Below are positions 1 to 64,000 of a stretch of 64,000 nt of DNA, in pieces. Within the stretch, counting starts at the first letter, position 1. Every line of letters begins with the position of its first letter. The DNA is from an uncultured Marinoscillum sp. (lineage in GTDB: Bacteria > Bacteroidota > Bacteroidia > Cytophagales > MED-G16), in NCBI GenBank assembly GCA_902628365.1, contig CACOMW010000004.1, forward strand, positions 8,654 through 72,653, in the 5' to 3' direction. Under the pieces are notes generated by a model. It did no database searches, had not been told where the DNA came from, and saw nothing but the letters and a program-made list of their open reading frames with translations. The translations under genes were made by a program, and so were the position numbers.

Positions 1-513
1 GATTATTTACCAGTAGGTTTTGTTGGGTTATTAATTGCTGTTATATTTTCTGCTGCTATGAGTTCAACATCTGCTGAAATTACAGCTTTATCTTCTATAT
101 CAACAATTGATTTTTATAAAAGATTAATTAATAGTGACGCAAAAGAGGTAGATTATATAAAATATTCAAAACTATTTACATTATTATGGGGCTTTCTAAG
201 TATAACTTTTGCTCTATTATTAATAACTAGCGAGAACTTAATTGAGTCTATAAATATTGTTGCTTCTTTATTTTATGGGAATATACTAGGTATTTTTCTA
301 GTTGCTTTTTTTACAAAAAAAGTTAAATCAAATAATGTATTATATTCTGCAATCTTATCACAACTATTAGTTTTAATACTATTTATTTTATCTAAAAATT
401 CTATAATAGAAATAGGTTATCTTTGGTTTAATTTAATAGGAGGATGTTCGACTATTACATTATCAATCATTTTTTATAAATTAAATGAGTATTTTAATTA
501 TAGCTCCGAATAG
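1..513 (+). CDS. sodium:solute symporter (SSS) family transporter, C-terminal fragment (5' end upstream of window)
   Basis: Frame 1 is open from base 1 (DYLPVGFVGLLIAVIFSAAMSSTSAEITALSS...), so track ORF 58..513 is only the part after an internal Met. Hydrophobic multi-TM C-terminus typical of SSS permeases. Confidence 0.6.
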   Translation, partial: DYLPVGFVGLLIAVIFSAAMSSTSAEITALSSISTIDFYKRLINSDAKEVDYIKYSKLFTLLWGFLSITFALLLITSENLIESINIVASLFYGNILGIFLVAFFTKKVKSNNVLYSAILSQLLVLILFILSKNSIIEIGYLWFNLIGGCSTITLSIIFYKLNEYFNYSSE

Positions 514-1408
514 AGACGAAAATATCTGGAAAAAATCATTTAATGATTATGATCCAGATATAAATGTTTTTAATTCTAAAGACACTTTTGAAGATGACTC
601 TATTGATTGTGCTGTTGTATGGAATCATCCTCAAGGAATTTTAAAAAAATATAAAAATTTAAAACTTATATATTCAATGGGTGCTGGTGTTGATCATATT
701 TTTAATGATCGTGAGCTTCCAGAAAATATACCTATATGTAAAATTGTTGATGATAGATTGTCTTTTTCTATGTCAAATTATATTATAATGGCAATTCTTA
801 ATTATCATAGAAGATTTTATAAATACCAAAATGATAAAATAAATAAGGTTTGGGATCAAGAATCAAATCCTGAAATAAATCTAGATATTGGTATTTTAGG
901 TTTTGGAATATTAGGTGAAGACGCTGCAAAAAAACTAAAAAAACTTAATTTTAATGTCATTGGATATAGTTTGAATAAAAAAGAGGAAAAAAAAATTAAA
1001 CTCTATCATGGTGATGAAATAGATCTTTTTTTGTCAAAAATTAATGTTTTAGTTTGTACTGTCCCATATACAAGTGATACTCATTCACTTCTAAATAAAG
1101 AATTATTTAATAAATTAAAAAAACCAACCTATTTAATTAATGTTTCGCGTGGTAAAGTTCATGTTGAGAAGGATATTTTAGATGCAATAGAATCTGCTAA
1201 ATTAACAGGGGCATTTTTAGATGTTTTTGAAAAAGAACCCTTACCAAAAGACAGTTTCATATGGAATCATGATAAAATTCAGTTCACTCCTCACATTGCT
1301 AGTATAACAAATGTTAAAGCAGTTATTCCTCAAGTAGTTAAAAATTATAAAAATCTTTTATCGGGTAAAGAATTAATTAATTTAGTTGACAGAGATAAAA
1401 AGTACTAA
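485..1408 (+). CDS. D-isomer-specific 2-hydroxyacid dehydrogenase (glyoxylate/hydroxypyruvate reductase A-like)
   Basis: NAD-binding GILGFGILGEDAAKKL (GxGxxG), VSRG, and catalytic-His region FTPHIASIT. Overlaps the upstream gene by 29 nt. Confidence 0.75.
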   Translation: MSILIIAPNRDENIWKKSFNDYDPDINVFNSKDTFEDDSIDCAVVWNHPQGILKKYKNLKLIYSMGAGVDHIFNDRELPENIPICKIVDDRLSFSMSNYIIMAILNYHRRFYKYQNDKINKVWDQESNPEINLDIGILGFGILGEDAAKKLKKLNFNVIGYSLNKKEEKKIKLYHGDEIDLFLSKINVLVCTVPYTSDTHSLLNKELFNKLKKPTYLINVSRGKVHVEKDILDAIESAKLTGAFLDVFEKEPLPKDSFIWNHDKIQFTPHIASITNVKAVIPQVVKNYKNLLSGKELINLVDRDKKY

Positions 1409-1420
1409 TAATAATACTTT

Positions 1421-2686
1421 ATGAAATTTAAAATTTTATTTTTTTTATTCTTATTAAATTCTTATCCATTTTTTGGTCAGCTTCCTATTAAGAACCTTGT
1501 TGAAATAAACTTAAATTCTAATATAAACACAGAATATTTTGAATATAATGGATACATAAATGATAATAAAAACTTTATTTTCTTCAATAGATCAAATGAT
1601 CCAAATAATTTAGGTGGTATAAAAGATGATGGTGATGTCTGGTATTCAAAAAAGGTTTTTGATAATCTATGGACCTCTCCTGAAAATGTTTTAGAAGTTA
1701 ATAATGAAGAAAATAATTTATTATTAGGTGTTGATAGTCAACATATTTATGTTTTCACTAATGGTGAAGTTAATACTTATAAAATTACTGATACAAGCAC
1801 AAAGCTTATAAACACCTCATTTATAAAATATTATAAATCTAATTCTAATATACTATCCGGTTCTATCTCAGTAGATAAAAAATTAATAATTATATCAACT
1901 GACTCATATGGGTCATATGGTGTTGAAGATTTATATGTTTCTAACAAAATAAATGATTCAACTTGGTCATCGTTAATTAATTTAGGATCATCAATTAATA
2001 CTTCATTTCAAGAAACATATCCTTATTTATCTTCTGATAATTCAAGAATTTTTTTTTCGTCAAATGGATATGACGGTTATGGTAGTTTCGATATTTTTTA
2101 TTCAGATAGGCAAAATGATTCATGGAAATTATGGAGTCAACCAATTAATTTAGGGGATAAAATAAATTCAGAAGGTTCAGAAAATTCCTTCATTTATGAT
2201 CCAAATACCAATATAATATCTTTTAGTTCCTCTGAAAATAGCATTGGGAATTCTGATTTGAAGTTTTATTATTTAAATCTTAATGAAAATGAACTAAATA
2301 CATCTGATATAAATAATTTTTCAACCATTGAAGATGGTCAAAAGATTATATTAAATAAAGTATTTTTTTATCAATCATCAGCCGAGTTATTAAGCGAATC
2401 TTTTGATCAGTTAGATTTGATTTTTAATTTTTTATATGAAAATGAAAATCTCATAATATTTTTAGAAGGTCATACAGATAACATAGGTAATGCTAAAAAA
2501 AATCTTGAGCTTTCTTCCAAAAGAGTTGAAACAGTTAAAAATTATTTAATTAAAAAAGGAATAAATAAAAAAAGAATTGATGGTAAAGGATTTGGTGGAG
2601 AAAGACCACTTGTATCAAATAAAAGCTCATCATCAAACAAATTGAATAGAAGGGTGGAGATAATATTTAATAAGAAGTTATATTAG
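1421..2686 (+). CDS. OmpA-family outer membrane protein with TolB/PD40-like repeats
   Basis: Signal peptide. PD40-like repeats (ETYPYLSSDNSRIFFSSNGYDGYGSFDIFYS). C-terminal OmpA-like peptidoglycan-binding domain (LEGHTDNIGNAKKNLELSSKRVETVKNYL...NRRVEI). Confidence 0.8.
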   Translation: MKFKILFFLFLLNSYPFFGQLPIKNLVEINLNSNINTEYFEYNGYINDNKNFIFFNRSNDPNNLGGIKDDGDVWYSKKVFDNLWTSPENVLEVNNEENNLLLGVDSQHIYVFTNGEVNTYKITDTSTKLINTSFIKYYKSNSNILSGSISVDKKLIIISTDSYGSYGVEDLYVSNKINDSTWSSLINLGSSINTSFQETYPYLSSDNSRIFFSSNGYDGYGSFDIFYSDRQNDSWKLWSQPINLGDKINSEGSENSFIYDPNTNIISFSSSENSIGNSDLKFYYLNLNENELNTSDINNFSTIEDGQKIILNKVFFYQSSAELLSESFDQLDLIFNFLYENENLIIFLEGHTDNIGNAKKNLELSSKRVETVKNYLIKKGINKKRIDGKGFGGERPLVSNKSSSSNKLNRRVEIIFNKKLY

Positions 2687-2690
2687 ATTT

Positions 2691-3413
2691 TTAAAAAAAT
2701 CTTGATAAAATTCTTTCTGGAAGTATTTTAATAAGTACAGAAATTATTTTCCACCTTTTTGTAATGTATAAAACATTTTTTTTTGATTCGATTCCCTTCA
2801 TGATTTGACTGCATGCCTTTTCAACTGTTGCAACCCAAAAAAGATTATCTTTATTACCTTGAAGAATTTCTGTATCAACAAATCCTGGTCTCACATCTGT
2901 TAAATGAATAGGAATTTTTTTTCTAATTGCCTTAAATCTTAATCCTTGAAGATAATTTGCTTGATATGCTTTTGAAGCATTATAAGATGGTGCAATTCCA
3001 TTTCCAATTTCAGAGGCAATAGAACTTATATTTACTATATGACCATGTTTTTGCTTTAAAAAATAATTAAACCCCCAATCAACTACTTGAGTAAAACCTG
3101 ATACGTTTAAATTATTAACTTTTTTTTCTATCTGGTAATCTAATTTCTTATTTAATATTCCAATACCTGAGGAATAAATTAATAAGTCCAAACCACCTAA
3201 ATTCTTAACAAGTTCATATAGGAGTGAATCATTTTTTTCAGTAGAAGAATCGAATACTTTGACAATAACATTGTCTGGATTTAAAGATTTTATTTTATCT
3301 AGTCTTTCTTTTCTTCTAGCAGAAATCGCTATTTTATAATTTTTGTTGAGGAGTTCTAAAGCTATACCTTTTCCTATACCTGAAGAAGCACCAATTACTA
3401 TAGCTTTTTTCAT
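2691..3413 (-). CDS. short-chain dehydrogenase/reductase (SDR) family oxidoreductase
   Basis: N-terminal VIGASSGIGKGIA (TGxxxGxG) and catalytic YNASKAY (YxxxK). Confidence 0.8.
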   Translation of the reverse strand: MKKAIVIGASSGIGKGIALELLNKNYKIAISARRKERLDKIKSLNPDNVIVKVFDSSTEKNDSLLYELVKNLGGLDLLIYSSGIGILNKKLDYQIEKKVNNLNVSGFTQVVDWGFNYFLKQKHGHIVNISSIASEIGNGIAPSYNASKAYQANYLQGLRFKAIRKKIPIHLTDVRPGFVDTEILQGNKDNLFWVATVEKACSQIMKGIESKKNVLYITKRWKIISVLIKILPERILSRFF

Positions 3414-3753
3414 AAATTTAATGTAGCGATATATTTCGAAAATACAAAAAAATATTAAAAAAGGGTCAAATTATATACTAAAATATAGTCGAAATTTAAA
3501 TAAGATGGGGTAGACAATGACGAATATGTTCATTTTTAAGTAAAACTACCCTAAAACTTATTTGTAACACTAACTATAGTACACTACAACTATAGCAACT
3601 TTCTATACGCAAAAAAAATAGTTGGGTTGTAGAATAAATTAAAAAATAAAGCTTTTTTTGAAAAAGAAAGGAAACTTAAAAAAATTTTCACATTTATCTA
3701 AACCTTTAATAAAGTTCAACGTTTGTTATGATTTTAAATTAAAATATATAAAA

Positions 3754-4254
3754 ATGAAAAATTTAATATTAACTATTACAGCTTTATTTTTTACTATATC
3801 TGTTTCAGCTCAAACTGTGGTTGATGCAGCAGTATCAAATAAAGACTTTTCAACTTTAGTAACAGCTTTAAAAGCTGCTGACTTAGTTGGTGCACTTAGT
3901 GGTGAAGGACCATTTACGGTATTTGCACCAAATAATGATGCTTTTGCAAAAATTGACTCAGAAACGTTGTCAAACTTACTAAAGCCAGAAAATGTAAAAG
4001 CATTATCAAATATATTAACATATCACGTAGTATCAGGGAAACTAATGGCAAGTGATGTTGCTGATGCATTAAAAAAAGGGTATGGTAAGGCTAAGCTAAC
4101 AGCACTAAATGGTCAAACTATTACCGCTAGAAGTAAAGATGGAAAAATTTCTTTAGAAGATTCTCAAGGAAATATGAGTGAAATTATTGCAACAGATGTT
4201 GCAGGTTCAAATGGAGTTATTCATGTAATAAACTCTGTTGTAATGCCTAAGTAA
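3754..4254 (+). CDS. secreted fasciclin (FAS1) domain protein
   Basis: FAS1 motifs FTVFAPNNDAF and GVIHVINSVVMP. The ATG at 3754 gives a clean signal peptide MKNLILTITALFFTISVSAQ. The track start at 3658 is a TTG extension with no signal peptide. Confidence 0.8.
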   Translation: MKNLILTITALFFTISVSAQTVVDAAVSNKDFSTLVTALKAADLVGALSGEGPFTVFAPNNDAFAKIDSETLSNLLKPENVKALSNILTYHVVSGKLMASDVADALKKGYGKAKLTALNGQTITARSKDGKISLEDSQGNMSEIIATDVAGSNGVIHVINSVVMPK

Positions 4255-4275
4255 TTTTACTTAATCTATATAATT

Positions 4276-4309
4276 AAAACCCTCTTTATAAAGAGGGTTT
4301 TTTTATTTT
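4276..4309 (+). terminator. rho-independent terminator hairpin, potentially bidirectional, between convergent genes
   Basis: Perfect 11-bp stem AAAACCCTCTT / AAGAGGGTTTT (4276-4286 / 4291-4301) with loop TATA, followed by a T-run. The A-run on the left gives a U-tail on the other strand. Confidence 0.75.
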
Positions 4310-4359
4310 CAATTCCTTATTATTGATATAATTATATTTAATATATAATATAATTAAAC

Positions 4360-4926
4360 TTATTCATTGATTACTTTTGATAGGTCATTTACTATATAAT
4401 TAGAAGTAAATCTAGCTGACGCTAAAGGTTTAATTCCTTTTTTTGTTTTTTGATTTGTTATATTTTTAGTTATAGATCCTGGCGATATTGAATAAATAGA
4501 ATTATAATATGCCGAAAGTTCTATACTAAGGACATTATCCAATAATTTAACAGACTTAATAGCTTCCTCAGTTCTTGATGAAGTTAAATTTTTTACAGCA
4601 AATCGAGTTTCTCTTCCTTCTAGGGGAGGATTATTTGATTTGCCAATAGAATTTAATAAGCCACTTTTAGCATTGTCAACTGAATAATCTAAATACCCAA
4701 TATTAATTTTTTTCCCCGATTTGGTTTCTTGTTTTTCAAGATAATATAAATTTTTTCCAGTAAGATTTTGAACTTTAAAACTTATATCGTAGAAACTAGA
4801 CTTTTTGTTTTCTTTAATTAAATTAAAAGAATAAGAAACTCTTATTTTATCATTTTTAAGAATTTCAATTTCTTCTTGAGCGTATGATAAAAAAGGAATA
4901 AATAATAATAAAAGTAAATTTTTCAT
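4360..4926 (-). CDS. hypothetical secreted protein
   Basis: ORF with signal peptide MKNLLLLLFIPFLSYAQ. No recognisable motif. Lies 53 nt downstream of the HExxH lipoprotein gene on the same strand. Confidence 0.5.
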   Translation of the reverse strand: MKNLLLLLFIPFLSYAQEEIEILKNDKIRVSYSFNLIKENKKSSFYDISFKVQNLTGKNLYYLEKQETKSGKKINIGYLDYSVDNAKSGLLNSIGKSNNPPLEGRETRFAVKNLTSSRTEEAIKSVKLLDNVLSIELSAYYNSIYSISPGSITKNITNQKTKKGIKPLASARFTSNYIVNDLSKVINE

Positions 4927-4979
4927 TTATCTAATCTACATTTATTTAATTAAAATTCAAAAAAGAATAATCTGAGAAG

Positions 4980-6191
4980 TTAATAACCTATAGTTATTGA
5001 ACCTTTCCCTTTCGTAGCTTCATAGAAATTATACATAAACTTATGAAAATCATTCCCTACAAGATTCTCATCAGAACCTTTATATGCAAACCATTCTGCA
5101 TCCTTGTCGAAAACTTCCCATTCATCTTCAGTTAGTGGTTTATTTGTAATAATTATTTCAAGCATTTTAAAATGTTTTTGTGATGTCTTGAAATCAGGAA
5201 TTCTTTTTCCTAATGAATCAAGTAAAGATTCTGATGTAAAAGTAGTTCTAGAAGAGGATACAAATTCAAATTTTAATCCTTTTGATTTAAGAGAAGTAAT
5301 TTTTTTAAATACATCAAAGTCTTTTACTGAATCTATTGGTATCATTCCAGCTAAATATAATTCTAATTCATTATAAGGTGAGCTAGATCTAAAATAGTTA
5401 GAAGAGTTATAATTATATCCGTTATCATGCATGCCAAATTTATCTACCGAATAGTTGTTATTACCTAATTCTTCAAGAGTACTTTGTTTAAATCCACCAA
5501 GGTGACCACATATGTTTCCTCCAGTAAAGCCCCAATGTGCCATGCCTTTGTATTCCCCAGTAGTTTCAGGATAGCTATAGCTAAAAATATGTTTTCCAAC
5601 TGGGAAAGAAGTAAGATTTGATCCTGTTTCATTTAAACCTTCAGTTTCTATACAATTATTAGCCCATTTATGCATTAATTCATGTAATATTGGACCATCT
5701 TTAAAACTAGCATTAGAATTTTGTTGTATAATATTTTTTAACATATGAATTTTATTGCTACCATAATCTGAACCATAATCAAATCTTTCAGTCCATCCGG
5801 GAGGTCTTTTGCTTCCAATACCTTTAATTTTATTTGAGATAGTAAAATTTAGAGCTAAATTTTTATTACCATTTTTACTAATAAAAGAATCAAATACATA
5901 ATCTTCATTTATAATAAGAAGAATAAAATCATATTCGTCTGGGAAAACTTTATATATATCTTTAATTAATTCTTTTCGTTTTTCTTTATCGTTTTGAAAT
6001 GCAAAATTTTTCACCCAATCATTATATTGAACATCATCCATTATTAAAGATGCAACTCTATTGTTTTTATGTTTTTCATATTTATAGATTAATTCTTCAT
6101 CTTCCTCTTTTGAAAGATCATCAATAGAATTACATGAAAGAAATAAGAGAATGCTCCAAAATAAAATTATTGATTTATAAAAAATTTTCAT
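4980..6191 (-). CDS. putative zinc metallopeptidase-like lipoprotein (HExxH motif), family unknown
   Basis: Lipobox LLFLSC. HELMH encoded at 5670..5684 (reverse complement cat gaa tta atg cat). Start is 1 nt from the ggt stop. Confidence 0.4.
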   Translation of the reverse strand: MKIFYKSIILFWSILLFLSCNSIDDLSKEEDEELIYKYEKHKNNRVASLIMDDVQYNDWVKNFAFQNDKEKRKELIKDIYKVFPDEYDFILLIINEDYVFDSFISKNGNKNLALNFTISNKIKGIGSKRPPGWTERFDYGSDYGSNKIHMLKNIIQQNSNASFKDGPILHELMHKWANNCIETEGLNETGSNLTSFPVGKHIFSYSYPETTGEYKGMAHWGFTGGNICGHLGGFKQSTLEELGNNNYSVDKFGMHDNGYNYNSSNYFRSSSPYNELELYLAGMIPIDSVKDFDVFKKITSLKSKGLKFEFVSSSRTTFTSESLLDSLGKRIPDFKTSQKHFKMLEIIITNKPLTEDEWEVFDKDAEWFAYKGSDENLVGNDFHKFMYNFYEATKGKGSITIGY

Positions 6192-6192
6192 A

Positions 6193-7878
6193 TTAATAAC
6201 CTAGAGCAACATTATCACCTCTTTTATCAGCACCACCTTCTAATGTTTTGTTATCTTTAATTAAAATACAATCCATTCTACCTATAGAGTTTCTTTCAAT
6301 AAATGTATGACCTTTATCTTTTAAAAGACTTATATTTTCTTCAGATAATGTATTTTTTTCTATAATAATTGCATCAGGTAGCCATTGATGATGAAATTTT
6401 TTTGAATCAACAGCTTCTTGCATCCCCATATTAAAATCTATAACATTTAATATTGTTTGAAATACTGATGTAATTATTGTTGAACCACCTGGGGTGCCTA
6501 ACACCATAAATAAGTTATTATCTTTTTCAATAATTGTTGGACTCATTGAAGATAACATTCTTTTATTAGGTTCAATAGAGTTGGCTTCTCCACCTACTAA
6601 TCCAAACATATTAGGATGTCCAGGTTTAACGCTAAAATCATCCATTTCATTATTTAAAAGAAAGCCTGCTCCATCAACAACTACTTTGGATCCATATGCT
6701 CCATTAATTGTAGTTGTAACTGAAATGGCATTGCCAAATTTATCTACTATAGAAAAATGAGTGGTTTCTTCGGATTCAATTAAATCTATATCTCCCTCTT
6801 TTATTTGATTTGACGGAGTTTTTAGGTGATTTATTGTTCCAAACCTTTCTGATAAATAATCAGAACTAATAAGCTTCTTTTGAGGAACATTATAAAAATC
6901 AGAATCTCCTAAATAGGTAGCTCTATCTGCATAAACACGACTTTCTATTTCAGATAATAAATGTACATAATCAGAAGAATTGTGATTATAATTACTAACC
7001 TCTAGCATTTCAGCTCCTTTTAGAAGTTGATTTAATGCAATTCCACCACTAGATGGTGGGCCCATCGATATAATTTTATGATTTTTATAATACCCTATAA
7101 CAGGTTCTCTCCAAATTGATGAATAATTTTCTAAATCATCCTTTGTAATAATTCCACCTCCATCAATCATCTCTTTTAAAATCAATTCTGCAGTAATCCC
7201 TGAATAGAATCCATTTCTTTTATCTGTTTTGATTCTACTCAATGTGTTTCCCAAATCATCCTGAATTAAAATGTCATTTTCTTTCCATTTCGATTCATTT
7301 ATAAAAGATATTGGTTTGTCATTCACCTTTTGAAAAGAAGACTTAACTTTATTTAAACTTGCAGATTGCTTTTTAGTTATATTAAATCCATTTTTAGCCA
7401 GTTTAATAGCGGGATCTAATAGGGTAGGCCAACCCAAAGATCCAAATCGCTCGTGAAGAGTAACCATTCCATCTACTGAACCTGGTACCCCAGATGCTAA
7501 ATGACCTAATTTGCTTTTATTGTCATCAACAATTAACTTCCCGTTTTCTTCTTTTAAATACATATTTCTAAATGAAAGCTTAGGAGCTTTTTCTCTAAAA
7601 TCAAGTGTTCCAACTTCACCATTATTTAACCTGTATACTGCAAACCCACCTCCTCCTAAATTTCCAGCGCTTGGATAAACAACAGATAATGCAAAGTGAA
7701 CTGCTATAGCAGCATCAAATACATTTCCCCCTTTTTTAAGTACATCTATCCCTACTTCAGAAGCTAGAGGATGGGCTGAAGAAACCATGCCAGATTTAGA
7801 TATCGTACTAACTACTTTATTATTTTTTGTTTCACAAGAAAAACATAAAAAAAAGAATAAAAATATAATGAATCTCAT
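6193..7878 (-). CDS. ggt: gamma-glutamyltransferase (Ntn hydrolase, T03 family)
   Basis: Autoprocessing/nucleophile region ESEETTHFSIVDKFGNA, plus GPPSSGG and GTPGGSTI motifs. N-terminal signal/lipobox FLCFSC. Confidence 0.85.
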   Translation of the reverse strand: MRFIIFLFFFLCFSCETKNNKVVSTISKSGMVSSAHPLASEVGIDVLKKGGNVFDAAIAVHFALSVVYPSAGNLGGGGFAVYRLNNGEVGTLDFREKAPKLSFRNMYLKEENGKLIVDDNKSKLGHLASGVPGSVDGMVTLHERFGSLGWPTLLDPAIKLAKNGFNITKKQSASLNKVKSSFQKVNDKPISFINESKWKENDILIQDDLGNTLSRIKTDKRNGFYSGITAELILKEMIDGGGIITKDDLENYSSIWREPVIGYYKNHKIISMGPPSSGGIALNQLLKGAEMLEVSNYNHNSSDYVHLLSEIESRVYADRATYLGDSDFYNVPQKKLISSDYLSERFGTINHLKTPSNQIKEGDIDLIESEETTHFSIVDKFGNAISVTTTINGAYGSKVVVDGAGFLLNNEMDDFSVKPGHPNMFGLVGGEANSIEPNKRMLSSMSPTIIEKDNNLFMVLGTPGGSTIITSVFQTILNVIDFNMGMQEAVDSKKFHHQWLPDAIIIEKNTLSEENISLLKDKGHTFIERNSIGRMDCILIKDNKTLEGGADKRGDNVALGY

Positions 7879-7880
7879 GT

Positions 7881-10247
7881 TTATGGTTTATAAATTGTTT
7901 TTGAATGAATATGTTTATTAACTTCTTCTTTGCTAAACAAAAGTTTAAAATATTCATCATTAGCCCAGCTTTCATATAAATTATCATAAAAAACACTTTC
8001 AGGATTTCCAGATTGACCGGGTGAATTTGAAGCTATACTATTATCCCAATCTTTTGTGTCTATTATTATTCTAAAAGTAGCACCAGATGATTGATTAAAA
8101 TAATACCCGGTTGATCCTGGTGTAAACATATTTCCAGATCTTGGATAGGTATTAAATTCTAAAATACTTTTTATTGAGTCATTAACTATATCTTCTAAAG
8201 GATGTTTTAATTTAATATGCTTATATTCTTTTTGGCCATAAACCCATTTATTTTCATCTTCACCAAATTTTTCTTTTAATTTTTTAATTGCTGATGATAA
8301 AGTCTCATTTAAAAATTTAGACTTTTCATTATCATTAAATGATTTTAGTTGCTTGATAATCGTATAAAGTTGAACGTAAAGAAAATTTGCAGCTTCAATT
8401 GGAATATATTTAGAATAAAAATAACTCATAATTTCTCTTTCCCATTGTATATATATTCCAGCTTCATATGAGTCTTTATCAAGTATATAATTCCAATTAG
8501 ATAAGATATTTTTAAAATCTTTTAAATCATTGTTTATATTAATGGTATTTAATTCTTTAATTAAAATTTCAGCTGGAATTGAATAATAATCAACCTGTAA
8601 ATCTTTCATTTCATCCATAGTAAATGTTTTATTTTGATTTAATACATTATTAATTCTGTTTCCTCTATATGGATCTGACCATGTATAGCCAATTGCATTC
8701 CAATATTCATAATCATCTGGTGTAACATTTTCATTCGCTGTAGCTATGAATTGAGATTTAGGATTGTAAATATTTGGTTTTTCAATAATCGGTAAATATT
8801 CATTCCATTCGTAATCTCCATTACCTAATACAGGAACCATTCCACTATGATTATTTCTTAGTGGTATTATACCTACAGCTTGCCAACCAATGTTTCCATA
8901 TTTATCTGCCCAAACCATATTTTCACCAGGAATATTACTGTAATTACATGCATCTCTAAATTCCTCCCAAGTTTTAGCCTGATCCATTCTCAAAGAGGCT
9001 AAATATGGAGATCCTCCAATTTCTAACCACCCACATTTAACTGCATAAGCTCTATTGTCAATGGTATCAATTAATGTTACAGGGCCATGAACTGAATATT
9101 TAAGTTCAATTTCTTTCGTTTCAGCATCTTTAATTTTAATATTTTCAACAATAGTCTCAAATTCTAACCATTTATTATTGTGCCAATACATATTTTTATT
9201 TTCTGGATTCACATCATAGATATATAAATCCTCGGCATCTGTCCTAAAAACTGTCAAGCCCCAAGCTCCATGTTCGTTGTGACCAATAGAGATACCAGGT
9301 ATTTCAGGCTCTCCACCTCCTATAACATTCCAGCTTGGTGAAACTAAATGAGTGAGATATCTTAAGGAAGGGACAGCAATAGATCTATGAGGATCATTAG
9401 CTAAAATAGGGTAGCCGTTAAAAGATTTTTTTCCGGATATAGCCCAATTATTACTTCCTAGGGAATATTTTTCAACATTTATTTTATTATTAATTTGATT
9501 GAAAGAGGTTTTTTTATCATCATTTATTCTATATATTTCTTTAATATGTTTTGAATTAAACTTTAATGGTTTTCTATATGCTTTATATAATTTTAATATA
9601 TCTTTTTTTAGATCGTTTTTTGTAATTGATTTATCTAATTTGATTAATGGTTTTTTTGGATGAAACCAAACTAACTCATTAACCTTATCTTCTCCAATCA
9701 AACTAACAGCTCGACCAATATTTAATTCTTCTTCAATATTTCCTAATAAACCTTGATGTCTTGAAATCACAACCTCTGGAGTCCAAAGTTTAGGTTTTAT
9801 ACCTAACAATTTAAACTCTATAGGTAAATCTTCAGGTTTTAAATTAATTTCATTTATATATGCATTTACACCTTTTACATATGAATTAATTATTTCAAAG
9901 CCATCATCGTGGTAATGATTTAATTCATCAACAATATTTCCTCTAAATTTAAATAATCTTGTACCTATATCTCTTTCTAGCTCTTCCTTGCCAAAAACTT
10001 CTGATACTGTTCCAGTTGCCTGTCTTCTCCATATTTCAAATTGAAATAATCTATCTTTTGCTGCTAAATAACCTTGCATAAAGAAAAGATCTTCTTGATT
10101 ATTTGCATATATATGATTTATACCAAATTTATCTCTTATAACTTCAACCTCATCAATTAAATTTTCTAAATGAATGCTAGGATTACAGTTAAATAATAAA
10201 ATTAAAAAAAAACTATATATTAGATTTTTAATACTATTTGCACTCAT
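7881..10247 (-). CDS. penicillin acylase family protein (S45 Ntn hydrolase; penicillin/cephalosporin/AHL-acylase type)
   Basis: N-terminal VIRDKFGINHIYANN...GYLAAKDRLFQFEIWRR and nucleophile-Ser site LGSNNWAISGKKS. Signal/lipobox LLFNC. ATG at 10247 overlaps the upstream PLP gene by 14 nt. Confidence 0.8.
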   Translation of the reverse strand: MSANSIKNLIYSFFLILLFNCNPSIHLENLIDEVEVIRDKFGINHIYANNQEDLFFMQGYLAAKDRLFQFEIWRRQATGTVSEVFGKEELERDIGTRLFKFRGNIVDELNHYHDDGFEIINSYVKGVNAYINEINLKPEDLPIEFKLLGIKPKLWTPEVVISRHQGLLGNIEEELNIGRAVSLIGEDKVNELVWFHPKKPLIKLDKSITKNDLKKDILKLYKAYRKPLKFNSKHIKEIYRINDDKKTSFNQINNKINVEKYSLGSNNWAISGKKSFNGYPILANDPHRSIAVPSLRYLTHLVSPSWNVIGGGEPEIPGISIGHNEHGAWGLTVFRTDAEDLYIYDVNPENKNMYWHNNKWLEFETIVENIKIKDAETKEIELKYSVHGPVTLIDTIDNRAYAVKCGWLEIGGSPYLASLRMDQAKTWEEFRDACNYSNIPGENMVWADKYGNIGWQAVGIIPLRNNHSGMVPVLGNGDYEWNEYLPIIEKPNIYNPKSQFIATANENVTPDDYEYWNAIGYTWSDPYRGNRINNVLNQNKTFTMDEMKDLQVDYYSIPAEILIKELNTININNDLKDFKNILSNWNYILDKDSYEAGIYIQWEREIMSYFYSKYIPIEAANFLYVQLYTIIKQLKSFNDNEKSKFLNETLSSAIKKLKEKFGEDENKWVYGQKEYKHIKLKHPLEDIVNDSIKSILEFNTYPRSGNMFTPGSTGYYFNQSSGATFRIIIDTKDWDNSIASNSPGQSGNPESVFYDNLYESWANDEYFKLLFSKEEVNKHIHSKTIYKP

Positions 10248-11484
10248 TTAAAGCATTTTTGATGTCAAATATTAAGTCATCAGAATCTTCTAGGCCAATT
10301 GATAACCTAACTAATGAATTTGTTATACCTATTCTATTTTTTGTTTTTTCATTAACATCAACATGTGTCATTGTACCAGGATGACAAGCTAAACTCTCAG
10401 TTCCCCCTAAACTTACAGCAAGTTTAATAAGTTTTAAATTGTCAAGAAACCTATAAGCATTATCCAAATTACCTTTAACATAAATTGTTATCATGGCACC
10501 ACCTGACCCATATTGTTTTTTATAAAGTTTATACTGTTTATTTGATTTGCTTATTAATCCTAAATAATTAACTTTTTCAATTTTAGGATGTTTTACCAAG
10601 TATTTGGCGATTTTTAGAGCTGTTTCAGCTTCCTTTTCCATTCTTATTTTAAGAGTTTCTAGACTCCTTAATAGTAACCAACTAGTAAATGGACTTGATA
10701 TATTTCCAAAAAATACTCTAGACGATTTAATTCTATCTATTACAGACTTTTTCCCTAGTGCTGCTCCAGCGACGATATCACTATGTCCACCAAGGTATTT
10801 AGTAACTGAATATAATACGACATCTGCTCCAAAATCTATTGGTTTAGACCAAATTGGACCCATAAAAGTATTATCAATTAATAATAGTGCCTTGTTTTTT
10901 TTTGTAGATAATTTTTTTGCTAATTCTGAACATTTTTCAATATCAATGATTTGATTTGTAGGGTTAGCTGGACTTTCTATATAAACTATATTTACATCAA
11001 TATCTCCAAATTTTTTTTTCTTTTCTGATATAATTTTATCTAAAGAATCATTATCATCAAATTCCATGGAAGAAATATTATATTTTGGTAAAACATCTTT
11101 AATAAAGTGATTAGTTCCACCATATAAAGTTGAAGAATGTAAAATTAGACCACCTGGTTTTGATAATTCAAGAATTGATGTAGAAATAGCAGCCATTCCA
11201 CTTTGAAAAAGAGCACAAGATTCAGCTTTATCCCATAATTTTAATCTTTCTTCAGCAATTTCAGCATTGGGATTATTGATTCTGGCATATGATAAAGGTA
11301 AATCTTCAGAATTTTTCTTTTTTCTTAATCCATAGGCAACCTCAAAATAAGCTCTTCCTTCTTTGGAATTCTTAAAAACAAAAGTACTTGTTTGAAATAA
11401 GGGTGTTTTGGCTGCTCCTTCTGATAAATGAGGATCATAACCATAAGACATCATTTCACTTTCCGGTTTATTCTTCTTTTCCAA
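10234..11484 (-). CDS. Cys/Met-metabolism PLP-dependent enzyme (methionine gamma-lyase / cystathionine gamma-synthase family)
   Basis: PLP-lysine motif YSVTKYLGGHSD. Family-typical ...PNAEIAEERL... and GGTESL...HP segments. Confidence 0.75.
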   Translation of the reverse strand: MEKKNKPESEMMSYGYDPHLSEGAAKTPLFQTSTFVFKNSKEGRAYFEVAYGLRKKKNSEDLPLSYARINNPNAEIAEERLKLWDKAESCALFQSGMAAISTSILELSKPGGLILHSSTLYGGTNHFIKDVLPKYNISSMEFDDNDSLDKIISEKKKKFGDIDVNIVYIESPANPTNQIIDIEKCSELAKKLSTKKNKALLLIDNTFMGPIWSKPIDFGADVVLYSVTKYLGGHSDIVAGAALGKKSVIDRIKSSRVFFGNISSPFTSWLLLRSLETLKIRMEKEAETALKIAKYLVKHPKIEKVNYLGLISKSNKQYKLYKKQYGSGGAMITIYVKGNLDNAYRFLDNLKLIKLAVSLGGTESLACHPGTMTHVDVNEKTKNRIGITNSLVRLSIGLEDSDDLIFDIKNALNECK

Positions 11485-11502
11485 TTACTTATTATTAAAA
11501 TA

Positions 11503-12075
11503 TTATCCTTTAAGTTTTCCTTTTTTCCAATCTCCAGACATTTTAGTTCCATCAGGTAATGTTAATGTACCTTGCCCGTGTGGTTTCCAATTTTTGAATT
11601 TTCCTTCATATATGTTGCCGTTATTATATACCATTTTTCCTGAGCCATTTATCGCTCCATTATTAAACTGTCCAGTATATTCGTCTCCAGTATTAAACTT
11701 CATTTTCCCATTACCATGAGGTTTGCTAAACTGAAATTGGCCTTCATACACTCCACCATCAGAAAAAACTTGAGTTCCATTTCCATGTTTATAATTATCT
11801 TTCCAATCCCCTTCATATTTTTCACCATTAGAGGTTGTAAATACGCCATAACCATTCCTTAACCCTTCAACAAATTCCCCTTCATAAATACGACCATCAT
11901 TAAAAGATAATTTTCCTTTTCCATGATAAAGTCCGTCTTTTAAATTCCCTTCATATTCACCTTTATCTACATCTCCAATTACACCGCTAGAAGCTTGATT
12001 CACGACATTAACTTGAGCTAAAACTAAATTAATATTAAATAGTAATATTATATTTAAATAAAATATATTTTTCAT
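11503..12075 (-). CDS. secreted MORN-repeat protein
   Basis: Signal peptide, then about 7 MORN repeats of the form YEGxFxxGxxHGxGxxxFxxG (e.g. YEGEFVEGLRNGYGVFTTSNGEKYEGDWKDNYKHGNG). Confidence 0.75.
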   Translation of the reverse strand: MKNIFYLNIILLFNINLVLAQVNVVNQASSGVIGDVDKGEYEGNLKDGLYHGKGKLSFNDGRIYEGEFVEGLRNGYGVFTTSNGEKYEGDWKDNYKHGNGTQVFSDGGVYEGQFQFSKPHGNGKMKFNTGDEYTGQFNNGAINGSGKMVYNNGNIYEGKFKNWKPHGQGTLTLPDGTKMSGDWKKGKLKG

Positions 12076-12163
12076 ATAATTAAAGCTAATTATATAGTCT
12101 CATATTTCAAAAAATAGAAAGATTTAATATCTTAGTTATATTAAAATCAAAGAATTTATTTAT

Positions 12164-12541
12164 ATGAAACCTAAAATAACTTTATTAATTATAGGATCTT
12201 TAATGGTTTTGCAGTCATTAGGATTTATGTTTTTTGCTGATAGCCTTATTGATGGTGTGTTAAATGCAGGAGAAGAAGCAATTAGGGTAGGGGTGTTATT
12301 ACATAATGCGTTTGCTCCAGCTTTTCTAATGATTGGATTAATGTTAATTTTTGCTAGAGACTTTGGGATTGAAAGTCAAAGAAAGGTTTTATTAGCCATG
12401 ATAATAGGTTATGTACCTCTTTTTATTGTTTTTTATAATTTTTCATTATTAGAAATAATTAATGTTAGTATACCAGCTATGGTTCCTGATTTTTTAATTT
12501 TTAGTTTAGCCTTATTTACTTATTTAAAGCCAAAAACTTAA
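12164..12541 (+). CDS. hypothetical integral membrane protein (about 4 TM)
   Basis: ORF with four hydrophobic segments and no recognisable motif. Confidence 0.45.
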   Translation: MKPKITLLIIGSLMVLQSLGFMFFADSLIDGVLNAGEEAIRVGVLLHNAFAPAFLMIGLMLIFARDFGIESQRKVLLAMIIGYVPLFIVFYNFSLLEIINVSIPAMVPDFLIFSLALFTYLKPKT

Positions 12542-12546
12542 AAAAT

Positions 12547-12753
12547 TTAATTACATGCACCATTAGTATAATATGTTGCGCCCGCTCTTTGAGCATAACA
12601 AGCATTTGAGTAAGTCACATTGTTGCAGCCGCATACTGGTTCATATTGTTCAGTGCAAATTAAATTATCATTTTTTCTCTCCAAACATTCATGTTTAGTG
12701 CAAGAAGCAAAAGGAATCAGAATTATAATTGATATAGCTAAAATGTATTTCAT
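12547..12753 (-). CDS. small Kazal-type serine protease inhibitor-like lipoprotein
   Basis: Lipobox PFASC, then six further Cys. Kazal core C-x7-C-G-x-N-x-x-T-Y-x-N-x-C seen as CTEQYEPVCGCNNVTYSNAC, ending ...GAC. Confidence 0.65.
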   Translation of the reverse strand: MKYILAISIIILIPFASCTKHECLERKNDNLICTEQYEPVCGCNNVTYSNACYAQRAGATYYTNGACN

Positions 12754-12955
12754 TTTTAAAAATTAAAAATAATGTAGGTTAATCTCTAATTTATTTCTTA
12801 TTTATTAATATTGTCTTCTTAAAATTTAATATTTATTATATAACTAATTTAAAAAAATAAAAGAGCTTTTTTTAAGCTCTATTATTTTATATTTAAAAAC
12901 ATTTTAAATTCAGATATTGATTTATTAATTTAAGGTTTAAATACTACTATATTAA

Positions 12956-14038
12956 TTGGGACTCTTACTTCTCTATTGTTTCTTAACTATTTTTCTTTCA
13001 TTTCTATGCTCTATTTTAGAAGCAGTATTGCTAAGTATAAATACTACTTTTGTAAAAATTAAAATTAAAGAGGGTAAAAAATATGCTGAAAATCTTCAGA
13101 AGCTTAAAAATTCAATTGATGAACCTTTAGTAATCATACTTACTCTTAATACTATAGCGCATACCGTAGGCGCCATTATGGTAGGTGTTCAGGCAAAAAT
13201 TACTTATGCCTCACTAAATGTTAACAATAGTTACACTTTTTTCGGAAATCAAATAACAGAAGATTATTTAATTGGTTTTGTTTCGACAGTAATGACGATT
13301 TTAATCTTACTTTTATCTGAAATTATTCCCAAAACTATAGGAGCAAAATATTGGGATAAATTAGCAGGTGCAACAACTGTTATATTAATGTCAATAATTC
13401 CAATTTTTAGATATTCAGGAATACTTTGGGTGCTTAAATTCTTTACGGACTTGATAGGAAACTCAAATATGAAAGCAGTTCTTAAAAGAGAAGATATTTC
13501 AACTTTAGCAGAAATTGCTGAAGAACAAGGTGTTATAAAAGAAAAAGATTCTGACTTTATTAAAAATATTGTAAAGCTTCAAAATGTTAAGCTTAGAGAA
13601 ATTATGACACCTTTTTCTGTAATTAAATCTGCAGATATAAATTCTACAATTGAACAATTTTATTCCAAAAATCAAAAACTACCATATTCAAGAATTCCTG
13701 TTTACTTAAAAGATAGAGATGATATAAATCATTATGTCTTAAAAGATACAATCCTTGAAAGATTAATTCAAAAAAAAGGTAAAATGAAATTGGGTGAGAT
13801 TAAAAGACCTATAATAAAAACTTATTTTGAAACAAAAATTCCATTTTTATTTGATAAACTTCTTAAAAAACGTGAGCATATTTCATTAGTTATTGATGAG
13901 TATGGATCAGTTAGAGGTATTGTAACTTTAGAAGATATTATTGAAACATTATTAGGCCTTGAGATTGTTGATGAGACCGATACTGTTGTAGACTTACAAG
14001 CTTTAGCAAAAAAGCGAGGTAAAAAATACTTAAAATAG
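12956..14038 (+). CDS. CNNM/HlyC-CorC family transporter (DUF21 TM domain + CBS pair)
   Basis: N-terminal DUF21-type TM region (ILEAVLLSIN) followed by CBS-pair segments (REIMTPFSVIKSAD...; ISLVIDEYGSVRGIVTLEDIIE). TTG start, with no upstream in-frame ATG. Confidence 0.75.
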   Translation: MGLLLLYCFLTIFLSFLCSILEAVLLSINTTFVKIKIKEGKKYAENLQKLKNSIDEPLVIILTLNTIAHTVGAIMVGVQAKITYASLNVNNSYTFFGNQITEDYLIGFVSTVMTILILLLSEIIPKTIGAKYWDKLAGATTVILMSIIPIFRYSGILWVLKFFTDLIGNSNMKAVLKREDISTLAEIAEEQGVIKEKDSDFIKNIVKLQNVKLREIMTPFSVIKSADINSTIEQFYSKNQKLPYSRIPVYLKDRDDINHYVLKDTILERLIQKKGKMKLGEIKRPIIKTYFETKIPFLFDKLLKKREHISLVIDEYGSVRGIVTLEDIIETLLGLEIVDETDTVVDLQALAKKRGKKYLK

Positions 14039-14044
14039 TTTCTT

Positions 14045-14302
14045 TCATTTAAAAAAATATTTTATATCACCCTTATGAAATAATGCGTTATCATTTAAAA
14101 ATGAACGTTCGTTAATTATTTTATCATATCTTTTTGCTAATCTGTAATTTTCATAAATATCTATATTTTTAGTTCTTATTAAATTAGATTTTACTAATCT
14201 TAAAAATTTAGAGCGAAATCCTCTATTATATCTCTTACCAGTAATTTTTTCTATATATATTTTAGTATGCTCCCAATCTAAATACAATTTATTATTGCTC
14301 AT
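14045..14302 (-). CDS. hypothetical small basic protein (85 aa)
   Basis: ORF only; fills the gap between flanking genes. Confidence 0.35.
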   Translation of the reverse strand: MSNNKLYLDWEHTKIYIEKITGKRYNRGFRSKFLRLVKSNLIRTKNIDIYENYRLAKRYDKIINERSFLNDNALFHKGDIKYFFK

Positions 14303-14324
14303 TTAATAACCTATTTAATATCTT

Positions 14325-14332
14325 TATTTTTG
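14325..14332 (+). promoter_or_regulatory. candidate Bacteroidota -7 box (TAnnTTTG)
   Basis: TATTTTTG lies 15 nt upstream of the ATG at 14347. Confidence 0.3.
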
Positions 14333-14346
14333 AGTAGAATTTAAAT

Positions 14347-14580
14347 ATGAAAAAAACAAAACTCATTTGGGATTTTAGGGGGCCTTATGGGAAAAATACA
14401 GCTATTCACTATGAAAAACATTTAAGAGAGTTTTTTATCGTCAAAAAGATAAAGTTAATTAAATCTGGAATAGAAGTTATAAATGAATTTCACCATTCTT
14501 CTTATGTAATTATTTTAAATGAAAATTTAGAAACAATTAGATCAAAACTTAAACCCAATAGAGAGGAAAATTTAAATTAA
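14347..14580 (+). CDS. hypothetical small protein (77 aa)
   Basis: ORF preceded by a TAnnTTTG box; no motif recognised. Confidence 0.4.
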   Translation: MKKTKLIWDFRGPYGKNTAIHYEKHLREFFIVKKIKLIKSGIEVINEFHHSSYVIILNENLETIRSKLKPNREENLN

Positions 14581-14621
14581 TATATACTTTAATTTAATAT
14601 ATATAACTGTTTGATCTTGAA

Positions 14622-15986
14622 TTATTTACCGATACAAAACTTAGAGAATATATTACCTAATATTTCATCATTGGTAATTTCACCAGTAATTTCTCCTAAA
14701 TAATTTAATGCATATTTAACGTCCATTGCTAACAGGTCAGTATTTGATTTATTTTTAATATTATTTTTAACATTTAAAAGTGAATCTTTTACCTTTTTTA
14801 GTAATTGATAATGTCTTTCGTTAATCATAATTGATGATTCTTCTCTAATTAGATTAAGGTTTATATAATTTTCAATTAATTTTTTTAGCTTAAGTACATC
14901 TTTTTCTTTGATTCCACTAATTATTAAATGCTTTTTATTTTTAAAATATGTTTTCACATCATCTTTTATTTTTAAATCTCCTTTATTTCCTATAATAAGA
15001 ATGTTTTTATCTTTTAAAAAATTACTTTCTAACTCCGATTTAATACTTTTTATATTACTAACATTTAAATCAATAATATAAAGTATTATTGAAGCTTCCT
15101 TAGTTTTTTTTAGAGCCTTTTCTATACCAATTTTTTCAATTTTATCTATAGTATTTCTTATACCGGCTGTATCTATAAATCTTACTATATTTCCACCAAT
15201 TGTAATTGTATCTTCTATTATATCTCTTGTTGTGCCTGGAATATCAGAAATAATAGCTTTTTCTTCGTTTAAAAGAGCATTTAATATTGTTGATTTACCA
15301 ACATTGGGTTTACCTAAAATAATAATATTAATACCATCTTTTATAACATTATTTAATTTAAAACTATCTATTATAATATCAGAATAATCTATAATTTCAT
15401 TAACTGTTTCATTTAACTTTTTCCTATTAGCAAATTCAACATCTTCTTCAGAAAAATCTAACTCTAATTCTAATAAGCTTGAAAAATCAATCAAATCTTT
15501 TCTTAATTCTTTTATTTTATTAGAGAAAACCCCCTTAATATGATTAATTGCCAATTTATGTGAATTTTTTGAATTAGATGAAATAATATCAGCTACTGCT
15601 TCAGCCTGAGATAAATCCATATTACCATTTATAAAAGACCTGAAGGTAAATTCTCCTTTATTTGCAATTCTAGCACCTAGATTAATTGTTATAGTAATTA
15701 TTTTTTTTATAATATATGAAGATCCATGACAAGAAATTTCAATAAGATTTTCTTTAGTATAGGAATTTGGAGCTTTAAAGACAGAAACTAAAACCTCATC
15801 AATTACTTCATCTTTATGGATTATATCACCAAAATGTATAGTATGAGACTTTACTTTATTTAAATCTTTATTAGGGAAGACTTTATTAGCTATTTTAATT
15901 GCATCTTTACCTGTTAATCTTATAATAGCTATAGCACTTTCTCCATATGCAGTTGATTGAGCTACTATTGTATCATATATATTCAT
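14622..15986 (-). CDS. mnmE: tRNA modification GTPase MnmE (TrmE)
   Basis: G1 GKPNVGKSTILNAL, G3 DTAGIR, NKGD, and the signature C-terminus FCIGK. Confidence 0.9.
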   Translation of the reverse strand: MNIYDTIVAQSTAYGESAIAIIRLTGKDAIKIANKVFPNKDLNKVKSHTIHFGDIIHKDEVIDEVLVSVFKAPNSYTKENLIEISCHGSSYIIKKIITITINLGARIANKGEFTFRSFINGNMDLSQAEAVADIISSNSKNSHKLAINHIKGVFSNKIKELRKDLIDFSSLLELELDFSEEDVEFANRKKLNETVNEIIDYSDIIIDSFKLNNVIKDGINIIILGKPNVGKSTILNALLNEEKAIISDIPGTTRDIIEDTITIGGNIVRFIDTAGIRNTIDKIEKIGIEKALKKTKEASIILYIIDLNVSNIKSIKSELESNFLKDKNILIIGNKGDLKIKDDVKTYFKNKKHLIISGIKEKDVLKLKKLIENYINLNLIREESSIMINERHYQLLKKVKDSLLNVKNNIKNKSNTDLLAMDVKYALNYLGEITGEITNDEILGNIFSKFCIGK

Positions 15987-16099
15987 TGTATGTTTAATTA
16001 AAAATAAAAAATTAAAATAATAAATAAGTTTTTAATAATTAAGAATTAATTAGCTTCTAATTATAAGAAAAACAAAAAAATATAATTATCTAATTTTAT

Positions 16100-16948
16100 T
16101 CAACCTAAAGCAACATCTAAACACATCATAACAATAAATCCTGCTATTAATCCCATTGTAGCTAAATCTGTGTTGCCACCTCTTTGACTTTCAGGAATAA
16201 CTTCCTCAACTACAATAAAAATCATAGCTCCAGCTGCAAAAGCTAAAGCATAAGGTAATATAGGATAAACCATCATAACAAAAGCAGCTCCTATTATAGC
16301 AAAAATTGGTTCAACAATTGCAGATAATTGGCCCCATTTCCATGATTTAATTTTACTAAAGCCAGCTCTTCTTAATGGCATTGATACTGCAAATCCCTCA
16401 GGGAAATTTTGAATTCCTATACCCATTCCTAATGCAACAGCAGATCCCAAACTAAAAACAGAAGAAAATTCTGGTGAAGCTAAAGCGCCAAACGCTACTC
16501 CTACAGCTAATCCTTCAGGAATATTATGGATAGCTATCGCCAATACTAAAAGTGAAGTTTTTTTAAGATCTGTTTTTGGACCTTCAGCCTCTTCTATTTT
16601 TCCAAAAATATGTAGATGAGGAATTGATTTATCTAAAAAATACATGAAAAAAGCTCCGAAAAAAAACCCAATTGCTGGAGGTAAAAATGATGGTAAAGTT
16701 GATTTTCCTAGTTCATTTTGAATTTCAACAGCTTCTATAGCAGGAGATAATAATGACCAAAAACTTGCTGCAATCATTACTCCTCCAGTAAAACCAAGAG
16801 CTGCATCTAAAAGTTTCCTATTAGAGGATTTAAAGAAAAAAACTAATGCAGCACCAAATGCAGTAAGTATCCAAGTAAATAAACCAGCATATAATGCTTG
16901 TAATATTGGTGAAGTTTGTGATTCGAAAAAATTAAGTATACTTTCCAT
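16100..16948 (-). CDS. ZIP family divalent metal transporter (ZupT-like)
   Basis: Multi-TM protein with HNIPEGLAVG and QNFPEGFAVS motifs. Starts 1 nt after the stop of the DtxR-family gene. Confidence 0.8.
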   Translation of the reverse strand: MESILNFFESQTSPILQALYAGLFTWILTAFGAALVFFFKSSNRKLLDAALGFTGGVMIAASFWSLLSPAIEAVEIQNELGKSTLPSFLPPAIGFFFGAFFMYFLDKSIPHLHIFGKIEEAEGPKTDLKKTSLLVLAIAIHNIPEGLAVGVAFGALASPEFSSVFSLGSAVALGMGIGIQNFPEGFAVSMPLRRAGFSKIKSWKWGQLSAIVEPIFAIIGAAFVMMVYPILPYALAFAAGAMIFIVVEEVIPESQRGGNTDLATMGLIAGFIVMMCLDVALG

Positions 16949-16949
16949 A

Positions 16950-17612
16950 TTAATTAATTTTAGTTACCAAAATATTTTCAGCTACTCTATTTGAAATAAA
17001 AACTTTATTTCTAGAATCAATTTCTATTTCAAGAGATTTGTCAAAATCAATAACATCAAACACTTTTATTTTACATCCGATATGAATTTTTATTTTATTT
17101 AAATATTCTAAAAGATTGCCATCCTCATCATTAACATTACTAACAATACATACATCTTTAATTGATAAATTTGAAAGTTTTATTATTTGTTTAATATCTA
17201 TTTTACCATCTTTATTTGGTATTGGGTCACCATGAGGATCAATTTTAGGATATTTTAAATATTTATCTAATTTATCAATTAATTTTTCATTTGAAATATG
17301 CTCAAGTTCTTCAGCAATTTTATGAACCTCATCCCATTTAAATTTAAGTTTTTCATACAAAAAAACTTCCCAAAGTCGATGTTTTCTAATTATCTGTATT
17401 GCTAATTTTTTACCATTAGAAGATATATTTGTACCTTTATATTTTTTATGATAAAGTAATTTTTTGACAGTTAATTTTTTTATCATATCTGTCACTGAAG
17501 ATGGTTTTGTTTTTAAAAATTTTGATATTGAATTCGTTGAAACTTGCTTTTTTCCTGAATCAGACAAATTAAAAATTGTTTTTAAATAATTTTCTTCAGA
17601 TATTGATAACAT
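16950..17612 (-). CDS. DtxR/MntR family metal-dependent transcriptional repressor with C-terminal FeoA/SH3-like domain
   Basis: SISEENYLKTIF N-terminus, HTH region, RKHRLWEVFL dimerisation/metal-site helix, and a C-terminal beta-rich domain. Confidence 0.8.
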   Translation of the reverse strand: MLSISEENYLKTIFNLSDSGKKQVSTNSISKFLKTKPSSVTDMIKKLTVKKLLYHKKYKGTNISSNGKKLAIQIIRKHRLWEVFLYEKLKFKWDEVHKIAEELEHISNEKLIDKLDKYLKYPKIDPHGDPIPNKDGKIDIKQIIKLSNLSIKDVCIVSNVNDEDGNLLEYLNKIKIHIGCKIKVFDVIDFDKSLEIEIDSRNKVFISNRVAENILVTKIN

Positions 17613-17618
17613 ATTTTA

Positions 17619-17654
17619 TTAGGCTTGTCAAATAAATATTTTAGACAAATCTAA
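17619..17654. promoter_or_regulatory. candidate operator: imperfect inverted repeat upstream of the DtxR-family/ZIP operon
   Basis: TTAGGCTTGTC (17619-17629) and GACAAATCTAA (17644-17654) match 9/11 as an inverted repeat with a 14-nt AT spacer. TTAGG resembles the DtxR-box half-site start. Confidence 0.35.
17646..17653 (-). promoter_or_regulatory. candidate -7 box (TAGATTTG on minus strand) for the DtxR-family/ZIP operon
   Basis: Plus-strand CAAATCTA is TAGATTTG on the minus strand, 34 nt upstream of the start at 17612. It lies inside the right arm of the inverted repeat. Confidence 0.35.
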
Positions 17655-17677
17655 AAATTATTTTTTGTTTAAAAAAA

Positions 17678-18265
17678 ATGAATATAAAATATTTCTTTCT
17701 TTTTTTAATAATTATTTCTTGTACAAATAATGATGCGCAGAAAGGGGATAACTTATATAATAATAAGAACTACATTAATGCTATTGAATATTATAATCAG
17801 TCTATAAAACTAAATCCAAATAATGTAAAATCAATATACAGAAGAGGAAGGTCATATGAGGAAATCGGAAAGTACAAAAAGGCATATGATGATTATATGA
17901 AAGTAATATCTATTGATAAAAAATACACTTCTGCTTATTTAAGTATTGCTATTTATCATCACCGGAATTCAGATTTTTTATTATCTGAATCTTATTCTAA
18001 AAAAGCAATTAAAATTAATAGTGATCTTTACTTAGCTCATTATTGGTTAGGAAGATCTTATCAAAATCAAGGAAATTTTAATGAAGCAATGAAATCATTT
18101 AATAATTCAATATCATTAAATAAAAATTTTCCAGAAAATTATTTTTACAAAGGAATTATTTTCTTGTCTTTAAATGACTCAAATAAGGCTTGTAAAAACT
18201 TTTTGATTTCGAAATCGTTAAACTTTATTGAATCTACTGATTTGTTAGAAAAATATTGTAGATAA
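17678..18265 (+). CDS. TPR-repeat lipoprotein
   Basis: Lipobox IIISC. Several TPR units (NYINAIEYYNQSIKLNPNN..., GNFNEAMKSFNNSISLNKNF...). Confidence 0.7.
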   Translation: MNIKYFFLFLIIISCTNNDAQKGDNLYNNKNYINAIEYYNQSIKLNPNNVKSIYRRGRSYEEIGKYKKAYDDYMKVISIDKKYTSAYLSIAIYHHRNSDFLLSESYSKKAIKINSDLYLAHYWLGRSYQNQGNFNEAMKSFNNSISLNKNFPENYFYKGIIFLSLNDSNKACKNFLISKSLNFIESTDLLEKYCR

Positions 18266-18286
18266 TTGTATTTGATTTTTTTATAA

Positions 18287-18877
18287 ATGAATATTATAAT
18301 TTCAATAATCCTATTTACTTTCTTAAATTTTTATAATATGAATTACAAAACTGCTACTTTTGGATCTGGTTGTTTTTGGTGTACCGAAGCAATTTTTGAA
18401 ATTGTTGAAGGAGTCAAGACTGTTAAGTCTGGTTATTCAGGTGGTAATTACACTAACCCAACTTATAAATTAGTTACCTCAGGCATTACTAATCATGCTG
18501 AAGTTGTTCAAATTGAATATGATCCAAACATTATAAGTTATGCAGAACTATTAGAGATATTTTGGAAAACTCATGATCCTACAACAATAAATAGACAAGG
18601 AAATGATGTTGGCACTCAATACAGATCAATTATCTTATATCATAATGAGGAGCAAAAAAAATTAGCAAATGAATATAAGATAAAGCTTGATAAATCTGGA
18701 GCATATGATAAACCATTAGTAACTCAAATTGAAAAATTTGATAAGTTTTTTTTAGCAGAAGATTATCATCAAGATTATTATAGCTTGAATTCAAACCAGC
18801 CTTATTGTTCTTTTGTAATAAAACCAAAACTTGAAAAATTCAAAAAAGTTTTTAATTCAAAATTAAAAAAATTATAA
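18287..18877 (+). CDS. msrA: peptide-methionine (S)-S-oxide reductase MsrA
   Basis: Active-site GSGCFWCTEA and HDPTT...GNDVGTQYRS. The ATG at 18287 adds a 17-aa hydrophobic leader; an alternative ATG is at 18338. Confidence 0.85.
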   Translation: MNIIISIILFTFLNFYNMNYKTATFGSGCFWCTEAIFEIVEGVKTVKSGYSGGNYTNPTYKLVTSGITNHAEVVQIEYDPNIISYAELLEIFWKTHDPTTINRQGNDVGTQYRSIILYHNEEQKKLANEYKIKLDKSGAYDKPLVTQIEKFDKFFLAEDYHQDYYSLNSNQPYCSFVIKPKLEKFKKVFNSKLKKL

Positions 18878-19033
18878 TTATTCTAAATCTATCCATAAAT
18901 TAATTACTAAATTTCTAAATAAACTTTTATTTATTGCAAATTTTGTAATAATCTAACTTTTTTTTTAAAATATTTTTTTATTCATTATTATTTAGTTTGT
19001 TTATTTGACTCATTTGCTATCAAATTCATTGCT

Positions 19034-20053
19034 ATGACAAGTATTAATAAATCAAAATTAGAATACATATGGTTGGATGGTAATTCACCAACTCAAACTA
19101 TAAGAAGTAAAACTTTAATTAGAAGAAACTTTTCAGGATCTATAGATGATTGTCCAATGTGGAGCTTTGATGGTAGTTCAACATCTCAAGCTGATGGAAG
19201 TAGTTCAGATTGTTTATTAAAGCCTGTTGCTATTTTTCCAGATCCAGATAGAGTTGATGGATATTTAGTAATGACCGAAGTGTTAAATCCTGATGGTTCG
19301 CCTCACAAAACTAATGGAAGATCAACTATAGATGATGATGATGATGATTTTTGGTTTGGTTTTGAACAAGAATATTTTTTCTGGGATTATGAAATTGATA
19401 AACCTCTGGGATTCCCAAAAGAGGGTTTTCCTTCAAGACCACAAGGACCTTATTATTGTAGTGTTGGTGCTGAAAATACCTTTGGTAGAGAAATTGTTGA
19501 AGCTCATCTTAATCAATGTTTGGATGCTGGAATAAATGTTGAAGGTATTAATGCAGAAGTTGCTCCTGGTCAATGGGAATATCAAATCTTTGCTAAAGGT
19601 GCTAAAAATGCTGGAGACCAAGTATGGGTTGCTAGATATCTTGCTGAAAGAAATGCAGAAAAATTTGGTGTTTCTATTAACCTTCATCCTAAGCCTGTTA
19701 AAGGTGATTGGAATGGTTCTGGTATGCATGCAAACTTTTCTGATAATATTTTAAGAACTTGTGGTGATGAAGCAATTTTTAATAAAGTATGTGATAAGTT
19801 TGGTGAAAATGTTGATTCTCATATTATAGTTTACGGTGCAGACAATGAACAAAGGCTAACCGGTAAACATGAAACTCAATCAATTAATCAATTTAGTTAT
19901 GGTGTTTCTGATAGGGGAGCTTCAATTAGAATTCCTATAGGAACTGTTGAAGATGGATGGAAAGGTAGATTAGAAGATAGAAGACCTGCATCCAATGGCG
20001 ATCCATATAAAATAGCAGCTATAATTATTAAAACAACTAAGTCTGCTTATTGA
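19034..20053 (+). CDS. glnII: glutamine synthetase, type II (eukaryote-like GSII)
   Basis: 339 aa. GSII-type motifs WFGFEQEYF, PQGPYYC, AEVAPGQWEYQ, KPVKGDWNGSGMHANFS, SIRIP. Confidence 0.85.
   Translation: MTSINKSKLEYIWLDGNSPTQTIRSKTLIRRNFSGSIDDCPMWSFDGSSTSQADGSSSDCLLKPVAIFPDPDRVDGYLVMTEVLNPDGSPHKTNGRSTIDDDDDDFWFGFEQEYFFWDYEIDKPLGFPKEGFPSRPQGPYYCSVGAENTFGREIVEAHLNQCLDAGINVEGINAEVAPGQWEYQIFAKGAKNAGDQVWVARYLAERNAEKFGVSINLHPKPVKGDWNGSGMHANFSDNILRTCGDEAIFNKVCDKFGENVDSHIIVYGADNEQRLTGKHETQSINQFSYGVSDRGASIRIPIGTVEDGWKGRLEDRRPASNGDPYKIAAIIIKTTKSAY
19331..19348 (+). repeat. perfect (GAT)6 trinucleotide repeat, in frame (Asp6) within glnII
   Basis: gatgatgatgatgatgat read directly; encodes DDDDDD immediately before FWFGFEQEY. 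Confidence 0.95.
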
Positions 20054-20061
20054 TTTTTATT

Positions 20062-20069
20062 TAGATTTG
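20062..20069 (+). promoter_or_regulatory. candidate -7 box (TAGATTTG)
   Basis: Matches TAnnTTTG, 22 nt upstream of the ATG at 20091. Confidence 0.3.
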
Positions 20070-20090
20070 TATTGAATTTTAATTTTCATA

Positions 20091-21317
20091 ATGAATTTAA
20101 TACAATTATTCTTAGAGAGTTTAGCCTCAATAAAGTCTAATAAATTAAGAGTATTTCTTTCTGCAGCTATAATATCTATTGGAATTTCTTCTTTGGTTGG
20201 TATTTTGACATCAATTGATGGAATTAAGAGCTCTGTAACAGATAGTTTTTCTAGTTTAGGATCTAATGTTTATACTATAGAAAGCTCTCGTGATGAAAGA
20301 GGCAGAAATAGAGGAATAAAAAAGAAAAATAATCCTCCTTTAAAGTGGAGGGAAATTAAAATGTTTGTTCAAAAATATAATGGAAATGGTGTTGTTAGTG
20401 TAAACACTTACGTTACTCAAATAGCAGAACTTAAATACAAATCAAAGACAACAAATCCAAATATAAGTGTATCTGCTGGTGATTTTAATTTATTGAAAGT
20501 TAAGGGTTACAATTTGCGGTCAGGTAGAAATTTTACCGAATTAGAGTCAAATAATGGTGTAAATGTTGCTATTATTGGGTCAAAAATAATAGACAAATTA
20601 TTTGAAAAAAGTGAAAACCCTATAAATAAAGTATTTTCTGCAAGAGGAACAAATTTTAGAATTATTGGGGTTTTAGAAGAGAAAGGTAGCTCATTTGGAA
20701 GAAGTGTAGATGATATGGTAATAATCCCTCTTGAAACTGGTAGAAGATTAAGTCCTTCATCAAGATTTGAAGTTGAGGTTAGGGTAAATAATCCAACTGA
20801 AATAGAAAAGGATATGGGTATTTCTTCAAAAATAATGAGCATAATTAGACAAGATCCAATTGGAAATGAAAAATCTTTTGAGGTAGTTAGAAATGAATCA
20901 TTAGAAGAAAGATTAAGTGATATAACTGGATATCTTAAAATAGGCGGTTTTTCTATTTCTTTTATAACATTACTTGGGGCATCAATTGGATTAATGAATA
21001 TTATGCTAGTTTCTGTAAATGAAAGAACTAGAGAAATTGGAATTAGAAAGTCAATTGGTGCTACTCCAATTGATATTAAAAATCAATTTCTAACTGAGTC
21101 AATTGTGATTTGTCAGCTTGGTGGAGTAGGGGGTGTTCTTTTTGGTCTTATCTTTGGTATAGGAGTAACTTGGTTTATGGGAGGTACATTTTCAATTCCA
21201 TGGCTTTGGATACTATTAGGAATAATAATTAGTACACTAGTAGGAATTATTAGTGGGTATATTCCAGCCAATAGAGCTAGTAAACTTGATCCTATAGAAT
21301 CTTTACGATATGAATAG
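20091..21317 (+). CDS. ABC transporter permease, FtsX/MacB-like
   Basis: N-terminal TM, large periplasmic domain, and C-terminal FtsX-type 3-TM bundle ending NRASKLDPIESLRYE. No ATPase partner adjacent. Confidence 0.75.
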   Translation: MNLIQLFLESLASIKSNKLRVFLSAAIISIGISSLVGILTSIDGIKSSVTDSFSSLGSNVYTIESSRDERGRNRGIKKKNNPPLKWREIKMFVQKYNGNGVVSVNTYVTQIAELKYKSKTTNPNISVSAGDFNLLKVKGYNLRSGRNFTELESNNGVNVAIIGSKIIDKLFEKSENPINKVFSARGTNFRIIGVLEEKGSSFGRSVDDMVIIPLETGRRLSPSSRFEVEVRVNNPTEIEKDMGISSKIMSIIRQDPIGNEKSFEVVRNESLEERLSDITGYLKIGGFSISFITLLGASIGLMNIMLVSVNERTREIGIRKSIGATPIDIKNQFLTESIVICQLGGVGGVLFGLIFGIGVTWFMGGTFSIPWLWILLGIIISTLVGIISGYIPANRASKLDPIESLRYE

Positions 21318-21320
21318 GTT

Positions 21321-22700
21321 CTAAATAAAACTTATACCAAAAAATTTTTCTAAAAATGTAATTAAGAATAAAGAACCTAAAATTAGCGGGCATATAAATG
21401 AAATTGAAAAAGAAATATATTTAGCTACAAATGAATTTTTAAAATTATTATTTCCAATAGATATTTCTTCTAGTAAATTTTCTTTTTTCCAAATATATGC
21501 TGCAAAAATAGTTATCAAAAACCCACCTAATGGTAATAATGTATCGTTTGAGACATGAATTATAAAGCTCATGAAATCAACTGGTTTTGTTGACCCCAAA
21601 TAAGTAATGAAATTTTTAAAAAATAAAAATTCACCATGTGATAATAAAGATGGAATACCTAAAATAAAAATAAAAAAAGCTATAATCCATACAGATAATT
21701 TTCTTGAGATTTTATATTCGTCAACAACATAAGAAACTGGAACTTCTAAAAGAGATACGGTTGATGTTAAAGCAGCGAAAGTAAGTAAAATAAAAAAGGT
21801 TGAACCAACCAAAACTCCCGTTGTTTCGCCAAGTGATTCAAAAATTTGAGGTAATGTTGTAAAAATTAAACCTGGGCCTCCTTCAACAGCTAAGCCTTTT
21901 GAAAATATAAAGGGAAATATAACTAAACCTGCTAAAAATGCAATTCCAACATCTGCCAAGGTAATTAATGCAGCAGATTTTACTATGTTATTATCTTTAT
22001 CAATATAACTTCCATATGTTATTAACATTCCCATACCTAACGAAAGAGAAAAGAAAGCCTGACCTAATGCGCTACCTGCTACATTTAAATTTATTTGCGA
22101 AAAATCGGGAATTAAATAAAATTTAATTCCATCTAATGAATTTGGTAGTGTAAGAGCATAAATAATCAATATAATCATTAAAAAAATTAAGGAGGGCATT
22201 AATATTTTTGAAGCTTTTTCTATACCATCTGCAATTCCTTTAGATACAATAAATGCAGTTACAAACATGAATAAAAATGAATATAACATTATATACTTTA
22301 CATTATTTGTATATTCATAAAAGCTTTCATAAATCTGAAAGTTACCCCTAATCATTTCAAATACATATCCTAACACCCAACCAGCAACAACCGAATAAAA
22401 TGATAAAATTAAAATACCCGTTAAAACTCCCATTTTACCAATAAAACTCCACTTTTTAAAACCTAATTTTTGAAATGAACCTATAGCATTTCTATTTGAT
22501 TTTCTTCCAATAGCAATTTCAGATACAATGACAGGGAAACATAAAATAAAGCAAAAAAATAAATACATTAATAAAAAAGCTGCACCACCTCCCTCAGAAA
22601 CTTCTATTGGGAATTTCCATATATTACCTAAGCCAACTGCAGAACCTGCAGCAGCTAAAATAAAACCTAGTTTTGTGTTAAAACCACCTCTTGGATTCAT
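21321..22700 (-). CDS. neurotransmitter:sodium symporter (NSS/SNF) family transporter
   Basis: N-terminal AAAGSAVGLGNIWKFP signature and about 11-12 TM segments. Confidence 0.8.
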   Translation of the reverse strand: MNPRGGFNTKLGFILAAAGSAVGLGNIWKFPIEVSEGGGAAFLLMYLFFCFILCFPVIVSEIAIGRKSNRNAIGSFQKLGFKKWSFIGKMGVLTGILILSFYSVVAGWVLGYVFEMIRGNFQIYESFYEYTNNVKYIMLYSFLFMFVTAFIVSKGIADGIEKASKILMPSLIFLMIILIIYALTLPNSLDGIKFYLIPDFSQINLNVAGSALGQAFFSLSLGMGMLITYGSYIDKDNNIVKSAALITLADVGIAFLAGLVIFPFIFSKGLAVEGGPGLIFTTLPQIFESLGETTGVLVGSTFFILLTFAALTSTVSLLEVPVSYVVDEYKISRKLSVWIIAFFIFILGIPSLLSHGEFLFFKNFITYLGSTKPVDFMSFIIHVSNDTLLPLGGFLITIFAAYIWKKENLLEEISIGNNNFKNSFVAKYISFSISFICPLILGSLFLITFLEKFFGISFI

Positions 22701-22760
22701 TAGATAATTCTTTATTTAAAGATATAAATAAAGATAAATTAATAATACTATAATTAATTA

Positions 22761-24569
22761 TTATAGAATATTAAAAATATTATATTCTCCTGCAGATATT
22801 ACTTTATCGGCAATTCTTCTTCTTGTATCTTTAATATTAATAGGATTAATTTTCGTAAATCTTCTTAATCCGATAATCATCATATTTAATTCATCAGAAG
22901 AAACAAAGTTATTTAAACATTCCTTACCAGAATTTGATACAATAACACACGTATCATATAGAAATGACTTTGTAATATCAAAATAAATTGAATTTTCATC
23001 TTTATTGTATTTTTTTATAATCTTCTCAGATCTTAATAATACCGATTCAGCAGCATATAAATTTATTATCATATCTGCAATATTCATTAATATCTCTTGT
23101 TCATCAGAAATTTTATCTTTAAAATGTAGAGCAGCCTTACCTAAAACCATAAGAGTTGCCTTTTTTAAATTTTTAATCACCTGATGATATTCACTAAAAA
23201 TAGAACCATCATCGCCATTATCTAATGTTGGAACAGATAATAATTCTTCAGAAACAGATAATGCACTTGAGGTTATATCTAATTCTCCTTTTGCTGCTCT
23301 TTTTAAAATCATTCCCACTAATAACATTCTATTTATTTCACTTGTTCCTTCATAAATTCTAGATATCCTAGCATCTCGATAAGCTCTAGCCATAGGGGCC
23401 TCTTCAGAAAATCCCATTCCTCCATAAATCTGAACACCTTCATCTACTACATAATCAAGTATTTCAGAACCAAAGACTTTTGCTATAGCACATTCTATAG
23501 CAAACTGATCTAAAGCATTAACCTCAGCCTTAGATTTTGATAAACCGTTATCCATTAATTCTAACACTTTATTATCAATATCTTGACCTGCCCTGTATGA
23601 TAAAGCTTCACAAGCATAGGTTTTACAGATCATTTGAGCAATTTTATTTTTAATAGCTCCAAAAGATGATATTGGATGTCCAAATTGTACCCTTTCATTA
23701 GAATAAGTAATAACATGATCTATAATACCTCTACAGCCACCTAATACTCCAGCACCTAACTTGATTCTACCAATATTTAAAACGTTTAGAGCAATTTTAA
23801 AACCATTTTCTCTTTCTGATAATAAATTGTCAATTGGTACTTTACAGTCATTAAAAAATATTTGTCTAGTTGAAGAACCTTTAATGCCAAGTTTCTTTTC
23901 TTCATCATTCATTGTTATACCTCCAAAAGATTTTTCTACTATAAATGCTGATAAATTTTTATCATCATCAATTTTTGCAAAAACAATATATAGATCTGAT
24001 ATTCCACCATTAGTAATCCACATCTTTTGACCATTAATTAAATAGTGTTTTTTATCTGAAGATAATTTTGCTCTTGTTTTAGCAGCATTAGCATCTGAGC
24101 CTGAATCTGGTTCAGATAAACAATATGCACCTTTCCACTCTCCAGAAACTAGTTTTGGTAAATATTTACTTTTTTGATCTTCAGTTCCATAGTATAAAAT
24201 TGGTAAAGTAGCAATAGCAGTATGGGCTCCATAAGCTGTTGAAAAAGAACCTGTAGAACCAACTATATCAGCAATTAACATACTAGTGTTAAAACTCATG
24301 TCTAGTCCTCCATATTGAGATGGAACACAAATTCCGAGTAAACCAAGTTCTCCAGCTTTTTCTAATAGTGAGACCATCAAACCATCTTCAAGATCGTCGA
24401 CTTTATCTCTTACAGGGTCTACATCTCTTTTTATAAAATCTTCACATGCTTCAACCATCATTCTTTGTTCTTCATTAAAATCATCGATAGTAAAAATTGA
24501 ATCGGAATCGATATCATTGATTAGAAATTCCCCACCGATTAATGATTTTTTTAAAACTTCTTTATCCAT
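22761..24569 (-). CDS. acyl-CoA dehydrogenase family protein (long, FadE-like)
   Basis: ACAD motifs CLSEPDSGSD, WITNG, IYGGMGF, IYEGTSEINR, plus a C-terminal extension. Confidence 0.8.
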   Translation of the reverse strand: MDKEVLKKSLIGGEFLINDIDSDSIFTIDDFNEEQRMMVEACEDFIKRDVDPVRDKVDDLEDGLMVSLLEKAGELGLLGICVPSQYGGLDMSFNTSMLIADIVGSTGSFSTAYGAHTAIATLPILYYGTEDQKSKYLPKLVSGEWKGAYCLSEPDSGSDANAAKTRAKLSSDKKHYLINGQKMWITNGGISDLYIVFAKIDDDKNLSAFIVEKSFGGITMNDEEKKLGIKGSSTRQIFFNDCKVPIDNLLSERENGFKIALNVLNIGRIKLGAGVLGGCRGIIDHVITYSNERVQFGHPISSFGAIKNKIAQMICKTYACEALSYRAGQDIDNKVLELMDNGLSKSKAEVNALDQFAIECAIAKVFGSEILDYVVDEGVQIYGGMGFSEEAPMARAYRDARISRIYEGTSEINRMLLVGMILKRAAKGELDITSSALSVSEELLSVPTLDNGDDGSIFSEYHQVIKNLKKATLMVLGKAALHFKDKISDEQEILMNIADMIINLYAAESVLLRSEKIIKKYNKDENSIYFDITKSFLYDTCVIVSNSGKECLNNFVSSDELNMMIIGLRRFTKINPINIKDTRRRIADKVISAGEYNIFNIL

Positions 24570-24607
24570 TTTTTTTAATTTTTAATAATACTTTTTTAAA
24601 TAACGTT

Positions 24608-24615
24608 CAAAAATA
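24608..24615 (-). promoter_or_regulatory. candidate -7 box (TATTTTTG on minus strand) for the acyl-CoA dehydrogenase gene
   Basis: Plus-strand CAAAAATA, 39 nt upstream of the start at 24569. Confidence 0.3.
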
Positions 24616-24662
24616 AAATTATGTTTTTAAAATATTCATTATTTATGTAAAAATTTAGTTAA

Positions 24663-27191
24663 CTATAAGTTAAGATTTCTTAAATCTACTGGCACGACTT
24701 TAGAAACACCTTGTTCTGGCATAGTAATTCCATAAATAATATCTGTATTCATCATTGTTCTTTTATTATGTGTCACTATTATAAACTGAGAATCCTTCGA
24801 AAACTTTTTTATAATCCTATTAAACTTATCAATATTATTATCATCAAGAGGAGCATCTACTTCATCAAAAATACAAAATGGAGCAGGTTTCAATAGATAT
24901 ATTGCAAACAATAATGAAGTGGCAGTCAATGTTTTTTCTCCTCCTGAAAGTTGATTAATTGAAATTGGTTTCTTTCCTTTTGGTTTAGCTAATATATCAA
25001 TACTTGATTCTAAAGGACTGTTATGATCGGATAATATTAAATCACAATCATCATCTTCTATAAATAGGGAACGAAAAACATCTTTAAAATATTTTTTGAT
25101 TTTCTCAAAAGAATCTAAAAATGTTTCGGTAGCATTTTTATCAATTTCTGTAATTGTTTTTAATAATGATTCCTTAGCTTCTAATAAATCATTTTTTTCT
25201 TTCGTAATAAACTCATGTCTTTCTTTCATTTCATTATATGTTTCTAATGCTAAAGGATTAATCTGTCCAATTTTATCAATTTTTTCTTTTGTTTTTAAAA
25301 TAATATTTTCAACAATTTCAATCGATTTATTTTCAAAAACACCTTCATCTAATTTCAAATCCAAAATATTTAATTCAAATTCAACCTTTATTCGTTCACT
25401 TACAGAATTTAAATCTAATTCTAAGTCATGAATTTCATTTTTATGTTCATTTATTAAAAGTAGATTTTGTTCTTTTTTATCTCTATTTAATTTTATTTCA
25501 TCATCAATTTTATCAATTTCATCTCTTGTTTTTTGATAATCATTTTCATAATTATTTAATTCAATTTCTAGTTTATCTTTTTGATTATATAGATCGATCA
25601 ACAAATTATCTTTATCTGATGTAATATTTTTTGAATTTTTAATTTGATCTTTTGTATTTAATAATTCTTTTTTATTGTTTTTAATTTGCTTGAGATTATA
25701 ATCATAAGTTGACGATTTATAATCTAATTCATTAGTTATAGAATTTATTTTATTTTTTATTTTATTAAAAAGTATTTCCTCATTTGATAAATCCTTTGAT
25801 TTTTTGGTAAACTGTTTATTTAATTTAATTAATTCTTTGTTTTCATTTGAAAAGGATTTTTCAATGAAGTTGACATTTAATAATATTTCATCAATTTTTT
25901 TTTCGAATGAATTTAATTTTAAAATAATTTCTTTTTTATTCATTTCTTCAATTTGAATAAGACTAATTATTTGATTTTTCTTTTCTTGAATAGATTTTAA
26001 ATTAAAATTAATTGATCTGAATTTCTCATTTATTTCGTCTAAACTTGAATATTTAATTTGTTTATTATCAATTTCTTTTTCAAATTTTGAAAATTCTTCT
26101 TTTGTTTTGTTTAATTTTTTTGAAAGCTTTTGTAAGGAATTTTCTTCTTGTAAAATTTCTTTTTTAATACTCTCAATTGAAAATAAAGATCTTGAATTAC
26201 TTTCTTCATCTAATTTTATTTTTTTATTGAGTTCATCAGATTTTATTTCAAGAAATTTTAATTTTTCTTTTTTTATTTTTTTATTTTCTTCATGTTTTCT
26301 GATTCTCTCCAATTTATCATTTACGACCTTTTGTTTTTTCATCAATTCTTTTTCGAACGAAATCAAAGAAGATTTAAGTGATTCTAAGTTTGCATTTTTT
26401 TTTGCAATACCTGATGATAACTTTATATCATTAACTTCTATTTTTTTAAGATCTGTTTTTAATTTATTTAATCTAATAGTCTTTTCTTCTGTTGTTTTTA
26501 TTGCTAGATTAATTGATAGTTTTTTGTATTTATCCTTTAATTCATAAAACTTTTTTGTTTGTTCTGATTGTCTTTTTAAAGAACGTAAATTCTTTTCAAT
26601 TTCATATATTAAATCATCGACTCTTTCTAAATCTTTATCAGTATAATCTATCTTATTTAGAGTTTCTTTTTTTCTTTTCTTAAATTTTGAAATACCTGAT
26701 GCTTCTTCAAATAATTTCATTCTCGAATTATCTTTATCATTTAATATATTATCTACCATTGATAATTCAATTATTGCATAATTATTTGATGTAATCCCAG
26801 TATCTAAAAATAAATTTGTAATATCTTTTAATCTACATTTAATGTCATTTAAAAAATATTCGCTCTCACCTGATCTAAAATATTTTCTAGTTATAGATAC
26901 ATTTGAATATTCTGTTGGGATTAAATTCTTTGTATTATCAAATGTTATAGAAACTTCTGCTAAATTTAATTTTTTTCTTGATTTGCTTCCATTAAAAATT
27001 ATATTTTCCATTTTATCTGATCTAAGTAAAGTTGTTTTTTGTTCACCTAAAACCCATCTAATAGCATCGACAACATTAGATTTACCACAACCATTTGGAC
27101 CTACAACACCTGTTACCCCATCATTAAAATTTATTATTGTTTTATCTCCAAAACTTTTAAATCCTTTTATTTCAATTTTACTTAGTTTCAT
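24663..27191 (-). CDS. smc: SMC-type chromosome segregation ATPase, unusually short (842 aa) with no recognisable hinge
   Basis: Canonical SMC head: KIEIKGFKSFGDKT...GPNGCGKSNVVDAIRWVLGEQ; C-terminal LSGGEKTLTATSLLFAI, FCIFDEVDAPLD, THNK. The ATG at 27191 is preferred over the track TTG at 27224 because a TATATTTG box sits at 27222-27229. Confidence 0.8.
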   Translation of the reverse strand: MKLSKIEIKGFKSFGDKTIINFNDGVTGVVGPNGCGKSNVVDAIRWVLGEQKTTLLRSDKMENIIFNGSKSRKKLNLAEVSITFDNTKNLIPTEYSNVSITRKYFRSGESEYFLNDIKCRLKDITNLFLDTGITSNNYAIIELSMVDNILNDKDNSRMKLFEEASGISKFKKRKKETLNKIDYTDKDLERVDDLIYEIEKNLRSLKRQSEQTKKFYELKDKYKKLSINLAIKTTEEKTIRLNKLKTDLKKIEVNDIKLSSGIAKKNANLESLKSSLISFEKELMKKQKVVNDKLERIRKHEENKKIKKEKLKFLEIKSDELNKKIKLDEESNSRSLFSIESIKKEILQEENSLQKLSKKLNKTKEEFSKFEKEIDNKQIKYSSLDEINEKFRSINFNLKSIQEKKNQIISLIQIEEMNKKEIILKLNSFEKKIDEILLNVNFIEKSFSNENKELIKLNKQFTKKSKDLSNEEILFNKIKNKINSITNELDYKSSTYDYNLKQIKNNKKELLNTKDQIKNSKNITSDKDNLLIDLYNQKDKLEIELNNYENDYQKTRDEIDKIDDEIKLNRDKKEQNLLLINEHKNEIHDLELDLNSVSERIKVEFELNILDLKLDEGVFENKSIEIVENIILKTKEKIDKIGQINPLALETYNEMKERHEFITKEKNDLLEAKESLLKTITEIDKNATETFLDSFEKIKKYFKDVFRSLFIEDDDCDLILSDHNSPLESSIDILAKPKGKKPISINQLSGGEKTLTATSLLFAIYLLKPAPFCIFDEVDAPLDDNNIDKFNRIIKKFSKDSQFIIVTHNKRTMMNTDIIYGITMPEQGVSKVVPVDLRNLNL

Positions 27192-27205
27192 TGTTGATAA
27201 TGAAT

Positions 27206-27213
27206 TAAATTTG
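27206..27213 (+). promoter_or_regulatory. candidate -7 box (TAAATTTG)
   Basis: Matches TAnnTTTG, 30 nt upstream of the ATG at 27243. Confidence 0.3.
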
Positions 27214-27221
27214 GAAGACAA

Positions 27222-27229
27222 CAAATATA
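27222..27229 (-). promoter_or_regulatory. candidate -7 box (TATATTTG on minus strand) for smc
   Basis: Plus-strand CAAATATA, 31 nt upstream of the ATG at 27191. Confidence 0.3.
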
Positions 27230-27242
27230 ATAATTATTAAAT

Positions 27243-27752
27243 ATGGATTTTGATTTAGAGAATCTAATATACATTTTTGGTGCCCTTGCTTATTTTGCGT
27301 CTGCAATATTTGGTTGGTTTAAAGAAAAAAATAAGAAAAAAGGTATTGAAGATGAGAGTCAGGATAATAAAGAAATTCAAGAAGATAAAATTCCTAAAAC
27401 ATTTCAAGATTTAGTCGATCAAGTAAAATCAGAACTTTCTCAAGATGATAAAGAAAAAGAATTAATAATCAAAGAAGAAGAGGCAGTGAGTGAATTACCT
27501 TCTTTGGATAATGTAAAATCTGAAGTTGAAGAAAATACAGAAAATTTTAAGACTGAAGAAAAAAATGATTTTAAAGAAATAGAAAAAAAACCTAACAAAA
27601 CTCTTAGTAAAAGAGTTGAAAGATTAGATGGATATAAAATTAAAGAGAAAAGGAACGAAGAGTTTGAAAATGAATTATTTGATGAATTAAAAGATTCTAG
27701 TTCATTAAAAAAAGCATTTTTATTTAAAGAAATTTTAAAAAGAAAATTTTAA
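27243..27752 (+). CDS. hypothetical membrane-anchored, K/E-rich protein
   Basis: One N-terminal TM (IYIFGALAYFASAIFGWF) followed by a highly charged low-complexity region. Confidence 0.45.
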   Translation: MDFDLENLIYIFGALAYFASAIFGWFKEKNKKKGIEDESQDNKEIQEDKIPKTFQDLVDQVKSELSQDDKEKELIIKEEEAVSELPSLDNVKSEVEENTENFKTEEKNDFKEIEKKPNKTLSKRVERLDGYKIKEKRNEEFENELFDELKDSSSLKKAFLFKEILKRKF

Positions 27753-27757
27753 AAGAA

Positions 27758-29044
27758 CTATCTTTTTTCTAAATCTATATACTTTCTAGATTTACTTCCT
27801 GTATAAATCTGTCTCGGTCTTCCTAAAGGCTCTTTGTTTTCTCTCATTTCTTTCCATTGAGCAATCCAACCTGGTAATCTTCCAAAAGCAAACATTACTG
27901 TAAACATTTCAGGAGGAAAGCCAATAGCTCTGTAAATAATGCCACTATAAAAATCAACATTTGGATATAGCTTTTTGTCAATAAAGTATTGATCTTTTAG
28001 AGCTATTTCTTCTAATTTTTTAGCTAAATCCAAAATAGGATCATCTATTCCTAATTTGTTCATAACATTGTCTGCAGCAACCTTGATTATTTTTGCTCTT
28101 GGATCAAAATTTTTATAGACTCTATGACCAAAGCCCATTAATCTAAATGGATCATTTTTATCTTTAGCTTTTTTAATATATTTATTAATATCATTATTAT
28201 CTGATGAAATTTGTTCTAACATTTCAATTACAGCTTGATTTGCACCACCATGTAATGGTCCCCATAATGCATTAATACCTGCAGATACCGATGCGTAAAT
28301 ACTAGAAAGAGATGAGCCAACTATTCTAACAGTAGAAGTAGAACAATTTTGTTCATGATCAGCATGTAAAATCAGCAACTTATTTAAAGCATCTGTAATA
28401 ACTGGATTAATTTCATAATCTTCAGAAGGAAGCTTAAACATCATTTTAAGAAAATTTGAACAGTAATCAAGTCCATTGTCTGGATATATTATTGGATGAC
28501 CATTTCTTTTTTTATAGGACCATGCAGCAAAAGTTGGAAATTTTCCGAGAATTCTAACAATACTTAAATCAACAAGACTTTTGGATCTACTGGGATCCAA
28601 TGATTCAGGATAAAAAGCAGTCAAACTAGTAATTAATGATGATAATATACCCATTGGATGGGCTTTTGATGGATAACCCTCAAGAATAATTTTAAAGTCT
28701 TCATGAACTAAGGTATGTACCCTAATATTATTTTCAAAATAATCTAATTGTTCCTTCGATGGTAATTCTCCATATATTAATAAATAACATACTTCTGTAA
28801 AAGTAGACTTAGAGGCTAGTTCTTCTATTGAATAACCCCTGTGTCTTAATATGCCTTTTTCACCGTCTAAATAAGTAATGTTGCTAGTCGTTGATCCAGT
28901 ATTTTTGAATCCCTTATCTATTGTGATATATCCAGTTTCTGATCTTAACTTAGAAATATCTAAGGCAATTTCATTTTCTGAACCTTCAATTAATGGAATT
29001 TTTAAATTTTTTCCATTTATTTCAAGATTAGCAAACTTATTCAT
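27758..29044 (-). CDS. gltA: citrate synthase
   Basis: 428 aa. HADHEQN, GPLHGGAN, GFGHRVYK, and the C-terminal PRQIY motif. Confidence 0.9.
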   Translation of the reverse strand: MNKFANLEINGKNLKIPLIEGSENEIALDISKLRSETGYITIDKGFKNTGSTTSNITYLDGEKGILRHRGYSIEELASKSTFTEVCYLLIYGELPSKEQLDYFENNIRVHTLVHEDFKIILEGYPSKAHPMGILSSLITSLTAFYPESLDPSRSKSLVDLSIVRILGKFPTFAAWSYKKRNGHPIIYPDNGLDYCSNFLKMMFKLPSEDYEINPVITDALNKLLILHADHEQNCSTSTVRIVGSSLSSIYASVSAGINALWGPLHGGANQAVIEMLEQISSDNNDINKYIKKAKDKNDPFRLMGFGHRVYKNFDPRAKIIKVAADNVMNKLGIDDPILDLAKKLEEIALKDQYFIDKKLYPNVDFYSGIIYRAIGFPPEMFTVMFAFGRLPGWIAQWKEMRENKEPLGRPRQIYTGSKSRKYIDLEKR

Positions 29045-29064
29045 TTTCTTTTTTTAAATTAAAT

Positions 29065-29889
29065 CTAATTATTGCCAAGTATTATCGGAAGACCATCTTT
29101 TCCGCTACCTACAACAATTACTTTTGAATTAGGTGATTCAGCCAATTTACTTGTCGCTTCTATACCTCTCATTTTTAATAGGTTAGGAGTGAGACTGTTA
29201 TTAATAATTCTATTAGCTTTGGCTTCACCTTCAGCAGCTATTCTTTTTCTTTCTGCTTCACTCTTTTCCTTTTCAAGTCTGAATTGGTACGCAAGAGCTT
29301 CTTGTTCTTGTTGTAATTTACTTTCAATAGCATTCTTAATTTGATCTGGCAGTGAAATAGATCTTATTAGAAGTGATTTCATAACAATATTATTTCCTGG
29401 TTTCATTAGAACAAGACTGGCTTCAGATTGTATCAGCGTTTCAACTTCTGAACGCTTTGTTGAATAAATTTCTTCTGCAGTAAATCTTCCCATAACTTGT
29501 CGAACAGTAGATCTGAATTCAGGTCTAACTAATCTTCTTAAGTAATCCATTTGAAATGTTTCATATATTTCTCCTATGGAATCATATACAGGATGAAAAC
29601 TCATTGTAACATCTACATTAATATTTAATCCATTTTTATCTAATACATCTATAGTTTCTTCAACTAGATTATCAGTTATATCAAATTTGTAAATATCATT
29701 CCAAGGCATTTTATAATTAAATCCAGGTGCAATAATATTTTTCTTATCAAGACCTCCGCCAAATTTTCTAAAAATAACAGCTCTTTCTGTTGATTCAACA
29801 ACAAAAAATATACTTGAAGCAAATGAAAAAAGAATTGTTATACCAAATAGTAAAACAATTATTAAAGAAAGTAGTTTATTGTTTTGCAT
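29065..29889 (-). CDS. SPFH/band 7 (prohibitin-like) membrane protein
   Basis: N-terminal TM, SPFH core (ERAVIFRKFGG...), and a coiled-coil tail (QQEQEALAYQFRLEKEKSEAERKRIAAEGEA). Confidence 0.8.
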   Translation of the reverse strand: MQNNKLLSLIIVLLFGITILFSFASSIFFVVESTERAVIFRKFGGGLDKKNIIAPGFNYKMPWNDIYKFDITDNLVEETIDVLDKNGLNINVDVTMSFHPVYDSIGEIYETFQMDYLRRLVRPEFRSTVRQVMGRFTAEEIYSTKRSEVETLIQSEASLVLMKPGNNIVMKSLLIRSISLPDQIKNAIESKLQQEQEALAYQFRLEKEKSEAERKRIAAEGEAKANRIINNSLTPNLLKMRGIEATSKLAESPNSKVIVVGSGKDGLPIILGNN

Positions 29890-29907
29890 GACTTTTTATA
29901 TTTTAAT

Positions 29908-29915
29908 CAAAATTA
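29908..29915 (-). promoter_or_regulatory. candidate -7 box (TAATTTTG on minus strand) for the SPFH-gltA pair
   Basis: Plus-strand CAAAATTA, 19 nt upstream of the start at 29889. Confidence 0.3.
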
Positions 29916-29920
29916 AATTT

Positions 29921-31201
29921 TTATTTCATTATAATGAAATAATACTTTTTTTTTCCTTTTTGGATTAATAAATATTTACCATCTAATAATTTCAAATTTT
30001 TAATAGAATGATTTTCATCAACTTTGACTTTATTAATACTTACACCTCCATCTTTTATCATTCTTCTTATTTCAGATTTTGAACTAAATATTTTGTTGTT
30101 AGTAGAGGTAGATAATAAATCAATTATTTCAGAATTTTCAAATAATTTTTTAGGTATAGTGATATTAGGTACAGCAGAAGAAATGGATTCTAATCCATTT
30201 TTATCAAGTGATTTCAAATCATCAAAAGTTGATTTTCCAAACAATATTTTTGAGGTTTTTTTTGCAATATTTAAACTTTCTTTAGAATGAACTAATTCTG
30301 TAAGCTCATCGGCAATATGATTTTGAAGAATTCTAAATTCTGGTTTTTCCGTACTATTTTTAATTAAATCCTCTATGAAACTTCTTTCTTTCATTGAAAA
30401 TATTTTAATATACTTTAAAGCATCTTCATCAGATATATTTAACCAAAATTGATAAAAATTATAAGGACTGGTTTTGGTTGGGTCTAACCAAATGTTCCCT
30501 TCTTCGGTTTTTCCAAATTTTCCTCCATCAGATTTAGTCAATAAATTAGTTGTTATTCCAAAAGCTGCACCATTTGCTTTTCTTCTAATCAATTCTGTCC
30601 CAGATACAATATTACCCCATTGATCAGATCCTCCCATTTGAATTTTTACATTTTTGTTTTTCCATAACCAATAAAAATCGTATCCTTGAATCAATTGATA
30701 TGAAAATTCAGTAAATGAAATACCAGATTCTAATCTGTTCTTGACTGAATCCTTTGCTAACATATAATTAATAGAAATATGTTTTCCAACTGATCTTAAA
30801 AAACGAAGAACATCAAATTCTTTAAACCAGTCGAAATTATTAACTATTAATGCTTTGTTTTTTGATTTTTTAAAATCTAAAAAGGTTTCAAACTGTTTTT
30901 TAATTTTATTTTGATTATGGATAAGCAAGTCTTCATCTAAAAATTTTCTTTCTTTAGATTTTCCAGATGGGTCTCCTACCATTCCAGTTGCTCCTCCAAT
31001 TAAAACAATTGGTTGATGTCCACATTTTTGAAAAATAGATAATAACATCACTTGAAGCATATTTCCAATATGGAGAGAGTCTGAAGTAGGATCAAAGCCT
31101 ATGTATCCTAAAGTCATTTCTTTTTGTAATTGTTCTTCAACACCTGGAGTTAAATCATGAATCAATCCACGCCATTTAAGCTCTTCGAGAAAGTCTTTCA
31201 T
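29921..31201 (-). CDS. tyrS: tyrosine--tRNA ligase
   Basis: HIGN motif (SLHIGNML), KMSKS-equivalent KFGKT, and a C-terminal S4-like domain. The ATG at 31201 (MKDFLEELKWRGL) is preferred over the track TTG at 31210. Confidence 0.9.
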   Translation of the reverse strand: MKDFLEELKWRGLIHDLTPGVEEQLQKEMTLGYIGFDPTSDSLHIGNMLQVMLLSIFQKCGHQPIVLIGGATGMVGDPSGKSKERKFLDEDLLIHNQNKIKKQFETFLDFKKSKNKALIVNNFDWFKEFDVLRFLRSVGKHISINYMLAKDSVKNRLESGISFTEFSYQLIQGYDFYWLWKNKNVKIQMGGSDQWGNIVSGTELIRRKANGAAFGITTNLLTKSDGGKFGKTEEGNIWLDPTKTSPYNFYQFWLNISDEDALKYIKIFSMKERSFIEDLIKNSTEKPEFRILQNHIADELTELVHSKESLNIAKKTSKILFGKSTFDDLKSLDKNGLESISSAVPNITIPKKLFENSEIIDLLSTSTNNKIFSSKSEIRRMIKDGGVSINKVKVDENHSIKNLKLLDGKYLLIQKGKKKYYFIIMK

Positions 31202-31316
31202 ATAGTGCAAAAATATATATTTGTTTATAATCTAACAGGTGAATAATCAAAATTTAATAAAATATTAATAACATATTATTATTAAAATCTAATTAAATTT
31301 AAGTTAGAGACATTCT

Positions 31317-32360
31317 ATGATATACTCCTACAAAAAAATATTAGATAATATAAAAAATAATATTTTTTTTAATATATATTTTTTAATGGGAGAGGAGTCC
31401 TATTTTATTGATAAAATCACAAATTATTTTGCTCAAAATTTTATAAAAGAAGAACATAAATCATTTGATCAAGAAATCATATACGGAAAAGATACAGACA
31501 TTAATACAATAATTAATAGATGCAAAAGATTTCCAATGATGTCTGATAAGCAACTCATTATCGTTAAAGAATCTCAAAATTTATCTTTTTTTAAAAATAC
31601 TAAGCAAAATGAATTTGAAAACTTTATTAATTATTTATCAAATCCTTCAAAACAAACATTTTTGATGTTTGCCTTTAAGAATAAAGTATTAGATCAACGT
31701 AAGAAGCTAACAAAAAAAATTATTGAAAGCTGTGTGGTATTGAACACAGAAGATAAAGAAAACAAAATATATGATAATCAACTTCCTCAATGGGTAAAAA
31801 GTGAAGTTAAAGAAAATAAATTTTCAATAGATGAAAAAGCAACCATCTTATTAATTGAAAACATAGGAAATAATCTTAATAAACTTGAAAATGAACTTCA
31901 AAAAGTTTACTTAAATAAAAAAGACAATGAAATCATCAATTCTAAAGATATTGAAATGTATGTTGGTATAAATAGAGATTATAACCTATTTGAATTACAG
32001 GACTCTTTAGTTAATAAAGATCTTAATAAAGCAATAAAAATAGTATCATATTTTGAATCAAACCCAAAAAATAATCCTTTACAAAAAACTATTTTATTCT
32101 TATTTAATTTTTTTAGTAAGTTGCTGTTTGTAATGTCTCATAAAATGTATGAAGCACAAAAAATATCTCAAATTTTAAAAATTCATCCTTTTGCTGCAAA
32201 ATCATATATAAAAGCAACAAGTAAATATTCTATGAATGAGGTAAAAAAAATAATAAAATATTGTAGAGAAATAGATTTAATATCTAAAGGAATTAAATCA
32301 AATAATAATAGGGAAGGAATATTATTAAAAGAATTAATCTATAAAATGACTTATGCATAA
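31317..32360 (+). CDS. holA: DNA polymerase III subunit delta
   Basis: Size about 347 aa, N-terminal YFLMGEESYFIDK pattern, and C-terminal helical domain typical of HolA. Call by pattern and position only. Confidence 0.6.
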   Translation: MIYSYKKILDNIKNNIFFNIYFLMGEESYFIDKITNYFAQNFIKEEHKSFDQEIIYGKDTDINTIINRCKRFPMMSDKQLIIVKESQNLSFFKNTKQNEFENFINYLSNPSKQTFLMFAFKNKVLDQRKKLTKKIIESCVVLNTEDKENKIYDNQLPQWVKSEVKENKFSIDEKATILLIENIGNNLNKLENELQKVYLNKKDNEIINSKDIEMYVGINRDYNLFELQDSLVNKDLNKAIKIVSYFESNPKNNPLQKTILFLFNFFSKLLFVMSHKMYEAQKISQILKIHPFAAKSYIKATSKYSMNEVKKIIKYCREIDLISKGIKSNNNREGILLKELIYKMTYA

Positions 32361-35301
32361 ATCATATTTATTTGTTTTTAGTTATTTTCTTATAACTTTT
32401 TTTACATTTAGTTTAAATGCTCAAAAACCGAGTTTGAATTATGAGGTTAATGCATTTAATAATTCACTTAAAATCTTTAAAAATAAAAATTATCAAATAG
32501 CATTAAATGAATTTGTAAATTTTAAAAAACAATTTCCTAATTCTACTTTACATGATGAAGCTAGTTATTATGTGTTTCTTTCGCAGATTTACACCAACAA
32601 AATAGAAGACCATGATGATATAGAAGAATTTATTTTTAATAATAAAGATCCAAAATATAATGAATTATCATCTTCATATGGTGAATATTTTTTTGATAAT
32701 GGTAATTATGATAAAGCTATAGAATTTTTAATCCTTTCTAAATCATCAACTTATGATGTGCTATATAAAATTGGATTTTCTTATTATAAATTAGAAAATT
32801 ATATTAATGCTGAAAATTATTTAAAAAAAACAAGATTATCTGATTACAAAGATGATGCAAATTATTACTTAGGTATTATTGAGATAAAAAAAGAAAATTA
32901 TAAAGCAGCAATTAATTATTTGAAAAATGTTAGAAAATTTTTATATCAAGACGCAATTAAATATTATTTAATATTTACTAACTATAATATTGAAAATTAT
33001 AAAGAAGTATTAAAACTGTCAGAAGAAATAGATGAAAATACTTTAAATCTTAATCACACTTATTACATATTAGGCTCAACACATTTTATTATTAAGGAAT
33101 ATGAAAATAGTTTAAAATTTTATTCAAAATATGAAAATAATAGTGAAGTTGATAATAAATTAAATTTCGAAATTGCTTATTCTTTATTAAAAACTAATGA
33201 TATTGATTCAGCCGCATATATTTTCGAAAACAATGCGTTAAATGATGACTATTATGGTCAGTTATCTTCATATTATCTTGGTGATATTCTTTTTAAGAAA
33301 AAAAAATATAAATTTTCCCTTAATGCTTTTTACAATGCATATCTCAAAAAATATGATGAAATATATTCTTTAGATGCTCTTTATAAATATTCAATAATAA
33401 ATTATGAAATTGAAAATAATGATGAATCATTAGGCTCATTAATTGAAATTAAAAAAAAATATCCTCGTTATAAGACAGAAGAAATAAACTATTTAATTGC
33501 CGAAAATTATTTAAAAACAACAAATTTCCTAAAGGCAATTAATTTTATAGAATCTTTAGATTCTATTGGAGAAAAAGTAAAAAAAAGTTACCAACTAATT
33601 ACATTTCAAAGAGGTGCGGAATTATTTAATCAAGGGGAATTTATTAAATCAATGACTTTTTTTAAAAAATCACAGACTTATAAAATTGATAAAAATATAT
33701 ATTTAGAATCTTTATTTTGGATAGGAGAGTCTAACTTCATCCAAAAACAATACTCCGAAGCTTATAAAAACTATATTGAATTACTAAATTGTGATTGTAA
33801 AATTGATAATTCCTTAAGATTAAACACATTATATTCTATTGCTTATACACTATTTAATAATAAAGAATACGATAAGTCAATTAATTATTTTTTATCATAT
33901 ATTAATCTAAAAAAAGAAAATGACAGTAAATTATTAGATGCTAAATTACGATTAGGTGATTCATATTATGCAATAAAAAATTATTCTAAATCAATCAATA
34001 TATATAATGATTTGTTTTCTGAATCGGATATTGACAAAAACTACCTTTTATATCAAATAGGTTTAGCTAATTATGGTATGAATAATATTGAAAAAAGTAT
34101 TAAAAGTTTAATTCAAATAATAGAAAATGATTCTTCAAATTTAATTGATGATGCTTTATTTAGAATAGCTTCTATATATTTTGAAACTTCAAAATTTAAT
34201 TTTTCAATTGAATATTTATCAAAAATTATTGACGAATACGGAAATAGCGAGTATATACCTTTTTCATATTTAAAAAGAGCTGTTTCATATTATAATCTTA
34301 AATCATATGAGCAATCTGAAAATGACTATTTGTTTTTACTTAAAAACTTTAAATCAAAAGATATTTATAACGAATCTATACTGGGCATTCAAAAAGTAGT
34401 AAACTTCACTGAAAACTTTTCTATACTAAGTGAGAATCTTGAAAGATTTAAAAATCTATATCCAGATGATAAAAGTATAGAATCAATTGAATATGAAACC
34501 ATTAAAAATTTATATTTTTCTCAAAATTATTATCAAGTTATTTCTTTATCAAATGAATTTATAAATACATATTCAGAAAGCATATATTTAAATGAAGTAA
34601 AATTTTTATTAGGTGAATCTAATTATAGATTAAAAAACTATGATGCATCTATTGTTAATTATAAATATCTTATTTCTATTGAAAACAAAAAGTATTTTAA
34701 TAGGTCTATAAATAAACTAGGAAGGATTTATCTTGAACTGAAATCATATGATGAATCATTAAAGTTTTATAAGATTTTAAATGAAAATACTGTTAATACA
34801 AGAGAATTATCAGATTCATATTTAGGAATAATAAACAACTATTATAATTTAAAACTATACGATTCTTCAATTTATTATTCTCAAAAGCTATTGAGAATAG
34901 ATAAAATTTCATATAATATAAAAAATAAAGCTAACTTGTTAATTGCAAAATCATTTATAGAAAATGATCAAAATAATAATGGAATTGATTATTTATTAAC
35001 AACAATTAATCTAGTAAAAGACGAAAGTGGTGCTGAAGCTCAATACCTATTAGCCAAAATTTTTTATGATAAAAGTCAATTAAATCAATCTCTTGAAACT
35101 TTATACCTACTAAATGAAAACTTCTCTGAATTCAATTATTGGAGGGGAAAAGGTTATTTATTAATTGCTAAAATTTTTATTGATTCAAATGAGTTTTTTC
35201 AAGCTAAATCAACTTTAGAATCTTTAATTGAAAAAAATAGTAATGAAGAAATTAAAAAAGAAGCTGAAGATATGTTAAATGAAATAAATACAATTGATTA
35301 A
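32353..35301 (+). CDS. large secreted TPR-repeat protein (982 aa)
   Basis: Signal peptide ...FSLNAQ and many TPR-like units along the whole length. Overlaps holA by 8 nt. Confidence 0.7.
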   Translation: MHKSYLFVFSYFLITFFTFSLNAQKPSLNYEVNAFNNSLKIFKNKNYQIALNEFVNFKKQFPNSTLHDEASYYVFLSQIYTNKIEDHDDIEEFIFNNKDPKYNELSSSYGEYFFDNGNYDKAIEFLILSKSSTYDVLYKIGFSYYKLENYINAENYLKKTRLSDYKDDANYYLGIIEIKKENYKAAINYLKNVRKFLYQDAIKYYLIFTNYNIENYKEVLKLSEEIDENTLNLNHTYYILGSTHFIIKEYENSLKFYSKYENNSEVDNKLNFEIAYSLLKTNDIDSAAYIFENNALNDDYYGQLSSYYLGDILFKKKKYKFSLNAFYNAYLKKYDEIYSLDALYKYSIINYEIENNDESLGSLIEIKKKYPRYKTEEINYLIAENYLKTTNFLKAINFIESLDSIGEKVKKSYQLITFQRGAELFNQGEFIKSMTFFKKSQTYKIDKNIYLESLFWIGESNFIQKQYSEAYKNYIELLNCDCKIDNSLRLNTLYSIAYTLFNNKEYDKSINYFLSYINLKKENDSKLLDAKLRLGDSYYAIKNYSKSINIYNDLFSESDIDKNYLLYQIGLANYGMNNIEKSIKSLIQIIENDSSNLIDDALFRIASIYFETSKFNFSIEYLSKIIDEYGNSEYIPFSYLKRAVSYYNLKSYEQSENDYLFLLKNFKSKDIYNESILGIQKVVNFTENFSILSENLERFKNLYPDDKSIESIEYETIKNLYFSQNYYQVISLSNEFINTYSESIYLNEVKFLLGESNYRLKNYDASIVNYKYLISIENKKYFNRSINKLGRIYLELKSYDESLKFYKILNENTVNTRELSDSYLGIINNYYNLKLYDSSIYYSQKLLRIDKISYNIKNKANLLIAKSFIENDQNNNGIDYLLTTINLVKDESGAEAQYLLAKIFYDKSQLNQSLETLYLLNENFSEFNYWRGKGYLLIAKIFIDSNEFFQAKSTLESLIEKNSNEEIKKEAEDMLNEINTID

Positions 35302-35302
35302 T

Positions 35303-37012
35303 ATGAAATACATTTATCTATTATTTTTTATTACAATTATTAATCATCCCATTTTATCTCAAGAAATAGTTGAAAGTGAAGGAAAAATCGAAAATGCACA
35401 AATTTTGATTGAAAAAAATAAAATTATTTTATTACCAGATGCACAAAAAAAAGGTGATGATTCTATTCAAAACATCAATAAAATTATAAAATATGATTTT
35501 AACTTTAATCCCCTTGACTTAAGTTTGAATAAAGAAAAGCTATCAATTGATCAAATAAAAGATTATCCAATTAATAAAAAAATAATTAATAACTATAATA
35601 ATAATTTTTCTGTTTTATATGGTAACTATAAATCATTAATAATCAATTCTAATAATTATTTTGATATTTCAAATAATTTAAAATTTGATGCTAGTTTGTA
35701 TCACAATTCAAATAAAATTGGGTACACAAAAGATGAAAATAGTGGATTTTTTGATTCAAAAATTTTATTTAATTCTTATTACACTGAAAACCTTTCTAAT
35801 TCAGATCATGATATAAATCTAAATTTAAGTTATAATAGAATCAAAACATTTTATTATGGTTTTGTAAATGAAAATAGCCAAGAGATTTCAAAAGATGACA
35901 TTGACATTAGAAATAATTTTTTTGAATATAACGTTTCAATTTCAAAAGGAATTAATCATGAACTAAAACAAAAATTAAATTATAAAATTGATTTTAACAA
36001 TTTTAATTTTAATAGCTATTTATATAATGAATATACATCAATAATTCAAGCTGCAATATTATACGACATTAATCAAAATATATTTACTAGTTTAACTTTT
36101 GATAATTATTATAGAAATCTAAAAAAAAGTAACAATATAATTCTATCAGAAAATCAAAAGAGAAATAATATGTTACTCAATTATCATGTTAATTACAAAT
36201 TAAAAAATTATGATATTAAAGTTGGATTAATTTATGATATTGACTCAAAGCTAAAAGATTATGCTTTATATCCTTTTTTTGCATTTGATTACTCAAATCA
36301 AAATGGGTATTCTTTTAATTTGTTTTTAGATGGAGGAGATGATACTAACTTTTATTTTTCTAAAATTAAAGAAAACCCCTATTTATTTGATACTAATTTT
36401 GAATATATTGATTTAGTTGAAAAAATAAATTTTGGTGCTCTATTTGGAATTAAACTATTTAAAAATAAGGGAAACTTAAAATTAAGCTATAATGAAAAAA
36501 AGGTATCTAATTTCTTTGTTTATGGAAAATCTAAAAATGATTTGATTCAATCAAATAATAGAAATTTTGATATTTACAGGTATTCAGTTTTTTATGATTC
36601 AGGTGATAGTAATCAAAAAAAAATAAAATTATTTTTTGATTACTCTAAAGATAAATTTTTTAATACTTCTTTAGTTTTTTGTTATAACAACTATAAATTA
36701 AATAATTTTTCATATGCCTCAAATTTACCCAAATATGAAATTTTTATATCAAATAAATTAAAAATTAACGACTTTGAAATAATTGGAAATATATCATCTT
36801 TTATAGAAACCTATTCTATTGATTCAAATAATAATTCTGAAAAGTTAGAAAGTTTTTTATCTCTTAATGTCAATATAAATTATTTATTATTTGAAAATAC
36901 AAAAATAATGCTTCAGTTAAATAATATTTTAGATTCTAAAAATGAGATTTATTATAATTATAATGAACTTGGATTTAATTTAAAATTTGGATTTACATAT
37001 AGTTTGAAATGA
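35303..37012 (+). CDS. hypothetical secreted protein, putative outer-membrane beta-barrel
   Basis: Signal peptide MKYIYLLFFITIINHPILSQ. N/Y/F-rich alternating pattern along its length and a C-terminal ...LKFGFTYSLK. The ATG at 35303 is 2 nt after the upstream stop. Confidence 0.4.
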   Translation: MKYIYLLFFITIINHPILSQEIVESEGKIENAQILIEKNKIILLPDAQKKGDDSIQNINKIIKYDFNFNPLDLSLNKEKLSIDQIKDYPINKKIINNYNNNFSVLYGNYKSLIINSNNYFDISNNLKFDASLYHNSNKIGYTKDENSGFFDSKILFNSYYTENLSNSDHDINLNLSYNRIKTFYYGFVNENSQEISKDDIDIRNNFFEYNVSISKGINHELKQKLNYKIDFNNFNFNSYLYNEYTSIIQAAILYDINQNIFTSLTFDNYYRNLKKSNNIILSENQKRNNMLLNYHVNYKLKNYDIKVGLIYDIDSKLKDYALYPFFAFDYSNQNGYSFNLFLDGGDDTNFYFSKIKENPYLFDTNFEYIDLVEKINFGALFGIKLFKNKGNLKLSYNEKKVSNFFVYGKSKNDLIQSNNRNFDIYRYSVFYDSGDSNQKKIKLFFDYSKDKFFNTSLVFCYNNYKLNNFSYASNLPKYEIFISNKLKINDFEIIGNISSFIETYSIDSNNNSEKLESFLSLNVNINYLLFENTKIMLQLNNILDSKNEIYYNYNELGFNLKFGFTYSLK

Positions 37013-37566
37013 AAAAATTAAATGACTATTTAAAAGATGACTACGGTTTAAAAAAAATAGATCTAACTAAAATTAAAAAAGTAAAAAATAATAAAGAAAT
37101 AAGATTTCTTTTATTTATATCCATCACCATAACTATTTCAACTATTATTGGTTTTTTTATTTTAAAAAAAACAGATGTAGAGTTAGCGAAAAATATAAAA
37201 CAAGAAATTAAAAATGAATCAAAAACCACATCAATTTCAGTTGATACTTTAAAAAGTAATTCAGAAATAATTGAAAAAAATGATTTACCTATTACAATTA
37301 AAGCTTCAGAAGTATTAATTTATGATAAAAAAACAGGAAAATATTATATTATATCCGGTAGTTTCAAAGATTACGAGTTATCTTTAAATGAAGCAAATGA
37401 ATTTTTAAATAATGGATTTCAAAGTTCAATTATTTTACCAATTCAAAATAAAAATGGGTATTATAGAGTTGCAATTGACGCCCATTTAAATAAGGAAGAA
37501 GCAATAATTGCACTAAATAAATATAAAAATACTTTAAAAAAGGAATTATGGATTTTAAAACATTAA
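37009..37566 (+). CDS. SPOR domain protein (membrane-anchored, septal peptidoglycan-binding type)
   Basis: One TM, plus a C-terminal SPOR-like GKYYIISGSFKDYELSLNEANEFLNNGFQSSIILPIQNKNGYYRVAIDAHLNKEEAIIALNKY. ATGA overlap with the upstream gene. Confidence 0.7.
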   Translation: MKKLNDYLKDDYGLKKIDLTKIKKVKNNKEIRFLLFISITITISTIIGFFILKKTDVELAKNIKQEIKNESKTTSISVDTLKSNSEIIEKNDLPITIKASEVLIYDKKTGKYYIISGSFKDYELSLNEANEFLNNGFQSSIILPIQNKNGYYRVAIDAHLNKEEAIIALNKYKNTLKKELWILKH

Positions 37567-38237
37567 CACTTCAAATAATTAATGACTCTTCAATAATTGA
37601 AAATTCAAATGAACCACTAACAATATCTGTTTTTGATTTATTATTAAAAGGTGGTTTTATGATGATTCCAATTTTCATATTATTTATTATGTCAATATAT
37701 ATACTTTTTGAAAAAATCTTTGTTTTAAGAAGAGAATCAAAAAATATTAAAGGGTTTAATAAAGAAATCAGAGATAGGGTGCTTCAAGGTGATATAAATG
37801 GCGCAAAATTAATCTGTCAAGAAACAAATACACCTTCTTCTAGAATGATTTTGAAAGGTTTATCTAGAATTAACAGAAATTTAAAAAATATTGAAGCTTC
37901 TATAGAGAATGTGGGGAAAATAGAAATATATAATTTAGAAAAAAACTTGAGTCTTTTAGCTACTATTTCTGGCGCTGCACCAATGATAGGTTTCTTGGGA
38001 ACAGTAACAGGTATGATTCAAGCATTTATTTCGATAGCCCAAGAAGAAGGCGCAGTTAGTCCAAAGTTATTATCAAGTGGTATATATGAAGCTATGATAA
38101 CAACGGCTTCTGGACTATTTGTTGGAATAATTGCTTATCTATCATATAATTATCTTGTTGCAAAAGTTGAAAAGTTAATTCATAATATGGAATATTCTTC
38201 AATTGAGTTTTTAGATATTTTACAAGAAAAAAGATGA
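37548..38237 (+). CDS. exbB: MotA/TolQ/ExbB family proton channel
   Basis: 3 TM. Motif SGAAPMIGFLGTVTGMI and ...AMITTASGLFVGI. Confidence 0.8.
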   Translation: MDFKTLTLQIINDSSIIENSNEPLTISVFDLLLKGGFMMIPIFILFIMSIYILFEKIFVLRRESKNIKGFNKEIRDRVLQGDINGAKLICQETNTPSSRMILKGLSRINRNLKNIEASIENVGKIEIYNLEKNLSLLATISGAAPMIGFLGTVTGMIQAFISIAQEEGAVSPKLLSSGIYEAMITTASGLFVGIIAYLSYNYLVAKVEKLIHNMEYSSIEFLDILQEKR

Positions 38238-38626
38238 ATATTAAATCTAAACACAGAGTAAATTCAATGTTCAGTATGTCTTCAATGACTGATATAATAT
38301 TCCTTTTGTTAATCTTTTTTATGCTAACCGCTTCATTTATAACACCATCAGGTCTACCAATTAATCTACCATCAAGCAAAAGTTCTAATATTGTTATTCA
38401 AAAAATTTCAGTTTCAATTACTGAAGAGTTGGAATACTTTGTCAATGATGAGAGAATTGATGTTCAAAATTTAGAAATGATATTAAAAAATGAACTTCAA
38501 GGAAAAGAAGGTTTAATTGTTCTACATTGTGATAAAAATGTTCCAGTTGAAAAACTAGTTGAAGTTGCTGGAATAGCAACATTATTGGAAGCTAAAGTTA
38601 GCATTGCAACAAAACCAAAAAAATAA
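38234..38626 (+). CDS. exbD: ExbD/TolR family biopolymer transport protein
   Basis: N-terminal SSMTDIIFLLLIFFM TM with conserved Asp, and a periplasmic domain. ATGA overlap with exbB. Confidence 0.8.
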   Translation: MNIKSKHRVNSMFSMSSMTDIIFLLLIFFMLTASFITPSGLPINLPSSKSSNIVIQKISVSITEELEYFVNDERIDVQNLEMILKNELQGKEGLIVLHCDKNVPVEKLVEVAGIATLLEAKVSIATKPKK

Positions 38627-38629
38627 GTT

Positions 38630-39403
38630 TTGAAAGATAATTTATCATCAAAAAATAAGGCTGGGTTATTAACACTACTAGTTAATATCATATTTTTTCT
38701 TATTATTTTTTTTATGATTGCCTGGAAAGAAACAATTCCACCTATACCTGAGTATGGTATAGAGATTGGAATTAGTGAATACATTGATAATTCAGAGAAT
38801 AATGAAGTAGATGATATTGAAAATAAAAATGATCAAAAAGAAGAAAATGAATCAGAAATTCAAGATGAAAATAAAAATGAATTGAATAATGATTTAGTTG
38901 AAGAAGAGTCTATTCAATCTGGTGATAATGTCTTTGAAAAAGAAAATTTAGATGATAAAGATTTAGAAGATTTTAATGATACTCCAATTGATAAAGTCGA
39001 AACTATAAAAAAAGAAGTTGAAAAAGTTGATGAAAAAAATACTGAAAAAAAAGCTACTGATGAAACATTAAGTTCAAAGAAAGTAATTGACTCAAGATCA
39101 ATCTATTCTGAAAAAAGTAATTCTCCATCTGGCGCATCATTAGACTTACAAGGTTGGATATGGGATTCTTTACCTGATCCAAAAGATTTAAGTAAAGAAA
39201 AAGGAAAAATAATTTTTGAAATTTTTGTAAATATTTATGGAGAAATTGAAAATATAAGGACATTAGAAACTACAGTTACACCATCGGTTGAAAAAATTTA
39301 TAAAGATGAAGTTTTAAATTTATCATTTAGACCTACCTCAACAAATTATAATCCAGCTGATATATCAAAAGGAACAATAACATTCATAATAAAATCTAGA
39401 TAA
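38630..39403 (+). CDS. TonB/TolA-like energy transducer candidate (TM anchor, acidic linker, TonB-C-like domain)
   Basis: N-terminal TM, a roughly 110-aa D/E/N/K-rich linker without prolines, and a C-terminal GKIIFEIFVNIYGEIENIRTLETTVTPSVEKIYKDEVLNLSFRP resembling a TonB C-terminal domain. TTG start. Confidence 0.5.
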   Translation: MKDNLSSKNKAGLLTLLVNIIFFLIIFFMIAWKETIPPIPEYGIEIGISEYIDNSENNEVDDIENKNDQKEENESEIQDENKNELNNDLVEEESIQSGDNVFEKENLDDKDLEDFNDTPIDKVETIKKEVEKVDEKNTEKKATDETLSSKKVIDSRSIYSEKSNSPSGASLDLQGWIWDSLPDPKDLSKEKGKIIFEIFVNIYGEIENIRTLETTVTPSVEKIYKDEVLNLSFRPTSTNYNPADISKGTITFIIKSR

Positions 39404-39404
39404 A

Positions 39405-40694
39405 ATGGATTATAATGAAACAATTAAGTTTCTTTATGATCAACTTCCGGTTTATCAAAATTCTGGAAATAAGGCTTTGAATCTTGGCTTAGATAAAATT
39501 CAAAAATTATTAATTGAATTTAATAATCCTGAAAAATTTTTAAAAATTATTCATATAGGAGGAACGAATGGAAAAGGATCATCTGCACATAGTATAGCTG
39601 CTATTTGTCAATATAATAATCTTAAGACTGGTTTATATACATCTCCACATTTATTTGATTTTAGAGAAAGAATTAGAGTTAATGGAAAAAAGGTTGAAAA
39701 AAGTTTTATAAAAGAATTTATAAATAAGAAATTAAAAAAGATCAAGAAGATTTCTCCATCATTTTTTGAAATTACCTTTGCAATGAGCTTATATTATTTC
39801 AAGAAAAATAAAGTTGATTTAGCCATAATTGAGGTAGGTTTAGGAGGTAGATTAGATTCAACAAATGTAGTTAATCCATTGATTAGTTTAATTACAAATA
39901 TAGGTTTTGATCATAAAGAAATACTTGGTTCTAGTTTAAATAAAATTGCAAATGAAAAAGCTGGTATTATTAAAGAAAATTCTATTGTTATTATTGGAAA
40001 AAGACAAAAGGAGATAGAAAATGTATTTATCAATAAATCTAAAAAATTAAATAGTAAAATATACTTTGCAGATAAAGAAGTTCAGATAGTTAATAAAAAA
40101 AATAAAGAGATAAATTTTTCCTTAACTTTTAATAAAAAACTTTATTCAATAAATAGTACCATTTTATCTAACTACTATTTAGAAAATATACCTGGTGTAA
40201 TTTTAACATCATATTTTATTTTGAAAAGTTTTAAAATAAAAAATAAAGAACCATTTAAGGGAATAGAATACATTAAAGAAACAGGGTTAAGAGGTAGATG
40301 GGAAATTCTTTCAGAGAAACCAAAGGTTATTTGTGATATTTGTCATAATATAGATGCTTTTAATGAAATAATTGCTGAATTAAATAAAATGAATTTTAAA
40401 AAAGTATACTTTATTGTAGGAGGTGTTAATTCCAAGGATTGGGAAAATATCATAAAAATATTACCTAAAAATTATTATTATCTTTTATGTCAACCTAATA
40501 TCGAAAGAAAAATGAATGTTAGTTTACTTTCTAAGATTTTTAGATACCATAATTTGAATCATAAAAATTTTAAAAGTACATCTTTGGCTTTTAATTATAT
40601 TAATTCAATTGCCAAGAAGAATGACCTAATTTTTGTAGGTGGTAGTTTATTTGTTGTATCTGAATTTTTTCAAGAATGGGAAAGAAAAAACTAG
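39405..40694 (+). CDS. folC: bifunctional folylpolyglutamate synthase / dihydrofolate synthase
   Basis: P-loop IHIGGTNGKGSS, EVGLGGRLDSTN, and Mur-ligase-type architecture. Confidence 0.85.
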   Translation: MDYNETIKFLYDQLPVYQNSGNKALNLGLDKIQKLLIEFNNPEKFLKIIHIGGTNGKGSSAHSIAAICQYNNLKTGLYTSPHLFDFRERIRVNGKKVEKSFIKEFINKKLKKIKKISPSFFEITFAMSLYYFKKNKVDLAIIEVGLGGRLDSTNVVNPLISLITNIGFDHKEILGSSLNKIANEKAGIIKENSIVIIGKRQKEIENVFINKSKKLNSKIYFADKEVQIVNKKNKEINFSLTFNKKLYSINSTILSNYYLENIPGVILTSYFILKSFKIKNKEPFKGIEYIKETGLRGRWEILSEKPKVICDICHNIDAFNEIIAELNKMNFKKVYFIVGGVNSKDWENIIKILPKNYYYLLCQPNIERKMNVSLLSKIFRYHNLNHKNFKSTSLAFNYINSIAKKNDLIFVGGSLFVVSEFFQEWERKN

Positions 40695-41335
40695 AAAGGT
40701 TCGAAGAAAACAAAAAAAGTAAATATATAATTCAAAAAGATAAAAGTTTATACAATGATGTAAAAGGAAATTGGAATAAAATTTTCAAAAATAATAACCC
40801 AATTAATTTAGAGTTAGGATGCGGTTATGGAGAATATACTTATAATTTGGCTAGAAAATTTAAAAATGAAAATTTTGTTGGAATTGATATAAAAGGTTCT
40901 AGAATATGGAAAGGTTCAAAAATTGCTGAAAATGAAAACTTAGATAATGTAATGTTTCTAAGAATTAGAATTGAGGAAATAATTGAATTTTTTTCTAAAA
41001 ATGAAGTTGATTCTATTTATATAATTTTCCCTGATCCAAGGCCAAAAAAAAGAGATTTAAAAAAAAGAATAGTAGGTTTAAGTTTTATGAAAAAATATTA
41101 TAAAATTTTAAAAAAAAATGGGAAAATAATGCTAAAAACAGATGATATAAAGCTTTTTGAATTGTGTATTTCAACTGTAAAAAATCATTTTAAATATCAA
41201 AATCTTTTATCATCAAGGGATTATTATAAATCTTCATTTTACTCAGAAGAAAAAAATATTAAAACCAGGTATGAAGAAAAATTTTTAAAAATGAATAAAA
41301 AAATAAACTATTTAGAGTTTAATAAAGCTAATTAG
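40676..41335 (+). CDS. trmB: tRNA (guanine-N7)-methyltransferase
   Basis: SAM motif LELGCGYGEY and IFPDPRPKKR. N-terminus MGKKKLERFEEN is typical of Bacteroidota TrmB. Overlaps folC by 19 nt. Confidence 0.85.
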   Translation: MGKKKLERFEENKKSKYIIQKDKSLYNDVKGNWNKIFKNNNPINLELGCGYGEYTYNLARKFKNENFVGIDIKGSRIWKGSKIAENENLDNVMFLRIRIEEIIEFFSKNEVDSIYIIFPDPRPKKRDLKKRIVGLSFMKKYYKILKKNGKIMLKTDDIKLFELCISTVKNHFKYQNLLSSRDYYKSSFYSEEKNIKTRYEEKFLKMNKKINYLEFNKAN

Positions 41336-41399
41336 TTTCACTAGGAAATGTATTTATTGATTCTAATTACTTGAATCATTGTTTTTGAACTCTGCCATT

Positions 41400-42023
41400 T
41401 TATTCACTAAGAAACTCTAAAATATCTGAAAAACTTGAATAATCTTTGTATCCAGGTCGAATTTCATTATTTCCTTTAATTGAAATGCCATAAAATAATT
41501 TCTTTTTTAGCATAATTCTTATGAATGGTATAGAGAGATTGAAACCATTCAAAACTTTAAAATTATTTTCAAATAATTTATTGTATAATGTCAGGGTTTC
41601 TTCATTTTCAAAATCTATATTTAACAAAAAGATATCGCTGTAATTTTTTAATAAATCATCAATTATTTTTTTAGTATTTATTTTGTTTGATTTATTTATA
41701 TTTAAAATTATTTTTTTTTTGTCAAATTCTATTTTTTCTAAATTATAAGGATAATCGATTTGAATGTAATCAAATGAGAAGTTTTTTATAATATCGTTAA
41801 CATAATCATTATTTGAATTAGAAAACTCACCGATTATACCAACACCAGAAATCCAATTTCTAATTTCTTTTAGGGATTCTAAATTTATTGAATCATTATT
41901 ATTTTCATCAAGCTTAAAACCTATTAAATCAACATTCATTGCTGAAAAATATCTAGCATCACTTAAATTATTAACTGAGCCTACTTTAACAAAACACTTT
42001 AACGACATAATTATAATTCTCAT
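41400..42023 (-). CDS. phosphoribosylanthranilate isomerase (TrpF)-like TIM-barrel protein, divergent
   Basis: N-terminal VKVGSVNNLSDARYFSAMNVDLIGF aligns with the TrpF K-I-C-G...GAD.(I/L)GF pattern. C-terminal GISIKGNNEIRPGYKDY resembles SSGVE..PG.KD. An alternative ATG is at 42008. Confidence 0.45.
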   Translation of the reverse strand: MRIIIMSLKCFVKVGSVNNLSDARYFSAMNVDLIGFKLDENNNDSINLESLKEIRNWISGVGIIGEFSNSNNDYVNDIIKNFSFDYIQIDYPYNLEKIEFDKKKIILNINKSNKINTKKIIDDLLKNYSDIFLLNIDFENEETLTLYNKLFENNFKVLNGFNLSIPFIRIMLKKKLFYGISIKGNNEIRPGYKDYSSFSDILEFLSE

Positions 42024-42039
42024 GTAAAAAGAAGTAATT

Positions 42040-43215
42040 TTGTATTCAATAAAAAACTATTTTAAAATTTTGAGTAAAAACGGTAAAATACTTCTAGCAA
42101 TGAGTGGAGGAATAGATAGTTCTATTTCATCTCTTTTATTACATGATATGGGTTATGAAGTTGTTGGTATAACAATGAAAACATGGGATTATCAATCATC
42201 TGGTTCATCAAAAAAAGAAACTGGTTGCTGTAGCCTTGAGTCAATTAATGATGCAAGAAGTATAGCTGTCAAAATGGGATTTAATCATTATATTCTTGAT
42301 ATAAGAGATGAGTTTGGTGATTACGTTATTGATTATTTCACAGATGAATATATGAGCGGCAGAACACCAAACCCTTGTGTATTATGTAATACACATATAA
42401 AATGGGAAGCTTTATTAAAAAGAGCTAAAAATTTAGATTGTAATTATATTGCTACTGGACATTATGCTAAAGTTAGATCTGAAAATGATAGATATATTGT
42501 TTCCAAGGGTATTGATAAAAAAAAGGATCAATCATATGCGTTATGGGGGATAAGTCAAAAAAACCTTTCTCAAACTATATTTCCTTTAGGTGAACTAAAT
42601 AAAGAGGAAATAAAAAAAATTGCAATTAAAAATGGGTATAAAAATTTAGTTGATAAATCAGAATCTTATGAAATATGTTTTGTTCCTGATGATGATTACA
42701 GAGGATTTTTGAAAAAAAGAATTAAAAATATAGATAAAAAAGTAGGTGAGGGGAATTTTTTAAATGAAAATGGTGAAATCATAGGAAGACATAAAGGGTA
42801 TCCATTTTATACAATTGGACAAAGAAAAGGATTAGGAATAGCTTTGGGATATCCAGTATATGTAACAGAAATTAAACATAAAACCAACGAAGTGGTATTA
42901 GGAACATTTGATGAATTAAAAAGAGATGGAATGTATGTAAAGAAGCTAAATATGATGAAATATGATAAAATAGTTGGTAAAATGGACGCAGATACTAAAA
43001 TTAGATATAATGATATTGGATCTTCATCAATTATTGAACAGATCGATGATACAATAAAAGTTTTTTTTGGAAATGGTGTTAATGCTATAACACCAGGTCA
43101 AGCTGCTGTTTTTTATGAAAAAGATGATATAATTGGAGGCGGTTGGATACATAGTAGTTTTAATCAAAAATTTAAAAAATATGAACAAAAAAGAAATATC
43201 AGTTTCAATACTTGA
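42040..43215 (+). CDS. mnmA: tRNA 2-thiouridine(34) synthase MnmA
   Basis: PP-loop LAMSGGIDSS, CCS...D, catalytic-Cys region YEICF, and GGGWI near the C-terminus. TTG start in the track; the exact start is uncertain. Confidence 0.85.
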   Translation: MYSIKNYFKILSKNGKILLAMSGGIDSSISSLLLHDMGYEVVGITMKTWDYQSSGSSKKETGCCSLESINDARSIAVKMGFNHYILDIRDEFGDYVIDYFTDEYMSGRTPNPCVLCNTHIKWEALLKRAKNLDCNYIATGHYAKVRSENDRYIVSKGIDKKKDQSYALWGISQKNLSQTIFPLGELNKEEIKKIAIKNGYKNLVDKSESYEICFVPDDDYRGFLKKRIKNIDKKVGEGNFLNENGEIIGRHKGYPFYTIGQRKGLGIALGYPVYVTEIKHKTNEVVLGTFDELKRDGMYVKKLNMMKYDKIVGKMDADTKIRYNDIGSSSIIEQIDDTIKVFFGNGVNAITPGQAAVFYEKDDIIGGGWIHSSFNQKFKKYEQKRNISFNT

Positions 43216-43831
43216 TTGTGACTTTAATAATATAGAACAAGAAATAAATAAAATAAATAATTCCAGTTCTGATTATATCCATATTGATATTATGGACGGT
43301 AAATTTGTTCCAAATATAGCATTTGACAATAACACCATTGAAAAAGTAAATTTATATTCAAAAAAAAAACTTGATTATCATCTAATGGTTAATGATCCGA
43401 ATGATTATATCTTAAAATGTGTAAAAAATAATGCTAATATAATTTCTGTTCATTATGAAGAAAATGATAATGTTTTAAATCATTTAATTTCAATTAAAAA
43501 ACTTGGTTGTAGAGCGGGTTTAGCAATAAATCCTTCTACAAAAATTAATCAAGTTTCTAATCTATTTGAACATATAGATATTTTACTCTTAATGTCTGTT
43601 CAACCAGGGAAGGGTGGTCAAAAATTTCTAGATACTACTTTTAAAAAGGTTGAAGAATCAAAAAAAATTATTGATGAGATGAATTATGAAATAGATATTG
43701 AAATTGATGGAGGAATTGACAATAAAGTTTCTAAAAAACTTTTTAATTTAGGATCAAAAATATTAGTATCCGGAAGTTATATTATTAAAAATCAAAACAT
43801 AGCTTCAGCAATATCAAATTTAAGAGATTAA
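43181..43831 (+). CDS. rpe: ribulose-phosphate 3-epimerase
   Basis: SILDCDF, HIDIMDGKFVPN, MSVQPGKGGQKF, EIDGGI. The ATG at 43181 (MNKKEISVS) is preferred over the track start at 43133. Confidence 0.85.
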   Translation: MNKKEISVSILDCDFNNIEQEINKINNSSSDYIHIDIMDGKFVPNIAFDNNTIEKVNLYSKKKLDYHLMVNDPNDYILKCVKNNANIISVHYEENDNVLNHLISIKKLGCRAGLAINPSTKINQVSNLFEHIDILLLMSVQPGKGGQKFLDTTFKKVEESKKIIDEMNYEIDIEIDGGIDNKVSKKLFNLGSKILVSGSYIIKNQNIASAISNLRD

Positions 43832-43868
43832 AATAGAATTATATAACATTTTTTAGCAGTTAAATAAG

Positions 43869-43876
43869 TATATTTG
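43869..43876 (+). promoter_or_regulatory. candidate -7 box (TATATTTG) for gyrA
   Basis: Matches TAnnTTTG, 42 nt upstream of the ATG at 43918. Confidence 0.35.
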
Positions 43877-43917
43877 TATTGCAATTTATAATGTTCTAAT
43901 TGCTCCTTTTTTTAGAT

Positions 43918-46389
43918 ATGATTGAAGATAAAAATCAAAACATAATTCCTGTAAATATTGAAGATGAAATGAAGGGAGCCTACATTGATTATTCAATGTC
44001 AGTAATTGTTTCTAGAGCTCTGCCAGATGTTAGAGATGGTCTAAAACCAGTTCACAGAAGAGTCTTATACGGAATGTTAAACATGGGTGTTAATTATAAT
44101 AAATCATATAAAAAATCTGCTAGAATAGTGGGAGAGGTTATGGGTAAATATCATCCTCATGGAGATTCATCTATTTATGATACAATGGTAAGGATGGCGC
44201 AATCATGGTCTTTACGATATACACTAGTTGATGGTCAGGGTAATTTTGGTTCTATAGATGGTGATTCTCCTGCAGCGATGCGTTATACTGAAGCAAAATT
44301 AAAAAGAATTTCTGATGAGCTTCTCAATGACATAAATAAAGAAACTGTTGATTTTCAACCTAATTTTGATGATTCATTAAATGAACCAACTGTTCTACCT
44401 TCTAAAATACCAAATCTATTAGTTAATGGGTCAAGTGGAATTGCTGTAGGAATGGCAACAAATATGCCTCCTCATAATCTTTCTGAAGTTATTGATGGTA
44501 TTATTCATTACATTGATAATAATGAAATTTCCATTGAAGAATTGATGAAATATATTAAAGCACCTGATTTTCCAACAGGAGGAATTATTTATGGATATCA
44601 AGGAGTGAAGTCTGCATTTGAAACTGGTAAAGGTAGAATTGTCATGAGAGCTAAAGCAACAATTGAATCAAATGAGAAAGAAAAAGATCAAATAATTGTT
44701 ACTGAAATTCCATATATGGTAAATAAGGCAAATATGATTGAAAAGACTGCTCATTTAATTAATGATAAAAAATTAGATGGAATTAGTGATATTAGAGATG
44801 AATCAGATAGAGATGGACTAAGAATAGTATATGATTTAAAAAGAGATGCAATTCCAAATGTTGTTCTTAATAATTTATTTAAACTTACTCAACTTCAATC
44901 TTCATTTGGAGTAAATAATGTTGCTCTAGTAAATGGAATACCTAAAATCCTTAATCTTAAAGAATTAGTAAAATATTTTGTTGATCACAGACATGATGTT
45001 GTTGTTAAAAGAACTAATTATGAATTAAAAGAAGCTGAAAGAAGGTCTCATATTCTTAAAGGATATATAATAGCTCTTGATAATATTGATCCAGTTATTG
45101 ATTTAATAAAAAAATCAAAAAGTCCAGATGAAGCTAAAGGCTCTCTAATTAAAAAGTTTAAATTATCAGAAATACAATCTAAAGCCATTTTAGAAATGAG
45201 ACTTCAAAAGTTAACGGGCCTTGAAAGAGATAAAATAAATAAAGAAAATGAAGAAATAGATAAACTTATTAAGAAGTTAAAAGAAATACTATCTCAAAAG
45301 GATATTAGAATGAATATTATAAAAGACGAACTTTCTGAGATGAAAAATAGATATGGTGATGAAAGAAGATCAAAGATAGAACATTCTGCAGCTGAATTTA
45401 CCGTAGAGGATATGATACCAGATGAAGATATGGTTCTTACAATTTCACATCAAGGCTATATTAAAAGAACATCTCTTAGTGAATATAGGACCCAAGGAAG
45501 AGGAGGAGTAGGGGCCAGAGGTGTTATAACTAAAGATGATGATTTTACTGAACATTTATTTATTGCATCTACTCATAACTATCTTTTGATTTTTACTGAA
45601 TTTGGAAAAGTCTTTTGGAAAAAAGTTTGGGAAATTCCAGAAGGGTCTAAAGTTTCTAAAGGTCGTGCAATACAAAATCTAATAAATATAGAAAGTGAAG
45701 ATAAAGTTCGTTCAGTAATAAATGTTAAAAATTTATCCGACGAAGATTATTTAAATAATAATTATCTTGTAATGTGTACAAAAAAAGGTACAGTTAAAAA
45801 AACAACTTTAGAAGCATATTCAAGACCAAGAGTTAATGGTATTAATGCTATTAAAATTAAAGAAAACGATAGATTGTTAGATGTTAAATTAACTAATGGA
45901 GATAATCATATAGTAATTGCTAAAAAATCAGGAAAAGCTATAAGATTTCATGAATCAAATGCTAGACCAATGGGTAGGGTAGCTTCAGGTGTTAGGGGTG
46001 TAAGATTAGAAAATGAAGATGATTTTGTTATTGGTATGATATGCATAGCCAGGGAAGACTCAGATTTACTTGTAGTTTCTGAAAATGGATACGGAAAACG
46101 TTCTTCAATTAATGATTATAGAATAACTAAAAGAGGAGGAAAGGGAGTAATGACATTAAAAACAACTGATAAAACCGGAAATTTAGTTTCCATTAAGGAA
46201 GTTAAAACAAATGATGAATTAATGATTATAAATCAATCTGGAATTACAATTAGAATTTCTATTAATGATGAAAATATTAGAGTTATGGGGAGAGCCACAC
46301 AAGGTGTAAGATTAATAAAGCTTAATAAAGATGATAAAATTTCCTCAGTAGCTAAAATTGAAATTATTGATGATGAAAATAAAGAATAA
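43918..46389 (+). CDS. gyrA: DNA gyrase subunit A
   Basis: [28 protein letters not shown] region [18 protein letters not shown], active-site [10 protein letters not shown], and C-terminal beta-pinwheel repeats. The ATG at 43918 is preferred over the track TTG at 43900. Confidence 0.95.
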
Positions 46390-46422
46390 ATATTCTATAT
46401 TTAAATAATAACAAAAAGCATT

Positions 46423-47817
46423 ATGAGATCTATTTATTTTATAATATTCATTTTTATATCATATTCTAATCTTTTTAGCCAATACAAAGGTAGTATAAGT
46501 AAAGCTGAAAGTTCTTTAAATAAAGTTGAGTTAAAGGGAACTGAGGAAGAAAGAAGAGAACTTTTACTTATTGCAAAAGGTGAAATAGACGTTGCAATTA
46601 CAATAGAAAAAAATATTTCTAAAGCCAGAACTTGGTTTGTTAGAGGTAATGTTTATGCAGCTATAGCCAAAGGTTATTTAGATATAGATCCATTAGCAGT
46701 TGAAAAATCAATTGAGGCATTTAATAAAGTTGGAAGTGATGAAGCAAAAACAAATGATATAACTATGATACAAAATACTAATATTGGTATTCAAAATTTA
46801 TCAAGTTATTTTGTTAATCAAGCAGTTTATGCACTTCAAGGATCAGAAAATCCTAATTTTTCAAAAGCTTTAGATGAGTTTCAAAACTCTTTAAAAATTA
46901 ACCCAAATGATACTTTAGGTTTATTATATGGAGGATATGTCGCTGAACAATTGAATAAATTTGATATAGCTTTAGTTTATTATGATAGACTCTTAAAATT
47001 AAATAATTTGAATAATGAAAATACCAATAGAGTTTACCAGCAATCAATTAATATAAGATTTAATAATTGTGAATTAATTGATGATTGTGGCGATTATTTA
47101 AAAACTTTAGCTTTATTATCGAAAGCTAGAGAAATCTTTCCAAATGATAATTACTATCCATCAGTAGAAATTAATATTGCAATGAAATTAAATAAAGTGG
47201 GGGAGGCAAGAAGAAAAATTGATTTACAATTAAACAATGATCCTCAAAATGTTAGTTTATTATTCAATAAAGCTGTTCTTTATTACAACCTTGGATTAGC
47301 AATTGATTTAGATAAATCTATGGAAGATAAGACGAAATTAGATAGTTTAGATAAAATCTATGCCATATCAATTAATTCTTATAAAAATGTTCTTGAAATA
47401 GAACCAAATAATGAAAGAGCAATACTTTATATGATAGATGCTTATAAAGCACTTGCTAAACCATATTTTGATATGGAGAGAAACTTAGATTTTCTTGCAT
47501 TAAAAGGTAAATATAAAGCTGAATCTGATAGATTAAAAAATGAAGGAAATACCAGATTGTCCGATGCTCTTATCTATGCAAAAGGTTATTCTAACATGAA
47601 AGGAGAAAATATCTCTGAAAATGATATTAATAGTTTATATCCTATTTTTTCTATAGCTGAAGATTATGAGAGTTTAATATCTATTTTAAGTATTTCTATT
47701 AAAAGAGATCCATCAAATATGGAATATTTAGAAGTTTTAAGAAATGCTTATATAAAGGTGAAAGATTATGAAAATGCAGAAAATATTTATCAGATTATCC
47801 TTAAAAATGAACAATAA
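46423..47817 (+). CDS. secreted TPR-like repeat protein
   Basis: Signal peptide and TPR-like helical repeats (FSKALDEFQNSLKINPND..., YKNVLEIEPNNE...). Confidence 0.6.
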   Translation: MRSIYFIIFIFISYSNLFSQYKGSISKAESSLNKVELKGTEEERRELLLIAKGEIDVAITIEKNISKARTWFVRGNVYAAIAKGYLDIDPLAVEKSIEAFNKVGSDEAKTNDITMIQNTNIGIQNLSSYFVNQAVYALQGSENPNFSKALDEFQNSLKINPNDTLGLLYGGYVAEQLNKFDIALVYYDRLLKLNNLNNENTNRVYQQSINIRFNNCELIDDCGDYLKTLALLSKAREIFPNDNYYPSVEINIAMKLNKVGEARRKIDLQLNNDPQNVSLLFNKAVLYYNLGLAIDLDKSMEDKTKLDSLDKIYAISINSYKNVLEIEPNNERAILYMIDAYKALAKPYFDMERNLDFLALKGKYKAESDRLKNEGNTRLSDALIYAKGYSNMKGENISENDINSLYPIFSIAEDYESLISILSISIKRDPSNMEYLEVLRNAYIKVKDYENAENIYQIILKNEQ

Positions 47818-47824
47818 TATTTAA

Positions 47825-48052
47825 TTAATCGTTTATCATTTTTTCTTCATTACATTTCTCATGAACTTCAGATATTAATCCATCAAAATGAACATGATCA
47901 TTAGGCAAGTAAATACTTGCGAGAATTTCAATTAATCCAGCTGTGAAAGCTATAAAAGCAGTTATTAAAGCTGATTCATAAATAGCTGATATAAATTCAA
48001 CAAAATGAAAAATAGAATGAAGTCTAAGGCCCCATCTTAAAATTTTAATCAT
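47825..48052 (-). CDS. hypothetical small membrane protein (75 aa)
   Basis: ORF with two hydrophobic helices. Overlaps the upstream gene by 8 nt. Confidence 0.4.
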   Translation of the reverse strand: MIKILRWGLRLHSIFHFVEFISAIYESALITAFIAFTAGLIEILASIYLPNDHVHFDGLISEVHEKCNEEKMIND

Positions 48053-48512
48053 TATCTAAAAATATTTTAATTTCTTTAGAGTATTTAATTAATAGATCAT
48101 TTGGTATAGGTAAGAGTAAATTATATTGATTTATTTTCCACACATTATTCTCTTTAGTTAAAACACCAGTTCCACGAAAAACTCCATATTTCTCGTTTTT
48201 TAATTCTTCATCAAACCATGCAGTATTTTTATTTCTATTAAAGTAAATATTTCTTGAAATAGGATAATATGTCCATCCATCGCCTTTATCAAACCTTTGT
48301 TGAGCATAATTTTTAAAATCTGATTTACTCCACCTTTCAGTAGCATCAGTTCCAAAGAATATTGCATCATCATTAAATAAATCAAAATATAATTCACCAT
48401 TTGCTTGACTTGCATATTTATGTAAATTATCTAAAACATTAGATACTAATTTTTTTTCATTATTTTGATAGGAATGAATAAATAGTATAAGTGAGAAGAT
48501 ATATATATACAT
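48045..48512 (-). CDS. NTF2-like (SnoaL/DUF4440-type) domain protein
   Basis: Signal-like N-terminus. Pattern DDAIFFGTDATERWSKSDF...GWTYYPISRNIYF...AWFDE...RGTGVLTKENNVWKINQY is typical of the NTF2 fold. Confidence 0.55.
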   Translation of the reverse strand: MYIYIFSLILFIHSYQNNEKKLVSNVLDNLHKYASQANGELYFDLFNDDAIFFGTDATERWSKSDFKNYAQQRFDKGDGWTYYPISRNIYFNRNKNTAWFDEELKNEKYGVFRGTGVLTKENNVWKINQYNLLLPIPNDLLIKYSKEIKIFLDND

Positions 48513-48632
48513 AAAAATTCTTATTTAACATAATATAAATTATATAACAATTTATACTAGTTAAGATCTAAATACTTAGAATTAAATTATAATATAATTA
48601 ATATTACACTGTAATTAACATAAAATTAACCT

Positions 48633-50327
48633 ATGAACATTATTAATAACCTATTTTTTATAAATATTTATATAGCCAGTATTTTCGTATTTCTATCATG
48701 TACATATAATAATGATAGATCTAAAGATCAAAATCAAAAATTCAGCTTATTTGTTGAAAACTTTAACAATAAAGAAAATAATTACTCAAATTCACTAAAC
48801 AGGTTAAATAAAAAAAATATTCTTGATGAACTTAATCAAGTAAAAAAGGAATTAAATAATTTAAGATCAATAAATATAGATTCTTTATCTAATGATAATA
48901 TCATAGATTATAAGTTTATTGAAAGTATTCTCGTTGGCAAGGAAATTCAATATGAATTCATCAAATCTTGGGAAAAAGATCCAAGAGATTATATGAATTT
49001 TAGACAAATTTCCACTAATATAAATGGCCCAAAATCATGTGAAGATAAAATAAAATTCCTTCTCGAATATCTACCAATTGTAAGAAATGATCTCAAATTA
49101 GCCCCTAATCAAATTATATATTATGTTCCTAGATTTCAAGAATTGGGTTTATTTATGGCAGAAAACTCAAAATCAATATTTAAAGATGAAATTAATAGTT
49201 TTTTAAATGAAAAATGTGTGACTTCATTGCTTAAAGACAAAGAAAAAATTACATCTCTAACTAAAGAAATAAATATTGAAGTTGTAAATTTTATTGATTT
49301 TCTTAAAAATAACCTTCCTAAGCTCGAAAAATCAAGTTTTTCAATAGGTAAAGAAGCCTATAACATAATGCTTAAAAAGGAATTTTTATTGGATTACAAT
49401 GATGAAACATTATGGGAATACGGTTGGGAAGAATTTAATAATACTATTCAGAAAATGGATATTCTAGCTAAAGAAATTGATCCAAATAAAACAACGAAAG
49501 AATTACTAATTGAAATCAAAAACGAATATCCTGAACCAGATAAAATGATAGAAGCTCACCAATATTGGGTTGATAAATCCGGGGAACATATAAAAAATAA
49601 TAATTTGATTCCTATTCCTTGGAAAGAACGTGTTCAAGTTGTTCCAAGAGAGGAATATCTTAGAAAAACCTCTTATTATGGCAATTTTTCTAGAACAAAA
49701 GGTGTTGATAATGAAGGTTTTTTTACTTCAAAGTGGAAAATTAACCCTTTTGAAGATAGATGGGATCAAAAAACAAAGGATGAGTATTTAGTTGAACATG
49801 ATTGGGGAGTAATTATTGTAACAGCCCCTCATGAAACATATGCTGGGCATCATATTCAAGGATTATATCAAATGCATAATTCCAGGGAATTAAGAAGAAA
49901 TAATGGTCTTTCCTTATTTAGCGAAGGTTGGGGCTTGTATAATGAACAATTAATGTTAGAAACAGGATTTTACCCAAATAAAAAAATTGAACTAAGACAA
50001 TTGCAACTTAGATTATGGAGAAACGCTAGAGTTATATATGATGTTGGAATGCATACAGGCAAATTATCTTATGAAGAAGCCATTAGATTGATGACTGATA
50101 AGGTTGGTTTTTTAAGATGGGCTGCTCAATTAGAAATTGACTCATCATCTTCCAGACCAGGATATTTTATTGGCTATTTTATTGGAATGACTGAAATTCT
50201 AAAAATGAGAGAGGATTATAAAAAAATTAAAGGTGATCGGTTTAATATATCCGAATTTCATGAAAAATTATTAAAAATTGGTAATATGCCCCCTTCTTTG
50301 ATGAAAGAAGCATTATTCAATTTTTAA
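48633..50327 (+). CDS. DUF885 family protein (putative metallopeptidase-like lipoprotein)
   Basis: Lipobox FVFLSC and the DUF885 hallmark TAPHETYAGHHIQ. Confidence 0.7.
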   Translation: MNIINNLFFINIYIASIFVFLSCTYNNDRSKDQNQKFSLFVENFNNKENNYSNSLNRLNKKNILDELNQVKKELNNLRSINIDSLSNDNIIDYKFIESILVGKEIQYEFIKSWEKDPRDYMNFRQISTNINGPKSCEDKIKFLLEYLPIVRNDLKLAPNQIIYYVPRFQELGLFMAENSKSIFKDEINSFLNEKCVTSLLKDKEKITSLTKEINIEVVNFIDFLKNNLPKLEKSSFSIGKEAYNIMLKKEFLLDYNDETLWEYGWEEFNNTIQKMDILAKEIDPNKTTKELLIEIKNEYPEPDKMIEAHQYWVDKSGEHIKNNNLIPIPWKERVQVVPREEYLRKTSYYGNFSRTKGVDNEGFFTSKWKINPFEDRWDQKTKDEYLVEHDWGVIIVTAPHETYAGHHIQGLYQMHNSRELRRNNGLSLFSEGWGLYNEQLMLETGFYPNKKIELRQLQLRLWRNARVIYDVGMHTGKLSYEEAIRLMTDKVGFLRWAAQLEIDSSSSRPGYFIGYFIGMTEILKMREDYKKIKGDRFNISEFHEKLLKIGNMPPSLMKEALFNF

Positions 50328-50332
50328 TTTTA

Positions 50333-52630
50333 TTATTTAACAGTAATTTCCTGACTTAAATTATTTATAGATATTTTAAACTTCCCAGGTTCAAGAACAT
50401 ATTCATTGTTATAATTAACAAATGCTAATTCATTAATTGGAAGAGTAAAATTTATGATTTTCTCCTCTCCTCCTTTTAAATATACTTTACTAAACCTTCT
50501 TAACCTTTTAACATCAGGAGTAATTGAAGCAAAAAGATCAGATGAATATACTTGAATAGTTTCATATCCAGGTATTTCACTAATATTTTTTAAATTAACA
50601 GTCATTAATATAGTATCAGATTCAGAGTATTCTACCTTATTTAAAATCATATTAGAATATTTAAACTCTGAATAACTAAGTCCGTAACCAAAATCATAAA
50701 GATTATTTACTTGTCCAACATAATTATAAGCCCCTTGGTTGTTATTTTGAACATCTGAAGGTTTATGGTAATAGGTTAATAATGAATTAGGAAAAGCAGG
50801 GTATGAATAAGGTAATTTACCAGATGGATTTACTTTTCCAGATACTATGTCAACTAAAGCATCTGCCCCAAAATTTCCAGGAAGATAAATATTTATTATT
50901 GATTTCATAAGTGGCTGTATATCAGTAATTAACCTTGGCCTACCTAAATTTAAAATTAACACAATTGGCTTGCCTGTTTTAGCTATTTCTTTTGCTAATT
51001 TTAACTGTAATTTATGCAATGTTAAATCATTCAAATCACCAGGTTTTTCTGTATATGTATTTTCACCCAAACATAGAATGACATAATCAGAGTTCTTTGC
51101 TTCTAAAACAACTTTATTTATATCTACTTCTTTCATTTCAAAGTATTGACCATCATCTATATAAGAGACTCCAGGAAGATATTTAACATATTTTTCTCCA
51201 TATGTATTTGAGAATGCCTCATAAATTGTATTAAAATTACTAGCAAATTGATCTGTTTTCTCACCTTGCCAAGAGTATGTCCATGCACCATTTAATGTCC
51301 TCATGTTGTTACCATTTGGACCTGTAATTAAAATTTTAGTTTTATTATTAATTTTGATTGGTAACAAATCATCTTTGTTCTTAAGAAGAGTAATTGCTTC
51401 AGAAGCTGCATTATATGCTAGTTTTGAATATTTTTTAGATCCAAAATTATCATAATCTTGGTAATTTGTTATTGGTACATTAAATAAGTCTAATTCCATT
51501 TTAAGTTTTAAAATTCTTTCTACTGCGTCATTAATTCTACTCATTCTGACCTCCCCTTCATTTACTAAGTCTATTAAATTTTTACAAAACACTTCGTAAT
51601 CATAAGGAACCATTGACATATCAATTCCAGCATTAATAGCTATTTTTATTGCTTCTTTTATACTTTTTGCTACTTTATCCCTTGAATGAAGGTTATTAAT
51701 ATCTTCCCAATCAGTTAATATAACCCCTTCAAATCCCAGTTCATTTCTTAAAACATTAGTAATCAAATTGTAATCAGCATGAACTGGCTTTCCATTGATC
51801 AAACCTGAATTGATCATTATACTCTTTGCCCCTAAATTGATTGCTTCTCTAAAAGGTTCAATATGATATTCTTTTAACACATGATCTGGAATATATGCTG
51901 GAGTTCTATCTTTTCCAGAAATTGTTGGATGATATCCAACAAAGTGTTTTACACAAGTAGCTACTTTATATTTATCTAAAACATTATTATTTAAGCCTTG
52001 ATACCCTTTTATCATAGCATTTCCAAACTCTTTTACTACATACGGATCTTCACCAAAAGTCTCAAATTGACGTGGAAACCTAGGATCAGTTCCTAAATCT
52101 AAAACAGGAGAAAAATTCCATGGAATGCCAGAAGCTCTTGTTTCATAAGCACATACCATAGCCATATTATAGGCATTTTCTGGATTCCAGCTTGCTGCTG
52201 TTGTAATTTGCTGCGGAAACATTGTTGCGCCATCAGTATATGTAGTACCATGAACTGCATCAATTCCATATATTACAGGAATTTTTAGTCTAGTGCTATC
52301 CATTGCATATTTTTGAATTAAAGAAATGGTTTCATACCAAACCTCTGGACTTAAAGCTGTATTATTAATTGTATTTAATACTGAACCAATCTTATAGTCT
52401 ATTAATGCTTTCTTTGCTCTTTTTAGGTTTATTTCAAGAGGAAATTTAGATTTCCATTTATTTGGACCTTTAGCTATCACTGTAAGATTAATTTGAGTCA
52501 TCTGACCTACTTTCTCCTCAAGTGTCATTCGAGAAAGGATTCTTTGAACTTTTTGATCTAACTCACCTGATAATTCTTTTTTTTTAGAACATGAAAAAAT
52601 TATAAAAACAAAAAAGAAAAATATTCTCAT
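50333..52630 (-). CDS. bglX: glycoside hydrolase family 3 beta-glucosidase / exo-beta-glucanase
   Basis: GH3 N-domain (KHFVGYH, nucleophile region GVILTDWEDI), alpha/beta sandwich domain, and C-terminal FnIII-like domain. Lipobox IIFSC. Confidence 0.85.
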   Translation of the reverse strand: MRIFFFFVFIIFSCSKKKELSGELDQKVQRILSRMTLEEKVGQMTQINLTVIAKGPNKWKSKFPLEINLKRAKKALIDYKIGSVLNTINNTALSPEVWYETISLIQKYAMDSTRLKIPVIYGIDAVHGTTYTDGATMFPQQITTAASWNPENAYNMAMVCAYETRASGIPWNFSPVLDLGTDPRFPRQFETFGEDPYVVKEFGNAMIKGYQGLNNNVLDKYKVATCVKHFVGYHPTISGKDRTPAYIPDHVLKEYHIEPFREAINLGAKSIMINSGLINGKPVHADYNLITNVLRNELGFEGVILTDWEDINNLHSRDKVAKSIKEAIKIAINAGIDMSMVPYDYEVFCKNLIDLVNEGEVRMSRINDAVERILKLKMELDLFNVPITNYQDYDNFGSKKYSKLAYNAASEAITLLKNKDDLLPIKINNKTKILITGPNGNNMRTLNGAWTYSWQGEKTDQFASNFNTIYEAFSNTYGEKYVKYLPGVSYIDDGQYFEMKEVDINKVVLEAKNSDYVILCLGENTYTEKPGDLNDLTLHKLQLKLAKEIAKTGKPIVLILNLGRPRLITDIQPLMKSIINIYLPGNFGADALVDIVSGKVNPSGKLPYSYPAFPNSLLTYYHKPSDVQNNNQGAYNYVGQVNNLYDFGYGLSYSEFKYSNMILNKVEYSESDTILMTVNLKNISEIPGYETIQVYSSDLFASITPDVKRLRRFSKVYLKGGEEKIINFTLPINELAFVNYNNEYVLEPGKFKISINNLSQEITVK

Positions 52631-52733
52631 AATAGAAGTTTAATCATAATTTAAAAAAGAAAAACGGAAAAATTTATATTTTCGATGTAAATTCGCACTC
52701 TTAAGATATTTAATCATTGATTAAGATTTGATA

Positions 52734-55700
52734 ATGCTATCTAAAAAAAAATTTTTATTTTTTTTATTTTTATTTCAAGCTCATTTTATCTTTTCTCAAA
52801 ACCATACTGTAAATGGTAGAATTGTTGATGAAAATGGAGATCCTCTTCCTGGTGCAACCATTATTGTTAAAGGAACAACTAAAGGAGCAGTAACCGACTT
52901 AGATGGGTTATTTTCTATAACAACATACGAAGATACTATTTTAGTAGCATCTTTTTCAGGATATGAAAAAAGGGAAATATCAATCAATGGTCTTTCTTTA
53001 TTAGACATTTCTCTTTCACCAGATATAGAAACTTTACAAGAAGTAATAGTAATAGGATATGGTTCTCAAGAAAAAATGAATGTTACCGGTTCAGTTTCTA
53101 CTATTAAAAATGATGAATTAACTCTTGTCCCTGTACCAAATACATCAAATTTATTATCAGGAAGAGTACCTGGCGTGATGAGTAGACAAAACTCTGGATT
53201 ACCTGGAGGTGAAAATACTCAAATAAGAATCAGAAGTTTTAGCGAAGCACCTCTAATTTTAGTTGATGGAGTGCAAATGGATTTTTCAAGAATTGATCAA
53301 AATGATATTGCTAGTATAAGTATATTAAAAGATGCATCAGCTGCTGTATATGGTGCTAGGGCCGGAAATGGCGTTGTTTTAGTTACAACAAAGCGAGGAG
53401 AAAAAGGCACTCCTAATATTTCTTATAATTCAAGTTTTACCCTTCAGTCAGCAACTCAATTTTTAGAGCATGTATCTGCATCTCAATATGTAGAATTAGT
53501 TAGAGAAGCCAATTTAAATGATTTTGCAGATGCAAATGCAACATTTACTGAAGATGATATTCTAAAATATAAAAATAAAATGCCAGGATATGAAGGCGGA
53601 GATTGGGTTGGCGCACTTATCGATAATGGAGCGTATATGCATCAACACAATTTAAGTATATCGGGTGGCACTGATAATGTAAAATACTTTACCTCTTTTG
53701 GTTATGTAGATCAGGAAAGTTTTTTTACTTCAAGAGATTTTGACTATAAACGTTATAATGTTAGGTCTAATTTAGATTTAGAGTTAAATGAAAACCTAAA
53801 TTTTTCTGTTGATGTATCATACAGGCAAGATATAAGAAAAAGACCTGCAAAAAGTGCTCTATCTAATATTTGGATTGACTTATCAACTGCTCAACCTATA
53901 TTTCCTACTGAACTTCCAATTAACACTCCCCTACCTGACCCTACAAAGCCAGCTGTAGCTTATTCTGGATCTACAACTGGTAATAGAAATCCTCTAGCTA
54001 GATCATATAGAAATATATTTGGTTTTTATGACAGGTTTGATAATACATTTCGTGGAAAATTAGATTTTGAATATAAAATTCCTGGATTGCCAGAATTAAA
54101 ACTTAATGCAAATATGAATATTCAAATATTAGATCAATCTGAAAAAGCATTTAGAAAACCCTATAATATTTACAGATACAGCCCATCTACTGACACTCTA
54201 ATTCTTGAAGGAACAGGAAATGGAGTTTCAAATATTTCAGACGCTCAATTTAGAAGAACAATGCTTTATCCATTAATTTCTGCAAAATATGATAAGGAAG
54301 TAGGTAACCACAGCATAAATATTTTATTGTTAGCTGAACAAACCACTCGAAATTATAGTAGATTCTCTGCTTCAAGACAAAACCTTTTCACGACTTCTAT
54401 TCCAGAATTATTTATAGGATCTGAAAACGATCAATTCAATGATGGTTCTTCGGGACCTGATATAGGAAGAAAAAGCATTGTAACTAGATTGAATTATAGA
54501 CTAAAAAACCGTTATCTATTTGAATCAACATTTCGCGCTGATGGAAACGTATTGTTTGCCCCTACAACAAGATGGGGATATTTTCCAAGTTTTTCATTTG
54601 GATGGATTATTTCTGATGAACCATTTTTTTCATCTCAAAAAAATATCAATCTTAAAATTAGAACCTCATTTTCTCAACTAGGAGATGATTCAGCGAACGG
54701 AATAGCTGGCTTTGATTACCTGACTGGATATGAAACTATAAGTTCATATTTATTTGGAAACAATAATGCTGAAACTACTATAAGAACATTAGGAGAAGTT
54801 AATCCGTTTTTAACCTGGGAGATTATGTCAATGTATAATTTTGGTATTGAAGCCTCATTCCTTCAAGGTCGTCTTGAATTTGAAGCTGATTTATTTTATC
54901 GTAAAAGAGAAAATATACTTAGTAATGATCAAAAATCAGTTGCAAAAGAAGGGGGGTTTAAATTACCTCTAACAAATATTAATGTTAGCGATGATCGTGG
55001 CATTGAATTACTAGCGGTATATCAGCAAAATGTTGGATCCTTTAATTTTGAAGTATCCCCAAATGTCAGTTATGGAAAAGAAAAATATATTGTCAGAAGA
55101 GACCTGGAAGATTTTACTGATCCAGATAACATAAGAATTTATGGAAAAGAAGGTGAATGGGTAAATCGTAGAATTGGATATATTTCGGATGGTATCTTTA
55201 TGAGTCAAGATGAAATTAACAACCACTCTGTGATTCAAGATGGAAACGGGAACCTTATTCTAAGACCAGGAGATATCAAGTATAAAGACCTTGATGGAAA
55301 TGATACTATCAATTTTAGGGATCAAAATCTTATAGGATATGCAAGTAATATGCCCGAATTATCGTATGGTATGAATTTTAGTGTAAAAAATAAAAATCTT
55401 AAATTATCTATGTTGCTTCAAGGAGCGTCAAAATTTAGCATTTATATTAATGGACCTGCCGCAACGATGTTTAGCAATGGATCCATTCCCCTATCCTATC
55501 ATTATAATTATGCATGGCAACCCCACCCAAATGATCCTTCAAATAATATAAATCCTAATGCAATATTACCTGCTGCAAGCTTTGCCGCCAATACAAACAA
55601 TTCAAAGGTTTCTGATTTTTGGCTGAGAGACGTTCGATATTTAAGAATTAAAAATATAAACCTTTCATACAACATTCCTAAAAAGTTTATTTCTAAAGTC

Positions 55701-55868
55701 GGATTTAAGTCTACTCAAATTTATTTTGCTGCTGAAAATTTAATTACTTGGACAAACCTTGGTATTTATAAAAATTCTTTTGACCCAGAATTTGATCCAA
55801 ATACCCAAACGACAAGAAGGTATCCAATTACAAGGTCATTTACAGTTGGACTTAAAGCATCATTTTAA
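52734..55868 (+). CDS. susC: SusC/RagA family TonB-linked outer membrane protein
   Basis: CarboxypepD_reg-like N-domain GRIVDENGDPLPGATIIVKGTTKGAVTDLDGLFSI, plug VIGYGSQEKMNVTGSVSTI, and a roughly 1040-aa barrel ending ...TVGLKASF. Confidence 0.9.
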   Translation: MLSKKKFLFFLFLFQAHFIFSQNHTVNGRIVDENGDPLPGATIIVKGTTKGAVTDLDGLFSITTYEDTILVASFSGYEKREISINGLSLLDISLSPDIETLQEVIVIGYGSQEKMNVTGSVSTIKNDELTLVPVPNTSNLLSGRVPGVMSRQNSGLPGGENTQIRIRSFSEAPLILVDGVQMDFSRIDQNDIASISILKDASAAVYGARAGNGVVLVTTKRGEKGTPNISYNSSFTLQSATQFLEHVSASQYVELVREANLNDFADANATFTEDDILKYKNKMPGYEGGDWVGALIDNGAYMHQHNLSISGGTDNVKYFTSFGYVDQESFFTSRDFDYKRYNVRSNLDLELNENLNFSVDVSYRQDIRKRPAKSALSNIWIDLSTAQPIFPTELPINTPLPDPTKPAVAYSGSTTGNRNPLARSYRNIFGFYDRFDNTFRGKLDFEYKIPGLPELKLNANMNIQILDQSEKAFRKPYNIYRYSPSTDTLILEGTGNGVSNISDAQFRRTMLYPLISAKYDKEVGNHSINILLLAEQTTRNYSRFSASRQNLFTTSIPELFIGSENDQFNDGSSGPDIGRKSIVTRLNYRLKNRYLFESTFRADGNVLFAPTTRWGYFPSFSFGWIISDEPFFSSQKNINLKIRTSFSQLGDDSANGIAGFDYLTGYETISSYLFGNNNAETTIRTLGEVNPFLTWEIMSMYNFGIEASFLQGRLEFEADLFYRKRENILSNDQKSVAKEGGFKLPLTNINVSDDRGIELLAVYQQNVGSFNFEVSPNVSYGKEKYIVRRDLEDFTDPDNIRIYGKEGEWVNRRIGYISDGIFMSQDEINNHSVIQDGNGNLILRPGDIKYKDLDGNDTINFRDQNLIGYASNMPELSYGMNFSVKNKNLKLSMLLQGASKFSIYINGPAATMFSNGSIPLSYHYNYAWQPHPNDPSNNINPNAILPAASFAANTNNSKVSDFWLRDVRYLRIKNINLSYNIPKKFISKVGFKSTQIYFAAENLITWTNLGIYKNSFDPEFDPNTQTTRRYPITRSFTVGLKASF

Positions 55869-55870
55869 TT

Positions 55871-57607
55871 ATGGAAAACAATAAAACAATATTTATAGTT
55901 ATACTAGCTCTTTTATTTCAATTGGGATGTAATGAACCTTTTGATTTAAAAAGAAATGATATCATATCAGATGAATTAGTATTTGACGATCCAATTTTAG
56001 CAGATGCTTTTCTTTTTGATTTATATGATAGAGCTCAATTCCATATTAAATCTGGAAATGGAAATCTAAATATGGGGATGATTAGTTCATTAGGGGGTGA
56101 ATCTAGAAATTACGGAGTTTCTTGGCAAACACCATATACTCAAGTTTTAGATGTTGATTATAATGAAAATGGACTTCTAGGAAAAGTTATAGATTATTAT
56201 GATTATGCCCTTATAAGGGAATGCAATCAAATGATTACAAGACTTCCTTTATCTAATAATTTAAATAAAAATTTTATAGATACCAGAGTCTCAGAAGCAA
56301 GGTTTATTCGTGCTCATGCATACTTTGAAATGGTAAAGCGTTTTGGGGGTGTGCCGCTTGTTACAGACGTGATTCCAGTTCAAGGCACGTCTGACCAGCT
56401 ATATAGATCTAGAAATTCCGAAAAAGAAATATATGATTTCATTAAAAATGAAATGGATGAAATAAGTGCTTTGCTCCCATCTATTCCTGAAGCAGATGGT
56501 AGAATTACAAAATGGACTGCTCTTGCACTAAAAAGTAGAGCCATGCTTTATGCTGCAAGTGTTGCAAATTTTGGCTCTCAACAACTAAATGGACTACTTG
56601 GATTTCCTATAAGTGACGCTTCATCGTATTATCAAGCATCATTGGATGCTTCAAATCAAATTATTCAATCAGGAGCTTTTTCATTATACAAAAAATCTGA
56701 TGATCCAGTTAAAAACTTTGGTGACTTATTTATAGATGAAAATAACAATTCAGAAGTAATATTTGTAGAAAAATATGACTACGATGCTGGCAAAAGCCAT
56801 CAATGGGATGCTTTAGCCCAACCATCAGGTTTTGGCTTTAATTGGAGCTCAAATTATACGGTGTACCTAGAAACATTAGAGCAATTTGATTTTACAGATG
56901 GAGCTACTGGTAAGATTGATCGTTCTTTATATGATGATGCAACACCAATTGATCCAAACAGATTTTTTGAACAAAGAGATCCAAGAATGAGAGCTTCTAT
57001 ATTTTATCCTGGAGCTTCATTTAAAAATGGGACTGTATTCTTTCATAGAAGTATGACAGGAACTAAAGAAGGATGGCCTGCAACTGGACCTTCAAAACAT
57101 ACAGGAAGCCTTGCTACAGGCTTACTAGTTCGAAAACGAACAAACCCAAATACTCCAGATGCAACAAGGTCAAGTACTGATTATATTGTATATAGGTATG
57201 GAGAAATATTACTCAATTATGTAGAAGCAGCGTTTTATCTTGGAGATCCAAATGGTGATATGGTAGCCACTATAAACCAACTAAGAGATAGAGCAGGTAT
57301 GCCTTCATTAAATCTGGCTCAGCTTACAGAAGAGAAAATAAGACAAGAGAGAAGGTGTGAGCTAGCATTTGAGGACCATACATTTTGGGATTTGAGAAGA
57401 TGGAGAATAGCTGTAGCTGAACTAAATAATGTTCAAAGGCATAGATTACACTACAGATACAATGCAAATACAGATAAATATACTATAGAAATGGCTGAAG
57501 GTGATCTTGGTGGAGTTCGTATCCACCCTGAAAGAAATTATTATTATGCTTTAGGGTTAAACAGATTAGCGGACAACCCAGCATTAATTGAAAACCCAGG
57601 ATATTAA
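55871..57607 (+). CDS. susD: SusD/RagB family nutrient-binding outer membrane lipoprotein
   Basis: Lipobox FQLGCN. Starts 2 nt after the susC stop. SusD-like helical core (RFIRAHAYFEMVKRFGGVPL; ERRCELAFEDHTFWDLRRW). Confidence 0.9.
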   Translation: MENNKTIFIVILALLFQLGCNEPFDLKRNDIISDELVFDDPILADAFLFDLYDRAQFHIKSGNGNLNMGMISSLGGESRNYGVSWQTPYTQVLDVDYNENGLLGKVIDYYDYALIRECNQMITRLPLSNNLNKNFIDTRVSEARFIRAHAYFEMVKRFGGVPLVTDVIPVQGTSDQLYRSRNSEKEIYDFIKNEMDEISALLPSIPEADGRITKWTALALKSRAMLYAASVANFGSQQLNGLLGFPISDASSYYQASLDASNQIIQSGAFSLYKKSDDPVKNFGDLFIDENNNSEVIFVEKYDYDAGKSHQWDALAQPSGFGFNWSSNYTVYLETLEQFDFTDGATGKIDRSLYDDATPIDPNRFFEQRDPRMRASIFYPGASFKNGTVFFHRSMTGTKEGWPATGPSKHTGSLATGLLVRKRTNPNTPDATRSSTDYIVYRYGEILLNYVEAAFYLGDPNGDMVATINQLRDRAGMPSLNLAQLTEEKIRQERRCELAFEDHTFWDLRRWRIAVAELNNVQRHRLHYRYNANTDKYTIEMAEGDLGGVRIHPERNYYYALGLNRLADNPALIENPGY

Positions 57608-57608
57608 T

Positions 57609-58976
57609 ATGAAAAATACCTATATATTTTCTTTAATTTGTAGTTTATTATTCATTTTCACAAATTGTAATGATGATCTAAATATTTCAAGAACAGATAG
57701 AGCAAATAGCGCTGGAACTTCAACTCAAGAGCTAATATTAGATAAAAAAGGCATTGGAATGTCTTATAAAGAACTTACCTGGTCAACAAGGATTGGTCGA
57801 TTAAAACCATTTTGGCATTATTCTTGGAATCGTGATCTTAAAAATAATATTCCTGACAGTGTAGAATATGTTCCAATGTTTTGGGGAGCAAATAGTGTAA
57901 ATGATAGTGAAATAATTAGAATAAAAGGTTTAATAAATGAAGGAAAAGTAAAACACGTATTAGGGTTTAATGAACCTGATTTGGAAACACAAGCAAATAT
58001 GAGTGTTGATGAGGCAATAGCTTTATGGCCTAAATTAGAAGAATTAGGAGTTCCTTTAGGTAGTCCTGTTCCTGCAGAGACTCAAGGAGTTTGGCTTGAA
58101 GAATTTATGCAAAAAGCTGGTGAAAATAGTCTTAGAGTTGATTTTATTGCTCTTCATATATATCAAAGTAATAACCCTCAGTTATTTTTAGATATAGTTG
58201 ATAGGATTTATGAAAAATATGATCTACCTATCTGGATTACAGAAATGTCAGTAGTTGACAATCAAGCAGAAACTGTTGAAGAAAATAGATACACTTCATC
58301 ACAAATTTTAGCTACTATGAGAAAACTTTTACCTGAATTATATAACAGAAAGTATGTTGAACGCTTTGCATGGTTTTCAGCCACAAAAGATTCCCCTAAC
58401 TACCCTAGACAAGTTGCATCAATTCTTTTTGATGATCAAGATAATCTAACTGAACTTGGTCAATTTTATGCTAATTATAAATCTAACCCCTTGAGTGGTA
58501 AGGGTTTAGACAAAGAAGTTGAAGTGGTAGAAGAAGTTGATGGGAACCTGTTACAAAATGGAACTTTTGAAACAGGAAAAATTGATCCGTGGGCAGGATT
58601 TAAAAATGCTGTTATCTCCTCTTCAGTTCAAGAACCTAATACAGGAAACTATTTAGCAAGAATAGAACCTCATGATGGTTCTATTTACCAAATAGTTGAT
58701 GTAGAAGCAGGAAAAACATATACCTACACGTTTTTTCATAGATTTAAAAGTATCCCTCCCAATACATTTAATGCAGTTATTAGAAATGAAGAGGGAGATG
58801 AAAAAAAGTTTTTTACCTACGAAATACCTAAAACAGATATTTGGAAAGAAAATAAGTTAGAGTTTACCGTTCCAGATGGAGTAACAAAAGTAAGAATTGT
58901 ATTTTATAAACCTCAATTAGACCCCCTTTTACCATCATTTTTTTTAGATGACGTTGTGATTTTACTCAAACCTTAA
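57609..58976 (+). CDS. GH128-type (Pfam Glyco_hydro_cc) putative beta-1,3-glucanase with C-terminal CBM4/9-like domain, lipoprotein
   Basis: Lipobox FIFTNC. FWHYSWN, EYVPMFWG, LGFNEPD (acid/base Glu) and PIWITEM (nucleophile Glu) fit the Glyco_hydro_cc pattern. C-terminal NLLQNGTFETG...FLDDV is CBM-like. The ATG at 57609 is preferred over the track TTG at 57588. Confidence 0.65.
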   Translation: MKNTYIFSLICSLLFIFTNCNDDLNISRTDRANSAGTSTQELILDKKGIGMSYKELTWSTRIGRLKPFWHYSWNRDLKNNIPDSVEYVPMFWGANSVNDSEIIRIKGLINEGKVKHVLGFNEPDLETQANMSVDEAIALWPKLEELGVPLGSPVPAETQGVWLEEFMQKAGENSLRVDFIALHIYQSNNPQLFLDIVDRIYEKYDLPIWITEMSVVDNQAETVEENRYTSSQILATMRKLLPELYNRKYVERFAWFSATKDSPNYPRQVASILFDDQDNLTELGQFYANYKSNPLSGKGLDKEVEVVEEVDGNLLQNGTFETGKIDPWAGFKNAVISSSVQEPNTGNYLARIEPHDGSIYQIVDVEAGKTYTYTFFHRFKSIPPNTFNAVIRNEEGDEKKFFTYEIPKTDIWKENKLEFTVPDGVTKVRIVFYKPQLDPLLPSFFLDDVVILLKP

Positions 58977-59076
58977 ATAATTGTCAAATCTTAATATTAA
59001 AAACTTTTAAAATAAAATTTTGGTTTATATATTAGTCGATTATTTTATAATTTATATCGATTCTAAACTAATTATT

Positions 59077-59556
59077 ATGAATACATTTTACTTAAAATAC
59101 CTATCCACACTATTAATTTTAGCTTTATTTTCTCTATCCTGCAATGATGATGCACTTAAGGATGATGAAGAAAATAGCTTGTTTCTTGAACATGCAGCCT
59201 TATTAGAAGGTACATGGAAAGTAAAAGATGCTTCTAGTGTAATAAAAGACGGTAATGCGGTAAATGTTTTTCAAAATATGTCATTTGTAATTGGTAAATA
59301 CGATATGAATGAAGACAAATGCAGCTATACTACGGACCACCAAGAAAATAAAGGTACAGAAGTATGGCCTAATTCTGGAACTTGGAAATTTAATGGACAA
59401 AAAGGCTTTAGAAAAGCAACTGACAAAGACCTTTTATTAAGAAATGATAATGTGAAATTAAGTATTTCTGTTTCTGCAAATGAACTTGTAGTTAATTTTT
59501 CTATAGCTGGTGGCTTTAAAAAAGGGAATTGGACATTCTATTTTGTCAAACAATAA
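59077..59556 (+). CDS. hypothetical small PUL-associated lipoprotein
   Basis: Lipobox ALFSLSC at ATG 59077 (the track start at 59020 adds a non-signal extension). GTWKV... lipocalin-like pattern. Position matches SusE/F-type accessory genes. Confidence 0.5.
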   Translation: MNTFYLKYLSTLLILALFSLSCNDDALKDDEENSLFLEHAALLEGTWKVKDASSVIKDGNAVNVFQNMSFVIGKYDMNEDKCSYTTDHQENKGTEVWPNSGTWKFNGQKGFRKATDKDLLLRNDNVKLSISVSANELVVNFSIAGGFKKGNWTFYFVKQ

Positions 59557-59598
59557 ACTATTTAAAATATTAAAACATTAAATTAAATTAACATTATT

Positions 59599-62500
59599 AT
59601 GAAAAAATTATACTTTATTATATTCTTAACAATCTCTTCTTTTCTTTCTTACGGACAGAAATACTTTGTTGGTGGTCATGGAAATAACGAATGGTCTAAT
59701 GCTTCGAACTGGAGCAATGGGAAACCAAATGCTTTAAATGCTGTGGTTGTTATAAAAGCCGCAACAGTAGTTGTTGATCAAAATGTTACTATAGGTTGGC
59801 TTAAAAAAGCTAAAATTAATGGAACAAAATATAATACTGTTATAACTACTTCAAATAATTCTACATTAACCCTTAGTGGTAAAGGAACTGGAGGTAATAC
59901 TATTTCTATTGTAAATCTTGAAGTAGGAAAAGATTTAAAATTGGATTTGCCTGTTAAAATATTAAAAGAAGGAAATCAAGAATATGAAGATATTAAAGTG
60001 AATGAGCCAGGTTCTGCATCTATAACATTTGGCTCAAATTCAACTCTTACTTTAGAGAATCATATAAGAATAATTGCATCTCTTGGAACTAGAAGAGTAC
60101 ATTTTAATGGTACATTATTAGGTGCTAAGTCAATAAAATTCGGAAGTGCTGGAACTAATGTTAATACTAGAAATACAATTCAATTTGGATCAGGGTTTAA
60201 CGCTGCTAATTGGACAGGAAATATAGTATTTAGTCAAAATTATTGTCAAGTGAATTCCTTCGTTGCAAATTCAAATACTCTCCTACCTCAAAACTCCAAA
60301 ATTGAAACATTAGATAATGTAACTGGTTCCTTGCTGAAATTAGAGGGATCAAATGCTTACATTTATGGGATTCTTAAATCAGCTGGCGGAAATAATGGAG
60401 GCCCATTAAATGTTACTATAAATGCCAATCAATCTTATATGGGAATTTTAAATGTTGGAGCTCAAAATATAAATGTTAATATAGCTAATGGTGTCACTCG
60501 AGTTTGGTTTGCAGATCATTCTGGAGTAGCAAACTGGGGAATTGGTAAGCTAAATATTCAATCTGGTTTTGCTGCTAACGAAATAAAATTTGGTAGTAAT
60601 GCCTCTGGACTTTCTGCAGCAAATCTTGCAAAAGTAGCTGTTCATGTAGCAGGAGCAATATCTTTAGATGCTTCAGGCTATCTAAAGGTAGCAGGCTCAA
60701 GTGAATTTACAAATGCAGGAGGAAATAATCTTTGGTCTAATGCAGCAAACTGGAGCGATGGGGTTCCTACTTCAACTGTTGCTGCAACAATTAAGGCTAC
60801 ATCTGTAATTTTAGATGTAAATGCAGAAGTTAAACAATTAAAATTAGCAAATAATATAGGTGATGCTACAATTTCAAATCCAGCTAATAATAATTCTACA
60901 CTTACAATTAACGGTACTGGGGTAACACAGCCAATCCAAAACAACTCAGGAAATGATGATCTTGACTTTAATGTAAAAGTGATTTTACCTTCTAACGATG
61001 CGGAAAGTTACTCAAATACTGTCGCCGGTGCTGCTAAAACTGCTAGTATGACTTTTAGTAAAGAGTTAGCATTAACAGGAAGTGGTGTTACAAAATTTGT
61101 AGCTCAAGATAATAAAAGTGTTCATTTAAACGGTATTTTAAGTGGCAGTGGGCCGCTACATTTTGCAGGTATTTCAAAAGTAAATTTTGGAAGTGAATTT
61201 AATGCCAGCAATTATACAGGCGATATCACACTAATTGGAAATAATAGTACTGTAATTTCAAATACTAAAGATAACAACACATTCCTTCCTGCTGGCAGAT
61301 TATTACAAACAGAAGCTGGCGCAGGTAAAGGTGATGGACATACAATTACTGTTAATGGAGCAAATACATTAAAAGGAAATATAAAAACTACCGCTGGAGA
61401 TGTAAGCTTAAATATAAATAAAAGTCAATCTAGTGTTGGAACAATGACTATAGGAGATGGTGATTTAAATCTTACTATAAACGCCAATGCAACCGAAGTT
61501 AACTTTGCTGACCATGCTAATGTGAATTGGGGAGCTGGAAAACTTGTGGTATCAGGTTTTGTAGATAATGTAATGAAATTTGGAACCAATGCTCAAGGGC
61601 TTACTGCGGCACAACTAGCCAAAATAGATGTTGGAGGTAGAAATCCAGAAATTGCAGCTAATGGAAAGCTTACTATTCCAGTGGCTACAGCAAATCTTAC
61701 TGTAAACACTACAGATATAAAAGAATCAGGTGCAACATCTGCTACTGTTACAGTCACATTAAGCAAGGCTTTAGCTACTAATGAAACGGTAACATTAGCT
61801 GCTACCGGTACTGCTACAGGAAGTGGAACAGATTATACATTAAGTACTACATCTATAGCTATAGCTGCTGGTCAAACAACAGGAACAGCTACAGTGACTG
61901 CAGTTGACGATGTTATTGATGATAATAATGAAACTGTAATCATTGATATTGCCAGTGTTTCAGCAAATGTGGTTGAAAATGGAACGCAACAGGTAACTAT
62001 AACAATTGAAGATAATGATATAGGTGCTTCTGATTTTGATAATGGAGGTGCAAATAACAGAGCTGGAAGTGGTAATAATTTATGGTCCAATGCTGCAAAC
62101 TGGAGTAATGGCAAGCCTAATATAACTACTGCAAAAGTTACTCTAAAAGCATCACCAATAGTAGATAGTGATGTTGAAGTGGCACAAATTAAAGTTGCTA
62201 CTACAGCTGGTGACTTAACGGTAAGTTCTGCTAACAACTCAACGCTTACCTTAAATGGAACTGGTGTTACTCAACCTGTCCAACACAATGCTGCTGGAAA
62301 GGATTTGAAATTTAAAGCGTTAAAAGTAGTGATTTCTTCTAGTGACGAGGAAATTGTTAAAGCGACAGGCATTGGTTTATCTACTATAACATTTGATACT
62401 GATTCTGAGCTAACGCTTAGCGCACAAACAGAGTTTGTTGCAGAAGGAAATAGAGAAATTCGTATGAATGGGGTTTTAAAAGGTGATAAAGCATTTATTG

Positions 62501-64000
62501 TAGGAAACGGAACAGATGTGTTCTTTGGAAATGCAGCAAATAATAGCACATTTACTGGTGGATTTAAATATAAAGGTACTAACTCTAAAATTACCTCTAA
62601 TATTACTCCAAGTGCTAATAACCCAAGTCTATTCCTAAAGGCTGGGGCTTCTGTACAACCTGGAGTAGCAGCAAATGCTAGTTTGATTCTAAACGGAGCA
62701 AATACTTATGGTGGTAACATTATGATTCAAAACAATAAAGAATTTGTTGTTAAAGTGAATGCAAATCAAGCTGATGCTGGACTAGTCGATTTAGATTCTG
62801 GTAACTTGAAGTTAGTGATGGGTGCAAATGTTACTTCTTTAGCATTTGATAATGCATCTCAAGTATCATGGGGAGCTGGAACCATGCAGATAACAAATTT
62901 TGTTGATAAAGTTATAAGCTTTGGAACAGATTCAACAGGTTTAACTGTAGCGCAACTTGCTAAAATAAATATTGGAAATACAGATGCAGTAATTGATACT
63001 AATGGAAAGATAGCAGGTAAAGTTACAGCACAATCTACCTTCACTAACGCTGGAGGAGATCATTTATGGTCTAACAAGGCAAACTGGAGCAATGGAATAC
63101 CAAATACAACTCTTGCTCAAATTGTTTTAACTGACTCTCTAATATTAGATACAAATGCTGAAATTGCACAGTTAAAAGTTTCTGGTGTTAATACACCTAA
63201 TGTTGTGACTGTCACATCAAATAATAATTCTACATTAACTTTCAATGGAAAATCTGTTGGTGCTATTATACAGAATAACAGAAGTGATTTAGATTTATAT
63301 TTTGATATTAAAGTTGTCAGTTCACCTGATACGATAAAAAGCATACAAGTTAATGGAGGTGGTACCTCTAGTATAACTTTTGGTCGAACTTCAGATTTAA
63401 CATTAAATAAAGCTACAAGGTTTTTAGCTCAAGGTGCAAATAGGAATATTAAATTACATGGAATATTAAGAGGTGCAGGTGCATTCCAAGTTGGGGCTAT
63501 GTCTTCGGCAATATTTGAACCAGCTTCAGACAACGCCAATTTTACTGGTGTATTAGACTTATATGGTCAAGGAGCAACTATAACTGCTAAAACAACAGGT
63601 TCAGTAAACAGTCCTAAATCATTTTTGGATGCTGGTAAAAAACTATTGGTAACTGGAATTGCTGCTAGGCTTAATTTAGATGCTGATAACATTTTAAATG
63701 GAAACATCGAAAATGGGCCATATGGAGCTCTTAAAGTATTTGTAAATAAAAAACAAGAAACAGTTGGGACTATAAAAGTAGGTCAATCTGATTCTGAAAT
63801 TGTTTTGGATACCGCACTATACAGTACAACTAATACGATTGTTTCTTTTGCTGATCACTCTAATGTTACATGGGGATTAGGTAAACTTATTGTTAAAGGG
63901 TTTAAAGATAAATCGCTTAGATTTGGAACAAACGCTAGTGGTTTGCCACAAAATCTACTTGATAAAGTGTTTGTTGGTGGTGGAAAAGTTGTAATTGACT
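59599..64000 (+). CDS. giant secreted repeat protein (>=1467 aa, 3' end beyond window), beta-helix/adhesin-like modules plus a Calx-beta-like domain
   Basis: Hand translation from ATG 59599 in frame 1 found no stop up to base 64000. Signal peptide MKKLYFIIFLTISSFLSYGQ. Four tandem modules. Not in the supplied ORF track, since it has no stop in the window. Confidence 0.85.
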   Translation, partial: MKKLYFIIFLTISSFLSYGQKYFVGGHGNNEWSNASNWSNGKPNALNAVVVIKAATVVVDQNVTIGWLKKAKINGTKYNTVITTSNNSTLTLSGKGTGGNTISIVNLEVGKDLKLDLPVKILKEGNQEYEDIKVNEPGSASITFGSNSTLTLENHIRIIASLGTRRVHFNGTLLGAKSIKFGSAGTNVNTRNTIQFGSGFNAANWTGNIVFSQNYCQVNSFVANSNTLLPQNSKIETLDNVTGSLLKLEGSNAYIYGILKSAGGNNGGPLNVTINANQSYMGILNVGAQNINVNIANGVTRVWFADHSGVANWGIGKLNIQSGFAANEIKFGSNASGLSAANLAKVAVHVAGAISLDASGYLKVAGSSEFTNAGGNNLWSNAANWSDGVPTSTVAATIKATSVILDVNAEVKQLKLANNIGDATISNPANNNSTLTINGTGVTQPIQNNSGNDDLDFNVKVILPSNDAESYSNTVAGAAKTASMTFSKELALTGSGVTKFVAQDNKSVHLNGILSGSGPLHFAGISKVNFGSEFNASNYTGDITLIGNNSTVISNTKDNNTFLPAGRLLQTEAGAGKGDGHTITVNGANTLKGNIKTTAGDVSLNINKSQSSVGTMTIGDGDLNLTINANATEVNFADHANVNWGAGKLVVSGFVDNVMKFGTNAQGLTAAQLAKIDVGGRNPEIAANGKLTIPVATANLTVNTTDIKESGATSATVTVTLSKALATNETVTLAATGTATGSGTDYTLSTTSIAIAAGQTTGTATVTAVDDVIDDNNETVIIDIASVSANVVENGTQQVTITIEDNDIGASDFDNGGANNRAGSGNNLWSNAANWSNGKPNITTAKVTLKASPIVDSDVEVAQIKVATTAGDLTVSSANNSTLTLNGTGVTQPVQHNAAGKDLKFKALKVVISSSDEEIVKATGIGLSTITFDTDSELTLSAQTEFVAEGNREIRMNGVLKGDKAFIVGNGTDVFFGNAANNSTFTGGFKYKGTNSKITSNITPSANNPSLFLKAGASVQPGVAANASLILNGANTYGGNIMIQNNKEFVVKVNANQADAGLVDLDSGNLKLVMGANVTSLAFDNASQVSWGAGTMQITNFVDKVISFGTDSTGLTVAQLAKINIGNTDAVIDTNGKIAGKVTAQSTFTNAGGDHLWSNKANWSNGIPNTTLAQIVLTDSLILDTNAEIAQLKVSGVNTPNVVTVTSNNNSTLTFNGKSVGAIIQNNRSDLDLYFDIKVVSSPDTIKSIQVNGGGTSSITFGRTSDLTLNKATRFLAQGANRNIKLHGILRGAGAFQVGAMSSAIFEPASDNANFTGVLDLYGQGATITAKTTGSVNSPKSFLDAGKKLLVTGIAARLNLDADNILNGNIENGPYGALKVFVNKKQETVGTIKVGQSDSEIVLDTALYSTTNTIVSFADHSNVTWGLGKLIVKGFKDKSLRFGTNASGLPQNLLDKVFVGGGKVVID
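59692..60732 (+). repeat. giant-protein module 1 (347 aa period)
   Basis: Opens with WSNASNWSNGKPN. Contains NNSTLTLSGKG, ADHSGVANWGIGKLNIQSGF, and KFGSNASGLSAANLAKV. Confidence 0.8.
60733..61680 (+). repeat. giant-protein module 2
   Basis: Opens with WSNAANWSDGVPT. Contains NNNSTLTINGTG, ADHANVNWGAGKLVVSGF, and KFGTNAQGLTAAQLAKI. Confidence 0.8.
61690..62019 (+). other. Calx-beta-like domain inserted between modules 2 and 3
   Basis: ESGATSATVTVTLS...TVTLAATGTATGSGTDYTLSTTSIAIAAGQTTGTATVTAVDDVIDDNNETVIIDI...QQVTITIEDND matches the Calx-beta pattern (DY...G.T...v.i.DD...E..E.f.v.l...I.D.D). Confidence 0.7.
62083..63066 (+). repeat. giant-protein module 3 (328 aa period)
   Basis: Opens with WSNAANWSNGKPN. 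Contains NNSTLTLNGTG, DNASQVSWGAGTMQITNF, and SFGTDSTGLTVAQLAKI. Confidence 0.8.
63067..64000 (+). repeat. giant-protein module 4 (cut by window edge)
   Basis: Opens with WSNKANWSNGIPN. Contains NNNSTLTFNGKS, ADHSNVTWGLGKLIVKGF, and RFGTNASGLPQNLLDKV. Confidence 0.8.

What the first reader, a model, noticed from the sequence alone, without database searches (positions are those of the whole stretch)
59599..64000. Giant secreted ORF missing from the ORF track: at least 1467 codons of tandem 330-350 aa modules, directly downstream of a PUL
After 59556 the supplied track lists only five short minus-strand ORFs. Translating frame 1 codon by codon from ATG 59599, I found no stop up to base 64000. 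The ORF was probably dropped only because it has no stop inside the window. The N-terminus MKKLYFIIFLTISSFLSYGQ is a typical flavobacterial signal peptide. The body is four tandem modules. Each opens with W-S-N-x-x-N-W-S-(N/D)-G-x-P (W codons at 59692, 60733, 62083, 63067). Each continues with NN(N)STLT(L/I/F)(S/N)G, then (A)DH(S/A)xVxWGxGK(L)xxxGF, and closes with (K/S/R)FG(S/T)(N/D)(A/S)xGLxxxxL(A/D)K(V/I). The modules are clearly homologous but diverged, even at the best-conserved motif, so they are old duplications rather than an assembly artefact. The G/N/T/S-rich, short-strand character and the W..NW..G.P opener resemble the openers of autotransporter-associated beta-strand-repeat / parallel beta-helix passenger domains, but I cannot assign a family by eye. 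A multi-module surface giant sits co-directionally 42 nt after the last PUL gene. That suggests a cell-surface adhesin or glycan/particle-binding appendage coupled to polysaccharide foraging. This architecture may not be functionally described.
Basis: partly seen in the sequence, partly recalled or inferred. Interest (0 to 1): 0.8.

Follow-up and report, generated by a model that had tools for sequence, protein, structure and literature searches.

The report
Secreted four-module PUL accessory protein
The open reading frame is a real 1629-residue protein of an uncultured marine Bacteroidota bacterium, exported by the type IX secretion system and built from four copies of an undescribed beta-solenoid module that recurs in sulfatase-rich polysaccharide utilization loci, most likely to capture the target glycan.

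Summary
Frame 1 is open from ATG 59599 to base 64000 (1467 codons). It holds four homologous ~325-aa modules (32-40% identical). A database protein identical over all 1467 residues shows the full length is 1629 aa. It ends in thrombospondin-type-3 calcium repeats and a T9SS type A sorting domain, so it is large but not a giant.

The module matches no Pfam, NCBIfam or PDB sequence family. AlphaFold2 models it with confidence (pLDDT 93.9) as a capped beta-solenoid, and no solved structure is significantly similar. The family has about 975 clusters at 50% identity. All members seen are unnamed or "hypothetical".

In 20 of 25 dereplicated informative loci the gene lies within 10 kb of SusC/SusD, GH128, GH3 or sulfatase genes, often directly after SusD. 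Two homologues embed a GH128 domain between modules. No basic, histidine or glutamate position is conserved.

The best reading is a non-catalytic, multivalent glycan-capture protein: a T9SS-delivered functional analogue of the lipoprotein SGBPs. Binding itself has not been tested. I file it as a new variant of a known kind, of moderate interest.

The parts
59599..64000 (+). Coding sequence of the module protein, cut by the window end. It covers residues 1-1467 of 1629; the stop lies about 489 nt beyond the window.
   Evidence: Open frame. 100% identical to the first 1467 aa of P0195, which is 1629 aa. dN/dS 0.13-0.16 against L001 and L007.
59599..59658 (+). Sec-type signal peptide MKKLYFIIFLTISSFLSYGQ. 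It has no lipobox cysteine.
   Evidence: Read from the sequence. The same MKK...F/Y-x-Q pattern directly precedes the first module in nearly all complete family members, and only 1 of 43 has a lipobox-like match. No signal-peptide predictor was run.
59659..60699 (+). Module 1 (aa 21-367), the most diverged copy
   Evidence: Pairwise BLASTP E = 1e-32 to 1e-43 against the other modules. Module HMM score 448 bits.
60700..61680 (+). Module 2 (aa 368-694), the copy that was modelled
   Evidence: AlphaFold2 pLDDT 93.9, pTM 0.91. The model has about 30 short strands, a short N-terminal helical turn at the WSNxxNW motif and C-terminal helices at GLTxxQL.
61705..62019 (+). Calx-beta-like domain (aa 703-807) inserted between modules 2 and 3
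   Evidence: PF03160 E = 1.7e-5, 25.2 bits, just under the cutoff of 27. The orthologue in L007 scores 23.5 bits. Other family members carry clear Calx-beta domains.
62044..63021 (+). Module 3 (aa 816-1141)
63034..64000 (+). Module 4 (aa 1146-1467). The last ~8 residues of the module lie beyond the window. In the full protein they are followed by two thrombospondin type 3 repeats and the T9SS type A sorting domain.
   Evidence: C-terminus from P0195. TIGR04183 35.3 bits against a cutoff of 23. PF02412 and PF18962 on the L007 orthologue.
59020..59556 (+). DUF5004 lipocalin-like lipoprotein, the last upstream PUL gene (likely true start ATG 59077)
   Evidence: PF16395 27.4 bits against a cutoff of 21.6. 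Lipobox ...SLSC-NDD. The same gene precedes the module gene in L007, L015, L021, L053, L056 and L067.
57588..58976 (+). GH128 catalytic domain plus CBM4_9, a lipoprotein (likely true start ATG 57609)
   Evidence: PF11790 and PF02018. PDB 6UAQ family E = 1e-32. Lipobox ...FTNC-NDD.
55871..57607 (+). SusD-like glycan-binding lipoprotein
   Evidence: PF07980, PF14322
52728..55868 (+). SusC-like TonB-dependent transporter
   Evidence: PF13715, PF07715
50333..52630 (-). GH3 glycosidase, divergently transcribed; marks the upstream edge of the locus
   Evidence: PF00933, PF01915, PF14310. Genes further upstream are housekeeping.

Best explanation
The gene encodes a 1629-aa, non-catalytic accessory protein of a SusC/SusD polysaccharide utilization locus. 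The protein crosses the inner membrane with a plain Sec signal peptide. It crosses the outer membrane through the type IX secretion system by means of its C-terminal type A sorting domain. Its working parts are four separately capped beta-solenoid modules of a previously undescribed family. These are joined by a Calx-beta-like domain and followed by thrombospondin-type calcium-binding repeats. I infer that the modules bind the locus's target glycan, a polymer attacked by GH128 (beta-1,3-glucanase family), GH3 and sulfatases. Several modules in one chain would give multivalent binding that holds polymeric or particulate substrate at or near the cell, within reach of the surface GH128 lipoprotein and the SusCD importer. 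It would do the job that lipoprotein SGBPs (SusE/F, SGBP-B) do in gut Bacteroides, but with a different fold and a different export route. Shown: the ORF, the modules, the sorting domain, the predicted fold class, the conserved gene neighbourhood, the GH128 fusion, and the lack of catalytic-type conservation. Inferred: glycan binding, the identity of the substrate, retention on the cell surface versus release, and the overall shape.
For: Export: signal peptide without a lipobox and a T9SS type A sorting domain above the curated cutoff on the identical full-length protein. Neighbourhood: window and L007 have SusC-SusD-GH128/CBM4_9-DUF5004-MODULE, and L007 continues with two sulfatases. L004, L005, L014 and L018 have SusC-SusD-GH128-MODULE(-GH3-sulfatase). 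L006, L044 and L052 have SusC-SusD-GH3-sulfatase-MODULE. L062-65, L070-72, L074 and L082 have the MODULE directly after SusD. Overall, 20 of 25 dereplicated informative clusters carry at least one PUL marker within 10 kb: sulfatase 15, SusC/SusD 12, GH3 7, GH128 6. Domain fusion: P0005 and P0006 carry a GH128 catalytic domain between modules 2 and 3, so there the module acts as an appended module of that enzyme. Co-transcription is plausible: same direction, 42-nt gap, no terminator-like site. Non-catalytic character: across 200 modules from 138 proteins the conserved positions are W, F, G, N, Q and L, only one acid (D39, 89%) is conserved, and no K/R, H or E column reaches 70%. Copy number varies from 1 to 5, as is usual for binding modules. 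Fold: AlphaFold2 pLDDT 93.9. The nearest solved structure, though not significant, is the cellulose-binding beta-helix domain of a tapirin.
Against: No binding experiment exists and no recognised carbohydrate-binding family matches. I could not inspect model coordinates, so there is no evidence for an exposed aromatic platform or groove. The conserved aromatics may all be core or cap residues. Five of 25 informative clusters show no PUL marker, and one relative lies next to sprA. The locus sample was drawn by motif and homology, has no measured genomic background rate, and used home-made marker HMMs. Some T9SS type A cargo is released rather than surface-anchored (general knowledge), so 'surface' is not established. 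The two-module model left the relative orientation of the modules undefined (pTM 0.45).
Confidence: 0.55

Rival explanations
1. A general adhesin or cell-surface coat protein. The beta-solenoid modules would mediate attachment to algal cells, particles or other bacteria without specificity for the locus's glycan. Co-location with PULs would then reflect only co-regulation during particle colonisation.
For: The accessory domains in the family are typical of adhesins: Calx-beta, cadherin-like, Big_9, LVIVD, lamin-tail and thrombospondin repeats. Beta-helix adhesins (Hap, HMW1, TibA, Ag43, SRRP) are among the structural neighbours. One relative lies just downstream of the T9SS translocon gene sprA.
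Against: The position inside PULs is tight and recurrent, often directly after SusD. The in-frame fusion with a GH128 catalytic domain is hard to explain for a substrate-blind adhesin. Even the sprA-adjacent relative has a GH128+CBM4_9 gene next to it.
Confidence: 0.2
2. A new family of beta-helix carbohydrate-active enzymes (lyase, hydrolase or other), with each module a catalytic domain acting on a sulfated or anionic algal polysaccharide.
For: Many polysaccharide lyases and hydrolases are right-handed beta-helices. Several appear among the weak structural neighbours: pectate lyases, PL6 alginate lyase, fucoidan lyase FdlA, polygalacturonases, dextranase. The loci are rich in sulfatases but hold few recognised backbone-cleaving enzymes.
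Against: No K/R, H or E column is conserved and only one acidic position is. Up to five copies per chain is unusual for catalytic domains. No structural match is significant (best E = 0.44, TM 0.33). No Beta_helix or pectate-lyase HMM hit appears in 33 modules.
Confidence: 0.1
3. A passive spacer or stalk. The modules would be rigid rods whose only role is to hold other functional domains (GH128, cadherin-like, lamin-tail) away from the outer membrane.
For: Modules always lie N-terminal to variable accessory domains, and the anchor-side sorting domain is C-terminal. Copy number varies.
Against: The window protein and the 102 single-module members carry little or nothing besides module(s) and the sorting domain. 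A spacer there would present nothing. With a C-terminal anchor, the modules are the distal part, not the stalk.
Confidence: 0.1
4. A non-functional ORF, pseudogene or assembly artefact.
For: The ORF has no stop in the window, and the sequence is repetitive at protein level.
Against: Full-length intact orthologues of 1629-1640 aa occur in at least seven independent contigs. dN/dS is 0.13-0.16. The DNA repeats are only 60-81% identical. GC content matches the neighbouring genes.
Confidence: 0.02

Closest known systems
Surface glycan-binding proteins of Bacteroidota PULs (SusE/SusF, SGBP-B)
   Same: Both are encoded in the PUL, commonly right after susC/susD. Both are non-catalytic, poorly conserved in sequence, and built from a variable number of repeated domains (SGBP-B description in PMC12016534; positions).
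   Different: SGBPs are lipoproteins built of beta-sandwich or CBM-like domains. This protein has no lipobox, is a T9SS type A cargo, and is built of ~325-aa beta-solenoid modules. Binding has not been shown for it.
Tapirins of Caldicellulosiruptor (PDB 6N2C)
   Same: Both are non-catalytic beta-helix proteins tied to polysaccharide degradation. From my own knowledge, tapirins bind cellulose. 6N2C is the top structural neighbour of the module.
   Different: The match is not significant (E = 0.44, TM 0.33, 11% identity). Tapirins come from Gram-positive thermophiles and have a single beta-helix domain, no T9SS and no SusCD context.
Beta-helix passenger domains of autotransporters and two-partner secretion adhesins, including PATR-repeat proteins (PF12951)
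   Same: Same predicted fold class. Both are N/G/T/S-rich with short strands. Hap, HMW1, TibA, Ag43 and EspC appear among the weak structural neighbours.
   Different: No PF12951 or TIGR02601 match in the protein or in any of 33 modules. There is no C-terminal beta-barrel. Export is by T9SS. The protein has discrete capped modules rather than one long helix.
T9SS-secreted PUL components such as ChiA of the Flavobacterium johnsoniae chitin locus (PMC5127042)
   Same: Both are PUL-encoded proteins exported by T9SS rather than as lipoproteins.
   Different: ChiA is a recognised multi-domain enzyme (GH18). This protein has no recognisable catalytic domain and no conserved catalytic-type residues.
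GH128-plus-sulfatase PULs noted in North Sea Polaribacter clade 3-b (PMC7242417)
   Same: Same unusual pairing of a GH128 gene with several sulfatases next to susC/susD in marine Bacteroidota. The substrate was not identified there either.
   Different: The passages I read from that paper do not mention the module protein. I could not check whether those Polaribacter loci contain one.

Membership tests
T9SS type A cargo (TIGR04183 / PF18962 Por_Secre_tail) | C-terminal sorting domain that matches the family model above the curated cutoff | tested here: met
   TIGR04183 scores 35.3 bits against a cutoff of 23 at residues 1554-1628 of P0195, which is 100% identical to the window ORF over 1467 aa. 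PF18962 scores 41.9 bits against 27 on the L007 orthologue. The domain itself lies beyond the window end.
T9SS type A cargo (TIGR04183 / PF18962 Por_Secre_tail) | N-terminal Sec signal peptide | tested here: met
   MKKLYFIIFLTISSFLSYGQ, read from the sequence. The pattern is conserved across the family. No predictor was run.
T9SS type A cargo (TIGR04183 / PF18962 Por_Secre_tail) | T9SS machinery present in the same genome | not tested
   No T9SS gene was found among the window ORFs scanned. A relative's contig carries sprA next to its module gene.
PUL surface glycan-binding proteins (SusE/F, SGBP-B) | Encoded in a PUL next to susC/susD | tested here: met
   Window. 12 of 25 informative clusters have SusC/SusD within 10 kb, and several have the module gene directly after SusD.
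PUL surface glycan-binding proteins (SusE/F, SGBP-B) | Lipoprotein signal (lipobox cysteine) for surface anchoring | tested here: not met
   There is no cysteine in or after the signal peptide. Only 1 of 43 complete family members has a lipobox-like match. The four neighbouring PUL proteins do have lipoboxes.
PUL surface glycan-binding proteins (SusE/F, SGBP-B) | Beta-sandwich or CBM-like domain architecture | tested here: not met
   AlphaFold2 predicts a beta-solenoid. No CBM family matches.
PUL surface glycan-binding proteins (SusE/F, SGBP-B) | Demonstrated binding of the PUL's glycan | not testable with these tools
   Needs a binding assay.
PATR, autotransporter-associated beta strand repeat (PF12951 / TIGR02601) | Match to the repeat model | tested here: not met
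   No hit at E<=1 for the whole ORF in Pfam or NCBIfam, nor for any of 33 diverse modules in Pfam.
PATR, autotransporter-associated beta strand repeat (PF12951 / TIGR02601) | C-terminal autotransporter beta-barrel | tested here: not met
   The C-terminus is thrombospondin repeats plus a T9SS sorting domain.
Right-handed parallel beta-helix enzymes (pectate-lyase-like; PF13229 Beta_helix) | Match to the sequence model | tested here: not met
   No hit in 33 modules. In P0134, PF13229 matches a separate region (919-1047), not the module.
Right-handed parallel beta-helix enzymes (pectate-lyase-like; PF13229 Beta_helix) | Significant structural similarity to a solved member | tested here: inconclusive
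   All top Foldseek hits are beta-helix proteins, but the best has E = 0.44 and TM 0.33. The viral library gave the same picture.
Right-handed parallel beta-helix enzymes (pectate-lyase-like; PF13229 Beta_helix) | Conserved catalytic acid/base or calcium-binding residues | tested here: not met
   Only D39 is conserved (89%). No K/R, H or E column reaches 70% over 200 modules.
Calx-beta (PF03160), for the insert at aa 703-807 | Match above Pfam's gathering score | tested here: inconclusive
   25.2 bits against 27 with near-full model coverage, 13-119 of 119. The orthologue scores 23.5 bits. The acidic stretch DDVIDDNNE is present.
GH128 (for the neighbouring gene 57588-58976) | Sequence match to the family's catalytic core and to solved members | tested here: met
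   PF11790 E = 8.6e-49. PDB 6UAQ and 13 other Glyco_hydro_cc chains, best E = 1.1e-32. I link these PDB entries to CAZy family GH128 from my own knowledge.

The most novel reading that the evidence does not exclude
The module is not a binding unit but the founder of a new family of beta-helix carbohydrate-active enzymes. It would be, for example, a lyase or endo-hydrolase that opens a sulfated algal glycan, supplying the backbone-cleaving activity that these sulfatase-rich, CAZyme-poor loci otherwise seem to lack.
Probability: 0.1. Interest if true: 0.8.

Novelty: new variant of a known kind. Interest (0 to 1): 0.55.

Why it matters
PULs are the main way marine Bacteroidota turn algal polysaccharides back into CO2 and biomass. 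In PULs for sulfated glycans, many genes are still 'hypothetical'. This work defines one such unknown as a coherent domain family. It has about 975 clusters at 50% identity, a confident predicted fold, a fixed place in the protein (right after the signal peptide), a fixed export route (T9SS) and a fixed genomic setting (susC/susD with sulfatases, GH3 and GH128).

If the module binds glycan, pelagic Bacteroidota have a second, T9SS-delivered class of glycan-capture proteins alongside the lipoprotein SGBPs known from gut species. The module would also become a new carbohydrate-binding family and a handle for finding and typing PULs of unknown substrate. All members seen are from uncultured organisms, so the proposal can be tested directly with recombinant protein.

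Tried and rejected
- The search for related loci with the 33-module alignment failed because no stretch was conserved enough. I replaced it with the single protein and a tighter 6-module alignment.
- The look-up of the identical full-length protein P0195, meant to fetch the source contig beyond the window, found no record. The downstream context therefore rests on the 91% orthologous locus L007.
- The PDB sequence search with the module profile found nothing at E<=1.
- Foldseek against PDB and BFVD found nothing at E<=0.001.
- The two-module AlphaFold2 model, built from a shallow 10-sequence alignment, had pTM 0.45 and low-confidence caps. It says nothing about whether the modules stack into a rod.
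- Hydrophobicity autocorrelation of the module profile showed only weak peaks at lags 2, 28 and 52. I do not use it as independent support for a solenoid.
- Four literature searches (GH128/PUL/marine; T9SS/PUL/beta-helix; GH128/sulfatase/PUL/GH3; type IX secretion/SGBP) found no description of this module.
- Source names are absent, 'hypothetical protein', or reflect accessory domains.
- I considered and rejected an ice-binding beta-solenoid. Two such structures are among the weak hits, but the PUL context and the warm-ocean samples argue against it.
- I considered and rejected an assembly artefact, a pseudogene, and PATR membership.
Full report
OBSERVATION

Frame 1 from ATG 59599 is open to base 64000, 1467 codons. 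The ATG is the first start after an in-frame TAA at 59584-59586. The mechanical ORF list omits ORFs that run off the window end. After 59556 it shows only short minus-strand ORFs, and I regard those as antisense shadows.

The protein splits into four modules: aa 21-367, 368-694, 816-1141 and 1146-1467+. All pairs align over their full length at 32-40% identity, E = 1e-32 to 1e-66. At DNA level the best-kept 42 nt are 71-81% identical and longer stretches 60-71%. Start-to-start spacings are 1041, 1350 and 984 nt, and Tandem Repeats Finder reports nothing relevant. These are therefore old duplications, not an assembly artefact.

The extra 360 nt in the middle spacing is a Calx-beta-like domain (aa 703-807; PF03160, 25.2 bits against a cutoff of 27). 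GC content matches the neighbouring genes.

THE WHOLE PROTEIN

A first homology search found P0001. It is 97% identical over the whole query, 1630 aa long, and carries PF18962. Its 90% cluster holds full-length members of 1629-1640 aa from at least seven independent contigs. One of them, P0195, comes from NCBI, is 1629 aa long and sits on a 76.5-kb contig. It is identical to the window ORF at 1467 of 1467 residues, so the window lacks only 162 codons.

The missing tail starts with the last residues of module 4. Two thrombospondin type 3 calcium-binding repeats (DQDGDGVRD..., DSDGDGVSDD...) follow, and then a T9SS type A sorting domain. TIGR04183 scores 35.3 bits against a cutoff of 23. On the 91% orthologue in L007, PF18962 scores 41.9 bits and PF02412 scores 28.8 bits.

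dN/dS against two independent relatives is 0.15 and 0.16, and 0.08-0.24 per region. The gene is real, intact and under purifying selection. It is large but not a giant.

THE MODULE

Neither the ORF nor any of 33 diverse modules matches a Pfam family consistently at E<=1. In particular there is no PF12951 (PATR), PF13229 (Beta_helix) or CBM hit. NCBIfam gives nothing for the module region. A module profile finds no PDB sequence at E<=1.

I modelled module 2 with AlphaFold2 on a 33-sequence alignment (A1). The model has pLDDT 93.9 and pTM 0.91. It consists of about 30 strands of 3-5 residues. There is a short helical turn at the N-terminal WSNAANW motif and short helices at the C-terminal GLTAAQLAK motif. 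I read this as a capped beta-solenoid, with each module an independent folding unit.

Foldseek finds no significant neighbour in PDB. The best is the tapirin C-terminal domain 6N2C, at E = 0.44 and TM 0.33. Every top hit is nonetheless a beta-helix protein: tailspikes, TibA, HMW1, Hap, Ag43, pectate and alginate lyases, polygalacturonases. The viral library gives the same picture. Membership in any described family is not.

A two-module model (P0012, 10 sequences) was only moderately confident (pTM 0.45). It does not define how the modules sit relative to each other, so I make no claim of a rigid rod.

THE FAMILY

A profile search of 1.84 billion representatives finds 975 proteins at E<=1e-3, 256 at E<=1e-10 and 114 at E<=1e-30. 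Among the best 150 plus the first set, 200 full modules occur in 138 proteins:
- 102 proteins with one module
- 23 with two
- 3 with three
- 7 with four
- 3 with five

The architecture is constant. A plain signal peptide (MKK...F/Y-x-Q) comes first and the first module begins at about residue 21. Variable accessory domains follow (Calx-beta, Big_9 and cadherin-like, Big_2, lamin-tail, LVIVD, thrombospondin repeats), and a T9SS sorting domain ends the chain. Only 1 of 43 complete members has a lipobox-like match.

Over the 200 modules, the positions conserved at 75% or more are W12, S13, N17, W18, D39, F119, F163, N219, N222, N240, Q243, F269, W277, F294, G295, Q305, L306 and several glycines. 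The only conserved acid is D39. No K/R, H or E column reaches 70%. That is the pattern of a scaffold (aromatic stacks, Asn ladders, caps), not of a beta-helix lyase or hydrolase active site.

Where a source gives a name, it is 'hypothetical protein' or reflects an accessory domain. The only organism labels are Flavobacteriales MAGs and one single-cell genome.

GENOMIC SETTING

In the window the gene follows, in the same direction:
- SusC (52728-55868)
- SusD (55871-57607)
- a GH128 catalytic domain plus CBM4_9 (57588-58976; PF11790 E = 8.6e-49; solved GH128-type structures 6UAQ and relatives, E = 1e-32)
- a DUF5004 protein (59020-59556)

A GH3 gene lies on the other strand at 50333-52630. The 42-nt gap before the module gene has no terminator-like site. 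Everything upstream of the GH3 gene is housekeeping.

GH3, SusD, GH128-CBM and DUF5004 all have lipoprotein signals, two of them with C-N-D-D after the lipobox. The module protein is the only T9SS cargo of the locus.

Window 50334-64000 is colinear with L007 at 90.9% nucleotide identity. L007 is a single-cell genome labelled 'uncultured Marinoscillum sp.', order Cytophagales. In L007 the orthologue (1632 aa) is followed by two sulfatases.

The same neighbours recur around more distant homologues (36-60% identity):
- L004: SusC-SusD-GH128/CBM-MODULE
- L005: sigma/anti-sigma-SusC-SusD-GH128/CBM-MODULE-GH3-sulfatase
- L006: SusC-SusD-GH3-sulfatase-LacI-MODULE
- L003 and L008: two module genes in tandem followed by GH3 and sulfatases
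- L013: a divergent SusC-SusD pair with two further T9SS cargo genes

Even the relative next to sprA (L012) is followed by a GH128+CBM4_9 gene.

For a broader sample I drew 79 loci from metagenomes using the cap motif. I annotated them with HMMs built from the Pfam-verified SusC, SusD, GH128, CBM4_9, GH3, sulfatase and DUF5004 sequences. I dereplicated at 85% identity and required at least 3 kb outside the module genes. After that, 20 of 25 clusters have at least one marker within 10 kb: sulfatase 15, SusC and SusD 12 each, GH3 7, GH128 6. Distant single-module members also sit directly after SusD (L070-72, L074, L082) or beside sulfatases (L058-60, L078, L086).

There are caveats. The sample is not random. 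No background rate was measured. The five negatives include three weak, partial matches.

DOMAIN FUSION

P0005 and P0006 (2012 and 2015 aa) carry a GH128 catalytic domain between modules 2 and 3. They sit in the same kind of locus, before GH3 and sulfatases. In these proteins the module is an appended module of the very enzyme family that lies next to it in the window.

INTERPRETATION

The evidence bearing on function is as follows:
- T9SS export
- lack of catalytic-type conservation
- variable copy number
- the slot after SusD that SGBP genes usually occupy
- the GH128 fusion
- calcium-binding linkers

Together these fit best a non-catalytic, multivalent glycan-capture protein that serves the locus. 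It would be a functional analogue of lipoprotein SGBPs with another fold and export route (confidence 0.55).

The substrate is not settled. GH128 is a beta-1,3-glucanase family and GH3 fits beta-glucan or xylan trimming. But sulfatases are the most frequent neighbours, and the canonical laminarin enzymes are absent from the loci I read. 'Laminarin' is therefore only one possibility. GH128-plus-sulfatase PULs of unknown substrate have been noted in North Sea Polaribacter (PMC7242417).

The rivals are a substrate-blind adhesin (0.2), a new beta-helix enzyme family (0.1), a passive spacer (0.1) and an artefact (0.02).

COMPARISON AND NOVELTY

By function and position, the closest known things are SGBPs. 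By fold and role, they are tapirins. By fold class, they are autotransporter-type beta-helix adhesins. By export route, they are T9SS-secreted PUL proteins such as ChiA.

The protein meets the tests for T9SS type A cargo. It fails two defining tests for SGBPs (lipoprotein signal, beta-sandwich domains). It also fails the tests for PATR and for beta-helix enzymes.

Four full-text searches found no description of the module. I rate it a new variant of a known kind: an undescribed domain family doing, most likely, a known kind of job by an unusual route. Interest is moderate (0.55). The finding is a concrete, testable assignment for a recurrent 'hypothetical' of marine PULs, not a new principle.

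Noticed in passing
window 50333-59556: All four other secreted PUL proteins (GH3, SusD, GH128-CBM4_9, DUF5004) have lipoprotein signals. In two of them C-N-D-D follows the lipobox. The listed TTG starts at 57588 and 59020 are probably wrong; ATG 57609 (MKNTYIF...) and ATG 59077 (MNTFYLKY...) give proper signal peptides.
   Followed up: partly
L003 3-11142 and L008 5207-18250: Some genomes carry two module genes in tandem. The second embeds a GH128 catalytic domain between modules 2 and 3. The copy in L008 is broken into many ORFs, which looks like frameshift error in a long-read assembly.
   Followed up: partly
L062-L065 (e.g. L063 2236-15336): SusC-SusD is followed by three consecutive module genes with one, two and one modules. 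A sulfatase lies further downstream.
   Followed up: no
L012 981-13331 / L017: One relative (P0018, 1267 aa) lies 1.5 kb downstream of sprA, the T9SS translocon gene, after gcvH, a VanZ-like gene and a TonB_C gene. A GH128+CBM4_9 gene follows on the minus strand. Its first module is interrupted by an insertion of roughly 90 aa; a related fragment is named 'cupredoxin domain-containing' by NCBI.
   Followed up: no
L013 6669-14007: Next to the module gene of P0011 is a divergent SusC-SusD pair followed by two further T9SS-sorted proteins (439 aa and 504 aa, the latter cadherin-like) and no recognised CAZyme. It is a PUL-like locus made only of transporter and secreted non-enzymes.
   Followed up: no
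whole window: GC content is only 26.9%. The closest named genome is a single-cell assembly labelled Marinoscillum (Cytophagales), whereas other family members are labelled Flavobacteriales. The taxonomic label of the source is therefore uncertain.
   Followed up: partly
window 35294-37012 (+): A 572-aa ORF with no Pfam match at E<=1e-4. It overlaps the end of a 982-aa TPR-repeat protein (32353-35301) by 8 nt.
   Followed up: no
window 60678-63344 (-): Seven minus-strand ORFs of 54-121 aa lie entirely inside the module gene. They are most likely antisense shadows of the N/G/T/S-rich coding frame.
   Followed up: no
L007 17141-20227 (-): Downstream of the two sulfatases in the orthologous locus lie a beta-propeller protein (YNCE/lactonase-like) and a 666-aa protein with no Pfam match. 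The same pair follows the sulfatases in L002, so they may belong to the locus.
   Followed up: no
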